A stretch of DNA of 64,000 bases from Armatimonadota bacterium. Its GTDB lineage: Bacteria; Armatimonadota; UBA5829; DTJY01. Location of the stretch: positions 77,730 to 141,729 of the forward strand of contig JAIMAU010000006.1 of NCBI GenBank assembly GCA_023511795.1, read 5' to 3'. The notes beneath the pieces are model-generated. The model made no database searches. It was not told the DNA's origin and saw nothing but the letters and a program-made list of their open reading frames with translations. The position numbers were made by a program, and so were the translations under genes. Shown one piece after another: positions 1 through 64,000 of this stretch; the stretch's first letter is position 1, and the number at the start of each line of letters is the position of its first letter.

Positions 1-2511
1 GGAAGTGCTTGCTATGTCCAAGACTGTAATCCACTCTCCACCATCGTGATATGAAAACCCGCCATCAAACAACTTTACCCCCAGAAGGTCAAACATGTCG
101 AAATATGGGTCAATTGCCTTTTCAGAACCAGCTACCAAATCCTGGGGCTGATAGCCATGGAGAGGAAATACCTCTTTGCTGTTAATCTGAACCTTGCCAT
201 CAATGAGATTCCATACCTCACCCTTCTCATTTGCCCCAATTATCTTGCTTGTCGGCGTAGGCTTGAGCACTTGGAATTTTCGACCGTCTCTATCTATCGA
301 GAATCCAGGGGTATAGTACTTATCTATTACAGGAATTGTCCCAATATCATGCCGAAAGCCAATTATCGTCACTCGTTTGTCATCTAAGATCGCTTCAGTA
401 ACTTCCTCTGCGAATCGCTCACTAGCCGGAGGTTTTTCAAGGTTAATGATATGCATCGGCACATTGGCTTTCATATTCACTTCCGGCACAATCCAAATAT
501 TGTTCTGCGAGCGGCCAACTGGCTCACGCCACCACCAACCGCCATAATTTGAAAAGTCAGCATTCGGCTCGGAATATATCTCCATGCTGTGCTGATTGAA
601 GTGCGCAGGAAGTCTTAGGTATATCGGTGGTTTGTATTCTACTATTTGCTCGGAGCTTGCCAGGATACGACCAAAGGTCGCCAACCACTCAAGCTGCCTT
701 GGATCGCGTGAGATTGCATCGCTCCACGGTTCACTTACCCCACGCCCGCCAATCATATAGTATTGAAATATACCCTTCGCGCCACCAGATAAAAGAGCAT
801 TAAAGTTGGCATACATTGTTCCAAGTCGGTTTGTATAACCAATCCCCTTATTGCGCGACGGCGAAGCATCTTGGTGGTTGCCTTCTCCGGTTTCGGTGAC
901 TACCAACCAAGTGGTTTTCGTCGCTTGTTCAAGCTCACCGTATGCATGAATGCCCATAAAGAGTAGCATTGGCTCCCCCGTACCGTATGATTCCATCCCC
1001 AAGCCATCATGTCCGCCAGCAGAACCAGTGTCATTTATATGCCACCAGTCAACATCGGAGAAGCACTTGTAAATAACAGGGACATCGGCGAATTGAGCAA
1101 TGTCGTCTGCAATGCGATTGCAAAATTCAAGGAGCGCCCTGCCGTGATATTCGCGTATGTCATAGTTGAACTGACTCTTTGACGTATCAAGCGCATAGAG
1201 CTCGCCATTTTTACGATCGTAGACCCAGTCCCAAAGAACTCCCGAAGGCTGCGAAATACGTCTCATCGAGACAACGCTTGCAGCAGAAGCGAAATCGGGG
1301 AATGCACCTTCTTTTGGCCTCCATGCGGCGTTCAGCTTCTCAATAGTTCCATACCGATGACTCAACCATCTCTCAAAGCCTTCGCGATAATCGTCTGTGT
1401 CAGGAATTATCCCATGGCGGGTGTTCATTTCATTCCAGAAAGGATCAACGATAAAACGAAAGCCTTTTCCTAGTTTCACTTTGCTATAATGAGCGAGAAC
1501 CTTATCACGGTATTTTTCATATATACCGCCCCAGTAGTACATAATGAAGCCGTGGTCAATCTTGTTCGGCAAGAAGTGAACTCGATATCTTCCAGGTGTG
1601 GGCACCTTGACATCGGCTTCCATAAACTTATTCTCTCTCACCGACGCCTCACCGTAGTGCACCATGTCGCCAGTCGCTACGTCCTCGACCATAAAGAATG
1701 CACTTTTCACATCCTTATTTTCGAAACAAACCCTCCCGCTGTCAGAAACTTCAACAACTGGTCCACCCCCTGGATATTGGTAACCGTAGCCTTTAGACTC
1801 TAGCGCCTGGAACTCAATTCCATAGCGAAAGCCGTGATCATCGAGATAATCAATCGTTTTCTGGAAGTATGCATAGTCGTCGTCGCTGTAATCCTTCCAA
1901 AGATACGGTTGATTTACGCCAAGGTGGAGATATATGTCTTTAACCCCGTATTTCTCGAGCAAATCAAGTTGAGCCTTAACAAGATTCCAATCACGGTCAT
2001 AGACAAACATTCCGCCGACCGGAAGCCAAGGTACGCCATCCCAGATTAGCGCATGTGCATCATTAATGTGCCAGCGATGTGGAACACCCTCCTTATCAAC
2101 GAACGTTCCACGGGTAATTATTTTTCTTAAAACCTTTGATGGCGTTCCAGTAATGCGGATTTGCCCTTGCCATATCATCCGCTCACCAAATACACCAGCT
2201 TCGACTGAGTAATCACCCGAGGGTATGTCTTTAGGAACGGATATAAAATGTAATCTGCGTGCAGGACCCACATAAGAAATATAAGTCTTCTCATTTTGGC
2301 TAAAATACAGAAAAACCTTCGCATCTTTAGGCAGCGGTTCTGAAACCTTGAAATTAAACATAGCCCTAAGTGTCGAGCCAAGCACCGCTAGCTTTGGCAC
2401 TTGAACAGCAACCGAGACTAACCTTGCTGGCTTCTGCGGATACTCTGGCGGCTGGTAAGCCACCACAGATTTGGAAAAGAAGATTCCGATTGCAAGAAAA
2501 ACAATTTTCAT
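1..2511 (-). CDS. Partial secreted TIM-barrel-like putative glycoside hydrolase. ATG at 2511; the 3' end lies beyond position 1.
   Basis: Uninterrupted minus-strand frame from the ATG at 2509-2511 to the window edge, which explains its absence from the ORF track. N-terminal signal peptide MKIVFLAIGIFFSKSVVA. Internal motifs (VVTETGEG, FRFIVDPFWNE) resemble the 555-aa and 896-aa paralogs in this window. The plus-strand ORFs 157..387, 1489..1803 and 1834..2049 are antisense shadows. Confidence 0.5.
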   Translation of the reverse strand, partial: MKIVFLAIGIFFSKSVVAYQPPEYPQKPARLVSVAVQVPKLAVLGSTLRAMFNFKVSEPLPKDAKVFLYFSQNEKTYISYVGPARRLHFISVPKDIPSGDYSVEAGVFGERMIWQGQIRITGTPSKVLRKIITRGTFVDKEGVPHRWHINDAHALIWDGVPWLPVGGMFVYDRDWNLVKAQLDLLEKYGVKDIYLHLGVNQPYLWKDYSDDDYAYFQKTIDYLDDHGFRYGIEFQALESKGYGYQYPGGGPVVEVSDSGRVCFENKDVKSAFFMVEDVATGDMVHYGEASVRENKFMEADVKVPTPGRYRVHFLPNKIDHGFIMYYWGGIYEKYRDKVLAHYSKVKLGKGFRFIVDPFWNEMNTRHGIIPDTDDYREGFERWLSHRYGTIEKLNAAWRPKEGAFPDFASAASVVSMRRISQPSGVLWDWVYDRKNGELYALDTSKSQFNYDIREYHGRALLEFCNRIADDIAQFADVPVIYKCFSDVDWWHINDTGSAGGHDGLGMESYGTGEPMLLFMGIHAYGELEQATKTTWLVVTETGEGNHQDASPSRNKGIGYTNRLGTMYANFNALLSGGAKGIFQYYMIGGRGVSEPWSDAISRDPRQLEWLATFGRILASSEQIVEYKPPIYLRLPAHFNQHSMEIYSEPNADFSNYGGWWWREPVGRSQNNIWIVPEVNMKANVPMHIINLEKPPASERFAEEVTEAILDDKRVTIIGFRHDIGTIPVIDKYYTPGFSIDRDGRKFQVLKPTPTSKIIGANEKGEVWNLIDGKVQINSKEVFPLHGYQPQDLVAGSEKAIDPYFDMFDLLGVKLFDGGFSYHDGGEWITVLDIASTS

Positions 2512-2682
2512 CTTACAGACGTATTATTCACAAGAGATGAGGCTTCCTTCGAATACTCGTCGCAGAATTGTTGAACGACTTGGCCATGAAGGATGTTTTA
2601 TTCCATTTCTCGAAAAGGTGAGCGAGCCTCAAAAGTAATACAAGCACACTATCCGTAAATCCATTAGGAGGGTTTCCTAACA

Positions 2683-4350
2683 ATGAGGTATCTTATAGTT
2701 CCCTTTTTCTTATTTATAGTATCGCCATTGTCTGCCGAAAAATCATACACGGATTATCCACAACTTCGGAACTTTTTCCCATTTGGAATATATGTCGCGG
2801 CAGAAAGGATAGGGGAATGGGACAAACCTGACTCGCCCACGCACATGGGGCGGCCAATGATCGAACCCTACCGGCGTGACCTCCTCGATATGGCACGCCA
2901 CTATATCAACCTTGTCGCTATCGAAAACACTTCCATGATTCCGGTACCCATCCTAAAGCAAATGCTCGCTGAAGGGGAACATGTCGGCATATTCACCTGG
3001 GCAAGCGAAAATGGTCTACCAAATGAATCCGAGGCGGAAGCATATGCCCAGCGGCGAATTAGCCAATTCAAAGATGAAAAGGGACTCCTCGTATGGTCAC
3101 CCTGGGATGAGCCATATCCCGAAAGTATGGACAAATGGCTCAAGTGGAAAAAGGCGTTCGAGGATGCTGATCCAAACCATCCAGTGATTGCCGTTACCTG
3201 CGGCGGGCCAAAAGGATTTGAAAACTATGATGTTATTCAAGCCTCCGACTATTATCCGGTTTATGTCGAAAACCCCGACCCATGGTCTGTGCGAGATTTC
3301 GTCAGGAGGTACATAGATGCTACAACAAAACCAAACTGGTTTGTCATCCAAGCATTCCAAGGCGAGGGAAGGCGCCTTCCAACGGTAGCTGAGAATCGGA
3401 TGATGACATATATGGCCATCGGCGAGGGCGTAAAGGGAATCCTCTACTTCATTTATGACCATCTGGTTACCCACTACAACCACCCTGTGACACCGCAATG
3501 GGAAGACATCGGCAAGCTAGGGCGAATTCTTCGAGCAATCGGGCCAGAATTGCTTGACACTAGAATTGACCGTGAAAGTAGGCTGGTGGAAATGATTCCT
3601 GAGCCGAACACCGATTCGCGCCGTCCCAAGGATTGGCCAAGTGCCATATGCTCCGCCCTAAAATCACCGGCCGGACATGCGTTTATTGTTGTCTACAATA
3701 CCAGCACCGAATCCCCTGTTCGCGTGCATCTTAAGGCGTCAAGCGGGCGGTTATTCGATTTGGTTTCGCTCGTAGAAACAAATATATCTTCTGCCGGCAG
3801 ACAAACCCTAGACCTACAACTTAATCCAGGTGATGGGCGCATCCTTCTCCTTGCAAACGATAAGAATTATTTGCGCATTGCTGAAAAGATTCGCACAAAC
3901 CTTTACTTTGCTGAGAGGAAGCTGGTTATGCTTGAACGCGAGCCAGCTGAGAAATGGAATGTTAAACTCGAGAAGGTAAACATGCTACTTGAAAGAGCAA
4001 AGAAAGCCGTGTTGATAAATGATCCCAAAAAGGGTTTATCGCTTGTGCTCCAAGCCCGCATAGCTCTAGAAGATGCGAAAAAAGGCAATGCCGACTTCTC
4101 TACCGCTCGAAAGGTACTTGATAAAGTATATCAGCGCCTTTGGGATCTCAACCAAGCGCTCAAAGAGTTTAGAGAAAAGCATCCTGACCGCTGGGAAGAC
4201 AAAATAAAGTGGCCCTTGGATGGCGCTATATCTCGATTCCTTGAACTTGAACATCTATTTTCTCTCGGCGATCGAACGGTAGCAAGGCGTGCAGAACTAC
4301 TATTAAGTGAAGTGGAAAATTCCGTTGGGGAGATCTCGAAGCAGAACTAA
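2683..4350 (+). CDS. Secreted putative glycoside hydrolase-like protein (TIM-barrel-like, family not assigned)
   Basis: 555-aa ORF with a signal peptide (MRYLIVPFFLFIVSPLSA). Motifs SPWDEP and FVIQAFQGEG look like acid/base and nucleophile strands of clan GH-A-like enzymes. Paralogous to the gene at 1..2511 and to 25866..28556. Confidence 0.5.
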   Translation: MRYLIVPFFLFIVSPLSAEKSYTDYPQLRNFFPFGIYVAAERIGEWDKPDSPTHMGRPMIEPYRRDLLDMARHYINLVAIENTSMIPVPILKQMLAEGEHVGIFTWASENGLPNESEAEAYAQRRISQFKDEKGLLVWSPWDEPYPESMDKWLKWKKAFEDADPNHPVIAVTCGGPKGFENYDVIQASDYYPVYVENPDPWSVRDFVRRYIDATTKPNWFVIQAFQGEGRRLPTVAENRMMTYMAIGEGVKGILYFIYDHLVTHYNHPVTPQWEDIGKLGRILRAIGPELLDTRIDRESRLVEMIPEPNTDSRRPKDWPSAICSALKSPAGHAFIVVYNTSTESPVRVHLKASSGRLFDLVSLVETNISSAGRQTLDLQLNPGDGRILLLANDKNYLRIAEKIRTNLYFAERKLVMLEREPAEKWNVKLEKVNMLLERAKKAVLINDPKKGLSLVLQARIALEDAKKGNADFSTARKVLDKVYQRLWDLNQALKEFREKHPDRWEDKIKWPLDGAISRFLELEHLFSLGDRTVARRAELLLSEVENSVGEISKQN

Positions 4351-4509
4351 GCTTTAGTCTAATGCAGAGGATTTGATTTTTATATCTCCCCCAAATAGAC
4401 TGGTAGCATCTTTATTCGCACGAGCCAACTTTCCACCCAAAGACTTTTTTCCAATTGCTAATAACTTGATATTATGCCTTTTTGACCATTCTGTGGTATA
4501 CTTATCTCC

Positions 4510-5442
4510 GTGATTGCGAGCATAACTCTTAATCCAGCATTGGATAAGACAGTTTATGTTGACCAGCTGCTCCCTCATGATGCAAACCGAATCCGCAAAA
4601 TCGAGGTTGATGCAGGTGGAAAGGGAATCAATGCATCAAGGGTGCTAAACGAACTGGGTAGTCCAACACTCGCCCTCGGCTTTGTGGGAGGTAAAACTGG
4701 GAGCTACATTGAGCACGTACTTGCAATTGAAGGCGTTAAAACGGACTTTGTGCGAACTGCCGCTGAGACGCGCACAAACATATGCATACAAGAATTTTCT
4801 GGTGCTCCACCCACTGTGCTGAATGAGCCAGGGCCGAATGTCACCAAAGATGAAATCGAGCAGCTTGTCACCAAAGTGTACGAATATGCTCCTAAGTCTT
4901 GTATGATGATTTTTGGCGGAAGCCTAGCGGCGAGCGTACCGGAAGACATCTACCGTACACTTGTCGCTGGCATCAGTAAATTTGGGACAAAGGCAATTCT
5001 TGACAGTGACGGCCGCCCAATGCTGCTGGGCCTGGAGGCGCAGCCCTTCATGATAAAACCAAACCGTGACGAGGTAAAGCGCCTCCTCGGCGTTGAAATA
5101 AGAAACTTCAAGGATGCCCTCCCCGCAATCGCTCAGTTTGCTGAAAAAGGAATCGAGATTGTGGTAATTTCAATGGGAGCGGAGGGAGCAGTAGCAGGTT
5201 CGGCCGATGGTGTTTGGAGCGCTATCCCGCCAAAAGTTAAACCAGTAAGCACGATCGGCTCGGGTGACTCAATGGTTGCAGGAATTGCACACATTCTTTC
5301 TCAAGGCGGGCCTTTAGACGAAGCTCTACGATGGGGCACAGCTGCTGGCGCTGCAATTGCAATGACAGATGGAACCGAAATATGCAAACGCCACCAGGTA
5401 CTTTCGCTCCTGGATGGTGTGATCATCGAACGTCTGCGGTAG
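4510..5442 (+). CDS. PfkB-family sugar kinase, 1-phosphofructokinase/tagatose-6-phosphate kinase-like
   Basis: 310 aa. N-terminus MIASITLNPALDKT and C-terminal GSGDSMVAGI match the ribokinase/PfkB signature of FruK/LacC-type kinases. Confidence 0.75.
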   Translation: MIASITLNPALDKTVYVDQLLPHDANRIRKIEVDAGGKGINASRVLNELGSPTLALGFVGGKTGSYIEHVLAIEGVKTDFVRTAAETRTNICIQEFSGAPPTVLNEPGPNVTKDEIEQLVTKVYEYAPKSCMMIFGGSLAASVPEDIYRTLVAGISKFGTKAILDSDGRPMLLGLEAQPFMIKPNRDEVKRLLGVEIRNFKDALPAIAQFAEKGIEIVVISMGAEGAVAGSADGVWSAIPPKVKPVSTIGSGDSMVAGIAHILSQGGPLDEALRWGTAAGAAIAMTDGTEICKRHQVLSLLDGVIIERLR

Positions 5443-5451
5443 GACGGTAGG

Positions 5452-5781
5452 TTGGCAGTGGACATACATGAGTTCAAGCGTCTATTATCCAAAGAATTTG
5501 GCAAGAAGCTGGAGCACGCAACACCCAGCAACGTTCGCGACTTTCTGGATAGAATGCAGCTAAATGTTCTCGGCCCAAAGATGAAGGGGCCCGTTGTACT
5601 TCAAGAGAGCGCATCGTCCTATGAGGAGATAATTAAGGATTTCTTCGCGCGAGTACTAGATCTACCACGCGATGAGGCTCTCATCTTGCTATGGCTACTT
5701 GCTTTCGACCTTTCCTTCTCAGCCATTGAGCTACAACAAGCCGAAACATTTCGCTCACTTTTTGCTGAATACGAGGAGTAG
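5452..5781 (+). CDS. Hypothetical protein (109 aa)
   Basis: ORF 10 nt after the kinase stop. No recognisable motif. Its coding status rests on position only. Confidence 0.35.
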   Translation: MAVDIHEFKRLLSKEFGKKLEHATPSNVRDFLDRMQLNVLGPKMKGPVVLQESASSYEEIIKDFFARVLDLPRDEALILLWLLAFDLSFSAIELQQAETFRSLFAEYEE

Positions 5782-5798
5782 TCTATACCCCTTGAATT

Positions 5799-5823
5799 GA
5801 ACAAATCAGCTGTCAGCACGTCT
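5799..5823 (+). promoter_or_regulatory. Putative ECF-type promoter (GAAC-N16-CGTCT) upstream of the ECF sigma gene
   Basis: tGAAC at 5799-5802, a 16-nt spacer, and CGTCT at 5819-5823. This lies about 35 nt upstream of the GTG start at 5858, consistent with autoregulated ECF promoters. Confidence 0.35.
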
Positions 5824-5857
5824 ATTTTTATGACGTGCAGATCGCGCTGAGGGTAAG

Positions 5858-6448
5858 GTGGTCTGTTTGCTGAATGCAGACACCGTCTTAGCGTCGACTC
5901 ATCAGAACGACGATTGCGAAGCCTTCGACGAGATTGTCGCGCGCTACAAAGACGGGATTTTCAACTATATTTGGCGCATGGTTTCAAATCGCGATGACGC
6001 CGAAGACCTCGCTCAAGAAGTCTTTGTTCGAGCGTTTGCGTCCATGAAATCATTTCGGCGTGAGTCAAACGTCCGAACGTGGCTATACAGAATAGCCACG
6101 AACCTTTGCATAGACAAATATCGGCGGTCGAGCATTGAAAAGCAATTAATCACGCCGCTTATGCAAAGCGCCGACTGCAACGAAGATGCAAAGCCATTAG
6201 ATGTGCCTGATACAACATATGACCCGGAGCGAACATATGACCGCACAGAACTTCAGGCTGAGGTACAGCGGGCGCTTTCGAAACTGCCGGATAAACTCCG
6301 GAGCGTAATAATTCTTTACGATATAGAAGGAATGTCTTATGAAGAAATAGCAGAGACGGTCTCTTGTCCGATTGGAACCGTAAAGTCACGCATTTTTAAT
6401 GCGCGTGCACAATTGAGAAAACTGCTCAAACCTTATATCGAGGGTTGA
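5858..6448 (+). CDS. ECF (sigma-70 family, RpoE-like) sigma factor, GTG start
   Basis: Region 2 motif DLAQEVFVRAF...WLYRIATNLCIDKYRR and region 4 motif SYEEIAETVSCPIGTVKSRIFNARAQLRKLL. Confidence 0.85.
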   Translation: MVCLLNADTVLASTHQNDDCEAFDEIVARYKDGIFNYIWRMVSNRDDAEDLAQEVFVRAFASMKSFRRESNVRTWLYRIATNLCIDKYRRSSIEKQLITPLMQSADCNEDAKPLDVPDTTYDPERTYDRTELQAEVQRALSKLPDKLRSVIILYDIEGMSYEEIAETVSCPIGTVKSRIFNARAQLRKLLKPYIEG

Positions 6449-6966
6449 CGATGAACTGCAGACGAATAAGGAAAAACATTATAGATTACATGAGCGGCAC
6501 GCTCAGCAAGGAAAAAACGGAGCGCATCAAAGAACATTTGCTATCATGCGCTGAATGCTCCCAACTAATCGCTGAGCTCGAAGCAACTTCTCATCTTGTG
6601 CGCTCGCTTGACAGAGCTAAAGCACCAGCAGGGTTCGAAAGTCGCCTTCAAACCCGTATAGCCTTCCAGCAATCTGTTAAGACCAATCGGAACCCAATCC
6701 GCAGGTTTGCTCGAGATTTTGCCCGAGCATTCATAGGTATGCGCCGGCTATCGTTGAGACCCGTAATTGCCGGAATATTATTTTGCATCATGCTCGGAGT
6801 ATCCATTTTAATGATAATTAATAATAACGTGGCTCAAGCAACGGACCAAGCATTTATCAGCGTTTGTCAAGAACAACATATCTCGTTTGCCGCAGCCAAT
6901 CCACTTGCGGATGATTCCGCGGTGCTCCTAAAAGATCGAGCTAGTGATCTTGCAAATGAATTGTAG
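6445..6966 (+). CDS. Anti-sigma factor (zinc-finger ZAS-like, single TM)
   Basis: ATGA overlap with the sigma gene. HLLSCAECSQ zinc-binding motif near the N-terminus. A hydrophobic helix (VIAGILFCIMLGVSILMII) is followed by an extracytoplasmic tail. Confidence 0.7.
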   Translation: MTMNCRRIRKNIIDYMSGTLSKEKTERIKEHLLSCAECSQLIAELEATSHLVRSLDRAKAPAGFESRLQTRIAFQQSVKTNRNPIRRFARDFARAFIGMRRLSLRPVIAGILFCIMLGVSILMIINNNVAQATDQAFISVCQEQHISFAAANPLADDSAVLLKDRASDLANEL

Positions 6967-6982
6967 CACGGACTGTCTAGAC

Positions 6983-7978
6983 ATGCGAATCGTGAAAGCA
7001 ACAATTGTATACACCATCTTCAGCCTGATTCTCGGGTTGTGTCAACGCGCCGAGGCCATTGATGGCGCAACAATTCTCAAGAAAATGCTCATCTCCGAGG
7101 GGAACGTTTCCTTTACAGCACACCAGGTGACCACCCTCGCAAAGGGACCTTTTCTCACCTCTGAGCAAGAAGTTTACCGAGATGGGTTTAAAGGAATGCG
7201 GACTGAGTACACTTATCCCAACCAGTTGGCTGGTGAGATCATGATTGACGACGGAAAAGTTCTTATTCGGTTCATACCCAGGAATAAAACAGCAAAGACG
7301 CAACCTTCAAGGCTCAACTTTCTTAAGCTAAGAACAATAGAAGCTAACCGCGCACTTGAACGCGGCCAAATCCAAGTAGAATTGGTTAGAAGGGACAAAA
7401 TCGCAGGAAGAAATGCCTACGTTCTAGAGGTAAAGCCGCGTGCGAAACGCGCGGGCCCTACTCGCAAGTTCTGGGTAGATACCGAGAAATGGGTCAAATT
7501 AAAGACGGAAGACATCGCTCCAGATGGGACCGTAGTATCTACGTCCTATTATACCAGGATAGACTTCACCAGCGTTCCTCCAGAAAAATTCCGCTTTAAA
7601 CCGCCTCCCGGTGTTCGTGTCGAGCGAGGCCCGGAACGCATGCAGATTATGTCTATAGAAAAAGCCCAGCGCATTGTAGACTTCCAAATTCGCGAGCCAA
7701 AATATTTACCAAAGGGATTCAAGTTGCTAGGTGCAACTGTCGTTCCTTTCCGGCATGGGAAAGTAGTTGGCCTTAGATACTCCGATGGTGTAAGTTCTTT
7801 CTCTTTATTCCAAGCACCAAGGCGGATGCTAGACCCTCGGTTCCCAAAGCAACTCCAGAAGGACCCCCTCCGCGCCGGGCGTGGGGTATATGCGTGGAAG
7901 CTTGGTGAACTTAATTTCACTTTAATAGGCTCAATTCCAGCTGATGAAATAAGACGAATCGCAGATTCGATAAAATAG
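6983..7978 (+). CDS. LolA-like / DUF4367-like periplasmic protein, third gene of the ECF sigma module
   Basis: The track ORF starts at 6944, overlapping the anti-sigma gene. The ATG at 6983 gives a signal peptide (MRIVKATIVYTIFSLILGLCQRAEA). The rest has the LolA/RseB-like beta-sandwich character typical of sigma-E-type regulatory partners. Confidence 0.55.
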   Translation: MRIVKATIVYTIFSLILGLCQRAEAIDGATILKKMLISEGNVSFTAHQVTTLAKGPFLTSEQEVYRDGFKGMRTEYTYPNQLAGEIMIDDGKVLIRFIPRNKTAKTQPSRLNFLKLRTIEANRALERGQIQVELVRRDKIAGRNAYVLEVKPRAKRAGPTRKFWVDTEKWVKLKTEDIAPDGTVVSTSYYTRIDFTSVPPEKFRFKPPPGVRVERGPERMQIMSIEKAQRIVDFQIREPKYLPKGFKLLGATVVPFRHGKVVGLRYSDGVSSFSLFQAPRRMLDPRFPKQLQKDPLRAGRGVYAWKLGELNFTLIGSIPADEIRRIADSIK

Positions 7979-8052
7979 AATTTCGACGGGAAGAATTACA
8001 ATATCTAGTCTGGGCAATACCACTCAATAACGCAATTGGAATAGCGCAAGCT

Positions 8053-8328
8053 TCAACCCCTTACAAAAAAGTATTCATACCGTCCAGTAGGTTCCTCCCA
8101 CGTCACTTCTACATCGGTGACATGAGCCCTCCCAGGCCCTTGCCTTAAGAAAGAAAGGAATGTCTCAAGAGCCGAATCTTCCCCTTCAGCTACTACCTCG
8201 ACAGCCCCGTCTGATGTGTTGCGCACATAGCCTTTAATCCCCAAGTCATTCGCAACTTGGCGAGCGAAAAATCGGAAACCAACCCCCTGCACTCGCCCAC
8301 GAATAATCGCCCTGAACCGCCTGGTCAT
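8053..8328 (-). CDS. acyP: Acylphosphatase
   Basis: 91 aa. [12 protein letters not shown]...[18 protein letters not shown] matches the acylphosphatase signatures. Confidence 0.85.
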
Positions 8329-8727
8329 CGTTTATCTCCCAGTCAAATACTCCTTAACAACAGTCATTGGCCATATTTAGGCTATAGCAAGCGAATTCCT
8401 GCATTAGAAGTTACGCATTGAAAGGTTTTATCGCTTAGAACTTTGGGTATTTAACTTCTCGACATTATTTTTTCCAATATTATCGGCCGTAAAAACCGGC
8501 ATATGGCTTGCAGAAACTGGTATATTTGCTAGTTGACTCTACCTATTGCAAGCGATAGACTGGTATAAATGAATACTCATGTCGGTTTCTGGTGGGCAAT
8601 ATTGGAAGCTAGTACCTATGGGTAGGCGCCATGAAAAAACAGTCAATTACCTATTGTCAGCTTGCTAGCTATATGATAAACTACTATAGAGAGCTGACTA
8701 AATCATGAGCGCCTGAAAGGAGCAGAT

Positions 8728-9639
8728 ATGAGACTCACAATAAAAGTTTTATGGCTTCTCATGCTTTTTTTGTTAATCCCCAGTCTAAGCACTGCCCAAT
8801 ATAAAATAGACTGGTTCTCAATTAACTCAGGTGGCGGGCCAACTGAAGCCGCCGGTTCATATAATATGAACGGCACAGTAGGCCAGGCTGAAGTCGGAGT
8901 AGTTGCCACGCCCGCCTATTCTCCAGAACCTCATATTCATTATATAGGATTTTGGTCCGGAGACATTGCCCAACCCCAGCAGGTAGATTCGCCAGCCGAG
9001 GTCAAGCTCGAGCGTGATGTCGCTTACGTAGCTATTGCGGGAGTATACGCAACAACGAACTACTCAACGGACTTCAGCGACAAAATTTATATAGAAGCAG
9101 GTGACCGCTCGTCGGGCATCCAATTTTATCACGGGCCATTGCAAATTCCTTCGGTTGCTGAAGGGGATAAAGTCAGTGTAATCGGCACCCTAGCCACCAA
9201 AAACGGTGAGAGAGCAATTATTGGCTCAACGGTTATGCTCCTAGCTCCAGACACGCCACCGATTTCTCTTTTGAAGCCGCTTGGGATGCAAGCACTCGCA
9301 GTAGGCGGAAGCGACTTCCAATATAACCCTGAGACAGGAGAAGGACAGCTCGGCGTGAGCCAAAACGGCCTGAATAACATCGGCTTGCTTGTAACAGTAT
9401 GGGGAGCAGTGAAAGGGACCGTAATGGAGTCTGACGGAAATACATATTTGCTTCTCGACGATGGGTCGAAGCCTAATGCCCCACTGAGGATTGACAAATC
9501 TAAAATCGGTAGCTATTCTGACAATAGCATAATCCAAGTTACCGGAATAAGCTCTGTTGGGTATATCGACTCACAATTAGTTCCAATTGTCAGACCTAGA
9601 AGACCAGCGGACGTCATACAGATTTGGCCGCAGCCGTAA
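8728..9639 (+). CDS. Secreted hypothetical protein (303 aa)
   Basis: RBS aaaGGAGcag precedes the ATG. Signal peptide LWLLMLFLLIPSLSTAQ. No family recognised. Confidence 0.5.
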   Translation: MRLTIKVLWLLMLFLLIPSLSTAQYKIDWFSINSGGGPTEAAGSYNMNGTVGQAEVGVVATPAYSPEPHIHYIGFWSGDIAQPQQVDSPAEVKLERDVAYVAIAGVYATTNYSTDFSDKIYIEAGDRSSGIQFYHGPLQIPSVAEGDKVSVIGTLATKNGERAIIGSTVMLLAPDTPPISLLKPLGMQALAVGGSDFQYNPETGEGQLGVSQNGLNNIGLLVTVWGAVKGTVMESDGNTYLLLDDGSKPNAPLRIDKSKIGSYSDNSIIQVTGISSVGYIDSQLVPIVRPRRPADVIQIWPQP

Positions 9640-9719
9640 ATCGCCGTATATCCAGGTTTTCGAAATATAAAAACATACGAAATTAAGTTTGTAAGAAAAT
9701 AATCAGAAGAGGTGAGAAA

Positions 9720-10400
9720 ATGAAAAGGTTTATATTCATAATGGTGCTAATTGCACTAGTCACCCAACTGGTAATGACGATTGCACTAGCAGAGGTAACA
9801 AATGTCACCTCCCCACCATTATCCAGAAAGTGGAACCTCATTAGTTTGCCTGCAATCCCAAAAAACCCAAATCCTGAGGTTGTTTTCGCAGGTTTCCCGG
9901 TAGGAAGTGGTATTCTCTGGAGATATAGCGCGCCGGACTCAAATTTCTACTGCTACGACCCTTGGGACCCCGAGCCGTTTGGTGGTGCGTTAATCACCGA
10001 AGGCTACTGGCTATGGTGTGAAAATGGTGGGCTGACCATATCCTATGAAGCCGTGACCGAAAACTACAATACCGACATGTGGATTAGCCTTCCTGGAAAG
10101 CCAACTGATACTATCGGAGGCGGTTGGACGCTTATAGGAACGCCCTACAACTTTAATTACCCCTGGGAAAACGTAAAGGTAACAGACGGTACGCAGACAT
10201 TAACTGTAGAACAAGCATGCAATTTGGCAGATCCCTGGTTAGCGAAAACACATTGGTGGTTTGATGCTACAGCACAATCACTAATGACCCTGAGCTATCC
10301 AGACCAATGGCCTGATTCAACAGAATTGCTACCCTGGCATGGATATTGGATACAATCTCTTAAGGACAACCTCGCCTTGATTCTAGAGGTGCCATCTTAG
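9720..10400 (+). CDS. Secreted hypothetical protein (226 aa), Trp/Tyr-rich
   Basis: RBS GAGGTGAG. Signal peptide MKRFIFIMVLIALVTQLVMTIALA. Followed by a strong terminator. Confidence 0.5.
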   Translation: MKRFIFIMVLIALVTQLVMTIALAEVTNVTSPPLSRKWNLISLPAIPKNPNPEVVFAGFPVGSGILWRYSAPDSNFYCYDPWDPEPFGGALITEGYWLWCENGGLTISYEAVTENYNTDMWISLPGKPTDTIGGGWTLIGTPYNFNYPWENVKVTDGTQTLTVEQACNLADPWLAKTHWWFDATAQSLMTLSYPDQWPDSTELLPWHGYWIQSLKDNLALILEVPS

Positions 10401-10437
10401 TTAAAGGATTCTCGACACTCAACAAACATAAGAAAAA

Positions 10438-10469
10438 GCGATTAGCCAAAAGCTAATCGCTTTTTTATT
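10438..10469 (+). terminator. Rho-independent terminator
   Basis: GCGATTAGC-CAAAA-GCTAATCGC perfect 9-bp stem, followed by TTTTTTATT. Confidence 0.7.
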
Positions 10470-10724
10470 CCAAAATAAAACCCCATAATTTTAATCGTGC
10501 TGCCAACAATTAGTTTAAAATTAAACGTTCCTATGTTCACAGATTCTCTGAGCACGTTTACTAATATATTTAACCAGCTTTCGTTGAAATTTCGTAATTT
10601 CACTCAAACACAAAGGCCATGAATCTAGCTGACATCTTTTTACTTTCCCTGCAATCCTGCGCAAACACACCCCCATTGAAGCAAATCGATTCCATCTTAA
10701 TCAAAAGCAGGCCAACCACAGACT

Positions 10725-10753
10725 TTGTCAAATGTGTACGAATCTTATATAAT
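10725..10753 (+). promoter_or_regulatory. Sigma-70-type promoter for pfp
   Basis: TTGTCA (10725-10730), 17-nt spacer, TATAAT (10748-10753). The track's TTG start at 10725 is the -35 box itself. Confidence 0.55.
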
Positions 10754-10817
10754 ACAGAATGGTGTCCTAGAATGCGGCGCCCCTATCCAGAAAAACTTTG
10801 GGGAGGAGTTCAAAGAT

Positions 10818-12473
10818 ATGGGAACTGAAATATCAATTTTGCAGAAAGCGCGAGCAGCCTATCAACCCAAGCTGCCAAAGGCATTGCGCGAAGGAAGAAT
10901 CAAGGTTGAACTCGGACCGCCTTCCGAACCTGCAACAGACAAAGTAGAGATACAGGCATTATTCCCAAACACCTACGGCCAGCCGATTGCAACATTGGCT
11001 GAAGGCGATGGGAATCTTAGCACAGCTCCTATGAAAGTTGGAGTTGTCCTTTCTGGCGGCCAGGCTCCTGGCGGTCATAATGTCATCGCAGGTTTGTTCG
11101 ATGCACTAAAGGCAGCAAACCCTGAAAGCAAGCTCTATGGCTTCCTCAAAGGGCCGGGAGGGGTGATAAAGTGTAAATACAAAGAACTTACAGCTGATGT
11201 AATAGACAAGTACCGCAACACTGGCGGTTTTGACATGATCATGAGCGGCAGAGACAAGATAGAAAAGATTGAGGAACTGGAAGCATGCGAAAAAAATTTC
11301 AAGGATCTCGGCCTTGATGGGCTAGTAATCATTGGCGGCGACGATTCGAATACAAACGCCGCCGTGCTCGCAGAGCACCTCAAAGCCAAGGGTTCTAAGA
11401 CTAAGATAATTGGAGTGCCAAAAACCATCGATGGCGATATGAAAAATGAACATATCGAGGCTTCCTTTGGATTCGACACTGCCGCAAAGTTATACTCCGA
11501 ACTTATCGGCAATATTGCTCGCGACGCAACCTCTGCAGTCAAATACTGGCATTTCATACGCTTAATGGGACGTGCGGCGAGCCACGTAACACTCGAGTGC
11601 GCGCTTCAAGTACATCCGAACATTGCACTGATTTCCGAAGAGGTCCAAGCCAAAGGCACAAATTTAGAAGAGATAGTTGACTATATCACCGATGTGATAG
11701 TCAAGCGTTCGCAGGCTGGAAAAAACTACGGTGTGCTACTCGTCCCAGAGGGGCTTGTAGAGTTTATCGCAGACATAAAAACCATGATAGATGAGTTGAG
11801 TGCAATTCTCGGCAAAGACGAGGAATATATCAAGAGCCTTCCAGACCATTCCGAGCGTGTACAGTATTTGAGTAGCTTGCTGAGCGAACACAGCGGAAAA
11901 GTATACAATTCACTACCGGTGGACATCCAGGAAGTCCTTCTCAAAAGAGACAGCCATGGGAACGTCCCGCTCTCACAAGTTGAAACCGAAAGGTTGCTGA
12001 TTGACCTGGTTTCCGACAAAATACGCTTCCTGCAAGCGCATGATGGCAAAGACTTCGTGAAGTTCAGTCCGCTATCACATTTCTTTGGGTATGAAGGCCG
12101 ATGCGCGGCACCGACTAACTTTGATGCAGATTATGCATATTCGCTTGGCTACGCAGCGGCACAGTTAATACGAGCTGGGCTGAGCGGATACACCGTAATG
12201 GTGAAAAACCTAACACGCCCAGCAGATGAATGGGTAGCAGGTGGTATCCCAATTACAATGATGCTTAATATGGAGGTTCGCAAAGGAAAACGCGTCCCTG
12301 TTATCCGAAAAGCGTTAGTAGACCTCGACGGCGCACCGTTCAAGGAGTTTGCAGCTAATCGAGAAAAATGGGCGCTAAATGACGAATATATTTACCCAGG
12401 TCCAATTCAGTATTTTGGACCGCCTGAAATTTGCGACGCACCAACAATAACGCTTACATTAGAAAGGCGTTAA
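10818..12473 (+). CDS. pfp: Pyrophosphate-dependent 6-phosphofructokinase (long PPi-PFK type)
   Basis: ATG at 10818, preceded by GGGGAGGAG. GGDDS/GGDGS-type motifs (VLSGGQAPGGHNV, IIGGDDSNTNAA). PKTIDGDM motif. About 550-aa long-type PFK with C-terminal extension. Confidence 0.85.
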   Translation: MGTEISILQKARAAYQPKLPKALREGRIKVELGPPSEPATDKVEIQALFPNTYGQPIATLAEGDGNLSTAPMKVGVVLSGGQAPGGHNVIAGLFDALKAANPESKLYGFLKGPGGVIKCKYKELTADVIDKYRNTGGFDMIMSGRDKIEKIEELEACEKNFKDLGLDGLVIIGGDDSNTNAAVLAEHLKAKGSKTKIIGVPKTIDGDMKNEHIEASFGFDTAAKLYSELIGNIARDATSAVKYWHFIRLMGRAASHVTLECALQVHPNIALISEEVQAKGTNLEEIVDYITDVIVKRSQAGKNYGVLLVPEGLVEFIADIKTMIDELSAILGKDEEYIKSLPDHSERVQYLSSLLSEHSGKVYNSLPVDIQEVLLKRDSHGNVPLSQVETERLLIDLVSDKIRFLQAHDGKDFVKFSPLSHFFGYEGRCAAPTNFDADYAYSLGYAAAQLIRAGLSGYTVMVKNLTRPADEWVAGGIPITMMLNMEVRKGKRVPVIRKALVDLDGAPFKEFAANREKWALNDEYIYPGPIQYFGPPEICDAPTITLTLERR

Positions 12474-12745
12474 TAGAAGGGGCATTAAAAGAATCGGAGC
12501 GGTCATATTTTATGCTGCTTTAGATGACGGTGTTGATGTCATCCACTGGAATGCATTATAGAAATACGATTGCAGCTGAAGTGACTGTTCTCCCATCTAG
12601 CGACTTTACTATTATGGCACGTCTGTGGTAAGATAATGCTAGGTCCCCCTTGACAGAATATTCTTACTTTGGGGACCGAGTGTGTAATCGTTTCCATACC
12701 GGCAATGGTCGGCAAATACTAACTAAATACTTTAGAGAGGTCAGT

Positions 12746-14566
12746 ATGTGTGGAATTGTTGGATTTATTGGAAGCAGGAACTGCGTATCATCCCTGCTTG
12801 ACCAACTTTCAAAGCTAGAGTACAGAGGCTATGACTCGGCAGGCATTGCAGTTGTGGCAGACCATTCTTTGAAAGTCGTCAAGACTGTCGGAAAGATCAA
12901 AGATCTCCGAAAAATTATTGGCGACCTAAGCGGGAATTTAGGAATCTGCCACACTCGATGGGCAACCCATGGTGCACCATCAACCCCAAACTCACATCCC
13001 CATACAAGCTGCGGAGGCGACATTGCAGTGGTCCACAACGGCATCGTAGAGAACTACCTTGAATTGCGAGAAAAGCTCACAAAAGAGGGACATGTCTTCA
13101 AATCTGAGACTGATACAGAAACAATCGCCCACCTAGTCGAAAAGTATTACAAGGGCGATCTCCTCGAAGCCGTTCGAGAGGCCGTAAAAGAGATAGAAGG
13201 ATCATACGCAATAGGCGTCATTCACAAAGACCATCCTGACATCTTGGTAGCAGCTCGGAAAGATAGTCCACTAATCGTCGGCATAGGGAAAGGTGAAAAC
13301 TACATTGCCTCAGATATCCCAGCGCTTCTTGGCCATACCCGTGAATTCATGGTACTAGAAGACGGCGACCTAGCCCTCCTAACGAAAGATAATATCACAC
13401 TTACTTCTGTTTCAGGAGCTCCGGTCAAGCGCGAGGTATTGCAGATTACGTGGGACGCCAACGCCGCGGAAAAAGGTGGCTACGAGCACTTCATGATAAA
13501 GGAGATACATGAGCAACCAGCGGTCATCAAAGAGGCTCTGCGAGGCAGACTAACCGCTGACGACACCGTGAGTCTTGAAGAAACAAAACTCACGCCCGAA
13601 CAACTTAAGAGGTTCAATCGCATTTACATTGTTGCATGCGGGACTGCGTACTATGCCGGTTGTGTGGGAAAATATTTCTTCGAGAAAGTACTTGGCGTGC
13701 CAGTTGAAGTTGATTTGGCATCCGAATTCCGATATCGTGGCCCAATACTAGACGATAAAAGCTTGGTAATCGCTATAAGCCAATCGGGTGAGACCGCGGA
13801 CACGCTAGCTGCAGTTCGTCTAGCGAAGAAGTTCGGCTCTACAACTGTGGCAGTTGTAAACGTAATCGGAAGCTCGTTATACAGAGAATGCGACAGCATT
13901 CTTTATACTCGTGCAGGGCCTGAAATCTGCGTTGCATCAACAAAAGCATACATCACTCAGATAATCGGCCTCTACCTGATGGGTATCTACCTTGCCCGCG
14001 CAAGAGGCACAATGTCTCTTGAACAAGAAAAGGAATACGTCAAAGAGCTGCGAAAGCTCCCTGAAGTAGCTGAGAGAGCAATGCAGACCGAAGACCAGAT
14101 AAAGGAAATTGCAAAGGCACTGGCTCCCCAGGAACACGCATACTTCCTTGGTCGTGGCTTGGACTACGCAGTCGGTTTGGAAGGTGCGCTCAAACTTAAA
14201 GAAATTTCCTATATTCATGCCGAGGCATACGCCGCTGGCGAGATGAAACATGGCCCACTTGCATTAATTACAAAAGGCACTTGGGTAATCGTTCCGGTAA
14301 CCCAAGAGCATGTGCGTGAGAAAACAATCTCGAACATCAAGGAAATGCAAGCTAGGGGAGCAACCATACTGGCGCTTCTCAAGGAAGGTGATCCCGACCT
14401 GAGCCATGTTGTTGACTATGTGGTCTGGGTGCCAAAGGTACACGACCTATTCATGCCTGTGCCAACTATGATTCCACTTCAGTTGCTTGCATACTGGACA
14501 TCCCAAATATTAAATCGCGAGATTGACCAGCCTAGGAACCTGGCAAAGAGCGTGACAGTAGAATAA
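12746..14566 (+). CDS. glmS: Glutamine--fructose-6-phosphate aminotransferase
   Basis: Starts MCGIVGF (N-terminal Cys nucleophile) after RBS agagagg. Two SIS domains (SQSGETADT). C-terminal KSVTVE. The track's TTG extension to 12650 is rejected. Confidence 0.9.
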   Translation: MCGIVGFIGSRNCVSSLLDQLSKLEYRGYDSAGIAVVADHSLKVVKTVGKIKDLRKIIGDLSGNLGICHTRWATHGAPSTPNSHPHTSCGGDIAVVHNGIVENYLELREKLTKEGHVFKSETDTETIAHLVEKYYKGDLLEAVREAVKEIEGSYAIGVIHKDHPDILVAARKDSPLIVGIGKGENYIASDIPALLGHTREFMVLEDGDLALLTKDNITLTSVSGAPVKREVLQITWDANAAEKGGYEHFMIKEIHEQPAVIKEALRGRLTADDTVSLEETKLTPEQLKRFNRIYIVACGTAYYAGCVGKYFFEKVLGVPVEVDLASEFRYRGPILDDKSLVIAISQSGETADTLAAVRLAKKFGSTTVAVVNVIGSSLYRECDSILYTRAGPEICVASTKAYITQIIGLYLMGIYLARARGTMSLEQEKEYVKELRKLPEVAERAMQTEDQIKEIAKALAPQEHAYFLGRGLDYAVGLEGALKLKEISYIHAEAYAAGEMKHGPLALITKGTWVIVPVTQEHVREKTISNIKEMQARGATILALLKEGDPDLSHVVDYVVWVPKVHDLFMPVPTMIPLQLLAYWTSQILNREIDQPRNLAKSVTVE

Positions 14567-14710
14567 AACACAAGCTCGTATAAAGCCATAGTCGGCACGA
14601 TTTGCTGACTATCAAAGACGGATTGTTGCACTAAAAGGGAGATTAGGTGCGAGAAAAGTAGTGTTTCTCCGACTACATTAGTTCACCTACTCTCCCTTTA
14701 TTACAATATC

Positions 14711-15589
14711 ATGAGCACTGTTCTTATTTACAATCCAACTGCTGGCCGAAGCCATCCGAGGCTGTTTAGAAGGGGATTAGAGCAAGTCATTTGTGAACAC
14801 GGCTTAGACTGCGAAATCAAGTCAACAGCCAAGCCAGGTGATGCGACGATTTTTGCGCATCAGGCGGCAGAAAAAGGCGCAAAGCTAATAATTGCGGCTG
14901 GTGGGGACGGAACAATTAACGAAGTTGTCACTGGAATGGCCGGTTCAGGCGCTACTCTGGGTATTCTACCTCTTGGCACTGTCAATGTTCTTGCCCGCGA
15001 GCTTGGAATTCCACTAAAAATCAACAAAGCCATTAAAACTATCCTTCAAGGGCATGTCAAGAACATAGATATTGGCATCGCAAACAGCAGATGCTTTGTG
15101 CTGATGGCAGGTTTCGGATTCGATGCCGAAGTAGTCGCAAACATCGTTCAGCCGCTTAAAGACCTCATAGGCGCTACAGCATATGTGCTTAAAGGTCTCG
15201 AAACCCTTGCAAGGTACAAGGCAACGAAATTCACCCTTGAAATGCCAGATAACCGCTATTCGGGCTTGGCATACGTCGTGGTGGTTGCAAACTCCCCGAC
15301 TTACACATACAAGTTGAAAATTGCACCATATGGGTCGCATGACGACGGTCTCCTAGATGTCCTTGTTTTCGAGCAACCAGTAACGTTCAAATTGGGGTTT
15401 TTGCGCCAAATTTTTGAACTATTCATGCAAAGGCATGTTTATAACAAAAACATCCGATACTTTAAGACAACAAGCGTGATTGTGCGCTCAGAACCTGACA
15501 CAATGGTTCAACTCGATGGCGATTATTTCGGCAAAACCCCAGTAGCAGTCTCCATCTCTCCACACGCCCTTCCTGTCCTTGTTCCCTAG
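14711..15589 (+). CDS. Diacylglycerol kinase-family lipid kinase (YegS/DagK-like)
   Basis: GGDGTINEVV motif and DAGK catalytic domain architecture. 292 aa. Confidence 0.75.
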   Translation: MSTVLIYNPTAGRSHPRLFRRGLEQVICEHGLDCEIKSTAKPGDATIFAHQAAEKGAKLIIAAGGDGTINEVVTGMAGSGATLGILPLGTVNVLARELGIPLKINKAIKTILQGHVKNIDIGIANSRCFVLMAGFGFDAEVVANIVQPLKDLIGATAYVLKGLETLARYKATKFTLEMPDNRYSGLAYVVVVANSPTYTYKLKIAPYGSHDDGLLDVLVFEQPVTFKLGFLRQIFELFMQRHVYNKNIRYFKTTSVIVRSEPDTMVQLDGDYFGKTPVAVSISPHALPVLVP

Positions 15590-15628
15590 TATTTTCGGCA
15601 AATCCCCTATTTAACACTGCTAAAAGAT

Positions 15629-15652
15629 AAGGCAGGGATTTCTCCCTGCCTT
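15629..15652. terminator. Bidirectional hairpin terminator between convergent genes
   Basis: AAGGCAGGGA-tttc-TCCCTGCCTT 10-bp stem. T-rich flank on both strands (cctttatt on plus, tcttttag on minus). Confidence 0.55.
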
Positions 15653-15701
15653 GAAGCGTTCCTTTATTGCGGATGGATTTTAACCTGCCTACATGTTGTC
15701 T

Positions 15702-17264
15702 TTAGTACTCGATGCTAAACTGGACGAAGTCCGTTGAGCTCGAGTGAGAAGTGCTCTTGATAGTAGTATACTGCCGCAGCCTGACCTCACCTGAAGCTGA
15801 GATATAACTCGCCGGGGAAGTTGTGCTCCAAGTTATGGTGACATCACTATTGCCCACCGTTCTGCTATCTATCTCCACCCATGACGAGGTGGACCAATTG
15901 TAAAGGTACAGCTTTTGATTCAAAGAGGTGGAGAGCTTACCATCAAATGTGATGCTAAGCTTCGTCACGCTACCGGGTGCCTCCGCTATTGAGACACTGC
16001 TGTACCAATCAATAATCTGGCTTTGACCTTGCTTTGCAGAGTTGATCACCAGATATGAGGAATCATTCGAGGCTAAGTTGCTTACAGAACCCGAGGCCAC
16101 ACTGCCTTTTGTAAGCGTGATTGACGTGGGCGCATAGTTCTTGGTCTGGACGCCAGGTGTAGTTGCATAGGCTGGAGCACTTTGAGCCGATTCGTTGCCC
16201 GCTGCATCATAAGCGCTAACCGTATAGGTATAGCTGGTGTTCGGCGAGCAAGTGGTATCTGAATAGCTGGTTGCGGTCGAGATACCAATCTGAGCACCAT
16301 TTCGGTAGATTTTATAGCCAGCAACTCCTATATTGTCCGTGGACGCAGTCCACGAGAGATCAACACGGGTCTTGGACACCGGCGTGGCAGTCAGGTTTGT
16401 CGGCACACTCGGTGGTTGGGAATCTATATCACCGACTTTCAAGAACCTCGCCGCGTCAGCCATGACCACCAGACTGGCTTCGCCTGTAGCATTGCCAAGC
16501 CTCAGGTAGCCGCCAGTTCCAGTAGCAAACGGTTTGGAGCTGACCAAAATGTTCCAACGGCCACCGTTCGTCTGTTGATTAACCTCAACCAGCTGGGAGC
16601 CGCCGTTCCAATACACAGCGTATGGTGCCTTTGTGGAACGGTTGGTTCCCTGCGGATACCAGCAGTAGACATCATAGTAACCAGCCAATTGAATGTTTGG
16701 CCTCCAAGTAGCTGTGCCTGTCTCGGTTGTCTGCGTGCCTATATAACGGTAATCCGACCCATATTTATCCACAGACATTGTGCCAGTAGACCATGTCCCA
16801 GTGAACGTAGCGTCAGGATTGTCAATAATGAAATCGGTAGTCGCGGGCGTAGTCACGACTGCTGGAGCGCTTTTCCCAGACTCGTTCAGGGCACCATCGT
16901 AAGCCGTTACTTCGTAGGTATAGGTTGTATTCGATGAGCATGTTGTATCGGAGTAACTAGTGGTTGTGCTCACGCCGATTTGTGAGTTATTCCTATAGAT
17001 TTTGTAGCCAACAACGCCTACATTATCGGTCGAGGCGCTCCATGTAAGGTTTACCTGAGTGGGTGAAACTGGCGTAGCGGCAAGGTTCTGCGGCACACTC
17101 GGCGGCTGGGTGTCTGGTTCACCACCCACCTGGATTGACTTTTGAACAGTTGCACCAAACCATGTTACGCCATCGCGAACCATCCGCCAATCGGTGATGT
17201 AGTTACCAGGTGTAGTTGGTGCCGTCAAAGTGAACGTCCAAGTATATGTATCGCCCGGGTTCAC
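15702..17264 (-). CDS. C-terminal segment of a large cell-wall-associated multidomain protein: Ig-like (NBR1/CARDB-like) domain, two Fn3 repeats and two carbohydrate-binding-like modules
   Basis: Two near-identical Fn3 units (PPSVP.NL.ATPVS...YKIYRN...YTY.V.AYD..GNES). Repeated YxWYPxGxNRS...APYAVYWNGG modules. N-terminal WRMVRDGVTWFG Ig-like motif. GTG start at 17264 directly after an in-frame stop. Likely the continuation of 17203..17910. Confidence 0.55.
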   Translation of the reverse strand: MNPGDTYTWTFTLTAPTTPGNYITDWRMVRDGVTWFGATVQKSIQVGGEPDTQPPSVPQNLAATPVSPTQVNLTWSASTDNVGVVGYKIYRNNSQIGVSTTTSYSDTTCSSNTTYTYEVTAYDGALNESGKSAPAVVTTPATTDFIIDNPDATFTGTWSTGTMSVDKYGSDYRYIGTQTTETGTATWRPNIQLAGYYDVYCWYPQGTNRSTKAPYAVYWNGGSQLVEVNQQTNGGRWNILVSSKPFATGTGGYLRLGNATGEASLVVMADAARFLKVGDIDSQPPSVPTNLTATPVSKTRVDLSWTASTDNIGVAGYKIYRNGAQIGISTATSYSDTTCSPNTSYTYTVSAYDAAGNESAQSAPAYATTPGVQTKNYAPTSITLTKGSVASGSVSNLASNDSSYLVINSAKQGQSQIIDWYSSVSIAEAPGSVTKLSITFDGKLSTSLNQKLYLYNWSTSSWVEIDSRTVGNSDVTITWSTTSPASYISASGEVRLRQYTTIKSTSHSSSTDFVQFSIEY

Positions 17265-17910
17265 CTCTCCTGATTATAGTATGGCGGGTTTGGGTTGTAA
17301 ATGGGTCGGAATCATCAACCGCACCAAGCCTGAATGCCTTTGCCTCCGACCAAACTACTCCCCTATTGCGTAGCGTAATACTGACTTGTCTGACTTCTCC
17401 GGGCGCCATTTGGGAGGGTATAGTGTCGCTCACATATTCCGACGAATAGAAACCCCAGGTAGGAGTTGTTCCGAAATACTGACAGATGCCTTTGTAGATT
17501 CCCCACATAGCGCCTGAAGTCCAGAACGAATCCCTCAGCCTAATGGCATCGAGGTCGCAAGTGTCATGGAAGGCTAACTCAATGAGAATCGCCGCCCTAT
17601 CTGGGATTCGGATTTCGCCATATGCTCCGTTCGAGTCAGCCTTTCCTCGGTCTACCCATCCCGAGTCACCGATTTCATTGCGGATTGTGGATATTAGACT
17701 ATCGTGAACCGCATTAGCAAGATTTTGGCTGACATTACACCAAGCAGCATGCTCAGCGGAGCAATCGTAATAGGTAATCGTGCCTGTCGGGCACGTTGTG
17801 CCATAGCAGTCACCTTGATAGCCATTTGTGGAGGGAAATGTAAATGTTTGTGTTGTCGTAGTCTGAGGCAAGTGGTCTCGCACGTATATCGTCACTTGAT
17901 TCGCTGGCAC
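17203..17910 (-). CDS. Middle segment: C-terminal half of an N-acetylmuramoyl-L-alanine amidase (Amidase_3) domain
   Basis: YGEIRIPDRAAILIELAFHDTCDLDA matches the Amidase_3 C-terminal consensus (vLvElgFisN..d). Overlaps the neighbouring ORFs in other frames at both ends. Confidence 0.5.
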   Translation of the reverse strand: MPANQVTIYVRDHLPQTTTTQTFTFPSTNGYQGDCYGTTCPTGTITYYDCSAEHAAWCNVSQNLANAVHDSLISTIRNEIGDSGWVDRGKADSNGAYGEIRIPDRAAILIELAFHDTCDLDAIRLRDSFWTSGAMWGIYKGICQYFGTTPTWGFYSSEYVSDTIPSQMAPGEVRQVSITLRNRGVVWSEAKAFRLGAVDDSDPFTTQTRHTIIRRGEPGRYIYLDVHFDGTNYTW

Positions 17911-18727
17911 CAGTTCCTAACGTGCAGTCGCCAGTATAGCTAGCATATACACTACACGGATATCCTACATGCTGGAGCCAGTAGGATGCACCCATTTTCC
18001 ACCAATCCTGATTGGAAAGCGGACAAGTACCATAGTTCTTGTCTGTACAACGGACCATCTTGACAAGCATGCCGTCGGCTTCAAGGTAAGACTTTAGATA
18101 TATCGAGTAAGTAAGGTTATGGAAGTCCTCCTGGTCAAGTGGCGCACAGTAGACGGGACGGGCTGTATACCAACCACTGCCATTCCAGTATATACCATGG
18201 CCTGGTGAGAGCGTTATGCTCCGTCCGCTTAGAGATTGAATGCCAACTTCGCCGGTGGGCTCAGTTGCTCCAGCAGGCTCGATTTCGGGCGCAGGCGGCA
18301 GGAAGTTCGACATAAGTTCTCCATTGACTGTGAGCCTTATGCTTTTTCTTGGGATGAACTGCTCCACTGTTGCCTTCGTTTGCTTGAAGATTGCCTCTAA
18401 CCTAGCTTCGTCAAGCCCCGCTAGCACCTCTTCGGAGAAGTCCACTACTACCGTGTCCCCCTCAATATTCATGCCTTTGATTTTCGTGCCCCTTGGGATC
18501 GCTGAACCTAGCCCGCCAGCACCGTATACCATCTCAGGCCCTGCAGCAAGTGCGCTTAGGGCGGAGATTGGATCCGCTATTGCAGGGTCATTGATGCCGA
18601 CCATTGAGCCGTCCTGGCTCAAGAAATACACCGTGCCTGACTGGCACGCTCCTCCTAAGAGCAAGCTTAGAAAAAGAGTCAGGGGCAAAATAAGGTGGAA
18701 TGGAAAACGCATGCCTTTCATTGGCAT
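17810..18727 (-). CDS. N-terminal segment: signal peptide, GerMN-like domain and N-terminal half of Amidase_3
   Basis: Signal peptide MPMKGMRFPFHLILPLTLFLSLLLGGA. KIKGMNIEGDTVVVDFSEEVL is GerMN-like. ITLSPGHGIYWNG...DIRARPLASDYDNTNIYISLH matches the Amidase_3 N-terminal half and stops just before the expected NA of the HxNA motif. Confidence 0.55.
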   Translation of the reverse strand: MPMKGMRFPFHLILPLTLFLSLLLGGACQSGTVYFLSQDGSMVGINDPAIADPISALSALAAGPEMVYGAGGLGSAIPRGTKIKGMNIEGDTVVVDFSEEVLAGLDEARLEAIFKQTKATVEQFIPRKSIRLTVNGELMSNFLPPAPEIEPAGATEPTGEVGIQSLSGRSITLSPGHGIYWNGSGWYTARPVYCAPLDQEDFHNLTYSIYLKSYLEADGMLVKMVRCTDKNYGTCPLSNQDWWKMGASYWLQHVGYPCSVYASYTGDCTLGTGASESSDDIRARPLASDYDNTNIYISLHKWLSR

Positions 18728-18991
18728 CCCTCCCGAGAGATAAAATTCCGCACGGCAGCATGAAGATCGTTGGTGGCCTCCGGGAGAAATGCTAGCAAGT
18801 AATGGCTAGCTAGCGTGGAACGATCATCTGTGAGTGCCGAGCGATACCAAAGCCATTTTAATTTATTATTAAGTGTTTGTCAACTAAATAAACTACCGTA
18901 AGATAGATTTGATTCCTACCCTCGATGGAAGTCTTCCCAACCCACGTCAAACTTGATAATACCAAATAAACTGTTTTAGCAACGCAGTTGC

Positions 18992-19020
18992 TTGCTCCTA
19001 TTTCATAAGCGTGCTATAAT
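18992..19020 (+). promoter_or_regulatory. Sigma-70-type promoter with extended -10 for cdsA
   Basis: TTGCTC (18992-18997), 17-nt spacer, TGcTATAAT (19012-19020). The track ORF start (TTG at 18992) is the -35 box. Confidence 0.45.
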
Positions 19021-19060
19021 GCCCACCGAAGTCTATTTGAATGCGCACCGAGGCAAGAAC

Positions 19061-19897
19061 ATGATTATGCGCTTTGTCAGCGGGATTATTGGCATTCCGC
19101 TGATGATTCTCTCGCTTCTCGTATGGAAGGGAACACCCTTCATCTTAGCTATTGGATTGCTTTCGCTGCTAGGGTTGAACGAGTTCTACCGAGGTGTGCG
19201 CAGGACCGGCGCCGAACCCCAGGAATGGCTTGGCGTTGGGTGTGTAATACTTTTCCTTTTTGCCGCACGAGAGAGGTTCAATCCACCAGTGATTTTAATG
19301 CCGGGCGTTTTGACCTTCTTTATAATTTCCAGCTTGTCCATTGAGCTCTTAAAACGCGACCGGGCCCCGATTCGGAATCTCGGTGTGACATACCTGGGAG
19401 TAATCTATGTCGGCTGGCTGTTCTCCTATCTAGTGGCTCTCCAAAGCATCCCAGGAAAAACCCAAATGAAAATCACTGGCTTCGAGGTTCCATGGGGAGC
19501 ATGGCTTGTACTATTTGTCGTTTTCGCAGCATGGGCGGCGGATACTGGAGCATACTTGATAGGTCGAAAATGGGGTTATCATAAAATGACACCAGTTCTA
19601 AGCCCCGGGAAAAGCTGGGAGGGTGCACTTGCTGGCATCACATGGTCCGTCGCTATGTGCGTGGTTATGGGGCTACTCGTCTCGATGCCGTGGGTCCACA
19701 TTTTGGTGCTTGGCGTTAGCATCGCACTCGTAAGCTTGGTTGGCGACCTGGTAGAATCATCCTTGAAGCGCGAACTTGGACTCAAAGACTTTGGCAGCGT
19801 CCTACCGGGCCATGGGGGAATTCTTGACCGCTTTGATGGTCTTTTCTTTGCGGCTCCGTTCTTCTATTACTACGTCACACTTGTTATGAAATTTTAG
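19061..19897 (+). CDS. cdsA: Phosphatidate cytidylyltransferase (CDP-diglyceride synthase)
   Basis: ATG at 19061 after a GAGG RBS. Multi-TM protein. SPGKSWEGALAG signature and C-terminal GHGGILDRFDG. Confidence 0.8.
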   Translation: MIMRFVSGIIGIPLMILSLLVWKGTPFILAIGLLSLLGLNEFYRGVRRTGAEPQEWLGVGCVILFLFAARERFNPPVILMPGVLTFFIISSLSIELLKRDRAPIRNLGVTYLGVIYVGWLFSYLVALQSIPGKTQMKITGFEVPWGAWLVLFVVFAAWAADTGAYLIGRKWGYHKMTPVLSPGKSWEGALAGITWSVAMCVVMGLLVSMPWVHILVLGVSIALVSLVGDLVESSLKRELGLKDFGSVLPGHGGILDRFDGLFFAAPFFYYYVTLVMKF

Positions 19898-20046
19898 CAC
19901 CAATCTAAATCATCCAGGACTTTGGAAAATTTATAAACAACCAAATTGGCTTATAAACAGCTTGAATTTTCCCATTGCACTAAATTAAAAACTACTTTGA
20001 GATCTTCAACCGGCTTTTGATGTTGAATTTTGGAGGATAATAAAAA

Positions 20047-20121
20047 TGGCTGCCGGACCAGGACTCGAACCTGGAACATCGTGGTCCAGAGCCACGCGCT
20101 CTACCATTGAGCTATCCGGCA
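20047..20121 (-). tRNA. tRNA-Gln (anticodon CUG), CCA encoded
   Basis: Reverse complement folds as acceptor UGCCGGA/UCCGGCA, U8, D-arm GCUC..GAGC, anticodon stem CGUGG/CCACG with loop CUCUGGA (anticodon CUG), T-arm CCAGG-UUCGAGU-CCUGG, G73 discriminator and CCA. U1-A72 and G73 are typical of tRNA-Gln. Confidence 0.9.
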
Positions 20122-20156
20122 GCGCACTTACATGATATCATGCATTGGGTTAGATG

Positions 20157-21857
20157 TCAACTCCCCGTCTTTAGCGACTTTTCGATTTTTGCCCACGTAT
20201 CGCGAAGTGTAACTGTGCGGTTGAAAACCAACCTCTCGGGAGTAGAATCCTTGTCTACGCAAAAGTATCCTATGCGCTCAAATTGGTATTTCGTGCCGGG
20301 TTTCGAGCCAACAACGCTAGGTTCAACAAAGCAATCGGTCACCACAAGCGAATTTGGATTAAGGTTTGATAAATAACTTTGCCCAGGCTCCACATCATCT
20401 GGATCCGGCTTCAGGAATAGATGATCGTAGAGCCTTGCCTCAGCTTGGACAGCATGCCGGGCAGAAACCCAATGCAACGTTGCTTTTACCTTGCGGCCGT
20501 CGGGTGCATCTCCGCCGCGAGTAGCTGGGTCATACGTGCAGTGCAGTTCCTTTACTTCGCCATTTTTTTCTTTGACAACCTTTTCACACTTGATGAAATA
20601 AGCATTCCGAAGCCTTACCTCACGTCCGGGCGCTAATCGGAAGAATTTTGGCGGCGGCTCTTCACGAAAGTCATCGCGCTCGATATAAAGCTCGCGCGAG
20701 AACGGTACTTTGCGAGTTCCAGAGCTAGGGTCTTCCGGGTTGTTGATAACATCTAGCTCCTCAACTTGGTCTTCGGGATAATTAACCAAAACAACCTTGA
20801 GCGGATTCATTACCGCCATCCGTCGCTCTGCGCGTTTATTAAGATCATCTCGAATGCAATCCTCCAAAACGGCAATATCAACTACGCTCTCGGTTTTGGC
20901 AACCCCAATTCTCCTGCAGAACTCCCGAATTGCTTCGGGTGTATAGCCACGTCTTCGAAGACCGGCCAGCGTTGGCAGCCGAGGGTCATCATATCCATTT
21001 ACATAGCCGCCGTTTACAAGCTCGATAAACCGCCGCTTGCTCATAACGGTATAAGAGAGATTAAGGCGCGCAAATTCGATTTGTCGCGGATGATAAATCC
21101 CCAATTGATCAAGGAACCAATCATAAAGCGGGCGATGATTTTCGTATTCCAGTGAGCATAGGGAATGGGTAATTCCCTCGATTGAGTCTTCGAGGCCATG
21201 AGCCCAGTCATACATGGGATAAATGCACCATTTATTTCCCTGGCGGTGGTGGGCTTTGTGCATAATCCGATACATAACTGGGTCGCGCAAGTTCATGTTT
21301 GGCGAAGACATGTCAATCTTCGCCCGCAAGGTGCGCGCACCATCAGGAAATTCACCTGCCCGCATACGCTTGAAGAGGTCGAGGTTCTCTTCAACACTAC
21401 GATTACGATAGGGGCTTTCGATACCAGGCTCCGTTGGAGTACCTCGCGTTCTGCTAAGCTCTTCTGCAGAAAGGTCGCAAACATATGCCTTGCCTTTTTT
21501 TATAAGTTCAATTGCCCATTCATACATCTGCTCAAAGTAGTCCGAAGCAAAAAACAAGCGGTCACCCCAATCCACACCTAGCCAGCGAACATCCTCTATA
21601 ATGGCATCCACAAATTCTTTCTCTTCTGTTGCTGGATTGGTATCATCGAACCTAAGGTTGAAAAGCCCCCCAAACTCCTGCGCAATGCCATAGTTAATCC
21701 ACACAGCCTTAGCATGGCCGATATGCAAATAGGCATTCGGCTCAGGAGGAAATCGAGTATGAACGTGGTCAAACCGCCCACTACGAAGATCCTCTATTAT
21801 AGCCTCCCGGATAAAGTCGGTCGGGCTGTCGCTAGATACTTCTCTTTTTCCCTTCAT
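20157..21857 (-). CDS. glnS: Glutaminyl-tRNA synthetase
   Basis: [29 protein letters not shown]...NLRFDDTNP aligns closely with E. coli GlnRS. HIGH motif and VMSKR (KMSKS). C-terminal anticodon-binding barrel. Start MKGKRE at 21857 after a GGGAGA RBS (the track extension to 21944 is rejected). Confidence 0.9.
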
Positions 21858-22057
21858 TCCCAGGCAATCTCCCTTTTTTATAACCTGATCGCTTCTTATG
21901 ATAGCATTCTGGACAGAAAATTGCCAGAACCCGAAAAGTTTCATCTTTTATTTTGCCACCCAGCTTGCAAACTAATTGCGGCTAGAAGGATTGAGAGCGG
22001 GATAAGCGAATCTACCAATGTATGCAAATAAAGTCAACCACAAAGGAGCATTAGAAG

Positions 22058-23020
22058 ATGGTCAAGGAAATCAAAGTGCAGGAACTTGATCCCGAGCGCT
22101 TCATAAGCGAAAAGGTCAAAGAGATTAGAGATATAGTAGGCGATGGCATGGCAATTAACGCTCTTTCAGGAGGCGTAGATTCGTCAACAGTCACCATGCT
22201 AGGACACATTGCCTTAGGCGACCGACTAAAAACAGTTTTCATTGATAACGGCATTATGCGCGAAAACGAACCCAAAAACGTGCAAAGCCTATTTCGCGAA
22301 CTTGGAGTAAAGGTTGACATAGTCGACGCTCGAAACGAGTTCTTTACAGCCCTCAAAGGAATCACCGATCCAGAAGAAAAGCGTGAAGCGATCACTCAGA
22401 CCTTTTATAAAAAGGTATTCGGCCGAATTGTGAAGGAAAGCGGGGCAAAATACTTGCTCCAGGGCACGATTCTAACCGATGTTGATGAAACGGTTGCAGG
22501 CATCAAACGCCAGCACAACGTTTTCGAGCAACTTGGCATCGACCCACAGTCAGCATTTGGCTATAAAATCATTGAGCCACTTATCCAACTCAGAAAAGAT
22601 GGGGTTCGCAAGCTAGCAGAAGCATTGGGACTGCCAGCCAAGGTATATGAGCGCATTCCATTCCCAGGCCCTGCATTAGCTGCTCGCGTGATTGGCGAGG
22701 TTACGCCCGAGCGTATAGAAACTGTAAGAAAAGCGACAGCCATTGTCGAGCGCCTGCTAATAGAAACCGGCGCGTTTCAGTATATGGCTATTCTCCATGA
22801 GGATAAGGTTACAGGCATTCGTAATGGGAAGCGCGAATTTGGCCAGCAAATAGAAATTCGATGTTGGGACAGCGTTGATGCGCGAATCGCCACTCCTACA
22901 AGACTTTCCTTTGACATACTAGAGAAATTAGCCTTTGAAATCACAAGCAAGGTGCCCGGCGTGGTGAGTGTAACATACAACATTACGCCGAAACCACCTT
23001 CCACTATTGAGGCAGTCTGA
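22058..23020 (+). CDS. GMP synthase-like ATP pyrophosphatase domain protein (PP-loop plus dimerisation domain, no GATase domain)
   Basis: PP-loop SGGVDSST. FIDNGIMRENE, DPEEKREAITQTFY, QGTILTDVDE and IKRQHNV motifs match the GuaA C-terminal half. IEPL...RKDGVR and PFPGP match the dimerisation domain. Confidence 0.7.
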   Translation: MVKEIKVQELDPERFISEKVKEIRDIVGDGMAINALSGGVDSSTVTMLGHIALGDRLKTVFIDNGIMRENEPKNVQSLFRELGVKVDIVDARNEFFTALKGITDPEEKREAITQTFYKKVFGRIVKESGAKYLLQGTILTDVDETVAGIKRQHNVFEQLGIDPQSAFGYKIIEPLIQLRKDGVRKLAEALGLPAKVYERIPFPGPALAARVIGEVTPERIETVRKATAIVERLLIETGAFQYMAILHEDKVTGIRNGKREFGQQIEIRCWDSVDARIATPTRLSFDILEKLAFEITSKVPGVVSVTYNITPKPPSTIEAV

Positions 23021-23139
23021 GCAAGAAGATGCAGGCTATTAGGACGAGGTCCTACGAGACGCAGCATTGGATTGCGTAATCCAAAGCCTTTCCTTAACAG
23101 GCGTCCGTTGTGAAATCCCTTAGGAAGGATGATTAATAA

Positions 23140-24333
23140 ATGGCAGAAAAGGTTAGAATAGGCATCGTTGGCGTTGGGTCACGCGGGATTGGTCTCTTAA
23201 GCATTTTGCTCCAATTCCCAAACACAGAAATCCGAGCAATCTGCGACGTCAACGACTTTGCCGTTAGAAATGCCCTAGACATAATTGAGCGAAAGGCCGG
23301 CATCAGAGCGGACGCGCACAAAGATTGGCGCAACCTATGCGACCGAGACGACCTGGATGCGGTAGTAATTGCTACTCAATGGGAATGGCATGCACAAATC
23401 GCAATTGGCGCAATGAAGGCCGGCAAATATGTAGGAGTAGAAGTCCCTGCATGCATGACAATCGAAGAATGCCATGAGCTTATAAAAATATCAGAGCAGA
23501 CCAGCATGCCCTGCATGATGCTAGAAAACGTAAACTACCTCCGCAGTGTGCTTGCCATTACGAGAATGGTGCGAGAGGGAATCTTCGGTGAGTTGATTTA
23601 TGCTGAAGCAGGCTATCAGCATGACTGCCGCTCGCTGGCTTTTACAGAAGATGGACATCTCACTTGGCGCGGGCATTTCTTTGCAGAAAAGAACGGCAAT
23701 CAGTATCCTACCCATGCCATTGGGCCTATCGCATGGTGGCTCAACATCAATAGAGGTGACCGATTTGTCCGTCTGAGAAGTGTGAGCTCGAAGTCTCGTG
23801 GGCTGAGGGAATACGCACGGGCGAAGTTTGGGCCCGACCATCCGCTCGCTAACCGCGAATATGCCCAGGGTGATATCAATACAACTATCCTCGAGACCGC
23901 AAACGGCGTGACTGTAACTCTCTACTTCGATGTATGTTCGCCCCGCCCTTATGACCCCATCTTCCGCCTGCAGGGAACAAAGGGAATTTGCGAGGGAAGC
24001 GCTGAACGAATCCACATCGAAGGAATGTCACCCAAAGACCAGTGGGAACCCTTAAGTTCGTATTTGGAAAAGTATGACCACCCACTTTGGAAAAGCATGG
24101 AGTCAGAAGCGCTTAGAAATGCTGGCCATGGTGGTTGCGATTATGTAGTAATGCATGAATTTGTAAAAGCAGTTCGCAATCGCACACAAACACCCCAAGA
24201 TGTCTACGATGCAGTAACCTGGAGTGCGATTATCCCGCTTTCCTTCGAGTCAGTAAAAAATGGCGGCACACCTGTGGAATTCCCCGATTTCACATCTGGC
24301 AGGTGGAAAACCACCCTGCCACTCTCGGTTTAA
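23140..24333 (+). CDS. Gfo/Idh/MocA-family NAD(P)-dependent oxidoreductase
   Basis: N-terminal Rossmann motif RIGIVGVGSRG. EKP-like region. 397 aa. Typical of sugar dehydrogenases and GH109-like proteins. Confidence 0.75.
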   Translation: MAEKVRIGIVGVGSRGIGLLSILLQFPNTEIRAICDVNDFAVRNALDIIERKAGIRADAHKDWRNLCDRDDLDAVVIATQWEWHAQIAIGAMKAGKYVGVEVPACMTIEECHELIKISEQTSMPCMMLENVNYLRSVLAITRMVREGIFGELIYAEAGYQHDCRSLAFTEDGHLTWRGHFFAEKNGNQYPTHAIGPIAWWLNINRGDRFVRLRSVSSKSRGLREYARAKFGPDHPLANREYAQGDINTTILETANGVTVTLYFDVCSPRPYDPIFRLQGTKGICEGSAERIHIEGMSPKDQWEPLSSYLEKYDHPLWKSMESEALRNAGHGGCDYVVMHEFVKAVRNRTQTPQDVYDAVTWSAIIPLSFESVKNGGTPVEFPDFTSGRWKTTLPLSV

Positions 24334-24541
24334 AGCGCTGACGCCTATAAAACCAATTTTCCCAACACAAAACCGTAAAAAATCAACCATCCACACTCTC
24401 CAAGAGTGGTATAGGTGAGCATTGCAAAAGCAATGATATGTCGGTACAATAAACAAGAAACCTATGTCAAAGCTACCTAAAACCTTTAGTACTGCTAATC
24501 AGCTATCAACAACGAACCACTGATCACTAAAAGGACACACC

Positions 24542-25744
24542 ATGAAGCTAGGAATTGACGAATTACTTCGGAATCGAACTTTACAAAAGGCTATCGAAGG
24601 CAAAAGGCTAGCTCTTCTTGGGCATCCTGCTTCCGTAACGCATGACTGCATGCATACTTTGGATGTGCTGTTCGAATTACCGGGCTTGAAAGTTATTGCG
24701 GCATTTGGGCCACAGCATGGAATGCGCGGCGATAAGCAAGACAACATGATAGAATCGGAGGACTATATCGACCCAAGGTTTGGCATTCCTGTTTTCAGCC
24801 TATACGGAGAAGTTCGCCGCCCGACCAGCGCCATGTTGGACGTGTTCGACATACTCATTGTTGACCTTCAAGACGTGGGCACGCGAATTTACACATTTGT
24901 TACAACTATGACGTATATGCTTGAGGCCTGCGCTGAACACAAGAAAAGCATGTGGGTGCTTGACAGGCCAAACCCTGCTGGCCGCCCAATCGAAGGAACA
25001 ATTCTCGAACCTGGTTGGGAAAGTTTTATCGGATGTGGCCCGCTCATCATGCGCCACGGCCTTACCGTTGGTGAGATTGCCCGTTGGTATGCAGACCTCA
25101 AACATCTTGATTTGGACCTGAGAGTCGTTCCAATGGAAGGTTACAACCCCAACGAAGCACCGGGGTACGGATGGCCGATTCTAGAACTATCATGGGTCAA
25201 TCCTAGTCCAAATGCTTCCAGCCTAAACATGGCTCGTTGCTTCCCCGGAACAGTGCTTTTCGAGGGCACAACGCTCTCCGAAGGGCGAGGCACCACAACT
25301 CCGCTTGAGGTCATAGGCGCTCCAGATATTGATTTCGAGCGAATACTTAAACGCATGCGCTCCCTCGCACCAGAATGGCTACAGGGATGCTTTATCCGAC
25401 CGTGCTTCTTCGAGCCAACCTTCCACAAGCACGTCGGCAAACTCTGCTCAGGCATACAAATCCACACGGATAACGATCACTATAAGCACGACCACTTCAG
25501 ACCATATCGGATTGGCGCACTCGCGCTTAAAGCCATTCGGCTTGAATACCCCGACTATGAAATATGGCACAACCTTCCCTATGAGTATGAAACCGAGCGC
25601 CTAGCAATTGACCTACTATCAGGCGGCACATTCCTGCGCGAGTGGGTGGACAATCCGAGCAGTACACCAGCAGACTTTGAGGCTCGTCTTTGTCCTGATG
25701 AGCAAGCTTGGGCTGAAATCCGTAAACCATACTTGCTATATTGA
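24542..25744 (+). CDS. DUF1343-family protein (NamZ/YbbC-like exo-beta-N-acetylmuramidase family)
   Basis: FGPQHGMRGDKQDN, PVFSLYGEVRRPT, ILIVDLQDVGTRIYTFVTTM and VLDRPNP match the DUF1343 conserved blocks. Confidence 0.7.
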   Translation: MKLGIDELLRNRTLQKAIEGKRLALLGHPASVTHDCMHTLDVLFELPGLKVIAAFGPQHGMRGDKQDNMIESEDYIDPRFGIPVFSLYGEVRRPTSAMLDVFDILIVDLQDVGTRIYTFVTTMTYMLEACAEHKKSMWVLDRPNPAGRPIEGTILEPGWESFIGCGPLIMRHGLTVGEIARWYADLKHLDLDLRVVPMEGYNPNEAPGYGWPILELSWVNPSPNASSLNMARCFPGTVLFEGTTLSEGRGTTTPLEVIGAPDIDFERILKRMRSLAPEWLQGCFIRPCFFEPTFHKHVGKLCSGIQIHTDNDHYKHDHFRPYRIGALALKAIRLEYPDYEIWHNLPYEYETERLAIDLLSGGTFLREWVDNPSSTPADFEARLCPDEQAWAEIRKPYLLY

Positions 25745-25865
25745 AAGCTACTTGCATCCATACACAACCAAATCATAAAAGACAATACCGCCAAACAGCG
25801 GAGGAGTTCGCAGCTCTTTCTAACAAATATAAGAAAAAATACGACATCCAAGGAGACGACTTGCC

Positions 25866-28556
25866 ATGCCCAAGTCGATGATTATGCTAATAATATTATG
25901 CCTCACTATAGCAGCGGCCAATGCAGTCGAAAGAAGCCCCTACGGTGGCTGGACCGCGCTGAAGGGGAAAGCCACCTGTTTCTTTCATGTCGAGAAAATC
26001 GGCGATAAGTGGTGGTGCATTGACCCATCCGGAGCAGCGTTCTACGCAATAGGAACCGACCACTGCAACTACAATGTCCATTGGTGTGAAGCGCTAGGTT
26101 ATGCTCCGTATGCTCAGAATGTCCGCAAAAAATATAACAACGATGAATCTGCCTGGGCGAAGTCGGCAACCGACCGCTTGAAACAGTGGAACTTCAATGC
26201 CCTTGGTGCAAACAACTCACCATCAACTCGAGGGCGCGGCCTTGCGTATATGGAATTCTGCGGCCTTGGCGCGGATTACGCTGGGAAAGATCCCCTTGTA
26301 CAACGCGTCCATTGGACCGGCTTCCCAAACGTCTTCAACCCTGCGTTCGAAAAATACTGCGAAGAAAGAGCACAAGCGCAGTGTGCACCACTAAAGGACG
26401 ACCCCTGGCTTTTCGGATGGTTTCTTGACAACGAACTCGAGTGGTATGGCAAAGGTGGCGGCGATGCTGGCCTTGCAAATGAAGCAATAAAACGCCCTGC
26501 GAACCATGAGGGCAAAAAAGCACTTGTAGAGCTTCTTAAGAAAAAATACCAAAAAATCCAAGAATTCAATGCCGCATGGGGAACATCGTTTAACAATTGG
26601 GAGGAAGCGCTCAATTCTTCGAATTGGAACGAACTTGCAACTGAAAAAGTCTTTCAAGACAAAATCGAATTTGTCCGTCTTTGCGCTGAGAGGTACTTCG
26701 CCATTACAACGAAAGCCATTCGAAAGGCAGACCCAAATCACATGATACTTGGCTGTCGATTCGCAGGAAATGCACCGCCAATTTGGGATATCGCTGGAAA
26801 GTACTGCGACATAGTAACTTTCAACATCTACGGCCAGGTTGATTTACAAAAGCTAGAGCCGATTGGCTTAGTGGAGACTATTACAAAGTGGCATAAGCAG
26901 GCAAAGCGTCCGATGATGGTAACCGAGTGGAGCTTCCCTGCGTTGGATTCCGGTCTTCCCTGCCGTGCAGGAGCAGGCATGCGAGTTCGAACCCAAGCCG
27001 AGAAAGCAAAATGCTTCGAGGTATACCAAAAAACTTTCTTTTCCCTACCCTTCATGGTAGGAAGCGACTACTTTATGTGGGTGGACGAACCTGCCCTTGG
27101 AATTTCAAAAAACTTCCCAGAAGATAGCAACTATGGGCTCGTGGATGTAAACGATGAACCCTGGAAACTTTTCACAGATACCGTGGCCAAAGTAAACGCC
27201 AAAGTATACGAAATTCACAGCGGGCGCACATCCGAGCTAAGCATAACCGGCGTGGAAATTGCTGATGCAGAGGGTGGCAAGGAAGCACAAATTAAAATCA
27301 AGAACACCGGGGTAATTGATGCAAAGTCGCCCGTATTAGTAAGAGTCGACGACAGACAAGTGAAGCCAACCTTATCAATCCCGGCGGGAGGTTACGGATA
27401 TGTTCAAGTTAAGTATCCTCTGAAGCCGGGGGCACACTACATCGAAGCGGAAGCTGACCCCGATGGCTTGCTAAACGAAGTCAAACTAGGCGACAACCGA
27501 ATATCGAAGTTTATCTACGTTCCCGGCGCCTTTGGTAGAAAAAAGGGCATCCCCATCGGAATCTTCGGAAAGTCTGCTGGCAAGTTTACGATTTCTATTC
27601 CCCTTTCAAAGGCATCCAGCCTCTTAAAGAAAGGCATACCCCCCGAGCAACTAAAATTGATGGATGCGGAGGGCATGACAGTCCAAGCTGAGATATTTGA
27701 TCTCGACAACTCAGGAACAGTGACAGCGGCGGATGAGTTGGCATTCGAAATCCAAGTCCCTGCATCCCAACCGCAGACATTATTTCTAGAGATCGCACCA
27801 AAGCCCTGCGATAGTGATATCACAATAATCAAACCAAGGAAAGCACACTCGTTTAATCATGGTAGCAAAGGGCTTAGAATTACAAAAGCATTCAATAGTG
27901 GTAAGGCGATAGACGCTGTTAATCTTGATGACATGCCAATGGGTTCATTTGAAGTACTTATCCAGCAGGTTGCCGGCGACACGTGGTGGGACCGTCCAGA
28001 CTGCACCGAAGAGTTGGTCATTTGGGCTGGATCAACGCGTACAAGATGCGAGGTGACGTTGAGCAGAAAAACACCTGGCACTGTCTCAGGTCCATTCGCC
28101 TTCTGCACAAAATACGCTTTTGAATTTTTTCCAAAGAAAAACTGGTTCACCGCTCGGTTTATATCTCTTACGAACACCGACAACCGGCCGTGGACGATGG
28201 AGAGTTACTTCTACTATCCACAGTCGGCTATTGGCGGGAGTATGGAGGATGACGAGGTGGGACTTGTCGGAGCATGTGGGACGGGCGCTTGGATTGATCA
28301 GAAGGCAGGCGGATGCTACGGAATCATTGCACCTTCCTCATCGGGTGTGACAGTCTATTTCTGGAAGGACGATGCTGGCAACGAACACGCAGACGCAAGA
28401 AAAACAACAAGCAAGTTGTTAAAGCCAGGAGAGACTTTTGCCCAACCTGGCGAGCCAGTATTCATATTCTGTGCAACGACAAAGAATGACCCGGAGCCAT
28501 GGAAGGCGTTTGAACAGGAGATTGGATTACTGCCAAAATGGGAAATATTCCGATAG
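25866..28556 (+). CDS. Secreted putative glycoside hydrolase-like protein (896 aa) with C-terminal beta-sandwich domains
   Basis: Signal peptide MPKSMIMLIILCLTIAAANA. TIM-barrel-like core (MMVTEWSFPALDSG, DYFMWVDEP). Paralogous to the genes at 1..2511 and 2683..4350. Confidence 0.5.
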   Translation: MPKSMIMLIILCLTIAAANAVERSPYGGWTALKGKATCFFHVEKIGDKWWCIDPSGAAFYAIGTDHCNYNVHWCEALGYAPYAQNVRKKYNNDESAWAKSATDRLKQWNFNALGANNSPSTRGRGLAYMEFCGLGADYAGKDPLVQRVHWTGFPNVFNPAFEKYCEERAQAQCAPLKDDPWLFGWFLDNELEWYGKGGGDAGLANEAIKRPANHEGKKALVELLKKKYQKIQEFNAAWGTSFNNWEEALNSSNWNELATEKVFQDKIEFVRLCAERYFAITTKAIRKADPNHMILGCRFAGNAPPIWDIAGKYCDIVTFNIYGQVDLQKLEPIGLVETITKWHKQAKRPMMVTEWSFPALDSGLPCRAGAGMRVRTQAEKAKCFEVYQKTFFSLPFMVGSDYFMWVDEPALGISKNFPEDSNYGLVDVNDEPWKLFTDTVAKVNAKVYEIHSGRTSELSITGVEIADAEGGKEAQIKIKNTGVIDAKSPVLVRVDDRQVKPTLSIPAGGYGYVQVKYPLKPGAHYIEAEADPDGLLNEVKLGDNRISKFIYVPGAFGRKKGIPIGIFGKSAGKFTISIPLSKASSLLKKGIPPEQLKLMDAEGMTVQAEIFDLDNSGTVTAADELAFEIQVPASQPQTLFLEIAPKPCDSDITIIKPRKAHSFNHGSKGLRITKAFNSGKAIDAVNLDDMPMGSFEVLIQQVAGDTWWDRPDCTEELVIWAGSTRTRCEVTLSRKTPGTVSGPFAFCTKYAFEFFPKKNWFTARFISLTNTDNRPWTMESYFYYPQSAIGGSMEDDEVGLVGACGTGAWIDQKAGGCYGIIAPSSSGVTVYFWKDDAGNEHADARKTTSKLLKPGETFAQPGEPVFIFCATTKNDPEPWKAFEQEIGLLPKWEIFR

Positions 28557-28604
28557 AAGAGGCTGGTCGACAAAATCGTTCTTTTCACTCTTGATTTGTG
28601 AAAA

Positions 28605-30410
28605 TTACTGTGTAAGTCCTCGAGAAGCTGAGGCGTCAAAATCCCGCTTATTTGTTTGGCAATCTTCACCAAACGCTATGCGCATTAGATTGGTGGCAGC
28701 ATTCAAAAGGATGGCACCTCTAGCGGCGTCAGGATCGTCCACGATCAATCGCCATATGCCAGATTCAGTCCGAGAGCCACGTGCGAAGATAAACGCTTTG
28801 TCGCTATCATCCTCAAGCTCAATTCGCCAACCGCCGGTTTCGTCGCCGGTCCGCTTCTCCACTTGGTCTGTCCCCTCAAAGTTGACGAACCGGTAGGAAC
28901 GATAACTGGTTGATAACAAGGGCCAAATCTTGCGCACAAAGAGATCCTCCATGCGAGCCTTTATTTCGCCATGAGGCAAGGCAGATCCTTCTATGCGCAG
29001 CATGCGATTGAAGTGCTGAGGTAGGATAGCAAGTATCCCAGGCAGACGAAGCTTACCATTCGGCGGAGTAAAGCCGTTTCTTGTGAAGGCCCACCACAGT
29101 TGTTCTGCCAGTTTCGGTTCCTCATCACCAAGAGCCGCACACAAGGCAGTCTGAAGGCCATCACGACAGGTAGATTCCCCGAATATCGTTCCACCATTTG
29201 GCCCCTCAACGCCAACAGGCACATCATACCCATTTCGACGCAGTTGGTGCATCTTGGTGACGACATTGATTTCACCGGTCTCAACCATAAAAACCTCTGC
29301 GCCGAATATGCGAGCAACTTTTTCAGAAATGCCAGAGGTTGCATCCGAGACAACAACCGCCAATTTTCCGCCATGTTTGCCCGAGCTCTCCCTATGCGCA
29401 AGTACAAGAGCGATGTTCATTGCCGCTACTTTTTGGGGATGAATGATTGCATCTTCATCATTACCAGGCAAGACGATGTTCCCGCGGTCAGCATCATAAT
29501 CGAACGCAATTCCAAACCTTGCATTCCTCCGCTGGGCAGCGCGGGAAATTCTTAAAAGCATATGGCGACCGCTGGCCGGGTCAACGCCATCAGTATCAAT
29601 TGAATGCTCTGGATAGCCAATTTCAGCATTCTCTTCGATGGCCCGCACGCCGAAGTGCTCAAGAACCCTGGCACCGATTCCGCACGCAGCACCACCGTTC
29701 GGGTCGAGGAGCGCCGGACCTAAGGTAAGGGGTTTTAGACAATGTGGTATAATCCCCCATTCTTTCCCAATGGTGTCAAGATAGCCACGTTCTGCCCTTA
29801 CTCGGTGAAAGCTATTACTTATGACTACTTGAGCAATGCTTTTTTCATCAATTTTATTAATTGAGGTTAGGAAATCGGCGACATCTCCGTCGGCAATTTT
29901 GCGTACCTGCTTTACAATAGCCGCCATAGTGTATGCAGATAAGAGTGCACCAGGTGGAGCATTTCTTGAATCCGTCATTCGAACACCGGTGAGAAATTTG
30001 AACCCATTGTCGGTCAGCGGGTTATGGCTGGCTGTGATCATAACCCCGCCAGATGCTTTCAGGACTCGAACAGCTGTCTCAAGAATCGGGGTAGTAATGA
30101 TGTCCAAATTGAGGATTTTTAGACGGCTTCTCGTGGAAACAGCCCCTGCAAGAAATCCACAGATAAGGGCCGAAGCAATGGCCTCGCCCGTTGGCCTGGG
30201 GTCTCTGCCTATTAGAAGCGTTCCCCGTGTTGTTCCCCCAAGTACATGCCTTGAATAAGCAAAACCATATGCTATTGCAAGTGCTTCCTGAGCGTCCGAT
30301 ATCCCTGGCCCACTTCCAAAAGAAGTTCGGACACCTGAAAATGACTGTACCAGAGAAGAATCCGCAAGCGCTTCGCTCAGAAGTCTTATAATAGACTCGC
30401 TAACTTTCAT
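28605..30410 (-). CDS. Phosphoglucomutase/phosphomannomutase-family protein
   Basis: GGVMITASHNPLTDNGFKF contains the phosphoserine-loop TASHNP motif. 601 aa, with four-domain PGM/PMM architecture. Confidence 0.75.
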   Translation of the reverse strand: MKVSESIIRLLSEALADSSLVQSFSGVRTSFGSGPGISDAQEALAIAYGFAYSRHVLGGTTRGTLLIGRDPRPTGEAIASALICGFLAGAVSTRSRLKILNLDIITTPILETAVRVLKASGGVMITASHNPLTDNGFKFLTGVRMTDSRNAPPGALLSAYTMAAIVKQVRKIADGDVADFLTSINKIDEKSIAQVVISNSFHRVRAERGYLDTIGKEWGIIPHCLKPLTLGPALLDPNGGAACGIGARVLEHFGVRAIEENAEIGYPEHSIDTDGVDPASGRHMLLRISRAAQRRNARFGIAFDYDADRGNIVLPGNDEDAIIHPQKVAAMNIALVLAHRESSGKHGGKLAVVVSDATSGISEKVARIFGAEVFMVETGEINVVTKMHQLRRNGYDVPVGVEGPNGGTIFGESTCRDGLQTALCAALGDEEPKLAEQLWWAFTRNGFTPPNGKLRLPGILAILPQHFNRMLRIEGSALPHGEIKARMEDLFVRKIWPLLSTSYRSYRFVNFEGTDQVEKRTGDETGGWRIELEDDSDKAFIFARGSRTESGIWRLIVDDPDAARGAILLNAATNLMRIAFGEDCQTNKRDFDASASRGLTQ

Positions 30411-30472
30411 ATCTACTCCGACCTTAGTTTATCGAAAAACAAGGTCAGATGTCTAGATTCTCACACATAAAC

Positions 30473-31090
30473 TCACTGAGGACCCCTGAAAACGGAAAAG
30501 GTGGGTACAAGTAGTGCTTTGCTAACAATTTCGGCAATTATAAGGCCCAACACAAAAGAAGCGCCTATTTTTGCACCTTGAACTCGACTGGCATATCGGT
30601 AGCCATGAAAGAGGATTACAATCGACCATATAGACAAGCCAACAATCACAAGAAGACTAATAAGAAGCAGAGGTGTCATCATCTCCTCTGGCCGAACCAC
30701 AACTTGGCCGCGCGCCAAAGTAACCGCTGCCAAAAAGACCTTTCTCACGGCAGGTTGAGCAATGACAAGCGCCGCAATTATATAGGGGAAGCGTGCTAAC
30801 CCTGCCGCCGCTAGATGTGCACCAATACCCCCATTTCCTCTAAAAATTTTTGACGCTAAAAAAAGGAAAACTCCAAGACTCAACCAGGCAATCAAAGATT
30901 CGGAAATCAGCAAGCCGGCTGGCGAAGTCCCTGCCGTTATGTGCATATCTAGCGCTCCATCGAGATGAACCTGCCCAAAAACTGCTACTACAGTTAAGGC
31001 AATTATGATGAGCAATCCTATTACAAATCCTTTGCCTTTACCCAAAATTGCAAGCGGATTGTAAAGAATTCTCCAATCCATTACAAACAC
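30473..31090 (-). CDS. Polytopic membrane protein (Yip1-domain-like)
   Basis: 205 aa with five or six hydrophobic helices. No catalytic motif. Confidence 0.4.
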   Translation of the reverse strand: MFVMDWRILYNPLAILGKGKGFVIGLLIIIALTVVAVFGQVHLDGALDMHITAGTSPAGLLISESLIAWLSLGVFLFLASKIFRGNGGIGAHLAAAGLARFPYIIAALVIAQPAVRKVFLAAVTLARGQVVVRPEEMMTPLLLISLLVIVGLSIWSIVILFHGYRYASRVQGAKIGASFVLGLIIAEIVSKALLVPTFSVFRGPQ

Positions 31091-31272
31091 CTCCTAGTCC
31101 AAAAGGTTACTATAGCGTTGTTCCCAATTGCTTTGCAACAAAAACCTAAATATAGCAAGCGGATAATAGTATATCATGCCACCAACTGTTCTTTAAAAAT
31201 GCTGAGCTTTGCTACACTTATTGACAAATTGAAAGCAAATGGCGTAGCTTAAATCCAGCAAATCCGCTCCAA

Positions 31273-31800
31273 GTGGACGAAAGAGACGTGCGAATGAGAA
31301 AATATCTTCCTGCTACCGTGGACTTAATTGTTTACAAGGTTACAGGCGCTCTCATTGCCTTTGTGATATTGATGCTTGCACTTGCAGGCGGACTGACTAT
31401 GCTGCGAATGCCCGTCGTAATAATCATGTACAGTTTGGCAGGCGCAATAGCTATAATTCTCGGCATCGGCTGGCTGATAAGGCCATCACGATATGAGGTA
31501 GGCAACTATAAGATTATAATTGCAAGGACTTGGCCATTTCCGCCAATTACAATCCGTTTATCTGATATCAAAGATGTCCGCCATTTAACTCTAGAATCGC
31601 TCAAGCCCGCCTCGCTTGCACTTCCATGGATTTTTGGCTACTCAGGCCGCTTTAAAAGTAACGAACTTGGCGACTTATTTATTTCGGCAACGGGAATTAA
31701 AGAGGTTGTCCTTGTAGAAACAAATGACGGGAAATTTATCCTAAGCCCATCGAACCCAAGGCGCTTTGTGAAGCACATGCATGACGCAATAGGCAGGTAA
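31273..31800 (+). CDS. Membrane-anchored bacterial PH-domain (bPH_2-like) protein
   Basis: Two N-terminal TM helices followed by about 90 aa resembling YdbT-type bacterial PH domains. Weak call. Confidence 0.4.
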   Translation: MDERDVRMRKYLPATVDLIVYKVTGALIAFVILMLALAGGLTMLRMPVVIIMYSLAGAIAIILGIGWLIRPSRYEVGNYKIIIARTWPFPPITIRLSDIKDVRHLTLESLKPASLALPWIFGYSGRFKSNELGDLFISATGIKEVVLVETNDGKFILSPSNPRRFVKHMHDAIGR

Positions 31801-31914
31801 CTGAACCAACCTCATTGTCAGCCTTCCAGCTAAATACTTTCAAGATAAGGCATTAGCACATAATTACAACTTTTTAATGATGCTCCACCTATTAAACATA
31901 TGGAAAAAGCCAGA

Positions 31915-34900
31915 TTAAACCTGCACTTCGACTCCTTCTTTGCTTTCAACTTCTGAAGGAACAACCGCCAATCGCCCGAGTAGTCTACGCTTTCTATCCT
32001 GCCATCCAGCCATCAAGTCATCGAAGACGGAATAGAGCGTTGGAACTACTACAAGCGTAAGTAATGTGGATACAATCAACCCCCCAATAACCGCAATTGC
32101 CATGGGTGCACGGAACTCAGATCCGCGCCCAAGCTTTAGGGCAGTCGGCAACATACCAAATATCATGGCAAAAGTTGTCATTAGAATGGGCCTCAACCTT
32201 GTTGGACCAGCCTCGAGAATTGCCTCATTTCGTTCCTTGCCCCTACTTCTGAGGGTATTGGTATAGTCAATTAGCAGGATTGCGTTCTTTGTCACCAAAC
32301 CCATGAGCATGATAATACCAATCATGGAAACAATGCTCATAGTCTCGCCCGTAATCACAAGAGCAAGTATTGCTCCAATCAGCGCCATTGGTATGCTAAA
32401 CATTATGATGAATGGATTCAGAAGGGATTCGAACAGAGCAGCCATAAGCATGTAGACGAGTAGAATTGCGAGGATTAGCGCACTGCGCATATGCCCGAAG
32501 CTTTCCCCCATCATCTCCACTTGGCCACCCCAGCGATAACGCACATTCCCCATGTCAATCGCTTTTAGATTATTATCAATCGCCCTCCTCACCCCTTGGA
32601 GGGCATATCCCGGCATTAGGTCAGCTGTGACAGATATTTTTCGCTGACGATTCTTCCGCTCAATCATAGTCGGTCCGGTAGTTTTCACAATATTAGCGAC
32701 ATCTTGAAGAAAAATTGGCCTACCATTCACCGAACCTACAACTGTGCGGCCAACATCAGACAGACTATAACGATCGTATTCGTTCAACCGAACTCGAATA
32801 TCATATTCCTTTCCTTCTTGCCGAAATTTGGTATCAGTATTGCCCGCTATTGACATGCGCAAAGCTGAGGCAATCTGCCCTACTGTCAGCCCCATATTTG
32901 CCGCTTTCAAGCGATCAATGTTTGCCTTTAACTCTGGTTTGCCAACCTTCCATGAGAGGTCTGCGTTCATTACGCCTGGGGTACCAGCCACGATATTTTT
33001 CACTTTTTCAGCAATCTGGTTTCGTTCGGCATCCGTTCCACCTGTAAGTTCAATATCAATTGGCATCTGGCCGCCACCCATGCTAGCTTGGGCTTTCACT
33101 TTGATAATTGCACCCGGGATATCTCCTATTTGCCGCCCAAGGTCCCTAGCTATTTCAGAATCCAAACGAACTCGCTTGCGTTTATCTTTCGGAGTGAAGG
33201 GCCGCAAAATTCGGTCAAATGTGCTTTCCTTCTCCTTGAGGGCAATTGTTACTTCCGCAAAGTTCGGGCCAGTCGAACCTGCTTGAATTCTGCCACCCCC
33301 GCTAGTACCGACCTTGGTGAAGATATCCTTCGCCTCGGGGATCTTGGCTGCAATATCCTCAACATGAGCTGCCACAGCATCCGTGGCGGCTAGGGAAGTA
33401 CCTGCAGGCATTTCAATGCTGACGCCAACTGCACCCTGGTCAATTTCTGGGAAAAAGTTGGTACCAAGGAATGCGCCCGCCACCAAAAAAACAAAGAGCA
33501 GAGAACCAAACCCAATGGTAATAACTTGCCATCTATGTCCTAGTGCCCAAGATAAGACATTTCTGTAACGTCTATCCAGGGAGTGATAAAATTCATCGAA
33601 CTTGGCAAACAATCCCGTCTTCGCTTCCACTGCCTCATCCTTGCGGTACCATCTCGAAGCAAGCATGGGCGTGAGCGTAAACGAAACTAGGAGCGAAAAG
33701 AGAGTCGCTGATGCAACAGTTATGCCGAACTCCCTAAAAAACATGCCGACGATTCCACCCATAAAAGCAATGGGCACGAAAACAACGACATCAACCAGCG
33801 TTATCGTAATAGCCGCCAGACCAATTTCGGTTCGTCCATTTAACGCTGCCTCTGGTGGCGACTCTCCCTTGGACAAGTGGCGGTAGATGTTTTCGAGAAC
33901 AACAATCGAGTCGTCAACCAAGATGCCCACTGCCAAAGACAAACCCATCATAACCATCATATTCAGGGTAAAGCCGGCAAAGGATATCGGGATGAATGTG
34001 GCTATAATTGACGTTGGGATGGCGATGGCAACAATGAATGTGCCTCTGATGTTATGCAGAAAGAGAAAAACAATTAAAACCGCAAGGAATGCGCCGAGAA
34101 AGAGGCTCACATTAACATCCGAAAGCGCTTCGCGTACGCGCTCTGACTGGTCAAGCACGATTGCAATCTCGACATCTTTAGGAAGGATGGCTTTCAAAGC
34201 ATTGAGCTCTTCCTTTGCGGCATCAACTACTTCAACAGTGTTGGCATCCGACTGCTTAATGATTTCAATGCCGATGCTTTCCTTTTTTTGGAGGCGAGTA
34301 AGCTGTTCGCGCTCTGCTGTCGTGTCCTTAACCTCTGCTATATCGCTTAAAGTCAGCACTCGCATGTTGTTCTTTGGTCCAGGGAAGCTCAATTTCAGAT
34401 TGCGAATATCATCTACGCTTTCAAACTCACCCACAGCTCTAATTGCATAGTCGCGCCTTCCTTCTGTTATCCGTCCACTAGGGAGGTTAAGGTTGGCTAC
34501 TGCAATTGCTTGCGCAATTTGATTTATCGAGAGTCCGTATGCTTCGAGACGGCTTTTATCAACATTTACCTGTATTTCACGAATATCGCCGCCGGTAATG
34601 TTAACAGATGCCACACCCTTTAGCTTGCCAAGCTGGTCTTTGATTACATCGTCTGCGATCTCCCTTAGCTCCTTTGCAGGCCGCCTGCTCGACATGCCGA
34701 GCGTCAATACGGGAATAGCACCAACGTCAACCTTTTGAATTACCGGCGCTTCAACATCACTAGGTAGCTTGTCCCTTGCCGCATCAACTTTGGCGCGAAC
34801 GTCAGCCATTGCTACGTCAACATCGGTTTCCAATTCTAGCTCAATGCCAATAATCGAGATGCCTTCTTGAGAATAGGACACCAAATTCTTCATACCATTG

Positions 34901-35121
34901 ACAGCACCTACGGCGTCCTCAATTGGCTTGCTTACAAGGGTCTCTATCTCCTCTGGACCTGCCCCGGGGTATACAGTCATTATGGTTATAAAAGGAAACT
35001 GTATCTTGGGGTATAAGTCGGTGGGCATTCGCGATCTGGACTTAATGCCCAACACAGCAATTGCTGAGAACAGCATCAATATGACAATTGGGCGTTTGAT
35101 TGATAGGTTAGTCAACCACAT
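31915..35121 (-). CDS. RND efflux transporter permease (AcrB/HAE1-like)
   Basis: 1068 aa with 12-TM RND topology and two large periplasmic loops. Conserved blocks include LAVGILVDDSIVVLENIYRH. Confidence 0.9.
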   Translation of the reverse strand: MWLTNLSIKRPIVILMLFSAIAVLGIKSRSRMPTDLYPKIQFPFITIMTVYPGAGPEEIETLVSKPIEDAVGAVNGMKNLVSYSQEGISIIGIELELETDVDVAMADVRAKVDAARDKLPSDVEAPVIQKVDVGAIPVLTLGMSSRRPAKELREIADDVIKDQLGKLKGVASVNITGGDIREIQVNVDKSRLEAYGLSINQIAQAIAVANLNLPSGRITEGRRDYAIRAVGEFESVDDIRNLKLSFPGPKNNMRVLTLSDIAEVKDTTAEREQLTRLQKKESIGIEIIKQSDANTVEVVDAAKEELNALKAILPKDVEIAIVLDQSERVREALSDVNVSLFLGAFLAVLIVFLFLHNIRGTFIVAIAIPTSIIATFIPISFAGFTLNMMVMMGLSLAVGILVDDSIVVLENIYRHLSKGESPPEAALNGRTEIGLAAITITLVDVVVFVPIAFMGGIVGMFFREFGITVASATLFSLLVSFTLTPMLASRWYRKDEAVEAKTGLFAKFDEFYHSLDRRYRNVLSWALGHRWQVITIGFGSLLFVFLVAGAFLGTNFFPEIDQGAVGVSIEMPAGTSLAATDAVAAHVEDIAAKIPEAKDIFTKVGTSGGGRIQAGSTGPNFAEVTIALKEKESTFDRILRPFTPKDKRKRVRLDSEIARDLGRQIGDIPGAIIKVKAQASMGGGQMPIDIELTGGTDAERNQIAEKVKNIVAGTPGVMNADLSWKVGKPELKANIDRLKAANMGLTVGQIASALRMSIAGNTDTKFRQEGKEYDIRVRLNEYDRYSLSDVGRTVVGSVNGRPIFLQDVANIVKTTGPTMIERKNRQRKISVTADLMPGYALQGVRRAIDNNLKAIDMGNVRYRWGGQVEMMGESFGHMRSALILAILLVYMLMAALFESLLNPFIIMFSIPMALIGAILALVITGETMSIVSMIGIIMLMGLVTKNAILLIDYTNTLRSRGKERNEAILEAGPTRLRPILMTTFAMIFGMLPTALKLGRGSEFRAPMAIAVIGGLIVSTLLTLVVVPTLYSVFDDLMAGWQDRKRRLLGRLAVVPSEVESKEGVEVQV

Positions 35122-36553
35122 GAACTTTCACTCCATCGGAAAGCTTATCTTGGCCGCTCACGACTACTTGGTCGCCGGCCTTGATTCCATCTAAAATTTC
35201 TGCTTCGTCCCGAGTCATGAACCCCACTCGGACTTTGCGCAGGTGGGCAACCGAATCGATGATTTGGTAGATGGCATAGCCGCCACCATCTATCATCAAT
35301 GCATCCTTAGGTATAATCACCGTATTGCTATGGCGGGCAACGCGTATGTTGCCCCTAGCAAACATGCCGGGCTTTATCTCATTATGTGGATTAGGCACTG
35401 AAATCCACACCCTAAGCTGCCTCGTGCTGGTATCCGCTGTTGGCAATACTTTCAAAACACTGCCCGTAAATTTGCGGTTTGGAAAAGCATCTACTTGGAC
35501 CTCTACGGGCTGGCCTGATTTGATCTTCTGAATATCAACTTCCGATACGGCGGCGTCGAAATAGACTGTATTCAACGCTACAATCTCGATTAGTGGCACG
35601 CCAGGCGTCGCCATCTGCCCAGGCTCAGTCATACGCTTTGATACTATTCCAGAAATGGGGGTGCGAATATAAGCGTTCTCCAGCTGTTGTTTCGCATAAG
35701 CCAAGTTTGCTTCAGCTTGGGCAACACCTGCTCTCGCAGATTTAATATCCTCAAGCCTTAATTCCTTTTGGCTGCGGTTTGCCAGAGCTATCCGAAGAGC
35801 CTCTTCGGCTTGTTCGACTTGCTTCTGCGCTGCCTCGATTTCCTCTTCACGTGCTCCTGCTTTCACCAAGCTTAATTGTTGTTTTGCGCTTTCATACTGG
35901 GCTAATGCGACATCGTATTGCGTTTGCGCCTGGTCCATCTGAAGCGGCGAGATGGCACCTTGGGCAAAGAGATTTCTCATTCGCTCTAGATTCGACTTCG
36001 CATTGTCATAGTTGGCTTTCGCGGAAGCGACAGCGTTCTCTGCTTGGGCGATTTCCTGGCTTCTAGCGCCCTTCTTAAGCATTTGCAGGCGGGCTTTTGC
36101 TGCTTCTAGCGCAGCTTTTGCTGATACAATCTGCGCTTCAGTCTGCGTATCTGAAACACTTTTTGTAGTAATCGCCTGAGAAAGTCGAGCTCTGGCTGCT
36201 TGAAGAGCTGCTTCGGCTTGCTGAACTTGCGCTCTCAGGTCGGACGTATCCTGCTGAACTACAACAGCGCCCGCGCTAACCCCATCACCCTCCCGGTAGG
36301 GTACTGAGACTACGCGGAGCGGCGCCTTAGCTGATAATGTGACGGTCTTGAGCGCCTTAATATCGCCCGATACCTCGATTAACGAATCCATAGTCCCAAT
36401 TTGCGCAAATGCAGTTTTTACTGAAACATTCACGTCTGATTGGCCAACTGGCTTACTTGTCTTCCGTCCAATCTGTCTTGATACAAATACTCCGAACAGA
36501 ACAACTATGATTAGTAAAATATAAATAGTGACCTTTAATTTACCTCTTGCCAT
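35108..36553 (-). CDS. Membrane fusion protein (HlyD/RND adaptor) with an unusually long coiled coil
   Basis: N-terminal TM anchor. About 250 aa of Ala/Gln-rich coiled coil. C-terminal beta-barrel/MP domains (GQPVEVQVDAF...). 14-nt overlap with the RND gene. Confidence 0.8.
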   Translation of the reverse strand: MARGKLKVTIYILLIIVVLFGVFVSRQIGRKTSKPVGQSDVNVSVKTAFAQIGTMDSLIEVSGDIKALKTVTLSAKAPLRVVSVPYREGDGVSAGAVVVQQDTSDLRAQVQQAEAALQAARARLSQAITTKSVSDTQTEAQIVSAKAALEAAKARLQMLKKGARSQEIAQAENAVASAKANYDNAKSNLERMRNLFAQGAISPLQMDQAQTQYDVALAQYESAKQQLSLVKAGAREEEIEAAQKQVEQAEEALRIALANRSQKELRLEDIKSARAGVAQAEANLAYAKQQLENAYIRTPISGIVSKRMTEPGQMATPGVPLIEIVALNTVYFDAAVSEVDIQKIKSGQPVEVQVDAFPNRKFTGSVLKVLPTADTSTRQLRVWISVPNPHNEIKPGMFARGNIRVARHSNTVIIPKDALMIDGGGYAIYQIIDSVAHLRKVRVGFMTRDEAEILDGIKAGDQVVVSGQDKLSDGVKVHVVD

Positions 36554-37220
36554 TTTTCCCCTCGAAAATTTTATCGTTCAGGCCAGTATTGACCCGGTAA
36601 TTTGAGAAACTCATATATATCACCGCCGGCTTCTGCGTTGCAGGCTTCTTCCCTGCCTGAGAACCTGGAATCGGTGGGATGATTATAGTAGCGTAAGATC
36701 GTGAGGGTAACCAAATTTTATCGGCTACCTTTGTGTACTGAAGCTGCATTCTTGTGGATGGACCCCAATCAGGATTTGAGTTTATTCGAAGTATTAACCA
36801 TCGCCGATTATCTATCCACAGAGTAGTATCTACACTGCGCCCTTCGCGCTCATAGGATGCTTTGACAACATGACAACGACAACCGTCAACGAACTCAGTT
36901 CCGACAAGCGAGAGTTTAGATGCCGCCATTATCTCTCGCACTGGATTGCCAACTAATAGCCCCTGCTTCGGAATAATGGCAAATCCTTCCTTGCTTTCGA
37001 CATAAAGCTTGTTTGGTTTCTTAAAATAGATTTTCACCGCCGTCTCAGGTACATGGATGGTGGACGATTCAACCTTTATCTTTGCTTCAACAACATAGTC
37101 TCGAACGGCGTCGTAGTTCGCAGCGGCCTTCTCTAGAATCTGCTTTGCAGTTAGAGTCCCTGCAACTGTTTGTACACAACCTAAAATATAAATTAGTAAC
37201 GCCGCACATACTATTGCCAT
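36540..37220 (-). CDS. LolA-like (outer-membrane lipoprotein-sorting-like) periplasmic protein
   Basis: Signal peptide. About 200-aa beta-rich domain that opens AKQILEKAAANYDAVRDYVVEAKIKVESS, as in LolA-like/DUF4292 proteins. Overlaps the MFP start by 14 nt. Confidence 0.5.
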   Translation of the reverse strand: MAIVCAALLIYILGCVQTVAGTLTAKQILEKAAANYDAVRDYVVEAKIKVESSTIHVPETAVKIYFKKPNKLYVESKEGFAIIPKQGLLVGNPVREIMAASKLSLVGTEFVDGCRCHVVKASYEREGRSVDTTLWIDNRRWLILRINSNPDWGPSTRMQLQYTKVADKIWLPSRSYATIIIPPIPGSQAGKKPATQKPAVIYMSFSNYRVNTGLNDKIFEGKNGKR

Positions 37221-37245
37221 CAGAGCTCGTTTTCCCTTCCACTAT

Positions 37246-38073
37246 CTATGAAAGCACATCTCTTCTTTGGAAAACTACCAGTCCAATGATAAACGCAACG
37301 GCTGAGTAGATAAGCAATACACCCAATGATTCCCAAATAATCCCGGTATTTACTGGCTCAACAAAGAGTCCCTTCCATGAATTGAAATAACTTGTTAGCA
37401 AATAAGGCTTGAGGAACTTAAAATACTCAATTTCCTGCAAGATTGCGGACATATAAAGCAAACCCATTCCACCAATAATAGCAACGTTGGCATTGCTTAA
37501 AAATGTCGAAATTGCAAACGACACACTTCCTACAGCAAGCATTGCCACTGCAACTATGCCATATGTTGCTAAAAGCCTCAAGATTGCGCTCCATTCGGGG
37601 AAGACCCATATGCCATCATTGAATACTACCAAACTTCCCTTGCCTAGGAACGCCCAACCAACTATATATGCCACGACACCAGAAAACATTGCCAGCACAA
37701 ATATATAGGACGCCCCGACCACATGTTTTGAGACAGCCCAACCCACTTTGCTGACTGGACGACACAATACCGTTCTCAAAGTTCCATCTGACGCCTCCGA
37801 GGCAATTAAATCTCCACAAACTAGACATGCAAATAGGGGCAAGAAAGTATAGACCACACCCTCAAGCAAATATCGTGTCAGAAACGCGGCATTGATAAAT
37901 GAACCCGCTATGATAAAATCTTGGCTGATGCGATCGCGCATATGGCGGAAAGGATCGCCATATTTGATGGCAATCAGCATCAGAATTATCATTAACGTCA
38001 TGCTTATAAAACCAAAGTAAGTTCTGGGCTTACGCCACAGTTTTAGAAGCTCCATCTGGATACTAGTTATCAT
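37246..38073 (-). CDS. ABC-2 family transporter permease
   Basis: 275 aa, six TM helices, typical ABC-2 spacing. 11-nt overlap with the ATPase gene. Confidence 0.65.
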   Translation of the reverse strand: MITSIQMELLKLWRKPRTYFGFISMTLMIILMLIAIKYGDPFRHMRDRISQDFIIAGSFINAAFLTRYLLEGVVYTFLPLFACLVCGDLIASEASDGTLRTVLCRPVSKVGWAVSKHVVGASYIFVLAMFSGVVAYIVGWAFLGKGSLVVFNDGIWVFPEWSAILRLLATYGIVAVAMLAVGSVSFAISTFLSNANVAIIGGMGLLYMSAILQEIEYFKFLKPYLLTSYFNSWKGLFVEPVNTGIIWESLGVLLIYSAVAFIIGLVVFQRRDVLS

Positions 38074-38986
38074 GCCTACTATCCTGAATGACGTCGAGGA
38101 AAAGATCCTCTAGGTTCATTTTCTTTGGAATTATCGAGAAAACCTCAATCCCAGCCGTCACTAATGCCCGGTTGAGTTCCGGTACAATCTTTTGGCGCAC
38201 CCTTACAACCAAACAATCTTGGCCGCACGAGACAACATCAACCTCGCCATTTCTTGTCGCTATCTCTGAAGCTCGCTTTACATCATTCACCTTAAACTCA
38301 ACCAGGTTCATTTCTTGTTGAAGAAGTTTATCAACATCGCCCTCGGCAATGAGGCGGCCATTGTTTATAATCCCAACCCTCGTGCATATTTGCTCTACTT
38401 CGTAAAGGAGATGGCTTGACAAGAATATGGTAACCTTCTCTTCCCTGGCAAGGTGCTTGATAAGCTCTCGCACCTCCTTCATTCCCTGCGGGTCCAACCC
38501 CGACGTTGGTTCATCAAGGATAACAAGCTTCGGCTTTGGAAGCAGTGCCTGAGCAATCCCCAGCCGTTGGCACATCCCATGTGAGAATGTTTTAACTTTG
38601 TCATTTGCATGGTCAAGCAAGCCAACGACATCCAGTACTTCGTCTATTCGCCTGTCATTACATGCACCGGAGAGCCTACTCAGTAGTCTAAGGTTCTGCC
38701 TAGCTGTTAAAAATTTATAAAAACAGGGCGATTCAACCAAAGCCCCGACATACTTCAAAGCCTTTACACGGTCTTTCATAATATCATGGCCCAAGAGCCT
38801 TGCTACACCACGATTTGGCCGGATTAAGCCAACCAACATACGTATCGTGGTGCTCTTCCCGGCACCGTTCGGTCCGAGGAAACCATAAATATCTCCCTCC
38901 GCAACCTGCAGGCTTAGATTATCTACCGCACGTCGGCCTCGAAAGTTTTTTGTAAGTTCAATTGTCTCTACAATTTGATGTCGCAT
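38063..38986 (-). CDS. ABC transporter ATP-binding protein (ABC-2/CcmA-like with C-terminal regulatory domain)
   Basis: Walker A GPNGAGKST. Signature FSHGMCQRLGIA. Walker B LVILDEPTSGLD. H-loop. Confidence 0.85.
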   Translation of the reverse strand: MRHQIVETIELTKNFRGRRAVDNLSLQVAEGDIYGFLGPNGAGKSTTIRMLVGLIRPNRGVARLLGHDIMKDRVKALKYVGALVESPCFYKFLTARQNLRLLSRLSGACNDRRIDEVLDVVGLLDHANDKVKTFSHGMCQRLGIAQALLPKPKLVILDEPTSGLDPQGMKEVRELIKHLAREEKVTIFLSSHLLYEVEQICTRVGIINNGRLIAEGDVDKLLQQEMNLVEFKVNDVKRASEIATRNGEVDVVSCGQDCLVVRVRQKIVPELNRALVTAGIEVFSIIPKKMNLEDLFLDVIQDSRHDN

Positions 38987-39006
38987 ATGCTGCGTTGCTG
39001 AGTACG

Positions 39007-40362
39007 CTAATTTTTAGACTTTTCTTCAAGTAGCTTAGCCATCTGTAATGGCCCGCCAACAGCTCGCTCAAGTTGGGCAAGTGCAATTTGGTAGTCGTAG
39101 ATTGCATTTACATAATTTGTTTGCGCAAGAGTTAAGGCCGCCTGAGCATCGAATACCTCAACTTGGGTGGATACTCCTCCTTGATAGCGCACTTGTGCAA
39201 GGCGCATGCTCTCGCTTGCTTGCTCTAAGGCCTTTTCGGCAGCCTTAATTCGCTCCTGACTCTCCCTAAGACTGAGATATGCTTGCTGAACATCGAGCGT
39301 TACTCCACGCATTGTTTGCTCACGCATCGATTTTGCACTCTTTGCATCGGATGTGGCTTTCCTGACAGAAGCTTTGGTAGCACCCCCATCAAAAATATAA
39401 TAGCTTGCCGTAAGAAAAGCCCTCCATGATGATTCACGGGGACTAAAGGTGCTGACATCAAAGCTTCGGTTGTATGCCCACCGCAAGTTAATCCTCGGCT
39501 TGCCAGCGAGCACAGCTACCCTTGCTACTTCCTCGGCTGCCTTGACCTGCATCTCAGCTTTTTTGATCTCCGGACGCATGCTTAGCGCAACATCCACGCA
39601 AGCTTTTAAATTGACCTCAGCAAACTGAGGTCTTTCCGGCTCAGCCAGGTCTACTTGCGCATCAAGAGGTCTGGCTAGCACGTTATTGAAAGCCGACTTC
39701 GCAAGCTCAAGTCCATTTTGGGCGATGATTAGCTGTTGCCTCGCATTTGCCACCTGCGTTTCCGCTCGAAGCACTTCGAACTGTGCCACAGTTCCAGCGG
39801 CAAGGTGAGCCTTCGCATCCATCAGATGAGCTTCTAGAGCCCTGACATTTTCCTCCTGAACTTTGAGGAATTGCTCTGCCCGAAGCACATTAAAAAAGGC
39901 TTTTTTTGTTTCAAATGTAATATCGTTTATGACTTGTTCATACTCTGATTTGGAAGCCGAAGTATTATATTTGGCAGTCTTCTTACCTGCTCGAACGATC
40001 CCAAAAACATCCAGAGGTTGAGTAAGTATCAAATCAGCCGTGCGGGTATATAGTGAGCCTAATGGAATTTCCCTTTCGCCGAATCTTACGACAGAAACCT
40101 CATCAAGTCTTTGGTAAGTGCCCTCCAAGCTGAGCTTCGGCATTCCCTGACTTGTAGCCTCATCAACAGCTGCGTACGCCTTATTTACATTCTCTAGGGC
40201 AATGTGCGCTCGAGGATTGTTTTGCACCGCCAATTTTATGCTCTCTTCAAGCGTAAGCTTTTCTGCAAAGACGGTTGACCAAAGACTTAGCTGGAAAAAG
40301 ACCAATGCGATAATGATAGGCGAACGAATGAATCCGCATCTTTTTACTAACCGGTCAATCAT
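39007..40362 (-). CDS. TolC-family outer membrane efflux protein
   Basis: Signal peptide. Two-repeat alpha-helical/beta-barrel OEP architecture. LEESIKLAVQNNP start typical of TolC/OprM. Confidence 0.8.
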   Translation of the reverse strand: MIDRLVKRCGFIRSPIIIALVFFQLSLWSTVFAEKLTLEESIKLAVQNNPRAHIALENVNKAYAAVDEATSQGMPKLSLEGTYQRLDEVSVVRFGEREIPLGSLYTRTADLILTQPLDVFGIVRAGKKTAKYNTSASKSEYEQVINDITFETKKAFFNVLRAEQFLKVQEENVRALEAHLMDAKAHLAAGTVAQFEVLRAETQVANARQQLIIAQNGLELAKSAFNNVLARPLDAQVDLAEPERPQFAEVNLKACVDVALSMRPEIKKAEMQVKAAEEVARVAVLAGKPRINLRWAYNRSFDVSTFSPRESSWRAFLTASYYIFDGGATKASVRKATSDAKSAKSMREQTMRGVTLDVQQAYLSLRESQERIKAAEKALEQASESMRLAQVRYQGGVSTQVEVFDAQAALTLAQTNYVNAIYDYQIALAQLERAVGGPLQMAKLLEEKSKN

Positions 40363-40395
40363 TGTTGTTGCCCCCGCTTTATATGTTGTCCAATG

Positions 40396-40668
40396 CTATG
40401 AATGCTCCGTGCATTCGTTTGCCTCATTTGACTCGGCCAAGCTAAGACTCCTTGTTAGGTGATGTAAAAATTCGCGCATAGAGTCAAGCTTTAGCAAAAA
40501 CAAGCCACCCTTAGTAGGATGGCTCATTATGAATAACTTATCGCCGGTATGAATGCCAAGCTTCTTTCTCGCTTCCGCAGGGATTACTACTTGGCCGCGC
40601 TCGCCCACCGTAACCGTCCCAACAAAGCATTCCTCTAATGCACACTCAGGCATCATTAGTATGTTCAC
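40396..40668 (-). CDS. AbrB/MazE/SpoVT-family DNA-binding protein, first gene of the efflux operon
   Basis: GTVTVGERGQVVIPAEARKKLGIHTGDKLFI is the swapped-hairpin AbrB motif. Confidence 0.65.
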   Translation of the reverse strand: MNILMMPECALEECFVGTVTVGERGQVVIPAEARKKLGIHTGDKLFIMSHPTKGGLFLLKLDSMREFLHHLTRSLSLAESNEANECTEHS

Positions 40669-40930
40669 CTCTTATCCGCAGCAATGGAAATGTCTGATAA
40701 ATCAGACGTTGGTTACAATGTTAGAACATTCTCCAAACCCTGTCAAGCATTTCCTTTAGCATGGCCGCCTCTGCTGTTCTTTAACTCTTTCACCCATTCA
40801 AGCCGATTGCGAAAGCATTCCCACCTGTGATATAATTAGACACAGTTATTTTAAACTAGGTTAGTAGGCCAAAGTTTTTGGTTGCGCGACAAGATAAAAC
40901 ATCAGAAGATACCGGGAGGTCTTTCGGGAC

Positions 40931-41491
40931 GTGATAGATACCAGCGATTTCAGGAACGGGTTACACATAATCCAAGACGGCGAAATCTACACAATAGTGG
41001 AGTTCCAACACGTTAAGCCAGGTAAAGGTGGGGCTTTCGTGCGAACAAAGCTTAAGAATGTTAAAACAGGTGCAGTCATCGACAAGACATTCCGCGCCGG
41101 CGAGAGGATGGAGCAAGCTGTGCTGGAGCGGAAACCAATGCAATACCTTTACCACCAAGACAGCGACTACTACCTGATGGACATGGAGACCTACGACCAA
41201 ATCTGCGTCCAGAAGGAAGCTTTCGGCGACGCCGTGAAATACTTGAAGGACAACCAAGAAGTCTGGACATTAACCCACGAAGGCAGAATAATCGGCGTTG
41301 AACTGCCATACACTGTGGAGCTTGAGGTAGTTGAGACTGAGCCGGGCGTACGAGGCGACACCGTATCAGGCGGTTCAAAGCCAGCAAAGCTTGAAACGGG
41401 GGCTGTAATCCAAGTTCCATTCTTCATAAATGTGGGGGATAAGGTCAAGGTTGACACTCGCACAGATGCATACCTTGAGAGAGTAAAGTAG
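40931..41491 (+). CDS. efp: Elongation factor P
   Basis: GTG start. [39 protein letters not shown] contains the conserved KPGKG loop. 186 aa. Confidence 0.9.
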
Positions 41492-41511
41492 CCCATCTTA
41501 TTTAATCTGCC

Positions 41512-42666
41512 TTGGCTAGGATAGGAGAGCGCGAAATGAACCGCGCAAGCCGTGGAAGCTCGGTTAGACCAAGCGGTGTGACCGAGCCTTTTCGCAATCT
41601 AGTAGCACTTGGGTGCCAGGTAGGCGGCCTGGTATTTATACTTGTCGCTGGCTACCTAATCTGGGGGCTTGCCACCAATTCGATAACCAACTCCTTTTCA
41701 CTACCTCTGCAAGACAAGCTGCGGGTAATACGCAACATCATTTACGCGGCCAAAATCCTGGGGGCAAGTGGAATAATCTTCCTCATCGCTGCCGCCATCC
41801 GCTTCTATGATGAGGAAACAGTAGGGTATTTACTCCTAATTTTTGGCGGCATTCTATATTGGGGAATTCCATCAACGTTTGCTGGCAAAATCCAGCTTCT
41901 CCCCAAGTCAATGGCTTATCTGCCAATGTACGTCCTTGGGCAATTCAAGCTCGTAGGAATAGCAGCCATTCTTCTTTCTGTGGTTTTTATAATAGGAGAC
42001 CTCTACTTAAGATTATCGGGCGTGCGCCGTTTTGTTGAACAAAAGGCATCGGAAAGGCGAACGGGGTCAGCTCTAGCAGCGGAGGAAGTAAAACCTGGAA
42101 GACTTTACCTTGCGTGCTGGCAAACACCCTACTGCCGCCCCCATATTAGGAAATACTGCAATGCTTACGAAAAGCGCAAAACTTGCTGGCGAATAAAAAG
42201 CGGCTGTTACTGCGATGAGGAAATGGTCATCCGCATTCTTAGGCAGAACCAGAAGGCAGTAAAAGGCTTCGACATAAAGTTTAGCGAGACAGCAACCAGA
42301 AGGCAGAATCTCACACCAGCTCAAAAAAGAGAACGTTGCAGGAATTGCTTCCTTTATGCAGAGCACCAAAAGCAGAAATATAAAATACTCAGCCCACTCG
42401 TTTTCCCGGCGGTTTTCCTATTAATGTTTTATTACTTGCAACCCATAAAAAGTTTTTTACATAAGGCAATTGTATTCACAGAGCACTTTGCAGAAATCGC
42501 TTCCTTCGGCGCAAGGCACGGACAACCTGGCTCACAGCCGCCGTGGGCGAATCTCCCTTCCACGGCAAATGCAGTTGAGTGGCTACTTATATTTTGCATT
42601 TATCTCGTGATTGTAACTTACTTACTAAGATTTCTCGAATACTGCATTTTCAAGTGGCAGATATAG
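41512..42666 (+). CDS. Polytopic membrane protein with a cysteine-rich cytoplasmic domain (unknown function)
   Basis: Six or more TM helices. Central CWQTPYCRPHIRKYCNAYEKRKTCWRIKSGCYCDEE plus CRNC, which could bind metal or an Fe-S cluster. No family recognised. Confidence 0.45.
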   Translation: MARIGEREMNRASRGSSVRPSGVTEPFRNLVALGCQVGGLVFILVAGYLIWGLATNSITNSFSLPLQDKLRVIRNIIYAAKILGASGIIFLIAAAIRFYDEETVGYLLLIFGGILYWGIPSTFAGKIQLLPKSMAYLPMYVLGQFKLVGIAAILLSVVFIIGDLYLRLSGVRRFVEQKASERRTGSALAAEEVKPGRLYLACWQTPYCRPHIRKYCNAYEKRKTCWRIKSGCYCDEEMVIRILRQNQKAVKGFDIKFSETATRRQNLTPAQKRERCRNCFLYAEHQKQKYKILSPLVFPAVFLLMFYYLQPIKSFLHKAIVFTEHFAEIASFGARHGQPGSQPPWANLPSTANAVEWLLIFCIYLVIVTYLLRFLEYCIFKWQI

Positions 42667-42687
42667 CATGCAAAGGATTGGTGAGAG

Positions 42688-43125
42688 TTGGACATAAATG
42701 ACATTGAACGGCTAATAAGGCTCATTAGAAACGCAAGAATCTCAGAGCTAACCCTTACTTCTGGAACATCAACAGTCAGGTTAAAAAAGCCCTTAAAGCA
42801 AGCTACGGCCCAAATGCCGAAGTTGGAACCAGGCTATGCTTTGAAACCAATAACAGCCGAAAAGACACCTGAGAAAGCTGAACCCCAAGAGGTTGAACAC
42901 CTAATCACCGCACCAATGGTCGGCATATTCCATAGCATAGAAAGCCTTTCCTCTCCTGGAGCAAGCATTAAGAAAGGTCAGACAGTCGGAGCCATCGAAT
43001 CTATGAAGTTGATGAACGACGTAGTTGCGGACTGTGACGGAATAATTACCGAGGTGTTGATTGAGGATGGAATGCCGGTCGAATACGGCCAGATTCTCTT
43101 TAAGCTCTCAACTACTCAAACATAA
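42688..43125 (+). CDS. accB: Acetyl-CoA carboxylase biotin carboxyl carrier protein
   Basis: TTG start. C-terminal biotinyl domain with IESMKLMND (a variant of the EAMKMMN biotin-lysine motif). Pro/Ala-rich linker. Confidence 0.8.
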   Translation: MDINDIERLIRLIRNARISELTLTSGTSTVRLKKPLKQATAQMPKLEPGYALKPITAEKTPEKAEPQEVEHLITAPMVGIFHSIESLSSPGASIKKGQTVGAIESMKLMNDVVADCDGIITEVLIEDGMPVEYGQILFKLSTTQT

Positions 43126-43139
43126 AGCGGAGGAAAAAT

Positions 43140-43511
43140 ATGTTGCAAAACAATCGTGGGCAACTCTTGCTAATTGAAATACTCGTAGTGATTGCGATTC
43201 TGATGGTGATCGGCTACTTTATCGTTCCTCGATATTTAGGAGAGCGCTCGTCGTCTGAGGAAGGCACGGTTGCAGGTCCGAAGGAGCGCGCAGAGAGCGT
43301 TGAGTGCATAAACAACCTGCGGAATATTCGAGCAGCAATCGAAATGTACCGCCAGACTGGAGAAGGGAAATTTCCGACAACGCTAGCCGAGCTTGAGTCT
43401 AGCGGCGTATCGGAAAGCATCAGGAAGTGCCCTGTTTCGGGCAAGGAATACAAATATGACCCTTCGACCGGTACCGTGAGCTGCATATATCCTGGGCATG
43501 AGAGGTACTAA
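43140..43511 (+). CDS. GspG/pseudopilin-like small protein with a non-canonical prepilin N-terminus
   Basis: Strong RBS GGAGGaaaaat. N-terminal [16 protein letters not shown] resembles the RGFTLIELLVVIAII prepilin segment, but Gly is followed by Gln and the Glu sits at +6. [31 protein letters not shown] matches the GspG-type body. Its stop overlaps the accC ATG (TAATG). Confidence 0.55.
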
Positions 43512-44863
43512 TGTTCAAGAAAATCCTAATTGCAAACCGTGGTGAGATTGCCGTTCGCATCATTCGAGCCTGCCGGGAGATGAAAATTGCCACGGTCGCA
43601 GTCTACTCTCAAGCAGACGCAAATTCGCTACATGTACGACTAGCGGACGAGGCAATATGCATTGGGCCGCCAGCAAGCAAAGACAGTTACCTTAACGCAC
43701 CAAATATCATAAGTGCCGCAATAATTACCAGTGCAGAAGCAATCCACCCTGGATATGGTTATTTCTCAGAGGTTCCAAGTTTTGCGGAAGCATGCGAAGC
43801 ATGTAAAATCAAGTTTATTGGCCCAAAGCCCTCTGCCATTGAAAAAATGGGTAATAAGGCTAAGGCGAGAGAAATAATGCAATCGGCGGGGGTACCTGTG
43901 ATACCAGGTACGAAGGGAGTGCTTCAGAACGAGCAGGTGGCAATCAAAACCGCCGCAAAAATGGGATATCCCGTGCTTTTAAAAGCCGCCGCTGGCGGAG
44001 GAGGCCGTGGAATAAGACTTGTCAGAAACGAGGACGAACTCATTAAAACGCTTAAAATTGCCCAAACAGAAGCCGAATCTGCATTTGGCAGCCCAGATCT
44101 TTACATGGAAAAGTTTATCGAAGAACCAAGGCACATTGAGGTGCAAATCCTGGCAGATGAACATGGGCACGTAATTCACCTGGGCGAGCGCGAATGCTCC
44201 ATCCAAAACAACCGGCACCAGAAGATGCTTGAGGAAGCACCATCAGTTGCTTTGACCCCATCAATGAGGGCAAAAATTGGAGAAGCGGCAGTACGTGCAG
44301 CAAAGGCCGTTGGTTACACAAATGCCGGAACTGTTGAATTCTTGCTTGACGAAAAGAAAAACTTTTACTTCATGGAAATGAATACTCGCGTCCAAGTGGA
44401 GCATCCGGTCACCGAGGCAGTGAGCGGCATTGATATCGTAAAAGAGCAAATCCGAATTGCCGCAGGTGAAAAGCTTAGCTTCAACCAGAAGGACATCCAG
44501 CTTAAGGGGCATGCAATAGAATGCCGAATCACCGCTGAGGACCCCGAACGAGACTTCGCCCCAGCCTCAGGCAAGATTGAGGGGTTGATACTTCCCGGTG
44601 GATTAGGCGTTCGCATTGACACTCATATATATCCGGGTTATGTCGTTCCTCCCTACTATGACTCCTTACTTGCAAAGCTAATCGTGTGGGATAATGATCG
44701 AAATGGCGCAATAAACCGCATGGCAAGATGCTTATCCGAGTTTACCATTGAAGGCCTTAAGACAAACATACCATTCCATATGAAAATTATGAAGAATGCG
44801 GATTATCGCCGAGGAAATTTATCTACAAGCTTTATTCGGCGCATATTAGAAGAAAGCGGATAA
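43511..44863 (+). CDS. accC: Acetyl-CoA carboxylase biotin carboxylase subunit
   Basis: [24 protein letters not shown]-grasp motifs. [14 protein letters not shown]. 450 aa. Confidence 0.9.
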
Positions 44864-44894
44864 GGAAAAACCATACCAACCAGGCAGCAACGCA

Positions 44895-45344
44895 ATGGGT
44901 ACTAAAAGCAGAAGAGCAGCCAGGGAGCTGGCACTGAATGTTCTCTATCAAGTTGATATTGCGCGAATACTGCCTCAAGAAGCACTAGATACTGCCCTAA
45001 AAAATGCAAAACTTGAGGAAAGCAGTGCAAAGTTCGCAGAAGAACTAGTCAAAGGCACCTTAGAACACTTAAAAGAGATTGATGAACGCCTTAAGCGCCT
45101 GTCCGTCGGCTGGGAACTTCAACGTCAACCCGCTGTAGATCGGAATATCCTCCGGATGGCGATTTTCGAGATACTCTATCTAGATCAAATACCACCGAGC
45201 GTCTCAATTAACGAGGCTGTTGAGCTAGCCAAGAAATATAGCACTGAAGATTCTGGACGCTTCGTGAACGGAGTTCTCGGAGCCTTGTTACGTGAGCAAG
45301 GAATCAAAATTGGGGAGCAACAAAATGAGGGCCAAAATTCTTGA
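44895..45344 (+). CDS. nusB: Transcription antitermination factor NusB
   Basis: RRAARELALNVLYQVD start. 149-aa all-helical NusB fold. Confidence 0.8.
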   Translation: MGTKSRRAARELALNVLYQVDIARILPQEALDTALKNAKLEESSAKFAEELVKGTLEHLKEIDERLKRLSVGWELQRQPAVDRNILRMAIFEILYLDQIPPSVSINEAVELAKKYSTEDSGRFVNGVLGALLREQGIKIGEQQNEGQNS

Positions 45345-46188
45345 TGGATTAGCAACTGCTAAGACTATTAGAGAAGAGGTAAAAGCCGGCGTTGAGAAAT
45401 TAATCGCCGAGCATGGGATAGTGCCCAATCTCGCGGTAGTCATCGTCGGCGAAGACCCTGCATCTAAAGTGTACGTAAACATGAAAAGAAAGGCCGCTAT
45501 AGCGGCAGGAATGCTTTCGACTGTTCATGAACTGCCGGCAGACTCGACACAAGAAAAGGTCGAAGACGTCGTCAAGAAGCTTAGCGCCGACCCAAGCATT
45601 CATGGCGTTATGGTTCAGCATCCAGTTCCAAAGCACTTGAACGAACAAAGCATCCTTGATGCCGTTGCTCCAGAAAAAGATGTTGACGGAATCAGCCGAT
45701 ACAGCTTGGGAAGCCTGGTGACTGGAGACCCTTTGTTCGTAGCAGCAACTCCTGCAGGCATTATTGAGCTACTCGACCGATATAATATTCCAATAGAAGG
45801 ACAGCATGCAGTTGTAGTCGGCCGAAGCATAATCCTTGGCAAACCGGTCGCGCTTTATCTCCTCAACCGCCATGCAACGGTGACCATATGCCACACACGC
45901 ACACGAGACCTGCCGGAGATAACAAAGCAGGCAGACATCCTCGTGGCAGCGGTGGGCAAACCGGAAATGATAACGGGCGATATGATTAAAGAAGGCGCAA
46001 TTGTCATTGACGCAGGATACAACAAGGTCGAAGGTCGCGATAAGGATGTTGGCGACGTGAACTTCGAACAAGCAGCGGAAAAGGCATCTTGGATTACGCC
46101 TGTTCCTGGTGGTGTCGGTCCAATGACGATTGCAATGCTATTGAGAAACACTCTAAAAGCAGCTAGCCGAATGGTAGAACGCAAATAG
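45325..46188 (+). CDS. folD: Bifunctional methylenetetrahydrofolate dehydrogenase/cyclohydrolase
   Basis: MRAKILDGLATAK start (the track extension to 45292 is rejected). VVGRSIILGKPVALYLL and PVPGGVGPMTIAML motifs. Confidence 0.9.
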   Translation: MRAKILDGLATAKTIREEVKAGVEKLIAEHGIVPNLAVVIVGEDPASKVYVNMKRKAAIAAGMLSTVHELPADSTQEKVEDVVKKLSADPSIHGVMVQHPVPKHLNEQSILDAVAPEKDVDGISRYSLGSLVTGDPLFVAATPAGIIELLDRYNIPIEGQHAVVVGRSIILGKPVALYLLNRHATVTICHTRTRDLPEITKQADILVAAVGKPEMITGDMIKEGAIVIDAGYNKVEGRDKDVGDVNFEQAAEKASWITPVPGGVGPMTIAMLLRNTLKAASRMVERK

Positions 46189-46198
46189 CTTTTTGCTA

Positions 46199-47095
46199 AT
46201 GACTAACAAAACCTTAGATCTGCAAGCATATTTTTCGGAAAAGCGCAAGCAAATAGAAGCCGCCCTCGACAGGTTTCTGCCACAAGAGGACCGGTACCCA
46301 CAAATCCTCTTCCGCGCAATGAGATATAGCGTCTTAGATGGTGGCAAGCGGATAAGGCCAGTCCTCGTGTTGGCGGCATGCGAAGCTGTAGGCGGTGATT
46401 CCGAAAAAGCCTTGCCTACAGCATGCGCCGTTGAATTCATCCATTCCTTCTCCTTGATTCACGATGACCTCCCTGCATTAGACAACGATGACTTCCGAAG
46501 AGGCAAGCCTACCAATCACAAGGTCTTTGGAGAAGCCATGGCAATACTTGCAGGAGATGCGCTCCTGGCGCTTGCATTTGAAACAATCACCAAAACGGAA
46601 GGGGTGCCTGCAAACACAATACTTGATGTAACGAGGCGGATTGCCGCCGCTGCTGGCACTGGAGGTATGGTTGTCGGTCAAGTTGTAGATATGGAGTCTG
46701 AGGGCAGAAAAATTGAGCTTGAAACGCTCGAATTCATGCATTCCCACAAAACTGGCGCATTAATCGAGGCGTGCATTGTTTGCGGAGGGCTTCTAGGCGG
46801 AGCAACTTCCGAACAGTTGGCGGAGCTGAGCCTTTATGGGCAAAAGATTGGTCTCGCGTTTCAAATTGTTGATGATATCCTCGACCTAGAAGGCGAACAA
46901 GAGAAGCTCGGCAAGACAGTTGGAAGCGACCTGCGCAAGCAAAAATCAACCTTTCCTGCAATACTTGGCTTGGAAAAATCAAAAGAAAAGGCTCTGCAAG
47001 TCACCCAAGAAGCCTTAAAAGCGGTAGAAAACTTCGACACGCGTGCAGAACCGCTCCGCGCTATTGCACGATTCATAGTTGAACGCAAGACATAA
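46199..47095 (+). CDS. Polyprenyl diphosphate synthase (FPP/GGPP synthase family)
   Basis: First Asp-rich motif LIHDDLPALDNDDFRRG. Second motif FQIVDDILD. About 300 aa. Confidence 0.85.
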   Translation: MTNKTLDLQAYFSEKRKQIEAALDRFLPQEDRYPQILFRAMRYSVLDGGKRIRPVLVLAACEAVGGDSEKALPTACAVEFIHSFSLIHDDLPALDNDDFRRGKPTNHKVFGEAMAILAGDALLALAFETITKTEGVPANTILDVTRRIAAAAGTGGMVVGQVVDMESEGRKIELETLEFMHSHKTGALIEACIVCGGLLGGATSEQLAELSLYGQKIGLAFQIVDDILDLEGEQEKLGKTVGSDLRKQKSTFPAILGLEKSKEKALQVTQEALKAVENFDTRAEPLRAIARFIVERKT

Positions 47096-47185
47096 AGTTA
47101 AGCAACGAAATTCTCTTCAAGAAAAGCTATGAATTAACACACTAGGCGCTGGTCTACGCTTTTCTGCAGAGGTGTCGAACTAAGA

Positions 47186-49279
47186 ATGTCGCAAAAGAAC
47201 GCAAGTTTCCTACGCCGAGAAGTACTGCCAATAGGGCTTGTTTTCCTTGCGGCAGTGACGCTTCGGGCTGTATACCTGTTGGAATACAAGGCACATATCC
47301 CCTACTATTACCGCGTTACCCTAGACTCCGCTTACTATGACGCATGGGCGCAGAGGGTCGCCGAGGGAAAAGGATATGGGCCGATGCCATTCTATATGGC
47401 GCCGCTTTACCCCTATTTTTTAGCACTAATTTACAAAATCGCTGGGCACAACTATCCTATTATTTATCTACTTCAGGCGGTGCTAGGCACTATAAACACA
47501 ATTCTTGTCTACATCATCGGGAGAAAGCTTCTAAGCCGAGCGGTCGGTCTTGTTGCTTCTGGACTACTGCTCATTTACTCGCCACTAATCTATCTTGAGA
47601 CCAAGCTTCTTACTGAGATACTTGCCATAACTTTGAATCTAGCCTCAATTTCCGCTCTGATTTATGCCACCGAGCGGCAATCAGCTAGCAGGTTTCTAGC
47701 CTCAGGACTGGCTTTCGGAATTAGCGCTTTATGCCGCCCTGCTGCCCTCATAATGGCCCTGCTCGCAGTTCTATGGCTCTTGCTAAAGTACAAACGCAAT
47801 AACCAAACAATCTGCTACACTGCAATCCTGCTAGTTGGCGTGGTGATTCCGATTATCCCAGTTACTGCTCGGAATTACTTTATAGGCAAGGACTTTGCCT
47901 TGCTTTCCACAAATGCAGGAATCGTGTTTGCCCAAGGGAACAGCGAATATGCAACCGGAATATCCACTCCGCTACCAGGGTTTAGCGGCACAATTCTTAC
48001 CCAACAGCAGGAGGAAATGGCTCAGGCATCGAGTGCACTCGGCAGGCAAGTCAAGCCATCCGAGTCATCGGCATATTGGTTCAGGCTCGCCTTGAGCTTC
48101 ATTTGCAAGCACCCATTCGAGTACCTGAAACTTCTTGGCCGCAAAGTCATCTGGTCGCTCCACAACCGCGAATCTCCCTGCAGTTATAATATTTATTATG
48201 AGCGCGAATATGTTCCTATTCTTCGCTGGCTTGCTTTGCCATTTCCCTTCCTTGCCGGACTCGGGTTATTTGGATGGAAAAGATTGCGCGATCGACAGGT
48301 CAGCATTCTTGGTCTATACATACTTTCGATTTTCTTAAGCCTAATGATTTTTTCCGTAAGTTCTAGATATCGTGCGCCGATGGTCCCGGCATTAGCAATT
48401 TTTTCTAGCTATGGGCTACTAGAAGCAACCAAGCTTGTTTTAAGAAGGAACATCCGCGGCATTATTTGCTTCATATTGTGCATCACTCTGATGTTTTTAC
48501 CTTCACTAGTGCGTTTCCCAACCCCCACAGTGACAGCAGAAGCGCCGACTAATATGGGATGGAGCTACATGGAGCAGGGCAAAGTCAAAGAGGCGATAGT
48601 CCAGTTCAAAAGGGCGCTGGAAATGAATCCAGAATTCTCACATGCGCATAACAACTTGGGCATTGCGTTAGCAAGACAGGGCAAAATTGACGAAGCCATC
48701 GCTGAATATGAGAAAGCCTTAAGACTCACACCCAACTACCCTGAAGCACATTTCAACCTTGGCGACGCACTTGTGCGCAAGGGCAGGCTCGATGATGCAA
48801 TCGCCCACTACCAAGCATCAATCCGGCTTAGGCCAGACTATGCCCCAACGCACGTTCACCTTGGCAACGCCCTACTTTTAAAAGGTCTGTACGACGAAGC
48901 AATTGCCAACTATCAAAAAGCACTCCAACTTGACCCAGAAGTGCCGGATGCGCGACACAATCTGGAGGTCGCCATTGCCACCAAAAATCTGCTTGAGGGT
49001 TCAAGCAAAAAGTCAAAGCAGAATCTGGCAATAGAACACTACAACAGAGCGAATGGCTTACTACGTGAAGGCAAGTTTGATGAAGCTGTAAAGGAATATA
49101 AGAAGGCATTGGCTTTTGATCCAAAATTTGGCCGTGCACACAACAACCTTGCGGTAGCGCTTTTTATGTCAGGACGATATGCGGAAGCATGGAACGAGGT
49201 CATGCTCGCAAAGAAATATGGCGCCGAGCCAAATCCCAACTTCCTTAGGGGACTATCAAAAAAGATGCCACAACCCTGA
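47186..49279 (+). CDS. GT-C membrane glycosyltransferase (GT39/PMT_2/ArnT-like) with C-terminal TPR domain
   Basis: About 450-aa polytopic N-terminal domain with a loop-1 acidic motif (TLDSAYYDAW). About 220 aa of TPR repeats (AHNNLGIAL, AHFNLGDAL, THVHLGNAL). Confidence 0.7.
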   Translation: MSQKNASFLRREVLPIGLVFLAAVTLRAVYLLEYKAHIPYYYRVTLDSAYYDAWAQRVAEGKGYGPMPFYMAPLYPYFLALIYKIAGHNYPIIYLLQAVLGTINTILVYIIGRKLLSRAVGLVASGLLLIYSPLIYLETKLLTEILAITLNLASISALIYATERQSASRFLASGLAFGISALCRPAALIMALLAVLWLLLKYKRNNQTICYTAILLVGVVIPIIPVTARNYFIGKDFALLSTNAGIVFAQGNSEYATGISTPLPGFSGTILTQQQEEMAQASSALGRQVKPSESSAYWFRLALSFICKHPFEYLKLLGRKVIWSLHNRESPCSYNIYYEREYVPILRWLALPFPFLAGLGLFGWKRLRDRQVSILGLYILSIFLSLMIFSVSSRYRAPMVPALAIFSSYGLLEATKLVLRRNIRGIICFILCITLMFLPSLVRFPTPTVTAEAPTNMGWSYMEQGKVKEAIVQFKRALEMNPEFSHAHNNLGIALARQGKIDEAIAEYEKALRLTPNYPEAHFNLGDALVRKGRLDDAIAHYQASIRLRPDYAPTHVHLGNALLLKGLYDEAIANYQKALQLDPEVPDARHNLEVAIATKNLLEGSSKKSKQNLAIEHYNRANGLLREGKFDEAVKEYKKALAFDPKFGRAHNNLAVALFMSGRYAEAWNEVMLAKKYGAEPNPNFLRGLSKKMPQP

Positions 49280-49353
49280 GCGCATGGCCCTGAAGCTTCT
49301 AGCTGGAGAAAAGGAAGTCTTGCCAGCTACGCTCACGCTGAACCCACTGCGCG

Positions 49354-51456
49354 CTAGTTAGCAACCGGACAGTGAGCTTCGTAATTTCGCAATCTCATCT
49401 CGATTTCGGGTGCAGCCGGTGAGCCCTGAGTTATAGCGAGCTGAAGCGCTCTGCGGGCCGTGGATATAGCTTGGTCATAGCGGCCAGCGGCGGCATAGGC
49501 GGCTGCAAGCGTATCCAGCAAACCCGAATCCTCATATCTGACGGCCTCGCATGCCGCTTTCGCCAGTTTTATCGCCTCTAGCGCATCGCGGTAAGTAGGC
49601 TTCTTCTGGGTTGCTAGCAACCAAGCCAGATTGTTCTTCGCCTCAGGCCAGTTTGGGCGAAGCTTTAATGCAACTCGGCAACTTTCAATTGCCTCACGCA
49701 CTTTTCCTAGCTCCCCCAATGTTATGGACAAATTATAATGTGCATCCGGCAGGAAAGGATCGAGTTCAATCGCCTTTTTATAACTCTCAACTGCCGCTCC
49801 CGATTTACCCTTTATGCCCAGAAGGATACCTAGATTGATGTGTGCTTGTGCATAATCCGGCTTCGCCATTAGAGCCTTATTGAAGTGCATGGCCGCTTCA
49901 TCAAGCCTTCCCTGCTTTAGAAGAAGTCCTCCGTAGTTGTTATGAGCCCGCGCATGCCTGGGATCTATTTTCAAAGCTTTTTGGAAATGAAAAGCGGCTT
50001 TTTCAAAGTCCATGCTTTCAAAATATGCAATTGCCAGATTATGATGTACATCTGCCCAAGTAGGTTCGATTCTCAATGCCTTCTTGAAATGCTTGATTGC
50101 CTGAGCATGTTTCCCTAGAGCGGTTAATGCAAGGCCAAGGTTGTTTTCGGCAACTGGATTTTCCTTTGTCACTTTTAGGGCATGGCTGAACAACGTCACG
50201 CTATCTCGCCAATGCGTCACTTGCCTTAATGTCGTTGCCGCTAGAATTATGACAAGAACACAAGCTACTGCTGAGAGAATAAGATTTCGTCTGACATCTG
50301 CTGTCTGGCACTTTATCCCAACCTGCTTGCCAGTTCGGATAGATTCAATTAAATCAGGGATTCCCCACGCTAGAATAACAAACAAGCCAATCAATGGTAT
50401 ATATGTGTATCTATCTGCCATCGCCTGCCAACCAACCTGGACAAGGCCAATCACAGGAACTAAAGTGCCCAAATACCAGAACCACCCAAACACAAGATAT
50501 GGCCGTCTTCGGGACTGCCAGAGCACCAAGGCAGTAATGGCAACAATAATCACAAGCGCACCCACCATTTTCCAAGTAACTATTACGGTTGGGTATGGAT
50601 AAAAGACCGATAGGCCGCTTGGAATTATCATCTTGCCAATATATGAGACATAGGAGATTAATGCATTGCCTATGCGCATTCCAACCGGGTAACGCTCCAG
50701 CGTGGCGACACTGAGGCCCTTCTGCTGAGCGATATACGTGACTATTGCAGAACTAATGGTAAGCCCAAAAAGGGGTATTTTCTCAACCAATAGTTTCTTA
50801 TTTGTAAGCGTAGAGAACAACGAGTGATTAGCAGCGCTAAAACGGCGAAGAGGCCAGAAATCCATGAGGAGAAGAACGAATGGGAGCGTCAAAACCATGG
50901 GCTTTGCCATCAATCCAAGAGCAAAGAAAGCGATAACTGGGATATAAGTTGCAATCCTAGGAGATTGAACATATCGGATGTAGGCTAATATCGCAATCAT
51001 CCAAAAAAGGGTGCTTAGAACATCCTTTCTCTCTGCTACCCAGGCAATCGACTCAACATGAAGCGGATGCACGGCAAACAAAGCCGCAACAAACCCACTC
51101 TTCCAAATCGACCCAGTAAGAATGCTAAAAATACCAAAAAGCAATAGCGTGTTTGCTATGTGTATAAGCAAACTTACGAGGTGGTGACCTATGGGATTCA
51201 AGCCGAAAAGCTGGCAGTCGAGCATGTGAGACAACCATGTAATAGGATGCCAGTTGCTTTCGTGCATTGTGGTGAACGCCCAGCCAACGTTTGCAAGCGT
51301 AAAGCCCCCCCTAACATGACTGTTGTCTGTCACATATTCGTCGTCGTCATAATTTATAAAGCCATTGCCGAATAGAGGCACAAAAGCAACGATGGCTACA
51401 AGCACAAGCAAACATCCAACCAAATATGACCTATACATTTTGACAAAGCCATCCAT
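49354..51456 (-). CDS. TMTC-like protein: DUF1736-type GT-C membrane domain plus C-terminal TPR repeats (paralog 4)
   Basis: NYDDDEYVTDN loop-1 motif. HPLHVESIAWVAERKDVLSTLF. WQAMADRYTYIPLIGLF. At least seven TPR units. Confidence 0.7.
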   Translation of the reverse strand: MDGFVKMYRSYLVGCLLVLVAIVAFVPLFGNGFINYDDDEYVTDNSHVRGGFTLANVGWAFTTMHESNWHPITWLSHMLDCQLFGLNPIGHHLVSLLIHIANTLLLFGIFSILTGSIWKSGFVAALFAVHPLHVESIAWVAERKDVLSTLFWMIAILAYIRYVQSPRIATYIPVIAFFALGLMAKPMVLTLPFVLLLMDFWPLRRFSAANHSLFSTLTNKKLLVEKIPLFGLTISSAIVTYIAQQKGLSVATLERYPVGMRIGNALISYVSYIGKMIIPSGLSVFYPYPTVIVTWKMVGALVIIVAITALVLWQSRRRPYLVFGWFWYLGTLVPVIGLVQVGWQAMADRYTYIPLIGLFVILAWGIPDLIESIRTGKQVGIKCQTADVRRNLILSAVACVLVIILAATTLRQVTHWRDSVTLFSHALKVTKENPVAENNLGLALTALGKHAQAIKHFKKALRIEPTWADVHHNLAIAYFESMDFEKAAFHFQKALKIDPRHARAHNNYGGLLLKQGRLDEAAMHFNKALMAKPDYAQAHINLGILLGIKGKSGAAVESYKKAIELDPFLPDAHYNLSITLGELGKVREAIESCRVALKLRPNWPEAKNNLAWLLATQKKPTYRDALEAIKLAKAACEAVRYEDSGLLDTLAAAYAAAGRYDQAISTARRALQLAITQGSPAAPEIEMRLRNYEAHCPVAN

Positions 51457-51623
51457 TCCGCGAGCAAACCTCCCTTAGCCTTTGGATATGTGGTAAATGA
51501 AATCCTCAAAAGGGATTTTAGCTTGTTTCGAATTTAATTTCGTGGTGCCTGAAAAATGCCAACCGCCTTGCCGAACCCCACTTCAAGAATAAGGTTTGCG
51601 ACATCTTAATCTCCCTAATCAAT

Positions 51624-53744
51624 CTATTCGCCGGGGTCGGGCATTTTTTGAGATAGTGAGTTCAGCAATGCAGGCACCGGATTAAACCCATACCTCTTGC
51701 AGAGATGTATTTCTTCCCACGCCTTAGCATATTCTCCTTTGTAAAAGTATGCCGCCGCCAAGTTATGGTGCGCTTCAGCATGGTCTGGCCTGATTCTTAT
51801 GGCGCGTTTATATTCCTTTATTGCTTCGTCATACTTCTTTTGAAGCAACAAAACATTGCCCAAATTGTTTAGTGCCTCTGGGTATTCGGGCTTGTAGCGA
51901 ATAGCCTCGCGATATGCCTTAATCGCTTCATCAAACCTGCCAAGTCGCTTTAGTGCCAACCCCATATTGTAATGCGCCTCAGCAAACGAAGGCTTTAGCT
52001 CAATAGCCTTTTTGTACTCTGCCAAAGCCTCGTCATACTTGCCTTGATCAGCAAGCATTTTTCCTATGCTAAGGTGGGCGCCGGCGTCGTCCTGCTTGAT
52101 TCCCAAAGCCCTGGAATAGTTTTGCAGTGCCTCTTTTGCCTTGCCTTGGGCAGCGAGAACATTACCCATGTTATAGTAGGCCCTTGGGTCATTTGGGTTG
52201 AGTTTGAGCACCTCTTTGTATTCGCGGATGGCGTCGTCGTACATGCCTAATTGAGCATATGCATTCGCCAAGTTACCGTGCGCATCGCCATACATCGGTG
52301 AAATTTCAAGCGCCCGCTTGTAGTGCGGAATCGCCTCCTCCAGTCGCCCCTGCCATGCCAGGGCAATTCCCAAGTTATTGTGTGCCGTGTCGTTATTTTC
52401 CGTAACAGCAAGTGCGCGTTCGAACAAGGTTATGCTGTTCTTCCAATACCCTACTTGAAACCATGTGCCTATCATTAAAGCAACAATTGCGATGCATGCC
52501 GCAAATGGAAAAACGGTCGCCTCTACTTTCTGCCTTCCATCCTCTTTGCCATCGGAATTACTCTTTCTCCTAGTCAATTCGGGTATTCCCCAAGCAATGG
52601 CTATGAAGAGACCAATCAGTGGTATGTATGTATATCTGTCAGCCATCGCCTGCATGCCAACCTGGACAAGACCAATCACTGGTACCAAAGTGCCGAGATA
52701 CCAAAGCCAACCCACCACCAGATATGGTCGCCTGCTCGCAAGCCGCCACACAAAATACGAAATGCTTGCAAGTACAATGAATCCCCACAGGACCTTCCAC
52801 ATCGCCAGGTCTCTACCAGGATGCGGATAAAAGCATGCTAAATCGTTTGGCCAGAGCGTTTTTCGAATATAGCTTGAATATGCAGCAAATGCATTAGCTA
52901 TTCGAACCCCGAATGGGTAAAACTCAAAGGTTTGAACCGAACCCTGTTTCTTCTGAGCATAGAAGGTTATCACACACGACACAAGGGTCATCAGAAAAAG
53001 CGGTGTTTTCTCCCTCAAAAGGTTCATATTTTCACTAAACCTAACAAAACCCTTGCCTGATTTTCGCCCATTCGCTAAATTGCCTGCCTTATGCGTTCCA
53101 TACACGCCGCCAGATACACAAAGCCCTAAATTACTAGAAAACGTCGTACGACCAAGGGGCCAGTAGTCCATTAGAAGGAGCACGAATGGAAGCGTTACGA
53201 GCATTGGCTTTGACATCAAACCAAGTGCAAACAAAATAACGACCGGCAAATAAGTTCCCAGACGCGGGGATGACGCATATCGGAAATATGCCAACATGGT
53301 AAGTAGCCAAAAGAAGGTGCTTAGAACATCCTTTCTCTCTGCAATCCATGCAACCGATTCGACATGCAATGGATGTATGGCAAATAGCGCTGCCACAAAG
53401 CCGCTTCTCCACACACATCCAGTCATTAACATGAGCACCGAAAAGAGAAGCACAACATTTGCTACATGAAATACCAAATTGGTCAAATGGTGGCCCATAG
53501 GATTAGGTCCATAAAGTTGGGCATCGAGCATATGGGATAACCATGTAAGCGGATGCCAGTTGCTCTCGTGAATTTTGGTAAAAGCCCACACAATGCTCGG
53601 CGCCGTTAGACCTGCTTGCACTGGTGGGTTATCCGTTACATACTTATCGTCGTCATAATTAGTAAAGTCATGTCGAAGAACAGGCCAATAGACCGCAACT
53701 GTAATAATGACAAGTAATAATCCCACTAAATATAGGGAGCGCAT
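51624..53744 (-). CDS. TMTC-like DUF1736 plus TPR protein (paralog 3)
   Basis: Start set at MRSLYLVGLL (RBS GGAAGGTGG) by alignment with the other paralogs. The track extension to 53903 would overlap the upstream gene. NYDDDKYVTDN, HPLHVESVAWIAERKDV and AMADRYTYIPLIGLF motifs. Confidence 0.7.
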   Translation of the reverse strand: MRSLYLVGLLLVIITVAVYWPVLRHDFTNYDDDKYVTDNPPVQAGLTAPSIVWAFTKIHESNWHPLTWLSHMLDAQLYGPNPMGHHLTNLVFHVANVVLLFSVLMLMTGCVWRSGFVAALFAIHPLHVESVAWIAERKDVLSTFFWLLTMLAYFRYASSPRLGTYLPVVILFALGLMSKPMLVTLPFVLLLMDYWPLGRTTFSSNLGLCVSGGVYGTHKAGNLANGRKSGKGFVRFSENMNLLREKTPLFLMTLVSCVITFYAQKKQGSVQTFEFYPFGVRIANAFAAYSSYIRKTLWPNDLACFYPHPGRDLAMWKVLWGFIVLASISYFVWRLASRRPYLVVGWLWYLGTLVPVIGLVQVGMQAMADRYTYIPLIGLFIAIAWGIPELTRRKSNSDGKEDGRQKVEATVFPFAACIAIVALMIGTWFQVGYWKNSITLFERALAVTENNDTAHNNLGIALAWQGRLEEAIPHYKRALEISPMYGDAHGNLANAYAQLGMYDDAIREYKEVLKLNPNDPRAYYNMGNVLAAQGKAKEALQNYSRALGIKQDDAGAHLSIGKMLADQGKYDEALAEYKKAIELKPSFAEAHYNMGLALKRLGRFDEAIKAYREAIRYKPEYPEALNNLGNVLLLQKKYDEAIKEYKRAIRIRPDHAEAHHNLAAAYFYKGEYAKAWEEIHLCKRYGFNPVPALLNSLSQKMPDPGE
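52609..52653. repeat. 45-nt segment identical to 56245..56289 inside otherwise diverged paralogs
   Basis: Both copies read agaccaatcagtggtatgtatgtatatctgtcagccatcgcctgc. On the minus strand this encodes AMADRYTYIPLIGLF. Confidence 0.8.
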
Positions 53745-53808
53745 TCCAAACCACCTTCCACTTCTTGCAAATGCCTTTGATGATACAAGAATTAGACATG
53801 AAGGAGGG

Positions 53809-55653
53809 TCACTCCTTGCCTGCTTTGATTGCCAAAAATTTCCTAAATTCGTGGTCAGGCTTAAAACCATGCTTCTCTGCCAGGCAAAGCTCCTCCCAGG
53901 CACGTTTGTATTCTCCTGCTATGAAGAATGCAACTGCCAAGTTGAAGTGTGCCTCAGCATAACTGGGTCTAATTTCGACAGCCTTAGTTAGATATTTTAT
54001 TGCACTTTGGTTGTCTCCTTTTTGGCCTAATACTGAACCGAGGTTCATCAGCGCCAATACATGGTCAGGCTTTATTGCTAATGCCTTTCTAAATTCCGCC
54101 TCTGCTTTTTCAAGCCTCCCTCGCGAACAAAAAGCAATCCCAAGATTGTAGTAGACATCGGCATCATCTGCGGTTCCCCTCAATGCTCTTGCGAACTCCG
54201 CCCCTGCAGAGTCCAAGTCTCCCTTCTCAGCCAAAGTAGTTGCTAAGTTCAAACGAGCATCGGGGTAATCCGGCCTAATCTCGAGAGCTCTTCGAAAATG
54301 AGCAACCGCTTCATCGATTCTGCCTTTTTCTTTGAGTGCCACCCCTAGGTTGTGATGTGCAAGCCAATTATGCGATGTCACTTTAATAGCATGGCTGAAG
54401 AGAGTCTGGCCATTCTGCCAATAACCAACCTGCACCCAGGTGGAAACCATTAGGACAGCGATGACCAATGGGGCTGCAATAGTGAATATCATGGACTCCG
54501 AAAACCGAGAAAAAGAAAATTTTTCTTCCCTGCTCATATATTCAGCCATGCTGGGCGCCAGCCATGCAATCATTATGAAGATGCCAATTAAAGGAATATA
54601 AGTGTATCTATCTGCCATTGCGTGGGAGCCGACCTGAACGAGCCCAATGACTGGGACAATGGTGATAAGATACCAAAACCACCCTACGGGAAGAAACGGC
54701 TTACGCTTACCTATCGCAAGCACCAAAAACGTTATTGCAACTATTAAGAGAGCTGCCCCGAGCACCTGCCACTCTGGAACTGAATCACCCGGATGCGGGT
54801 AGAATACTGCAAGCCTTCGTGGCCAGACGGTCTTTATAAGGTAGCCTACACACGCAACCAAAGAATTTGACAATCGGATTCCTAATGGAATGGCTTCCAA
54901 ACTTGCCAGGGCCCTGCCGCCTTTTTGAGCGATAAGTGCCCCGACGCTCGCGCCAAATGCGAGTATTAAAAGAGGTATTTTCTCAGCTAAAAGACTCTTG
55001 ACTGAAATCCTATTAATTAGCGAATGGCTTGACAGCGCAGTACGCCCAATAGGCCAGTAGTCCATGAGGAGGAGCACAAGCGGAAGAGTTACCAGCATCG
55101 GCTTGGCCATAAGACCCATTGCGAAAAACACAACAACAAGGATGTAGGTTCCAATCCTCGGAGAAGAGGCATACCTGACATATGCCCACAACGTCAACAT
55201 CAAAAACAGTGTACAAAGCACGTCTTTCCGTTGAGCGACCCACGCCACCGATTCTACATGAAGTGGGTGCACGGCAAACAACGCCGCAACAAACCAGCTC
55301 TTCCATGCTGAGCTAGTCATCTTATTTAAGACGGCAAACAGCAACAAGGTGTTTGCGATATGAAGAAGCAGATTTGTTAGGTGATAAATAAACGGTTTTT
55401 CTCCAAACAAGGTGTGTTCCAGCATGTACGATAGCCAAACCAAAGGGTGCCAGAAACAAGCTTCCGTTGTTGTGAACGCCCAGGTTATCCCCTCAACCGT
55501 CAGCCCACGCTTGACATGGTCGTTCTGTGTAATATAGACATCTTCATCAAAACCAACAAAATCGAAGTTTAATACTCGCCAATATACTGCAATTATTATT
55601 AAGACTAGAAGAAATAAGCGCACATAGCTAGCCAAATTAGGTTTATCTACCAT
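53809..55653 (-). CDS. TMTC-like DUF1736 plus TPR protein (paralog 2)
   Basis: GFDEDVYITQN. HPLHVESVAWVAQRKDV. HAMADRYTYIPLIGIF. TPR tail. Confidence 0.7.
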   Translation of the reverse strand: MVDKPNLASYVRLFLLVLIIIAVYWRVLNFDFVGFDEDVYITQNDHVKRGLTVEGITWAFTTTEACFWHPLVWLSYMLEHTLFGEKPFIYHLTNLLLHIANTLLLFAVLNKMTSSAWKSWFVAALFAVHPLHVESVAWVAQRKDVLCTLFLMLTLWAYVRYASSPRIGTYILVVVFFAMGLMAKPMLVTLPLVLLLMDYWPIGRTALSSHSLINRISVKSLLAEKIPLLILAFGASVGALIAQKGGRALASLEAIPLGIRLSNSLVACVGYLIKTVWPRRLAVFYPHPGDSVPEWQVLGAALLIVAITFLVLAIGKRKPFLPVGWFWYLITIVPVIGLVQVGSHAMADRYTYIPLIGIFIMIAWLAPSMAEYMSREEKFSFSRFSESMIFTIAAPLVIAVLMVSTWVQVGYWQNGQTLFSHAIKVTSHNWLAHHNLGVALKEKGRIDEAVAHFRRALEIRPDYPDARLNLATTLAEKGDLDSAGAEFARALRGTADDADVYYNLGIAFCSRGRLEKAEAEFRKALAIKPDHVLALMNLGSVLGQKGDNQSAIKYLTKAVEIRPSYAEAHFNLAVAFFIAGEYKRAWEELCLAEKHGFKPDHEFRKFLAIKAGKE

Positions 55654-57328
55654 CTGGATTTACCTGCCTCTTCCGCAGCATCTCCAGGGCTTGCTTTGCT
55701 GCCCTCAAATTCGGATTAATGCTAACAGCCTTTGCGAACTCCACAGTGGCCTCATCAAATCGGCCCAAGCCAGCCAATATTGCTCCAAGGTTGTAGTGCA
55801 CAAGGGCATTGGTTGGATTGAGGGATATAGCTTTTTGGTATTCACTAATGGCTTCATTAAAACGCCCCAATTTAGAGAGTGCATTACCCATATTGGTGTG
55901 TGCATCGGCATATTCAGGTTTGGCTCGAATAGCAGCGAAATAGTGGCAAATTGCCTCGGTATACCTACCCTCAGCCGCAAGAGCAACTCCCAAATTGTTG
56001 TGCATCAACCAATTATTATGCGTGACGGCGATTGCATGCCGATACAAAGAGATGCTATCTTGCCAGTAGCCAACTTGAACCCAGGTGGAGAACATTATAA
56101 CACCGACTGATATTCCAGCCGCCAATGGCAGAACATTTGAAGTGAAATAGTAAGGCAATCTGCCCTTCAACCTTTCGCCTTGCTTACCTTTGATTCTCAA
56201 ACACCCGACCACGTCCGGAACCCCCCAAGCGATCATAATAAATAGACCAATCAGTGGTATGTATGTATATCTGTCAGCCATCGCCTGCCCGCCAACCTGA
56301 ACAAAACCAATGACAGGAATAAGGGTGCTAAGATACCAAAGCCAGCCTGTTATGAGGAATGGTTTGGTACGTCTCGTAAACACCGCGACCAAAGAAATTG
56401 CCAAGAGAACTAGCATCGCCAAAACAACCTGCCAAGTTGCAATTAAATTACCAGGATGAGGATAGAAAACCGCTAAGTTCCTTGGCCAGAACATCTTGCC
56501 TATATAGTTGACATATGAGAGAACGGCATTAGCTGTGCGGATTCCTAGAGAGTACTGTTCAAAAGAACCAACAGCACCACCCTTCTGCTGAGCAATGTAT
56601 GTTATAACGCAAGACAAGATAGCTAAAATTAACAAAGGTACCTTCTCAAAAAACAGCCCCCTCATGGAAGCCGCTCTTTTAGTTGGCGATGAGCAAGAAG
56701 GAATGGACGAAGAAACACGGCAGAGGGGCCAATAATCCAAAAGAAGGAGCACAAAGGGAAGAGTCACCACCATTGGCTTTGACATTAGACCGAGGATAAA
56801 GAAAACAACAACTAAAGCATATTTGGTGAATATCGGATTTCTAACATATCCGATATATGCCAATATTGTGAGTAAAAAGAAAAACGTGCTTAGAACATCC
56901 TTTTTCTCTGCGACCCATGCTACTGACTCCACGTGAAGAGGATGCAAAGCAAACAACGCCGCAACGAAAGCACCCTTCCATTGTGAACTGGTTATCTTAC
57001 TCAGCAACCCAAAAAGCAATAGGGAATTCACTATGTGAAACATCAAATTAACAAGGTGATGACCAGCAGGCTTTAGCCCAAAGAGCATGCAATCGAGCAT
57101 GTGAAAAATCCAAGTAAGGGGATGCCAGTTGGCGGAATAGAATGATGTGAAAGCCCAATTAAGATTCTCTAAGCTTATCCCTGTCCTGACGTGCTCATTT
57201 AAAAGCACATATGGCTTATCATCGAAAACAAAATCGTGTCCCAGAACTCGACAGAAAACAGCCCCAGTTGCAAATGTCAGAATTAGACCAATGGCAATTG
57301 AAAGTCTGTTCGCATGCAGATGCATCAC
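55643..57328 (-). CDS. TMTC-like DUF1736 plus TPR protein (paralog 1)
   Basis: VFDDKPYVLLN. HPLHVESVAWVAEKKDV. GQAMADRYTYIPLIGLF. 11-nt overlap with the downstream paralog. Confidence 0.7.
   Translation of the reverse strand: MMHLHANRLSIAIGLILTFATGAVFCRVLGHDFVFDDKPYVLLNEHVRTGISLENLNWAFTSFYSANWHPLTWIFHMLDCMLFGLKPAGHHLVNLMFHIVNSLLLFGLLSKITSSQWKGAFVAALFALHPLHVESVAWVAEKKDVLSTFFFLLTILAYIGYVRNPIFTKYALVVVFFILGLMSKPMVVTLPFVLLLLDYWPLCRVSSSIPSCSSPTKRAASMRGLFFEKVPLLILAILSCVITYIAQQKGGAVGSFEQYSLGIRTANAVLSYVNYIGKMFWPRNLAVFYPHPGNLIATWQVVLAMLVLLAISLVAVFTRRTKPFLITGWLWYLSTLIPVIGFVQVGGQAMADRYTYIPLIGLFIMIAWGVPDVVGCLRIKGKQGERLKGRLPYYFTSNVLPLAAGISVGVIMFSTWVQVGYWQDSISLYRHAIAVTHNNWLMHNNLGVALAAEGRYTEAICHYFAAIRAKPEYADAHTNMGNALSKLGRFNEAISEYQKAISLNPTNALVHYNLGAILAGLGRFDEATVEFAKAVSINPNLRAAKQALEMLRKRQVNPDGR
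56245..56289. repeat. Second copy of the 45-nt identical segment
   Basis: Same sequence as 52609..52653. The flanks are only about 70-80% similar. Confidence 0.8.
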
Positions 57329-57591
57329 CCTCCGGAATCAGCAATTCGCTCATAAATGTAAATATCGTGTTGCTCAGGTAGTCCGCGGCCGTCCGCATCC
57401 CTATCCCAAAGATACAAAGTAAACTCCGGAGAGAGTATATCAATAATGCCAACTGTATGATAATTGTTCATAAGCTGATTTACAAACCAGCCGAATACTA
57501 TATTGGCCGATCCCCTAGCAATACGCCATGAACTTTGCATATTAAAGAAAATTAAATACTTTTGCTTTGTTCTACCAAGAAGCCGAATCAT
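57325..57591 (-). CDS. Small hypothetical protein (88 aa), translationally coupled on both sides
   Basis: ATGA overlaps with the 459-aa gene upstream and the 561-aa gene downstream. No recognisable motif. Confidence 0.4.
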   Translation of the reverse strand: MIRLLGRTKQKYLIFFNMQSSWRIARGSANIVFGWFVNQLMNNYHTVGIIDILSPEFTLYLWDRDADGRGLPEQHDIYIYERIADSGG

Positions 57592-58967
57592 GTCACGCTA
57601 CACATCTCTACAGCATATTTTTGGACTCCCATGAGCGGGTATGTGTAAATATAAGGCACGGCTGAACGACGATGTGCATAGAAGGGTATCTGTGGTTCAG
57701 ATCCAAATACTACAATTCTGTCCCTTTCAGTAGTATGCCTCCGGATATACTTGGCTATCTCTATTGATTCTGGAAACGGGCTGTGCCCGTAAACAGCTCT
57801 GCAAAGCATACGACCGTCTGTTTTAAACAAAAGATCCTCCTGCGTGTAAAGACCATAGTTTGATGCGAATATAAAAATAATGACGGGTATAAAACCGAGC
57901 GATGGGACTTTCGATTCTCTCAATACACGATTTATTGAGACGACGCTTCTAGCAACGAATAACGAGGCTGCGGGTAGCAAAAGTATGAAGTAATGCTGGC
58001 GAAAGTAGAGACCTGGACAACCAGCTAGGAATGAAAATACCAGCAAACCCACAAGAAACGCCGCATGCTCACGGGATTTCCTATCCCAAATAAACGCCGT
58101 CAGCCCAAATGCCGACAGAAACCATAGAGGCAAAACTGGTACCCCTATAACTTCGGCCGTTAGATTGAAATTCTCGATTCCGAAAGGAAGTGTGGTCAAG
58201 CTTGTATATTCGCTTGCATACTTAACCGTCCAGAACCAAAACTTTTCAAAAACCCCCACCGCCAAGAGTATAGCGCACGTAACAACGTAGGGAACTGCAA
58301 CCCCAACCGCCAGTAACCCTTCTGCATTAAGTAGCCTTGGCAACACAACTGAACGATTACTTAATCGAAGGTAGAAAGTATAAAGAATAGCAAAGATTGC
58401 AAAAAACATCCCATGCTGCTTAACAATAATCGCAAAACCAAAAAGCAAGCCGCTTAAGAAGAACATCGATGGCCGCCCTTTTGTGTAGGCTTTCAACAAA
58501 AGAAGCAAACCACCAACTGCAGGCAGTATGACAAAATGCTCAGAGTTGGCCCACAAACTTTGTATCCACGGGCTTATGGAGAACATAGCAAAGCTAATCC
58601 CTGAAATGACCCCAGCACACTCGCCCATCAAACGCTTGCCAACAAAGTAAATAAGAATAATAGTAGCAACATTTACGCCCAGAAGACCAAGGTGAATCCC
58701 AGCTATCGTCTGGCCAAAGAGTAGCATGATTAGCGCGTAGACAACATAGATTCCAGGCAACTTCATACTGTATGCCAGAAGGTAGGGCAGTACTCCATCA
58801 AGCATGAGTTGTGCCATATAGGCATATTCGCCTTCGTCCCTCTCCAATGGAACACCTAGAAATCGGATTCGGACTATAATGATAAGCGCTATTGTAAGGA
58901 GAAGCGCTCCGCGAAGAACCCAAATGTAATGCCACTTAAGCTTTTCTCGCAAGTTTTTCAAACGCAT
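57588..58967 (-). CDS. GT-C membrane glycosyltransferase (GT39/PMT_2/ArnT-like) without TPR, first gene of the minus-strand array
   Basis: About 12 TM helices. Loop-1 RDEGEYAY (DE motif, as in PMT/ArnT-type enzymes). Confidence 0.65.
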   Translation of the reverse strand: MRLKNLREKLKWHYIWVLRGALLLTIALIIIVRIRFLGVPLERDEGEYAYMAQLMLDGVLPYLLAYSMKLPGIYVVYALIMLLFGQTIAGIHLGLLGVNVATIILIYFVGKRLMGECAGVISGISFAMFSISPWIQSLWANSEHFVILPAVGGLLLLLKAYTKGRPSMFFLSGLLFGFAIIVKQHGMFFAIFAILYTFYLRLSNRSVVLPRLLNAEGLLAVGVAVPYVVTCAILLAVGVFEKFWFWTVKYASEYTSLTTLPFGIENFNLTAEVIGVPVLPLWFLSAFGLTAFIWDRKSREHAAFLVGLLVFSFLAGCPGLYFRQHYFILLLPAASLFVARSVVSINRVLRESKVPSLGFIPVIIFIFASNYGLYTQEDLLFKTDGRMLCRAVYGHSPFPESIEIAKYIRRHTTERDRIVVFGSEPQIPFYAHRRSAVPYIYTYPLMGVQKYAVEMCSVT

Positions 58968-59123
58968 GTTTTCTAATTATGCTTCGAAAAATTGCACTTT
59001 CTGCACTATTGCGACTGAGGGGAATTAAAATTCAAAAAAAGCATTTATATTTGTTGCGTGGCAAGTCTAACACGAGGTTTGACGCGGTGTCAACACGGGC
59101 TAGAATTAATCTGCTCACTTTGG

Positions 59124-59152
59124 TTGACCCTCATCATAGCCTATGCTATACT
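59124..59152 (+). promoter_or_regulatory. Sigma-70-type promoter for cdaA-cdaR
   Basis: TTGACC (59124-59129), 17-nt spacer, TATACT (59147-59152). Divergent from the GT-C array. Confidence 0.5.
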
Positions 59153-59198
59153 TTTTCAAGAATTTTTAAAGATACTTTGGCGGCAAACAAGAATCAAA

Positions 59199-60086
59199 AT
59201 GAATGTTGGGTTAATAATATTGCCCTGGCGATTTTTTAGCGTAGATTACATCTGGCCCGTTGTGGATGTAATTGTAGTCGCCTTTGTCATTTACAAGCTA
59301 ATGATGCTTGTAAAAGGCACGCGCGCATGGCAGATAATGTGGGGATTAGGAATATTCTTCCTCTTAGTTTTTATAAGCGACTACCTCCACCTCCGAGCAC
59401 TCAACTGGATACTTAGAGTATTTGTCCCCTTGGGCCCGGTTGCGCTTGTAATCCTCTTTTTTCCAGAGCTTCGCCATGCCCTTGAGGAAATTGGCCGGCT
59501 AAAATTTCTAGGCCACGGTTTCCATGCTCTAGGGCGAGAAGACATCATGGACTTCGTTGATCAACTTAGCAAGGCTATTGCCGAGATGTCAAGGACCAAA
59601 ACAGGCGCACTTATTGTAATAGAACGTGACGTTGGCCTTGACAACATTATTGCAACTGGCAACAAGCTTGATTCGGCTGTTTCCGCTGAGCTTCTGAAGA
59701 CAATATTTCATCCCGGCAGTCCGCTCCACGATGGGGCGGTTATAATCCGAGGCAACCGAATCGTTGCTGCGAGCTGTACGCTTCCTCTTAGCGACAATCC
59801 AAGGTTTGGTACGATGATTCATACCAGACACAAAGCAGCTCTAGGGGTCGCTGAGGAGAGCGACGCAATCGTATTGGTTGTTTCGGAAGAGACGGGAACA
59901 ATTTCTTATGCAGCAGAAGGAGAGCTTCTCCGCGGGTTGAGCCCTGAACAGGTCCGCGCAAAGCTTATTGAAGCGTTCCAACTTACCCCAGAAGACGAGA
60001 GGAGGTTCAGGCTCGGGCGAACGGTCTCAAACGCATTCTTAAAAGTGCGCATTGGGAGCACGCCAGGCGAGCGGAGAAACCCATGA
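59199..60086 (+). CDS. cdaA: Diadenylate cyclase CdaA (membrane-anchored DAC domain)
   Basis: ATG at 59199 gives the canonical N-terminus (three TM helices, DVIVVAFVIYKLMMLVKGTRAWQI). DAC-domain motifs DGAVIIRG and RHKAALGVAEESDAIVLVVSEETGTISYA. The track start at 59058 is rejected. Confidence 0.85.
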   Translation: MNVGLIILPWRFFSVDYIWPVVDVIVVAFVIYKLMMLVKGTRAWQIMWGLGIFFLLVFISDYLHLRALNWILRVFVPLGPVALVILFFPELRHALEEIGRLKFLGHGFHALGREDIMDFVDQLSKAIAEMSRTKTGALIVIERDVGLDNIIATGNKLDSAVSAELLKTIFHPGSPLHDGAVIIRGNRIVAASCTLPLSDNPRFGTMIHTRHKAALGVAEESDAIVLVVSEETGTISYAAEGELLRGLSPEQVRAKLIEAFQLTPEDERRFRLGRTVSNAFLKVRIGSTPGERRNP

Positions 60087-61063
60087 TTAGGCACAACTTC
60101 CCATACAAACTACTTGCCTTGGGTATAGCGCTCGTCATATGGTTCTATGCCAACAAGGGATACAACCCAAACGTCTCCAAAGAACTATCCGGCATTCCGC
60201 TGGCAGTCCGCAAGGTCGAACCAGGCCTAATTGTTACCAGCAAACCTGCTACAATCAAGGTCATCCTCGAAGGTCCTCGCGAGCATGTCGACGCAATAGC
60301 TGCAGACCCAGAGGAAATACAAGTGCACGTCAGCGCCCGAGGGAAGGGAGAAGGCAAGCATAAGTTACCAGTAATTGTTACTCCCCCCCAAGGCTATGCT
60401 GGGCTAGTGCGGGGCACAGCCGTTCCCAGCGAAGTCTTCATCACCCTCGTCCGTGAGGCTCGACGGGTTATGAAAGCGGAGGTTGATTTTGCCGGCAGTC
60501 CCCCCGTAGGCTTTCGTTTTGGCGCTCCCTCATTTACGCCTGCTAAGGTAGTTGTTCGGGGAATGCCCGAGCTCGTAAACCGCATAAGCCGCCTAACCGC
60601 AACTGTGCAACCAGGAGAACTAAGAGAGGGAATCATAGAGGGAGACTATCTATTAATTGCGCGGGACAGCAACGACCGCGAGATTCGCGGAATTGATATA
60701 TCGCCAAGCAAAGTTCACCTTCGACTTAGTTTAGAGAAAGTCCCTGCTAGTCGCATGGTATTTGTATGCCCCACAATTGTTGGACGCCCCCCTTTCCCTT
60801 ACAAAGTAAGCAACATTGACGTCCAACCGCAGACAGTAGCACTGAATGGCCGGCCGGAGCATTTGATGCGTATAAGCACGGTGGGAACTGAGACGCTAAA
60901 CCTCTCAAATCGTACTCGGTCTTTTACTCAGCGTCTCAAGATAGTGCCTCCCCCAGGAACTTCCATCTCGAATGGAAGCAGAGTTCAAGTTAGCGTCCAA
61001 ATTGCCTTAATTCAGCCTGAGGCGCCAAGCTCTCCGCCCAAACCCAATAACGAACCGCAGTGA
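60083..61063 (+). CDS. cdaR: CdaR/YbbR-like regulator of CdaA
   Basis: ATGA overlap with cdaA. N-terminal TM helix followed by about 300 aa of tandem YbbR-like beta domains. Conserved cdaA-cdaR gene order. Confidence 0.75.
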   Translation: MIRHNFPYKLLALGIALVIWFYANKGYNPNVSKELSGIPLAVRKVEPGLIVTSKPATIKVILEGPREHVDAIAADPEEIQVHVSARGKGEGKHKLPVIVTPPQGYAGLVRGTAVPSEVFITLVREARRVMKAEVDFAGSPPVGFRFGAPSFTPAKVVVRGMPELVNRISRLTATVQPGELREGIIEGDYLLIARDSNDREIRGIDISPSKVHLRLSLEKVPASRMVFVCPTIVGRPPFPYKVSNIDVQPQTVALNGRPEHLMRISTVGTETLNLSNRTRSFTQRLKIVPPPGTSISNGSRVQVSVQIALIQPEAPSSPPKPNNEPQ

Positions 61064-61093
61064 CCAAGCATATAGCAAGCAGAACTCAAGGAA

Positions 61094-62470
61094 TTATGCT
61101 GCCTTATCCTGCGATTCCTCCTCAAAACCTTCTGTGGAGAGTTCGTTCAGAAACGCCTCAACAACCTTGGGATCAAACTGGGTGCCACTGTTATTCTTCA
61201 ACACCTCAATTGCTTTGCTTATGGAAAACCCTTTCCTGTATGGCCGGTTCGAAGTTAAGGCATCGAAAGCATCTGCGACAGCGATTATGCGCGCAAAAAG
61301 GGGTATTTCTTCCTGAGCAAGCCCTGAAGGATATCCTGTTCCATCATAACGTTCATGGTGATATAGAATTCCCGGCAGTATCAAATCAAGATTTTGCGAG
61401 CCGCGGATGATAGAACCGCCTAACTGCGGATGTGCCCTGACAAGTTTAAGCTCATCTTCCGTAAGACTTGCCGGTTTTTCAAGCACACAGTCCGGCACGC
61501 CAATTTTCCCGATATCGTGAAGTCGGGCAGCCATATGTAGTAGCTCCAACTGCTCATTATCTAGCCCAAAATGCTTGCCAATCAGCAAAGCATACCTGCT
61601 GACATTTTCCGAGTGGTTTCGCGTATATGGGTCTCGGGCATCTATGGCTGCAGCCAAGACCTTAATCGCACTTCCTGTCGGGTCTTGCAAGAACATAGAG
61701 ACATGAGAAGGATCACTTGCACGCATCCCACTGCCGGCTTTGTAAGCACATATTCGGTCACGCCCAAGTCGCTTTGCCTGATAAAGCGCCGAATCCGCCG
61801 CCATTATCAAACCCATTTTCTCCTGGCTGTGGTGCGGGTATACAGCTATCCCTATGCTTACCGTCAAGCTTATTGCTTGGTTCTCGGCATCCCCTATCAA
61901 TTCTTTGGTAAGCTTAAACGCGTGTGCGGATACAGCTTTTCTAATCCTCTCGGCAGTTTTCAAAGCACCGAGCAATCCTTCCCCAGGTAGTATAATGGCA
62001 AACTCCTCACCACCATATCTAGCTGCAATGTCCTTTTCATGTAGATTTCGCTTAATTAAGCCAGCTATCTGGCGGAGGATATCATCACCAGCCATATGTC
62101 CCAGCGAATCATTAATCAACTTGAACCTGTCAATATCAAGCATCAGCAGAGCAAGTTCGTCCGATTGCTGCTTGGCATGGTCAATCTCTTCTTGCAACCT
62201 TGCTTGAAAGTAACCATGGTTGTAAAGCCCAGTTAGATAGTCCAAATTAATTTGTGAAAGCATTTCTTCCTTATGTTCGAGCAATCGCAGAATTTCATTG
62301 AAAGCACTAGCAACCTGACCTATTTCATCGCACCTATGGTCATCCGTAAACCTTGCCAACCCTCCTTTGACCACAGCATGCAAACGACTGACAAACTGCG
62401 TGATTGGACGAAAGATAATCGCTGAGAATATTGAGGCCAGCATGATGGAAAATATAACGGATGTTAACAA
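61094..62470 (-). CDS. TM-HAMP-GGDEF-HD-GYP protein: cytoplasmic portion of a sensor c-di-GMP enzyme
   Basis: RYGGEEFAIILPG (GGDEF active site). HDIGKIGVPD and HHERYDGTGYP (HD-GYP). N-terminal TM helix plus HAMP-like segment. TTG start inside the A7/T7 run. Confidence 0.85.
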   Translation of the reverse strand: MLTSVIFSIMLASIFSAIIFRPITQFVSRLHAVVKGGLARFTDDHRCDEIGQVASAFNEILRLLEHKEEMLSQINLDYLTGLYNHGYFQARLQEEIDHAKQQSDELALLMLDIDRFKLINDSLGHMAGDDILRQIAGLIKRNLHEKDIAARYGGEEFAIILPGEGLLGALKTAERIRKAVSAHAFKLTKELIGDAENQAISLTVSIGIAVYPHHSQEKMGLIMAADSALYQAKRLGRDRICAYKAGSGMRASDPSHVSMFLQDPTGSAIKVLAAAIDARDPYTRNHSENVSRYALLIGKHFGLDNEQLELLHMAARLHDIGKIGVPDCVLEKPASLTEDELKLVRAHPQLGGSIIRGSQNLDLILPGILYHHERYDGTGYPSGLAQEEIPLFARIIAVADAFDALTSNRPYRKGFSISKAIEVLKNNSGTQFDPKVVEAFLNELSTEGFEEESQDKAA

Positions 62471-63093
62471 AAAAATGCACCCATACGCCTCATTTGGGCC
62501 AGCTCACTTTCAAGCTGGCTGGCAGACATTTCTACTCCCACGACGCCCACCAGCTGGCCCGAGCCGTCCAGTATTGGCGCATATCCGGATATCCAATTAC
62601 CCCAGGGGGCATGCTTGACCTTCGCAACGGATGACGGGCGCAAAAGCGCTTCCCTCAGTTCTGGTAGTTGCGATGCGTCAAAGTTGTCGCCGATGTGGCG
62701 AACAAGCTTTGGGTCTTGCTCCGTGCCCACGAGAAATTTCCATATCTCGAGATTCTTGCTCGGATGCAGTATATAGATACGTCTTACCTCGGGATTTGCA
62801 GCTCTAAAGCGGACTAATAGTTTCTTTGTTTGCCTGTATGCTTGTGTATCTTCGTCTCCGCGCTCACGAAGAAGCTCAAGCTCTTCTGCGTTAATTTGTA
62901 GGGCAATGCTGCTCGCAAAAAATGCAGGCCTTTCGCATATCTCATCGAAGAGTGTTTGGCGAGCATAGTAGTAAAATGCACAAATACCGCTTGTGCCCAC
63001 CAATATTACCAGACAGGCAACAAGAGCGCACAGCTTCCAACGCCAAGATGATTGGCCTGACGCTTTTGCTTTTTGAATACCAATTTTCCGCAT
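62464..63093 (-). CDS. Periplasmic sensor-domain segment (TM helix plus Cache/PAS-like periplasmic domain), probably the N-terminus of the GGDEF/HD-GYP protein
   Basis: N-terminal TM helix (WKLCALVACLVILVGTSGICAFYYY) and a 170-aa extracytoplasmic domain. Ends ...MGAFFC-TAA inside a T7 run. The next ORF starts 7 nt upstream in the -1 frame. Confidence 0.6.
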   Translation of the reverse strand: MRKIGIQKAKASGQSSWRWKLCALVACLVILVGTSGICAFYYYARQTLFDEICERPAFFASSIALQINAEELELLRERGDEDTQAYRQTKKLLVRFRAANPEVRRIYILHPSKNLEIWKFLVGTEQDPKLVRHIGDNFDASQLPELREALLRPSSVAKVKHAPWGNWISGYAPILDGSGQLVGVVGVEMSASQLESELAQMRRMGAFFC

Positions 63094-63169
63094 AACTTAC
63101 TATTAATAATTGGCAATAATAAGCTTGCTCTTGAGTTTTAATTTGTGGGGATTTTTGCGAAGGCATACT

Positions 63170-64000
63170 CTACTTAAACTCTAAGATTTCAGCCTTTAGG
63201 CTACCCATTGTCTTTACAGTATCGAACATTGCGCCGGTATCGCCTTCTGCTAGCTTGATGTGCGTTGCGTCCACAAAGTCAGATGGAAGCGTCGGGTCAA
63301 TTGGTATCCACTCGCCTACGTAACTCTCCGCCCAAGCATGGTAGAAAAACCCACCCTTCCAATGCACTAGACCAGCCACGAGTTTGGTAGGAATTCCAAC
63401 GGCTCGTGCGAGAGCCGCATAAAGTATGGCGTAATCACGGCAAACACCGGTTTTCGTATGAAGCACATCCAGAGATGACCTGACAATTCCGATATTCCCT
63501 TTCGATTGCATGTTAGCATGAACCCATGACCTTAAGCGAGCAGCAGCAAGATAGGCATTCTTTTCGTTGCCTATGATATCTTTAGCCGTCTGCCGGATTT
63601 CAGAGTTTGTGGGTTGGACATAGGGGCTGTCACCAAGATACTTCTCCAGATTCGGATTCTGAATAGGCAAGTTAGGTGCATTCGCTGGAACGAAGTCGGA
63701 AGAAGCGATCTCATACTCAGCCGACGGCTTTTCGCCAGAGGCATAAGTCACCTTCTGACGCTTATCGCTAATTGCCAGCGATTTGTCGGACAGCCCAATC
63801 AACCTTACCTTCATATATCTTACCTGCCGCGGATTTGGGATATCGGTTGTGGTTGGCGCCGACGTCATAACTGCAAGATCTGCGGGAGGTGTGTAGGCTC
63901 CTCCAATATTTTGCGCAACCTCTTGGGGTTCGCGGAGCATCACCATCCCCATTAGGGCGGTTACTTTCAGAACCTCGCCATTTTCATCTTGCCAACATGT
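63170..64000 (-). CDS. Transglutaminase-like cysteine protease domain protein; the frame stays open to the window end, so the N-terminus is probably outside the window
   Basis: GVCRDYAILYAALARAVGIPTKLVAGLVHWKGGFFYHAWAESYVGEWIPIDPT carries the Cys-His-Asp transglutaminase-core arrangement. The frame upstream of the first Met stays open to position 64000. Confidence 0.7.
   Translation of the reverse strand, partial: TCWQDENGEVLKVTALMGMVMLREPQEVAQNIGGAYTPPADLAVMTSAPTTTDIPNPRQVRYMKVRLIGLSDKSLAISDKRQKVTYASGEKPSAEYEIASSDFVPANAPNLPIQNPNLEKYLGDSPYVQPTNSEIRQTAKDIIGNEKNAYLAAARLRSWVHANMQSKGNIGIVRSSLDVLHTKTGVCRDYAILYAALARAVGIPTKLVAGLVHWKGGFFYHAWAESYVGEWIPIDPTLPSDFVDATHIKLAEGDTGAMFDTVKTMGSLKAEILEFK

Follow-up and report, generated by a model that had tools for sequence, protein, structure and literature searches.

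Why does a bacterial contig carry six large, co-located genes for GT-C-type membrane proteins (A plus B–F), and on what would such enzymes act? For the window (the whole 64-kb stretch of DNA that was analyzed), the preferred reading, held at a probability of roughly 55%, is that the locus encodes six polyprenyl-phosphate-sugar-dependent GT-Cs of three types, and that B–E glycosylate exported proteins.

Gene content and layout of the locus

46193..47095, plus strand: FPP synthase gene (IspA-type), 90 nt upstream of A and co-oriented; Pfam polyprenyl_synt 1.3e-64
47186-49279, plus strand: gene A, 697 aa; PMT_2-type GT-C membrane domain (about 1-445) and C-terminal TPR array
49354-51456, minus strand: gene B, 700 aa; TMTC-like GT-C membrane domain and 286-aa TPR tail; last in the minus-strand string
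51624-53744, minus strand: gene C, 706 aa; TMTC-like GT-C membrane domain and 274-aa TPR tail
53809-55653, minus strand: gene D, 614 aa; TMTC-like GT-C membrane domain and 204-aa TPR tail; the copy chosen for modeling
55643-57328, minus strand: gene E, 561 aa; TMTC-like GT-C membrane domain and 141-aa TPR tail
57325-58967, minus strand: gene F, frameshifted; PMT_2-type GT-C with C-terminal alpha/beta periplasmic domain
57588-58967 (459 aa) and 57325-57591 (88-aa ORF), minus strand: the two parts of F, one gene
57597..57603, minus strand: net +2-nt indel splitting F; TGT where the close relative L001 has C (L001 alignment and frame change in tblastn)
59064..59093, minus strand: sigma-70-like promoter match upstream of F, TTGACA-18-TAGACT; consensus match only

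All six proteins have a GT-C membrane fold. The initial annotation had counted seven GT-C genes, and had joined six minus-strand genes into an operon through 4- or 11-nt overlaps. The count is six, as the 88-aa ORF is the frameshifted end of F: in L001 (DNA 95% identical) F is a single, intact 546-aa gene, and the ORF was therefore rejected as a separate gene. The reading frame of F was shifted by the net 2-nt gain; the deposited NCBI protein P0122 carries the same truncated end (...VEMCSVT), and at least two frameshifts relative to L001 were found in the window assembly, one in F and another around 62465-62485 in a GGDEF/HD-GYP gene. That F is broken in this assembly counts against the preferred reading.

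The minus-strand string thus comprises five genes (F, E, D, C and B, ORF88 not counted), and the overlaps hold for F/ORF88 (4 nt), ORF88/E (4 nt) and E/D (11 nt) only. D and C are separated by a 64-nt gap, taking the C start at 53744 (backed by upstream GGAAGGTGG and by an identical 706-aa NCBI protein, P0051), and C and B by a 167-nt gap; start candidates for E were GTG 57328 or ATG 57325. The two gaps weaken the case for a single transcript, and the string is treated as a putative operon. Promoter and terminator scans of the region returned nothing convincing and did no better than on shuffled sequence, sigma-70-like matches being no more frequent there than expected after shuffling.

Gene A had been described as a convergent GT39-like gene with TPRs. 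PMT_2 (1.1e-16, 61.9 bits, cut-off 26.1) and many TPR models were matched by A, but the Pfam scans gave no PMT (PF02366) or MIR match in any of A–F, and there was no NCBIfam match (no meaningful one for B–F, none for F); the NCBI label 'glycosyltransferase family 39' appears to derive solely from the PMT_2 match. The membrane domain of A was nearest to the F family (hhalign E 1.3e-7, vs. 0.08 for TMTC and 0.32 for B–E), and its ortholog in L001 was 96% identical. Gene A is a third type of GT-C, PMT_2-type with a TPR tail of its own. Gene F resembles the PMT_2/ArnT GT-Cs and carries an alpha/beta domain on the periplasmic side; Pfam PMT_2 scored 40.0 bits (cut-off 26.1), and the structure model matched Pmt4 (22.6), STT3B, ArnT and PglB. 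F probably works in the same pathway as B–E, since it heads the same co-directional minus-strand string and F-like genes recur directly upstream of such arrays in other phyla (L029, L033 and L062).

Genes neighboring the locus were cdaA, ybbR, ispA and folD. A prenyl synthase does lie directly upstream of A, as had been noted, but it is an FPP synthase of housekeeping type (NCBIfam NF045485, 387.5 bits, cut-off 275), and a functional tie to the GT-C genes was rejected on this identification. Its gene stands in an accC-nusB-folD-ispA string, and the order accC-nusB-folD-ispA-A is identical in L001. The enzyme is therefore probably housekeeping and outside the glycosylation system, and gives no specific pointer to a glycosyl-carrier pathway.

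Homology, architecture and motifs of B–E

Each of the four tandem paralogs B–E combines a membrane domain with TPR repeats C-terminal to it, and their pairwise protein identity is 47–49%. The catalytic domains are 51–57% identical, vs. 39–47% for the TPR sequences. Pfam PMT_2 (PF13231) scored 33.9 bits for D, 29.8–30.8 for B and 26.9 for C (gathering cut-off 26.1), with no match for E, though E is 48–49% identical to B–D over its full length.

The TMTC-like assignment made initially was borne out by profile comparison. A reference profile was built from 21 eukaryotic TMTC1-4 database sequences, authenticated by source names, and the B–E family profile aligned to it (hhalign) with a probability of 100% and E 3.7e-62 over 587 columns. 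For the B–E membrane domain alone, E was 1.4e-22 over 385 columns; the F family gave E 0.005. By sequence, then, B–E are placed as bacterial members of the TMTC branch. A PDB sequence search with the membrane domain of D returned nothing at E ≤ 1. The assignment of DUF1736 was not upheld: Pfam PF08409 matched none of B–E at E ≤ 1, and was found in 0 of the precomputed domains among the 120 homologues listed. It is carried by nearly all authentic TMTCs listed, and the corresponding region (loop EL4) aligns profile-profile with the bacterial family, but is divergent.

The TMTC-like order of membrane domain and TPR array was recovered in the predicted structure of D (AF2), which has a GT-C fold, 11 TM helices and TPRs from residue ~415. 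In D, loop 1 is acidic and a cytoplasmic loop carries KRKP; from these charges and the 11 helices, the TPR domain of the model is predicted to share its side of the membrane with the DD loop. An O-antigen ligase identity for B–E, which the initial annotation had named as an alternative family, was rejected, as Pfam scans found no Wzy_C domain (O-antigen ligase, PglL, PilO) in any of A–F.

An acidic loop-1 motif had been claimed for all of the proteins, and was present in B (DDDE, in NYDDDEY), C (DDD), D (DED), E (DD) and F (DE), but not in A, where only D-S occurs. All of 53 family members have D36, and at least 90% of them have Asp at position 37. HPLHVES, ERKD, a conserved Lys and DRYTY occur in further loops of B–E that are predicted to be periplasmic. 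About 50 membrane-domain columns are invariant across the 53 diverse members, including the loop-1 Asp, HPxHxE, K-D and D-R, and all four copies keep them.

TMTC motifs M1 (DD), M3 (RxD/E), M4 (KE(T/Q)xxT), M5 (DW) and M7 ((E/D)RxxY) have been defined (PMC7801869); in models of TMTCs, the Glu of M4 and the Asp of M5 are proposed to bind metal. In the 53 members, M1, M3 and M7 align to the invariant or near-invariant D36/D37, R142-K143-D144 and D348-R349..Y352. M4 retains its Lys and Thr but has Pro in place of Glu (K184-P185), and M5 DW aligns to an invariant Y285-P286. His or Tyr of the invariant FYPHP loop may take over from the DW metal site of TMTCs. The two unconserved acidic residues and the unmatched DUF1736 count against the preferred reading.

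Family distribution and genomic neighbors

The bacterial TMTC-like family comprised 18,099 clusters (50% identity, E ≤ 1e-30) from many phyla, and B–E are an ordinary example of this very large family, to which the locus adds little beyond a clean case. The source annotations of homologues read 'tetratricopeptide repeat protein', TadD or PilF, and no paper characterizing the family was found in the literature, in line with the statement that its bacterial members are essentially uncharacterized. The fourfold expansion that had been singled out is not special, since tandem copies (2–6 per locus) occur at 26 of 81 other loci, and each window copy is nearer to relatives in other organisms (56–68%) than to its siblings (50–55%). 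A recent lineage-specific expansion was rejected on the same comparison. In L001 the four genes stand in the same order with orthologs 92–97% identical, on an independent contig of 149.8 kb that originates from a different sample. Looking up contigs by exact sequence returned nothing for window D or P0051; only a 94%-identical ortholog (P0001) was placed.

Neighbor clustering identified a GT2 of ~250 aa as the most recurrent neighbor (10 of 80 loci), directly adjoining and co-oriented in L018, L034, L043, L069 and L074. Its best matches were all polyprenyl-phosphate-monosaccharide synthases (PpgS, AglJ, Dol-P-hexose transferase, ArnC and DPMS 5mlz). No polyprenyl-phosphate-sugar synthase was found in the 64-kb window or in 22 kb of L001. 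Beyond the GT2 and F-like genes there was no strongly conserved partner across the 80 loci, the other clusters being histidine kinases, ABC ATPases and housekeeping enzymes; neighbors were otherwise poorly conserved, and no candidate acceptor was found linked to the arrays. The recurrent GT2 and F-like genes speak for the preferred reading; the missing synthase, the missing acceptor and the poor conservation of other neighbors count against it.

Proposed function and comparison with known systems

The likeliest function of B–E would be periplasmic protein glycosylation from a polyprenyl-phosphate sugar. Loop 1, the first periplasmic loop, would bear the catalytic Asp-Asp/Glu. At the outer face of the inner membrane, each enzyme would take a monosaccharide from a polyprenyl-phosphate sugar and pass it to Ser/Thr of exported proteins captured by the TPR domain. 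The four copies may act on different acceptors, which would fit a retained catalytic domain alongside TPRs of varying length and sequence. Protein O-glycosylation with several acceptor specificities, as initially proposed, is a reasonable inference; the donor type, the protein acceptors and the distinct specificities are all putative.

Since TPR domains have roles in exporting polysaccharides and in assembling complexes as well, the protein acceptor is putative. The GT-Cs could instead decorate a non-protein envelope acceptor (lipid A/LPS core, capsular or exopolysaccharide, peptidoglycan-linked polymers) in an ArnT- or arabinosyltransferase-like manner, with the TPR docked to export or assembly machinery. 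This is considered rather unlikely: the full-length homology of B–E is specific to TMTC protein O-mannosyltransferases and not to ArnT-like sequences, the characterized GT-C plus TPR enzymes TfpW and TMEM260 both act on proteins, and no polysaccharide-synthesis or export genes adjoin the window locus. It is less probable still that some or all tandem copies are inactive membrane-anchored TPR scaffolds (pseudoenzymes), with the GT-C fold as an anchor or lipid-binding module. PIG-U provides a precedent for a non-enzymatic GT-C fold (PMC7801869), and the absent M4 Glu and M5 Asp and the TadD/PilF-like labels of homologues would suit such a role, but the invariant membrane-domain columns kept in all four copies fit an active site better than an anchor.

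That the tandem array is an assembly artefact, with repeats of a single gene collapsed or duplicated, is scarcely credible; the initial annotation had listed evidence of such duplication among the findings that would refute it. The frameshifts relative to L001 do indicate imperfect base-level quality in the window, but the copies differ in length as well as being only 47–49% identical, and the same array is repeated on the independent L001 contig; duplication of a single gene was rejected on these grounds.

A broader proposal is put forward tentatively, and is judged possible but doubtful: tandem TMTC-like genes, an F-like GT-C and, in other genomes, the adjoining GT2 may together make up a periplasmic system for protein O-glycosylation that is undescribed but widespread among diderm environmental phyla (Armatimonadota, Planctomycetota, Verrucomicrobiota, Desulfobacterota and others). 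Through its TPR, each paralog would recognize its own class of exported proteins, folded or unfolded, and the system would represent a prokaryotic counterpart of the eukaryotic TMTC pathway and perhaps its ancestor. To our knowledge, protein O-mannosylation by TMTCs is known in eukaryotes only, and loss of TMTCs leads to brain malformation and hearing loss. Bacterial proteins that bear the generic TPR, TadD and PilF labels are full-length TMTC homologues, often in tandem arrays; should they prove to glycosylate proteins, much of the glycosylation of periplasmic and surface proteins in environmental bacteria has so far been overlooked, and a tractable bacterial model for the TMTC mechanism would be available.

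Compared with PMT/POMT (GT39) and ArnT (GT83), A–F differ in the Pfam scans by the lack of a MIR match, the MIR domain being a hallmark of GT39 PMTs. Human TMEM260, a DUF2723 O-mannosyltransferase, is alike in architecture, with a GT-C fold, 11 TM helices and a luminal acceptor-recognizing TPR, which is sufficient to bind acceptor peptide (bioRxiv 10.64898/2026.03.17.711096). Its five-stranded alpha/beta luminal domain loosely recalls the C-terminal domain of F, whereas Pfam gives PMT_2 and not DUF2723 for A and F, and F is without TPRs. P. aeruginosa TfpW, the pilin D-arabinofuranosyl transferase, is an inner-membrane GT-C that combines 11 TM helices with a TPR domain on the periplasmic side, and is required for pilin O-glycosylation (bioRxiv 10.1101/2020.04.19.049825). 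It shares with B–E the predicted number of TM helices (11), the placing of a DDx motif in a periplasmic loop and the C-terminal TPR, a likeness drawn from architecture and described features, not from sequence. However, tfpW occurs as one copy, immediately after pilA, whereas B–E form an array with no pilin gene found beside it (no pilin family in Pfam scans of the 64-kb window).

The eukaryotic TMTC1-4 (GT105) are Dol-P-Man-dependent protein O-mannosyltransferases of cadherins. B–E differ from them in having no Pfam DUF1736 match, in M4 (KP, not KE), in M5 (invariant YP, not DW) and in M2 (NWHP, vs. SHKSYRP in TMTC), and their genes occur in tandem arrays; their donor lipid would have to be a bacterial polyprenol and not dolichol. 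Common to both are about 11 TM helices, a GT-C domain, a C-terminal TPR on the catalytic side (as predicted for B–E), the DD loop 1, HPxHxE, RxD/E and (E/D)RxxY.

Gene content and layout of the locus

Six large polytopic membrane protein genes and one 88-aa ORF (ORF88) lay between 47186 and 58967, with the same base composition as the remainder of the window.

Genes and ORF of the locus
47186-49279, +, A, GT-C protein with TPRs, 697 aa
49354-51456, -, B, TMTC-like, 700 aa
51624-53744, -, C, TMTC-like, 706 aa
53809-55653, -, D, TMTC-like, 614 aa
55643-57328, -, E, TMTC-like, 561 aa
57325-57591, -, 88-aa ORF
57588-58967, -, F, GT-C protein, 459 aa

Read from 53744, upstream of which GGAAGGTGG lies, C is exactly the NCBI-annotated 706-aa protein P0051 of an Armatimonadetes MAG. 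Overlaps were present at F/ORF88 (4 nt), ORF88/E (4 nt) and E/D (11 nt), and gaps of 64 nt at D-C and 167 nt at C-B; of the overlaps on which the initial annotation based a six-gene operon, the first three exist and the last two do not.

The window was compared with L001, a 149.8-kb contig of a close relative from a different sample (94.8% DNA identity across 20.2 kb, gene order identical), in which F is one 546-aa ORF; the usual length in the F family is 540-560 aa. Near 57597-57603 the window has TGT vs C in L001, a net +2 nt that shifts the frame, and ORF88 was ruled out as a separate gene because this indel splits F. The GT-C genes, previously counted as seven, therefore number six, of which five share the minus-strand orientation. 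The NCBI-deposited protein P0122 has a truncated end identical to that of the window F, so the frameshift is present in the public assembly. AlphaFold modelling of the intact ortholog (pLDDT 92.3) puts the break point mid-way through a compact C-terminal alpha/beta domain. That domain (C-terminal ~150 residues; L001:6689-8329, ortholog of window 57325-58967) is five-stranded, mostly with pLDDT above 85, and PF27757, a recent Pfam model, is present in some F-family members. A HAMP-GGDEF-HD-GYP gene (61094-63093, -), a single 666-aa ORF in L001 (95% identical), is likewise split in the window (62464-63093 and 61094-62470; frame change near 62470-62482), and two frameshifts in the 13 genes compared hint at assembly indel errors or gene decay.

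Relationship to TMTC proteins

In Pfam scans, PMT_2 (cut-off 26.1 bits) matched A (61.9 bits) and F (40 bits), barely passed in D (33.9), B (30.8) and C (26.9), and was not found in E; TPR arrays were rich in A-E and not found in F. DUF1736, the label given earlier to B-E, had no match at E <= 1 and was absent from the precomputed domains of all 120 homologues listed, and the label was dropped. NCBIfam models gave nothing for B-F, and a PDB sequence search with the D membrane domain gave no match at E <= 1. For D, AF2 predicted 11 TM helices with TPR hairpins after them (pLDDT 87.6, pTM 0.85); since loop 1 is acidic and the TM8-TM9 loop reads KRKP, the DD loop and TPR domain are predicted to share the non-cytoplasmic side. 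Structural matches of the F model were Pmt4 (22.6), STT3B, Pmt2, ArnT (19.8) and PglB.

A2, an alignment of D with B, C, E and 49 homologues, had ~50 invariant membrane-domain columns and the consensus motifs FVNYDD, NWHPLTW, HPLHVESVAWVAERKD, GLMAKPMLVT and QAMADRYTY. Against the human TMTC3 N-terminus, A2 gave a probability of 99.3% (E 1.3e-20). This query was verified: the numbering of D31/D32, S66-P72, R143/E145 and K188-Q190 agrees with Table 4 of PMC7801869, and a database search returned TMTC3 orthologs (identity up to 96%), with PF08409 in nearly all listed matches. Five DUF1736-positive matches of that search (P0300, P0305-P0307, P0311), 48-50% identical to human TMTC3 and on short ENA/JGI metagenome contigs, are probably eukaryotic DNA within metagenomes. 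Profile-profile comparison with 21 authentic TMTC1-4 sequences (A3) gave a probability of 100% and E 3.7e-62 over 587 columns, from TM1 through the TPRs. With the membrane domain only, E-values were 1.4e-22 (385 columns) for the B-E family vs TMTC, 0.005 vs the F family and 0.32 vs A, and 1.3e-7 for A vs the F family. The TMTC-like assignment of B-E was thus borne out, and three GT-C types are distinguished: TMTC-like (B-E), PMT_2-type with TPRs (A) and PMT_2-type with an alpha/beta domain (F).

TMTC motifs (names from PMC7801869) in the bacterial family, from A2 and the A2-A3 alignment, numbered as in D
M1 (DD): kept, D36/D37
M2 (YRP): WHP
M3 (RxD/E): kept, R142 K143 D144
M4 (KE(T/Q)xxT): Lys and Thr kept, Pro in place of Glu
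M5 (DW, inside DUF1736): opposite invariant Y285-P286 of FYPHP
M7 ((E/D)RxxY): kept, D348 R349 Y352

By alignment, the bacterial TMTC-like family keeps the putative catalytic loop and phosphate-binding residues. Of the two metal-ligand residues proposed from TMTC models, neither is conserved in it.

Paralogy, distribution and gene neighbourhood

Pairwise identity among B-E was 47-49% overall; the membrane domains were 51-57% identical and the TPR tails (286, 274, 204 and 141 aa in B, C, D and E) 39-47%. Each was closer to proteins of other organisms (56-68%; a set picked by similarity to D only) than to its siblings (50-55%), so the copies are old paralogs and did not arise by a recent, lineage-specific expansion. 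The D membrane domain retrieved 84,437 clusters at 50% identity (E <= 1e-3), 50,062 at 1e-10 and 18,099 at 1e-30, and genome matches came from Desulfobacterota, Verrucomicrobiota, Planctomycetota, Nitrospinota, Acidobacteriota, Armatimonadota, Hydrogenedentota, Ignavibacteria and Chlorobi. At 26/81 other loci, 2-6 copies lay inside 10 kb, nearly all same-strand.

Flanking the locus are accC-nusB-folD-ispA-A and, at the opposite end, cdaA-ybbR. The polyprenyl synthetase that the initial annotation placed next to A was identified as FPP synthase; A begins 90 nt past it on the same strand (46193-49279, +). As the accC-nusB-folD-ispA-A order is kept in L001, A may be co-transcribed with these housekeeping genes and not with B-F. 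Divergent from F are cdaA (DAC domain, c-di-AMP synthase) and ybbR (59058-61063, +), with promoter-like hexamers in both directions within 59064-59152. Elsewhere in the window are a Golvesin_C, fn3 and Ig-like domain protein (15702-17264, -), GH109-like and NamZ exo-muramidase genes (23140-25744, +) and an AcrB/HlyD/ABC-2/TolC efflux cluster (31915-40362, -), the last suggesting a diderm envelope.

No GT2 donor synthase was found in the window. Over 80 loci, the commonest neighbour was a ~250-aa GT2 (10/80), whose best matches, all under family cut-offs, were polyprenyl-phosphate-monosaccharide synthases (PpgS, AglJ, Dol-P-hexose transferase, ArnC, DPMS). F-like genes lie upstream of arrays in three MAGs, one each from Armatimonadetes, Deltaproteobacteria and Verrucomicrobiota.

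GT2 genes near TMTC-like genes
L018:3860-4615, L034:9182-9928, L043:5488-6924, L069:17286-18059, L074:6630-8114: directly adjacent and co-oriented (five loci, several phyla)
L033:1534-2289: order GT2, F-like gene, three TMTC-like genes

Proposed function and known systems

The best-supported reading, from sequence and comparative analysis, is that B-E would be periplasm-facing glycosyltransferases using a polyprenyl-phosphate sugar, with TPR domains that may recruit protein acceptors; the donor sugar, the acceptors and one specificity per paralog are what we infer. The grounds for this reading are the specific TMTC homology and two characterised GT-C+TPR enzymes, TfpW (bioRxiv 10.1101/2020.04.19.049825) and TMEM260. 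In the chief alternative, the acceptor would be an envelope component other than protein. That B-E are inactive scaffolds is unlikely, because the putative active-site residues are invariant.

The initial annotation was right on the reality and outline of the feature and wrong in several details. The locus typifies a family that is very large, visible in databases and experimentally untouched; it is itself moderately interesting, and the family-level question is worthwhile. A literature search found no paper on the bacterial TMTC-like family, and PMC7801869 and PMC8724618 treat TMTC homologues in eukaryotes only, or as distant GT-C relatives. The TPR domain of TMEM260 can by itself bind the acceptor peptide (bioRxiv 10.64898/2026.03.17.711096), and the C-terminal alpha/beta domain of the F family bears a loose resemblance to a Rossmann-like domain reported on the luminal side of that enzyme.
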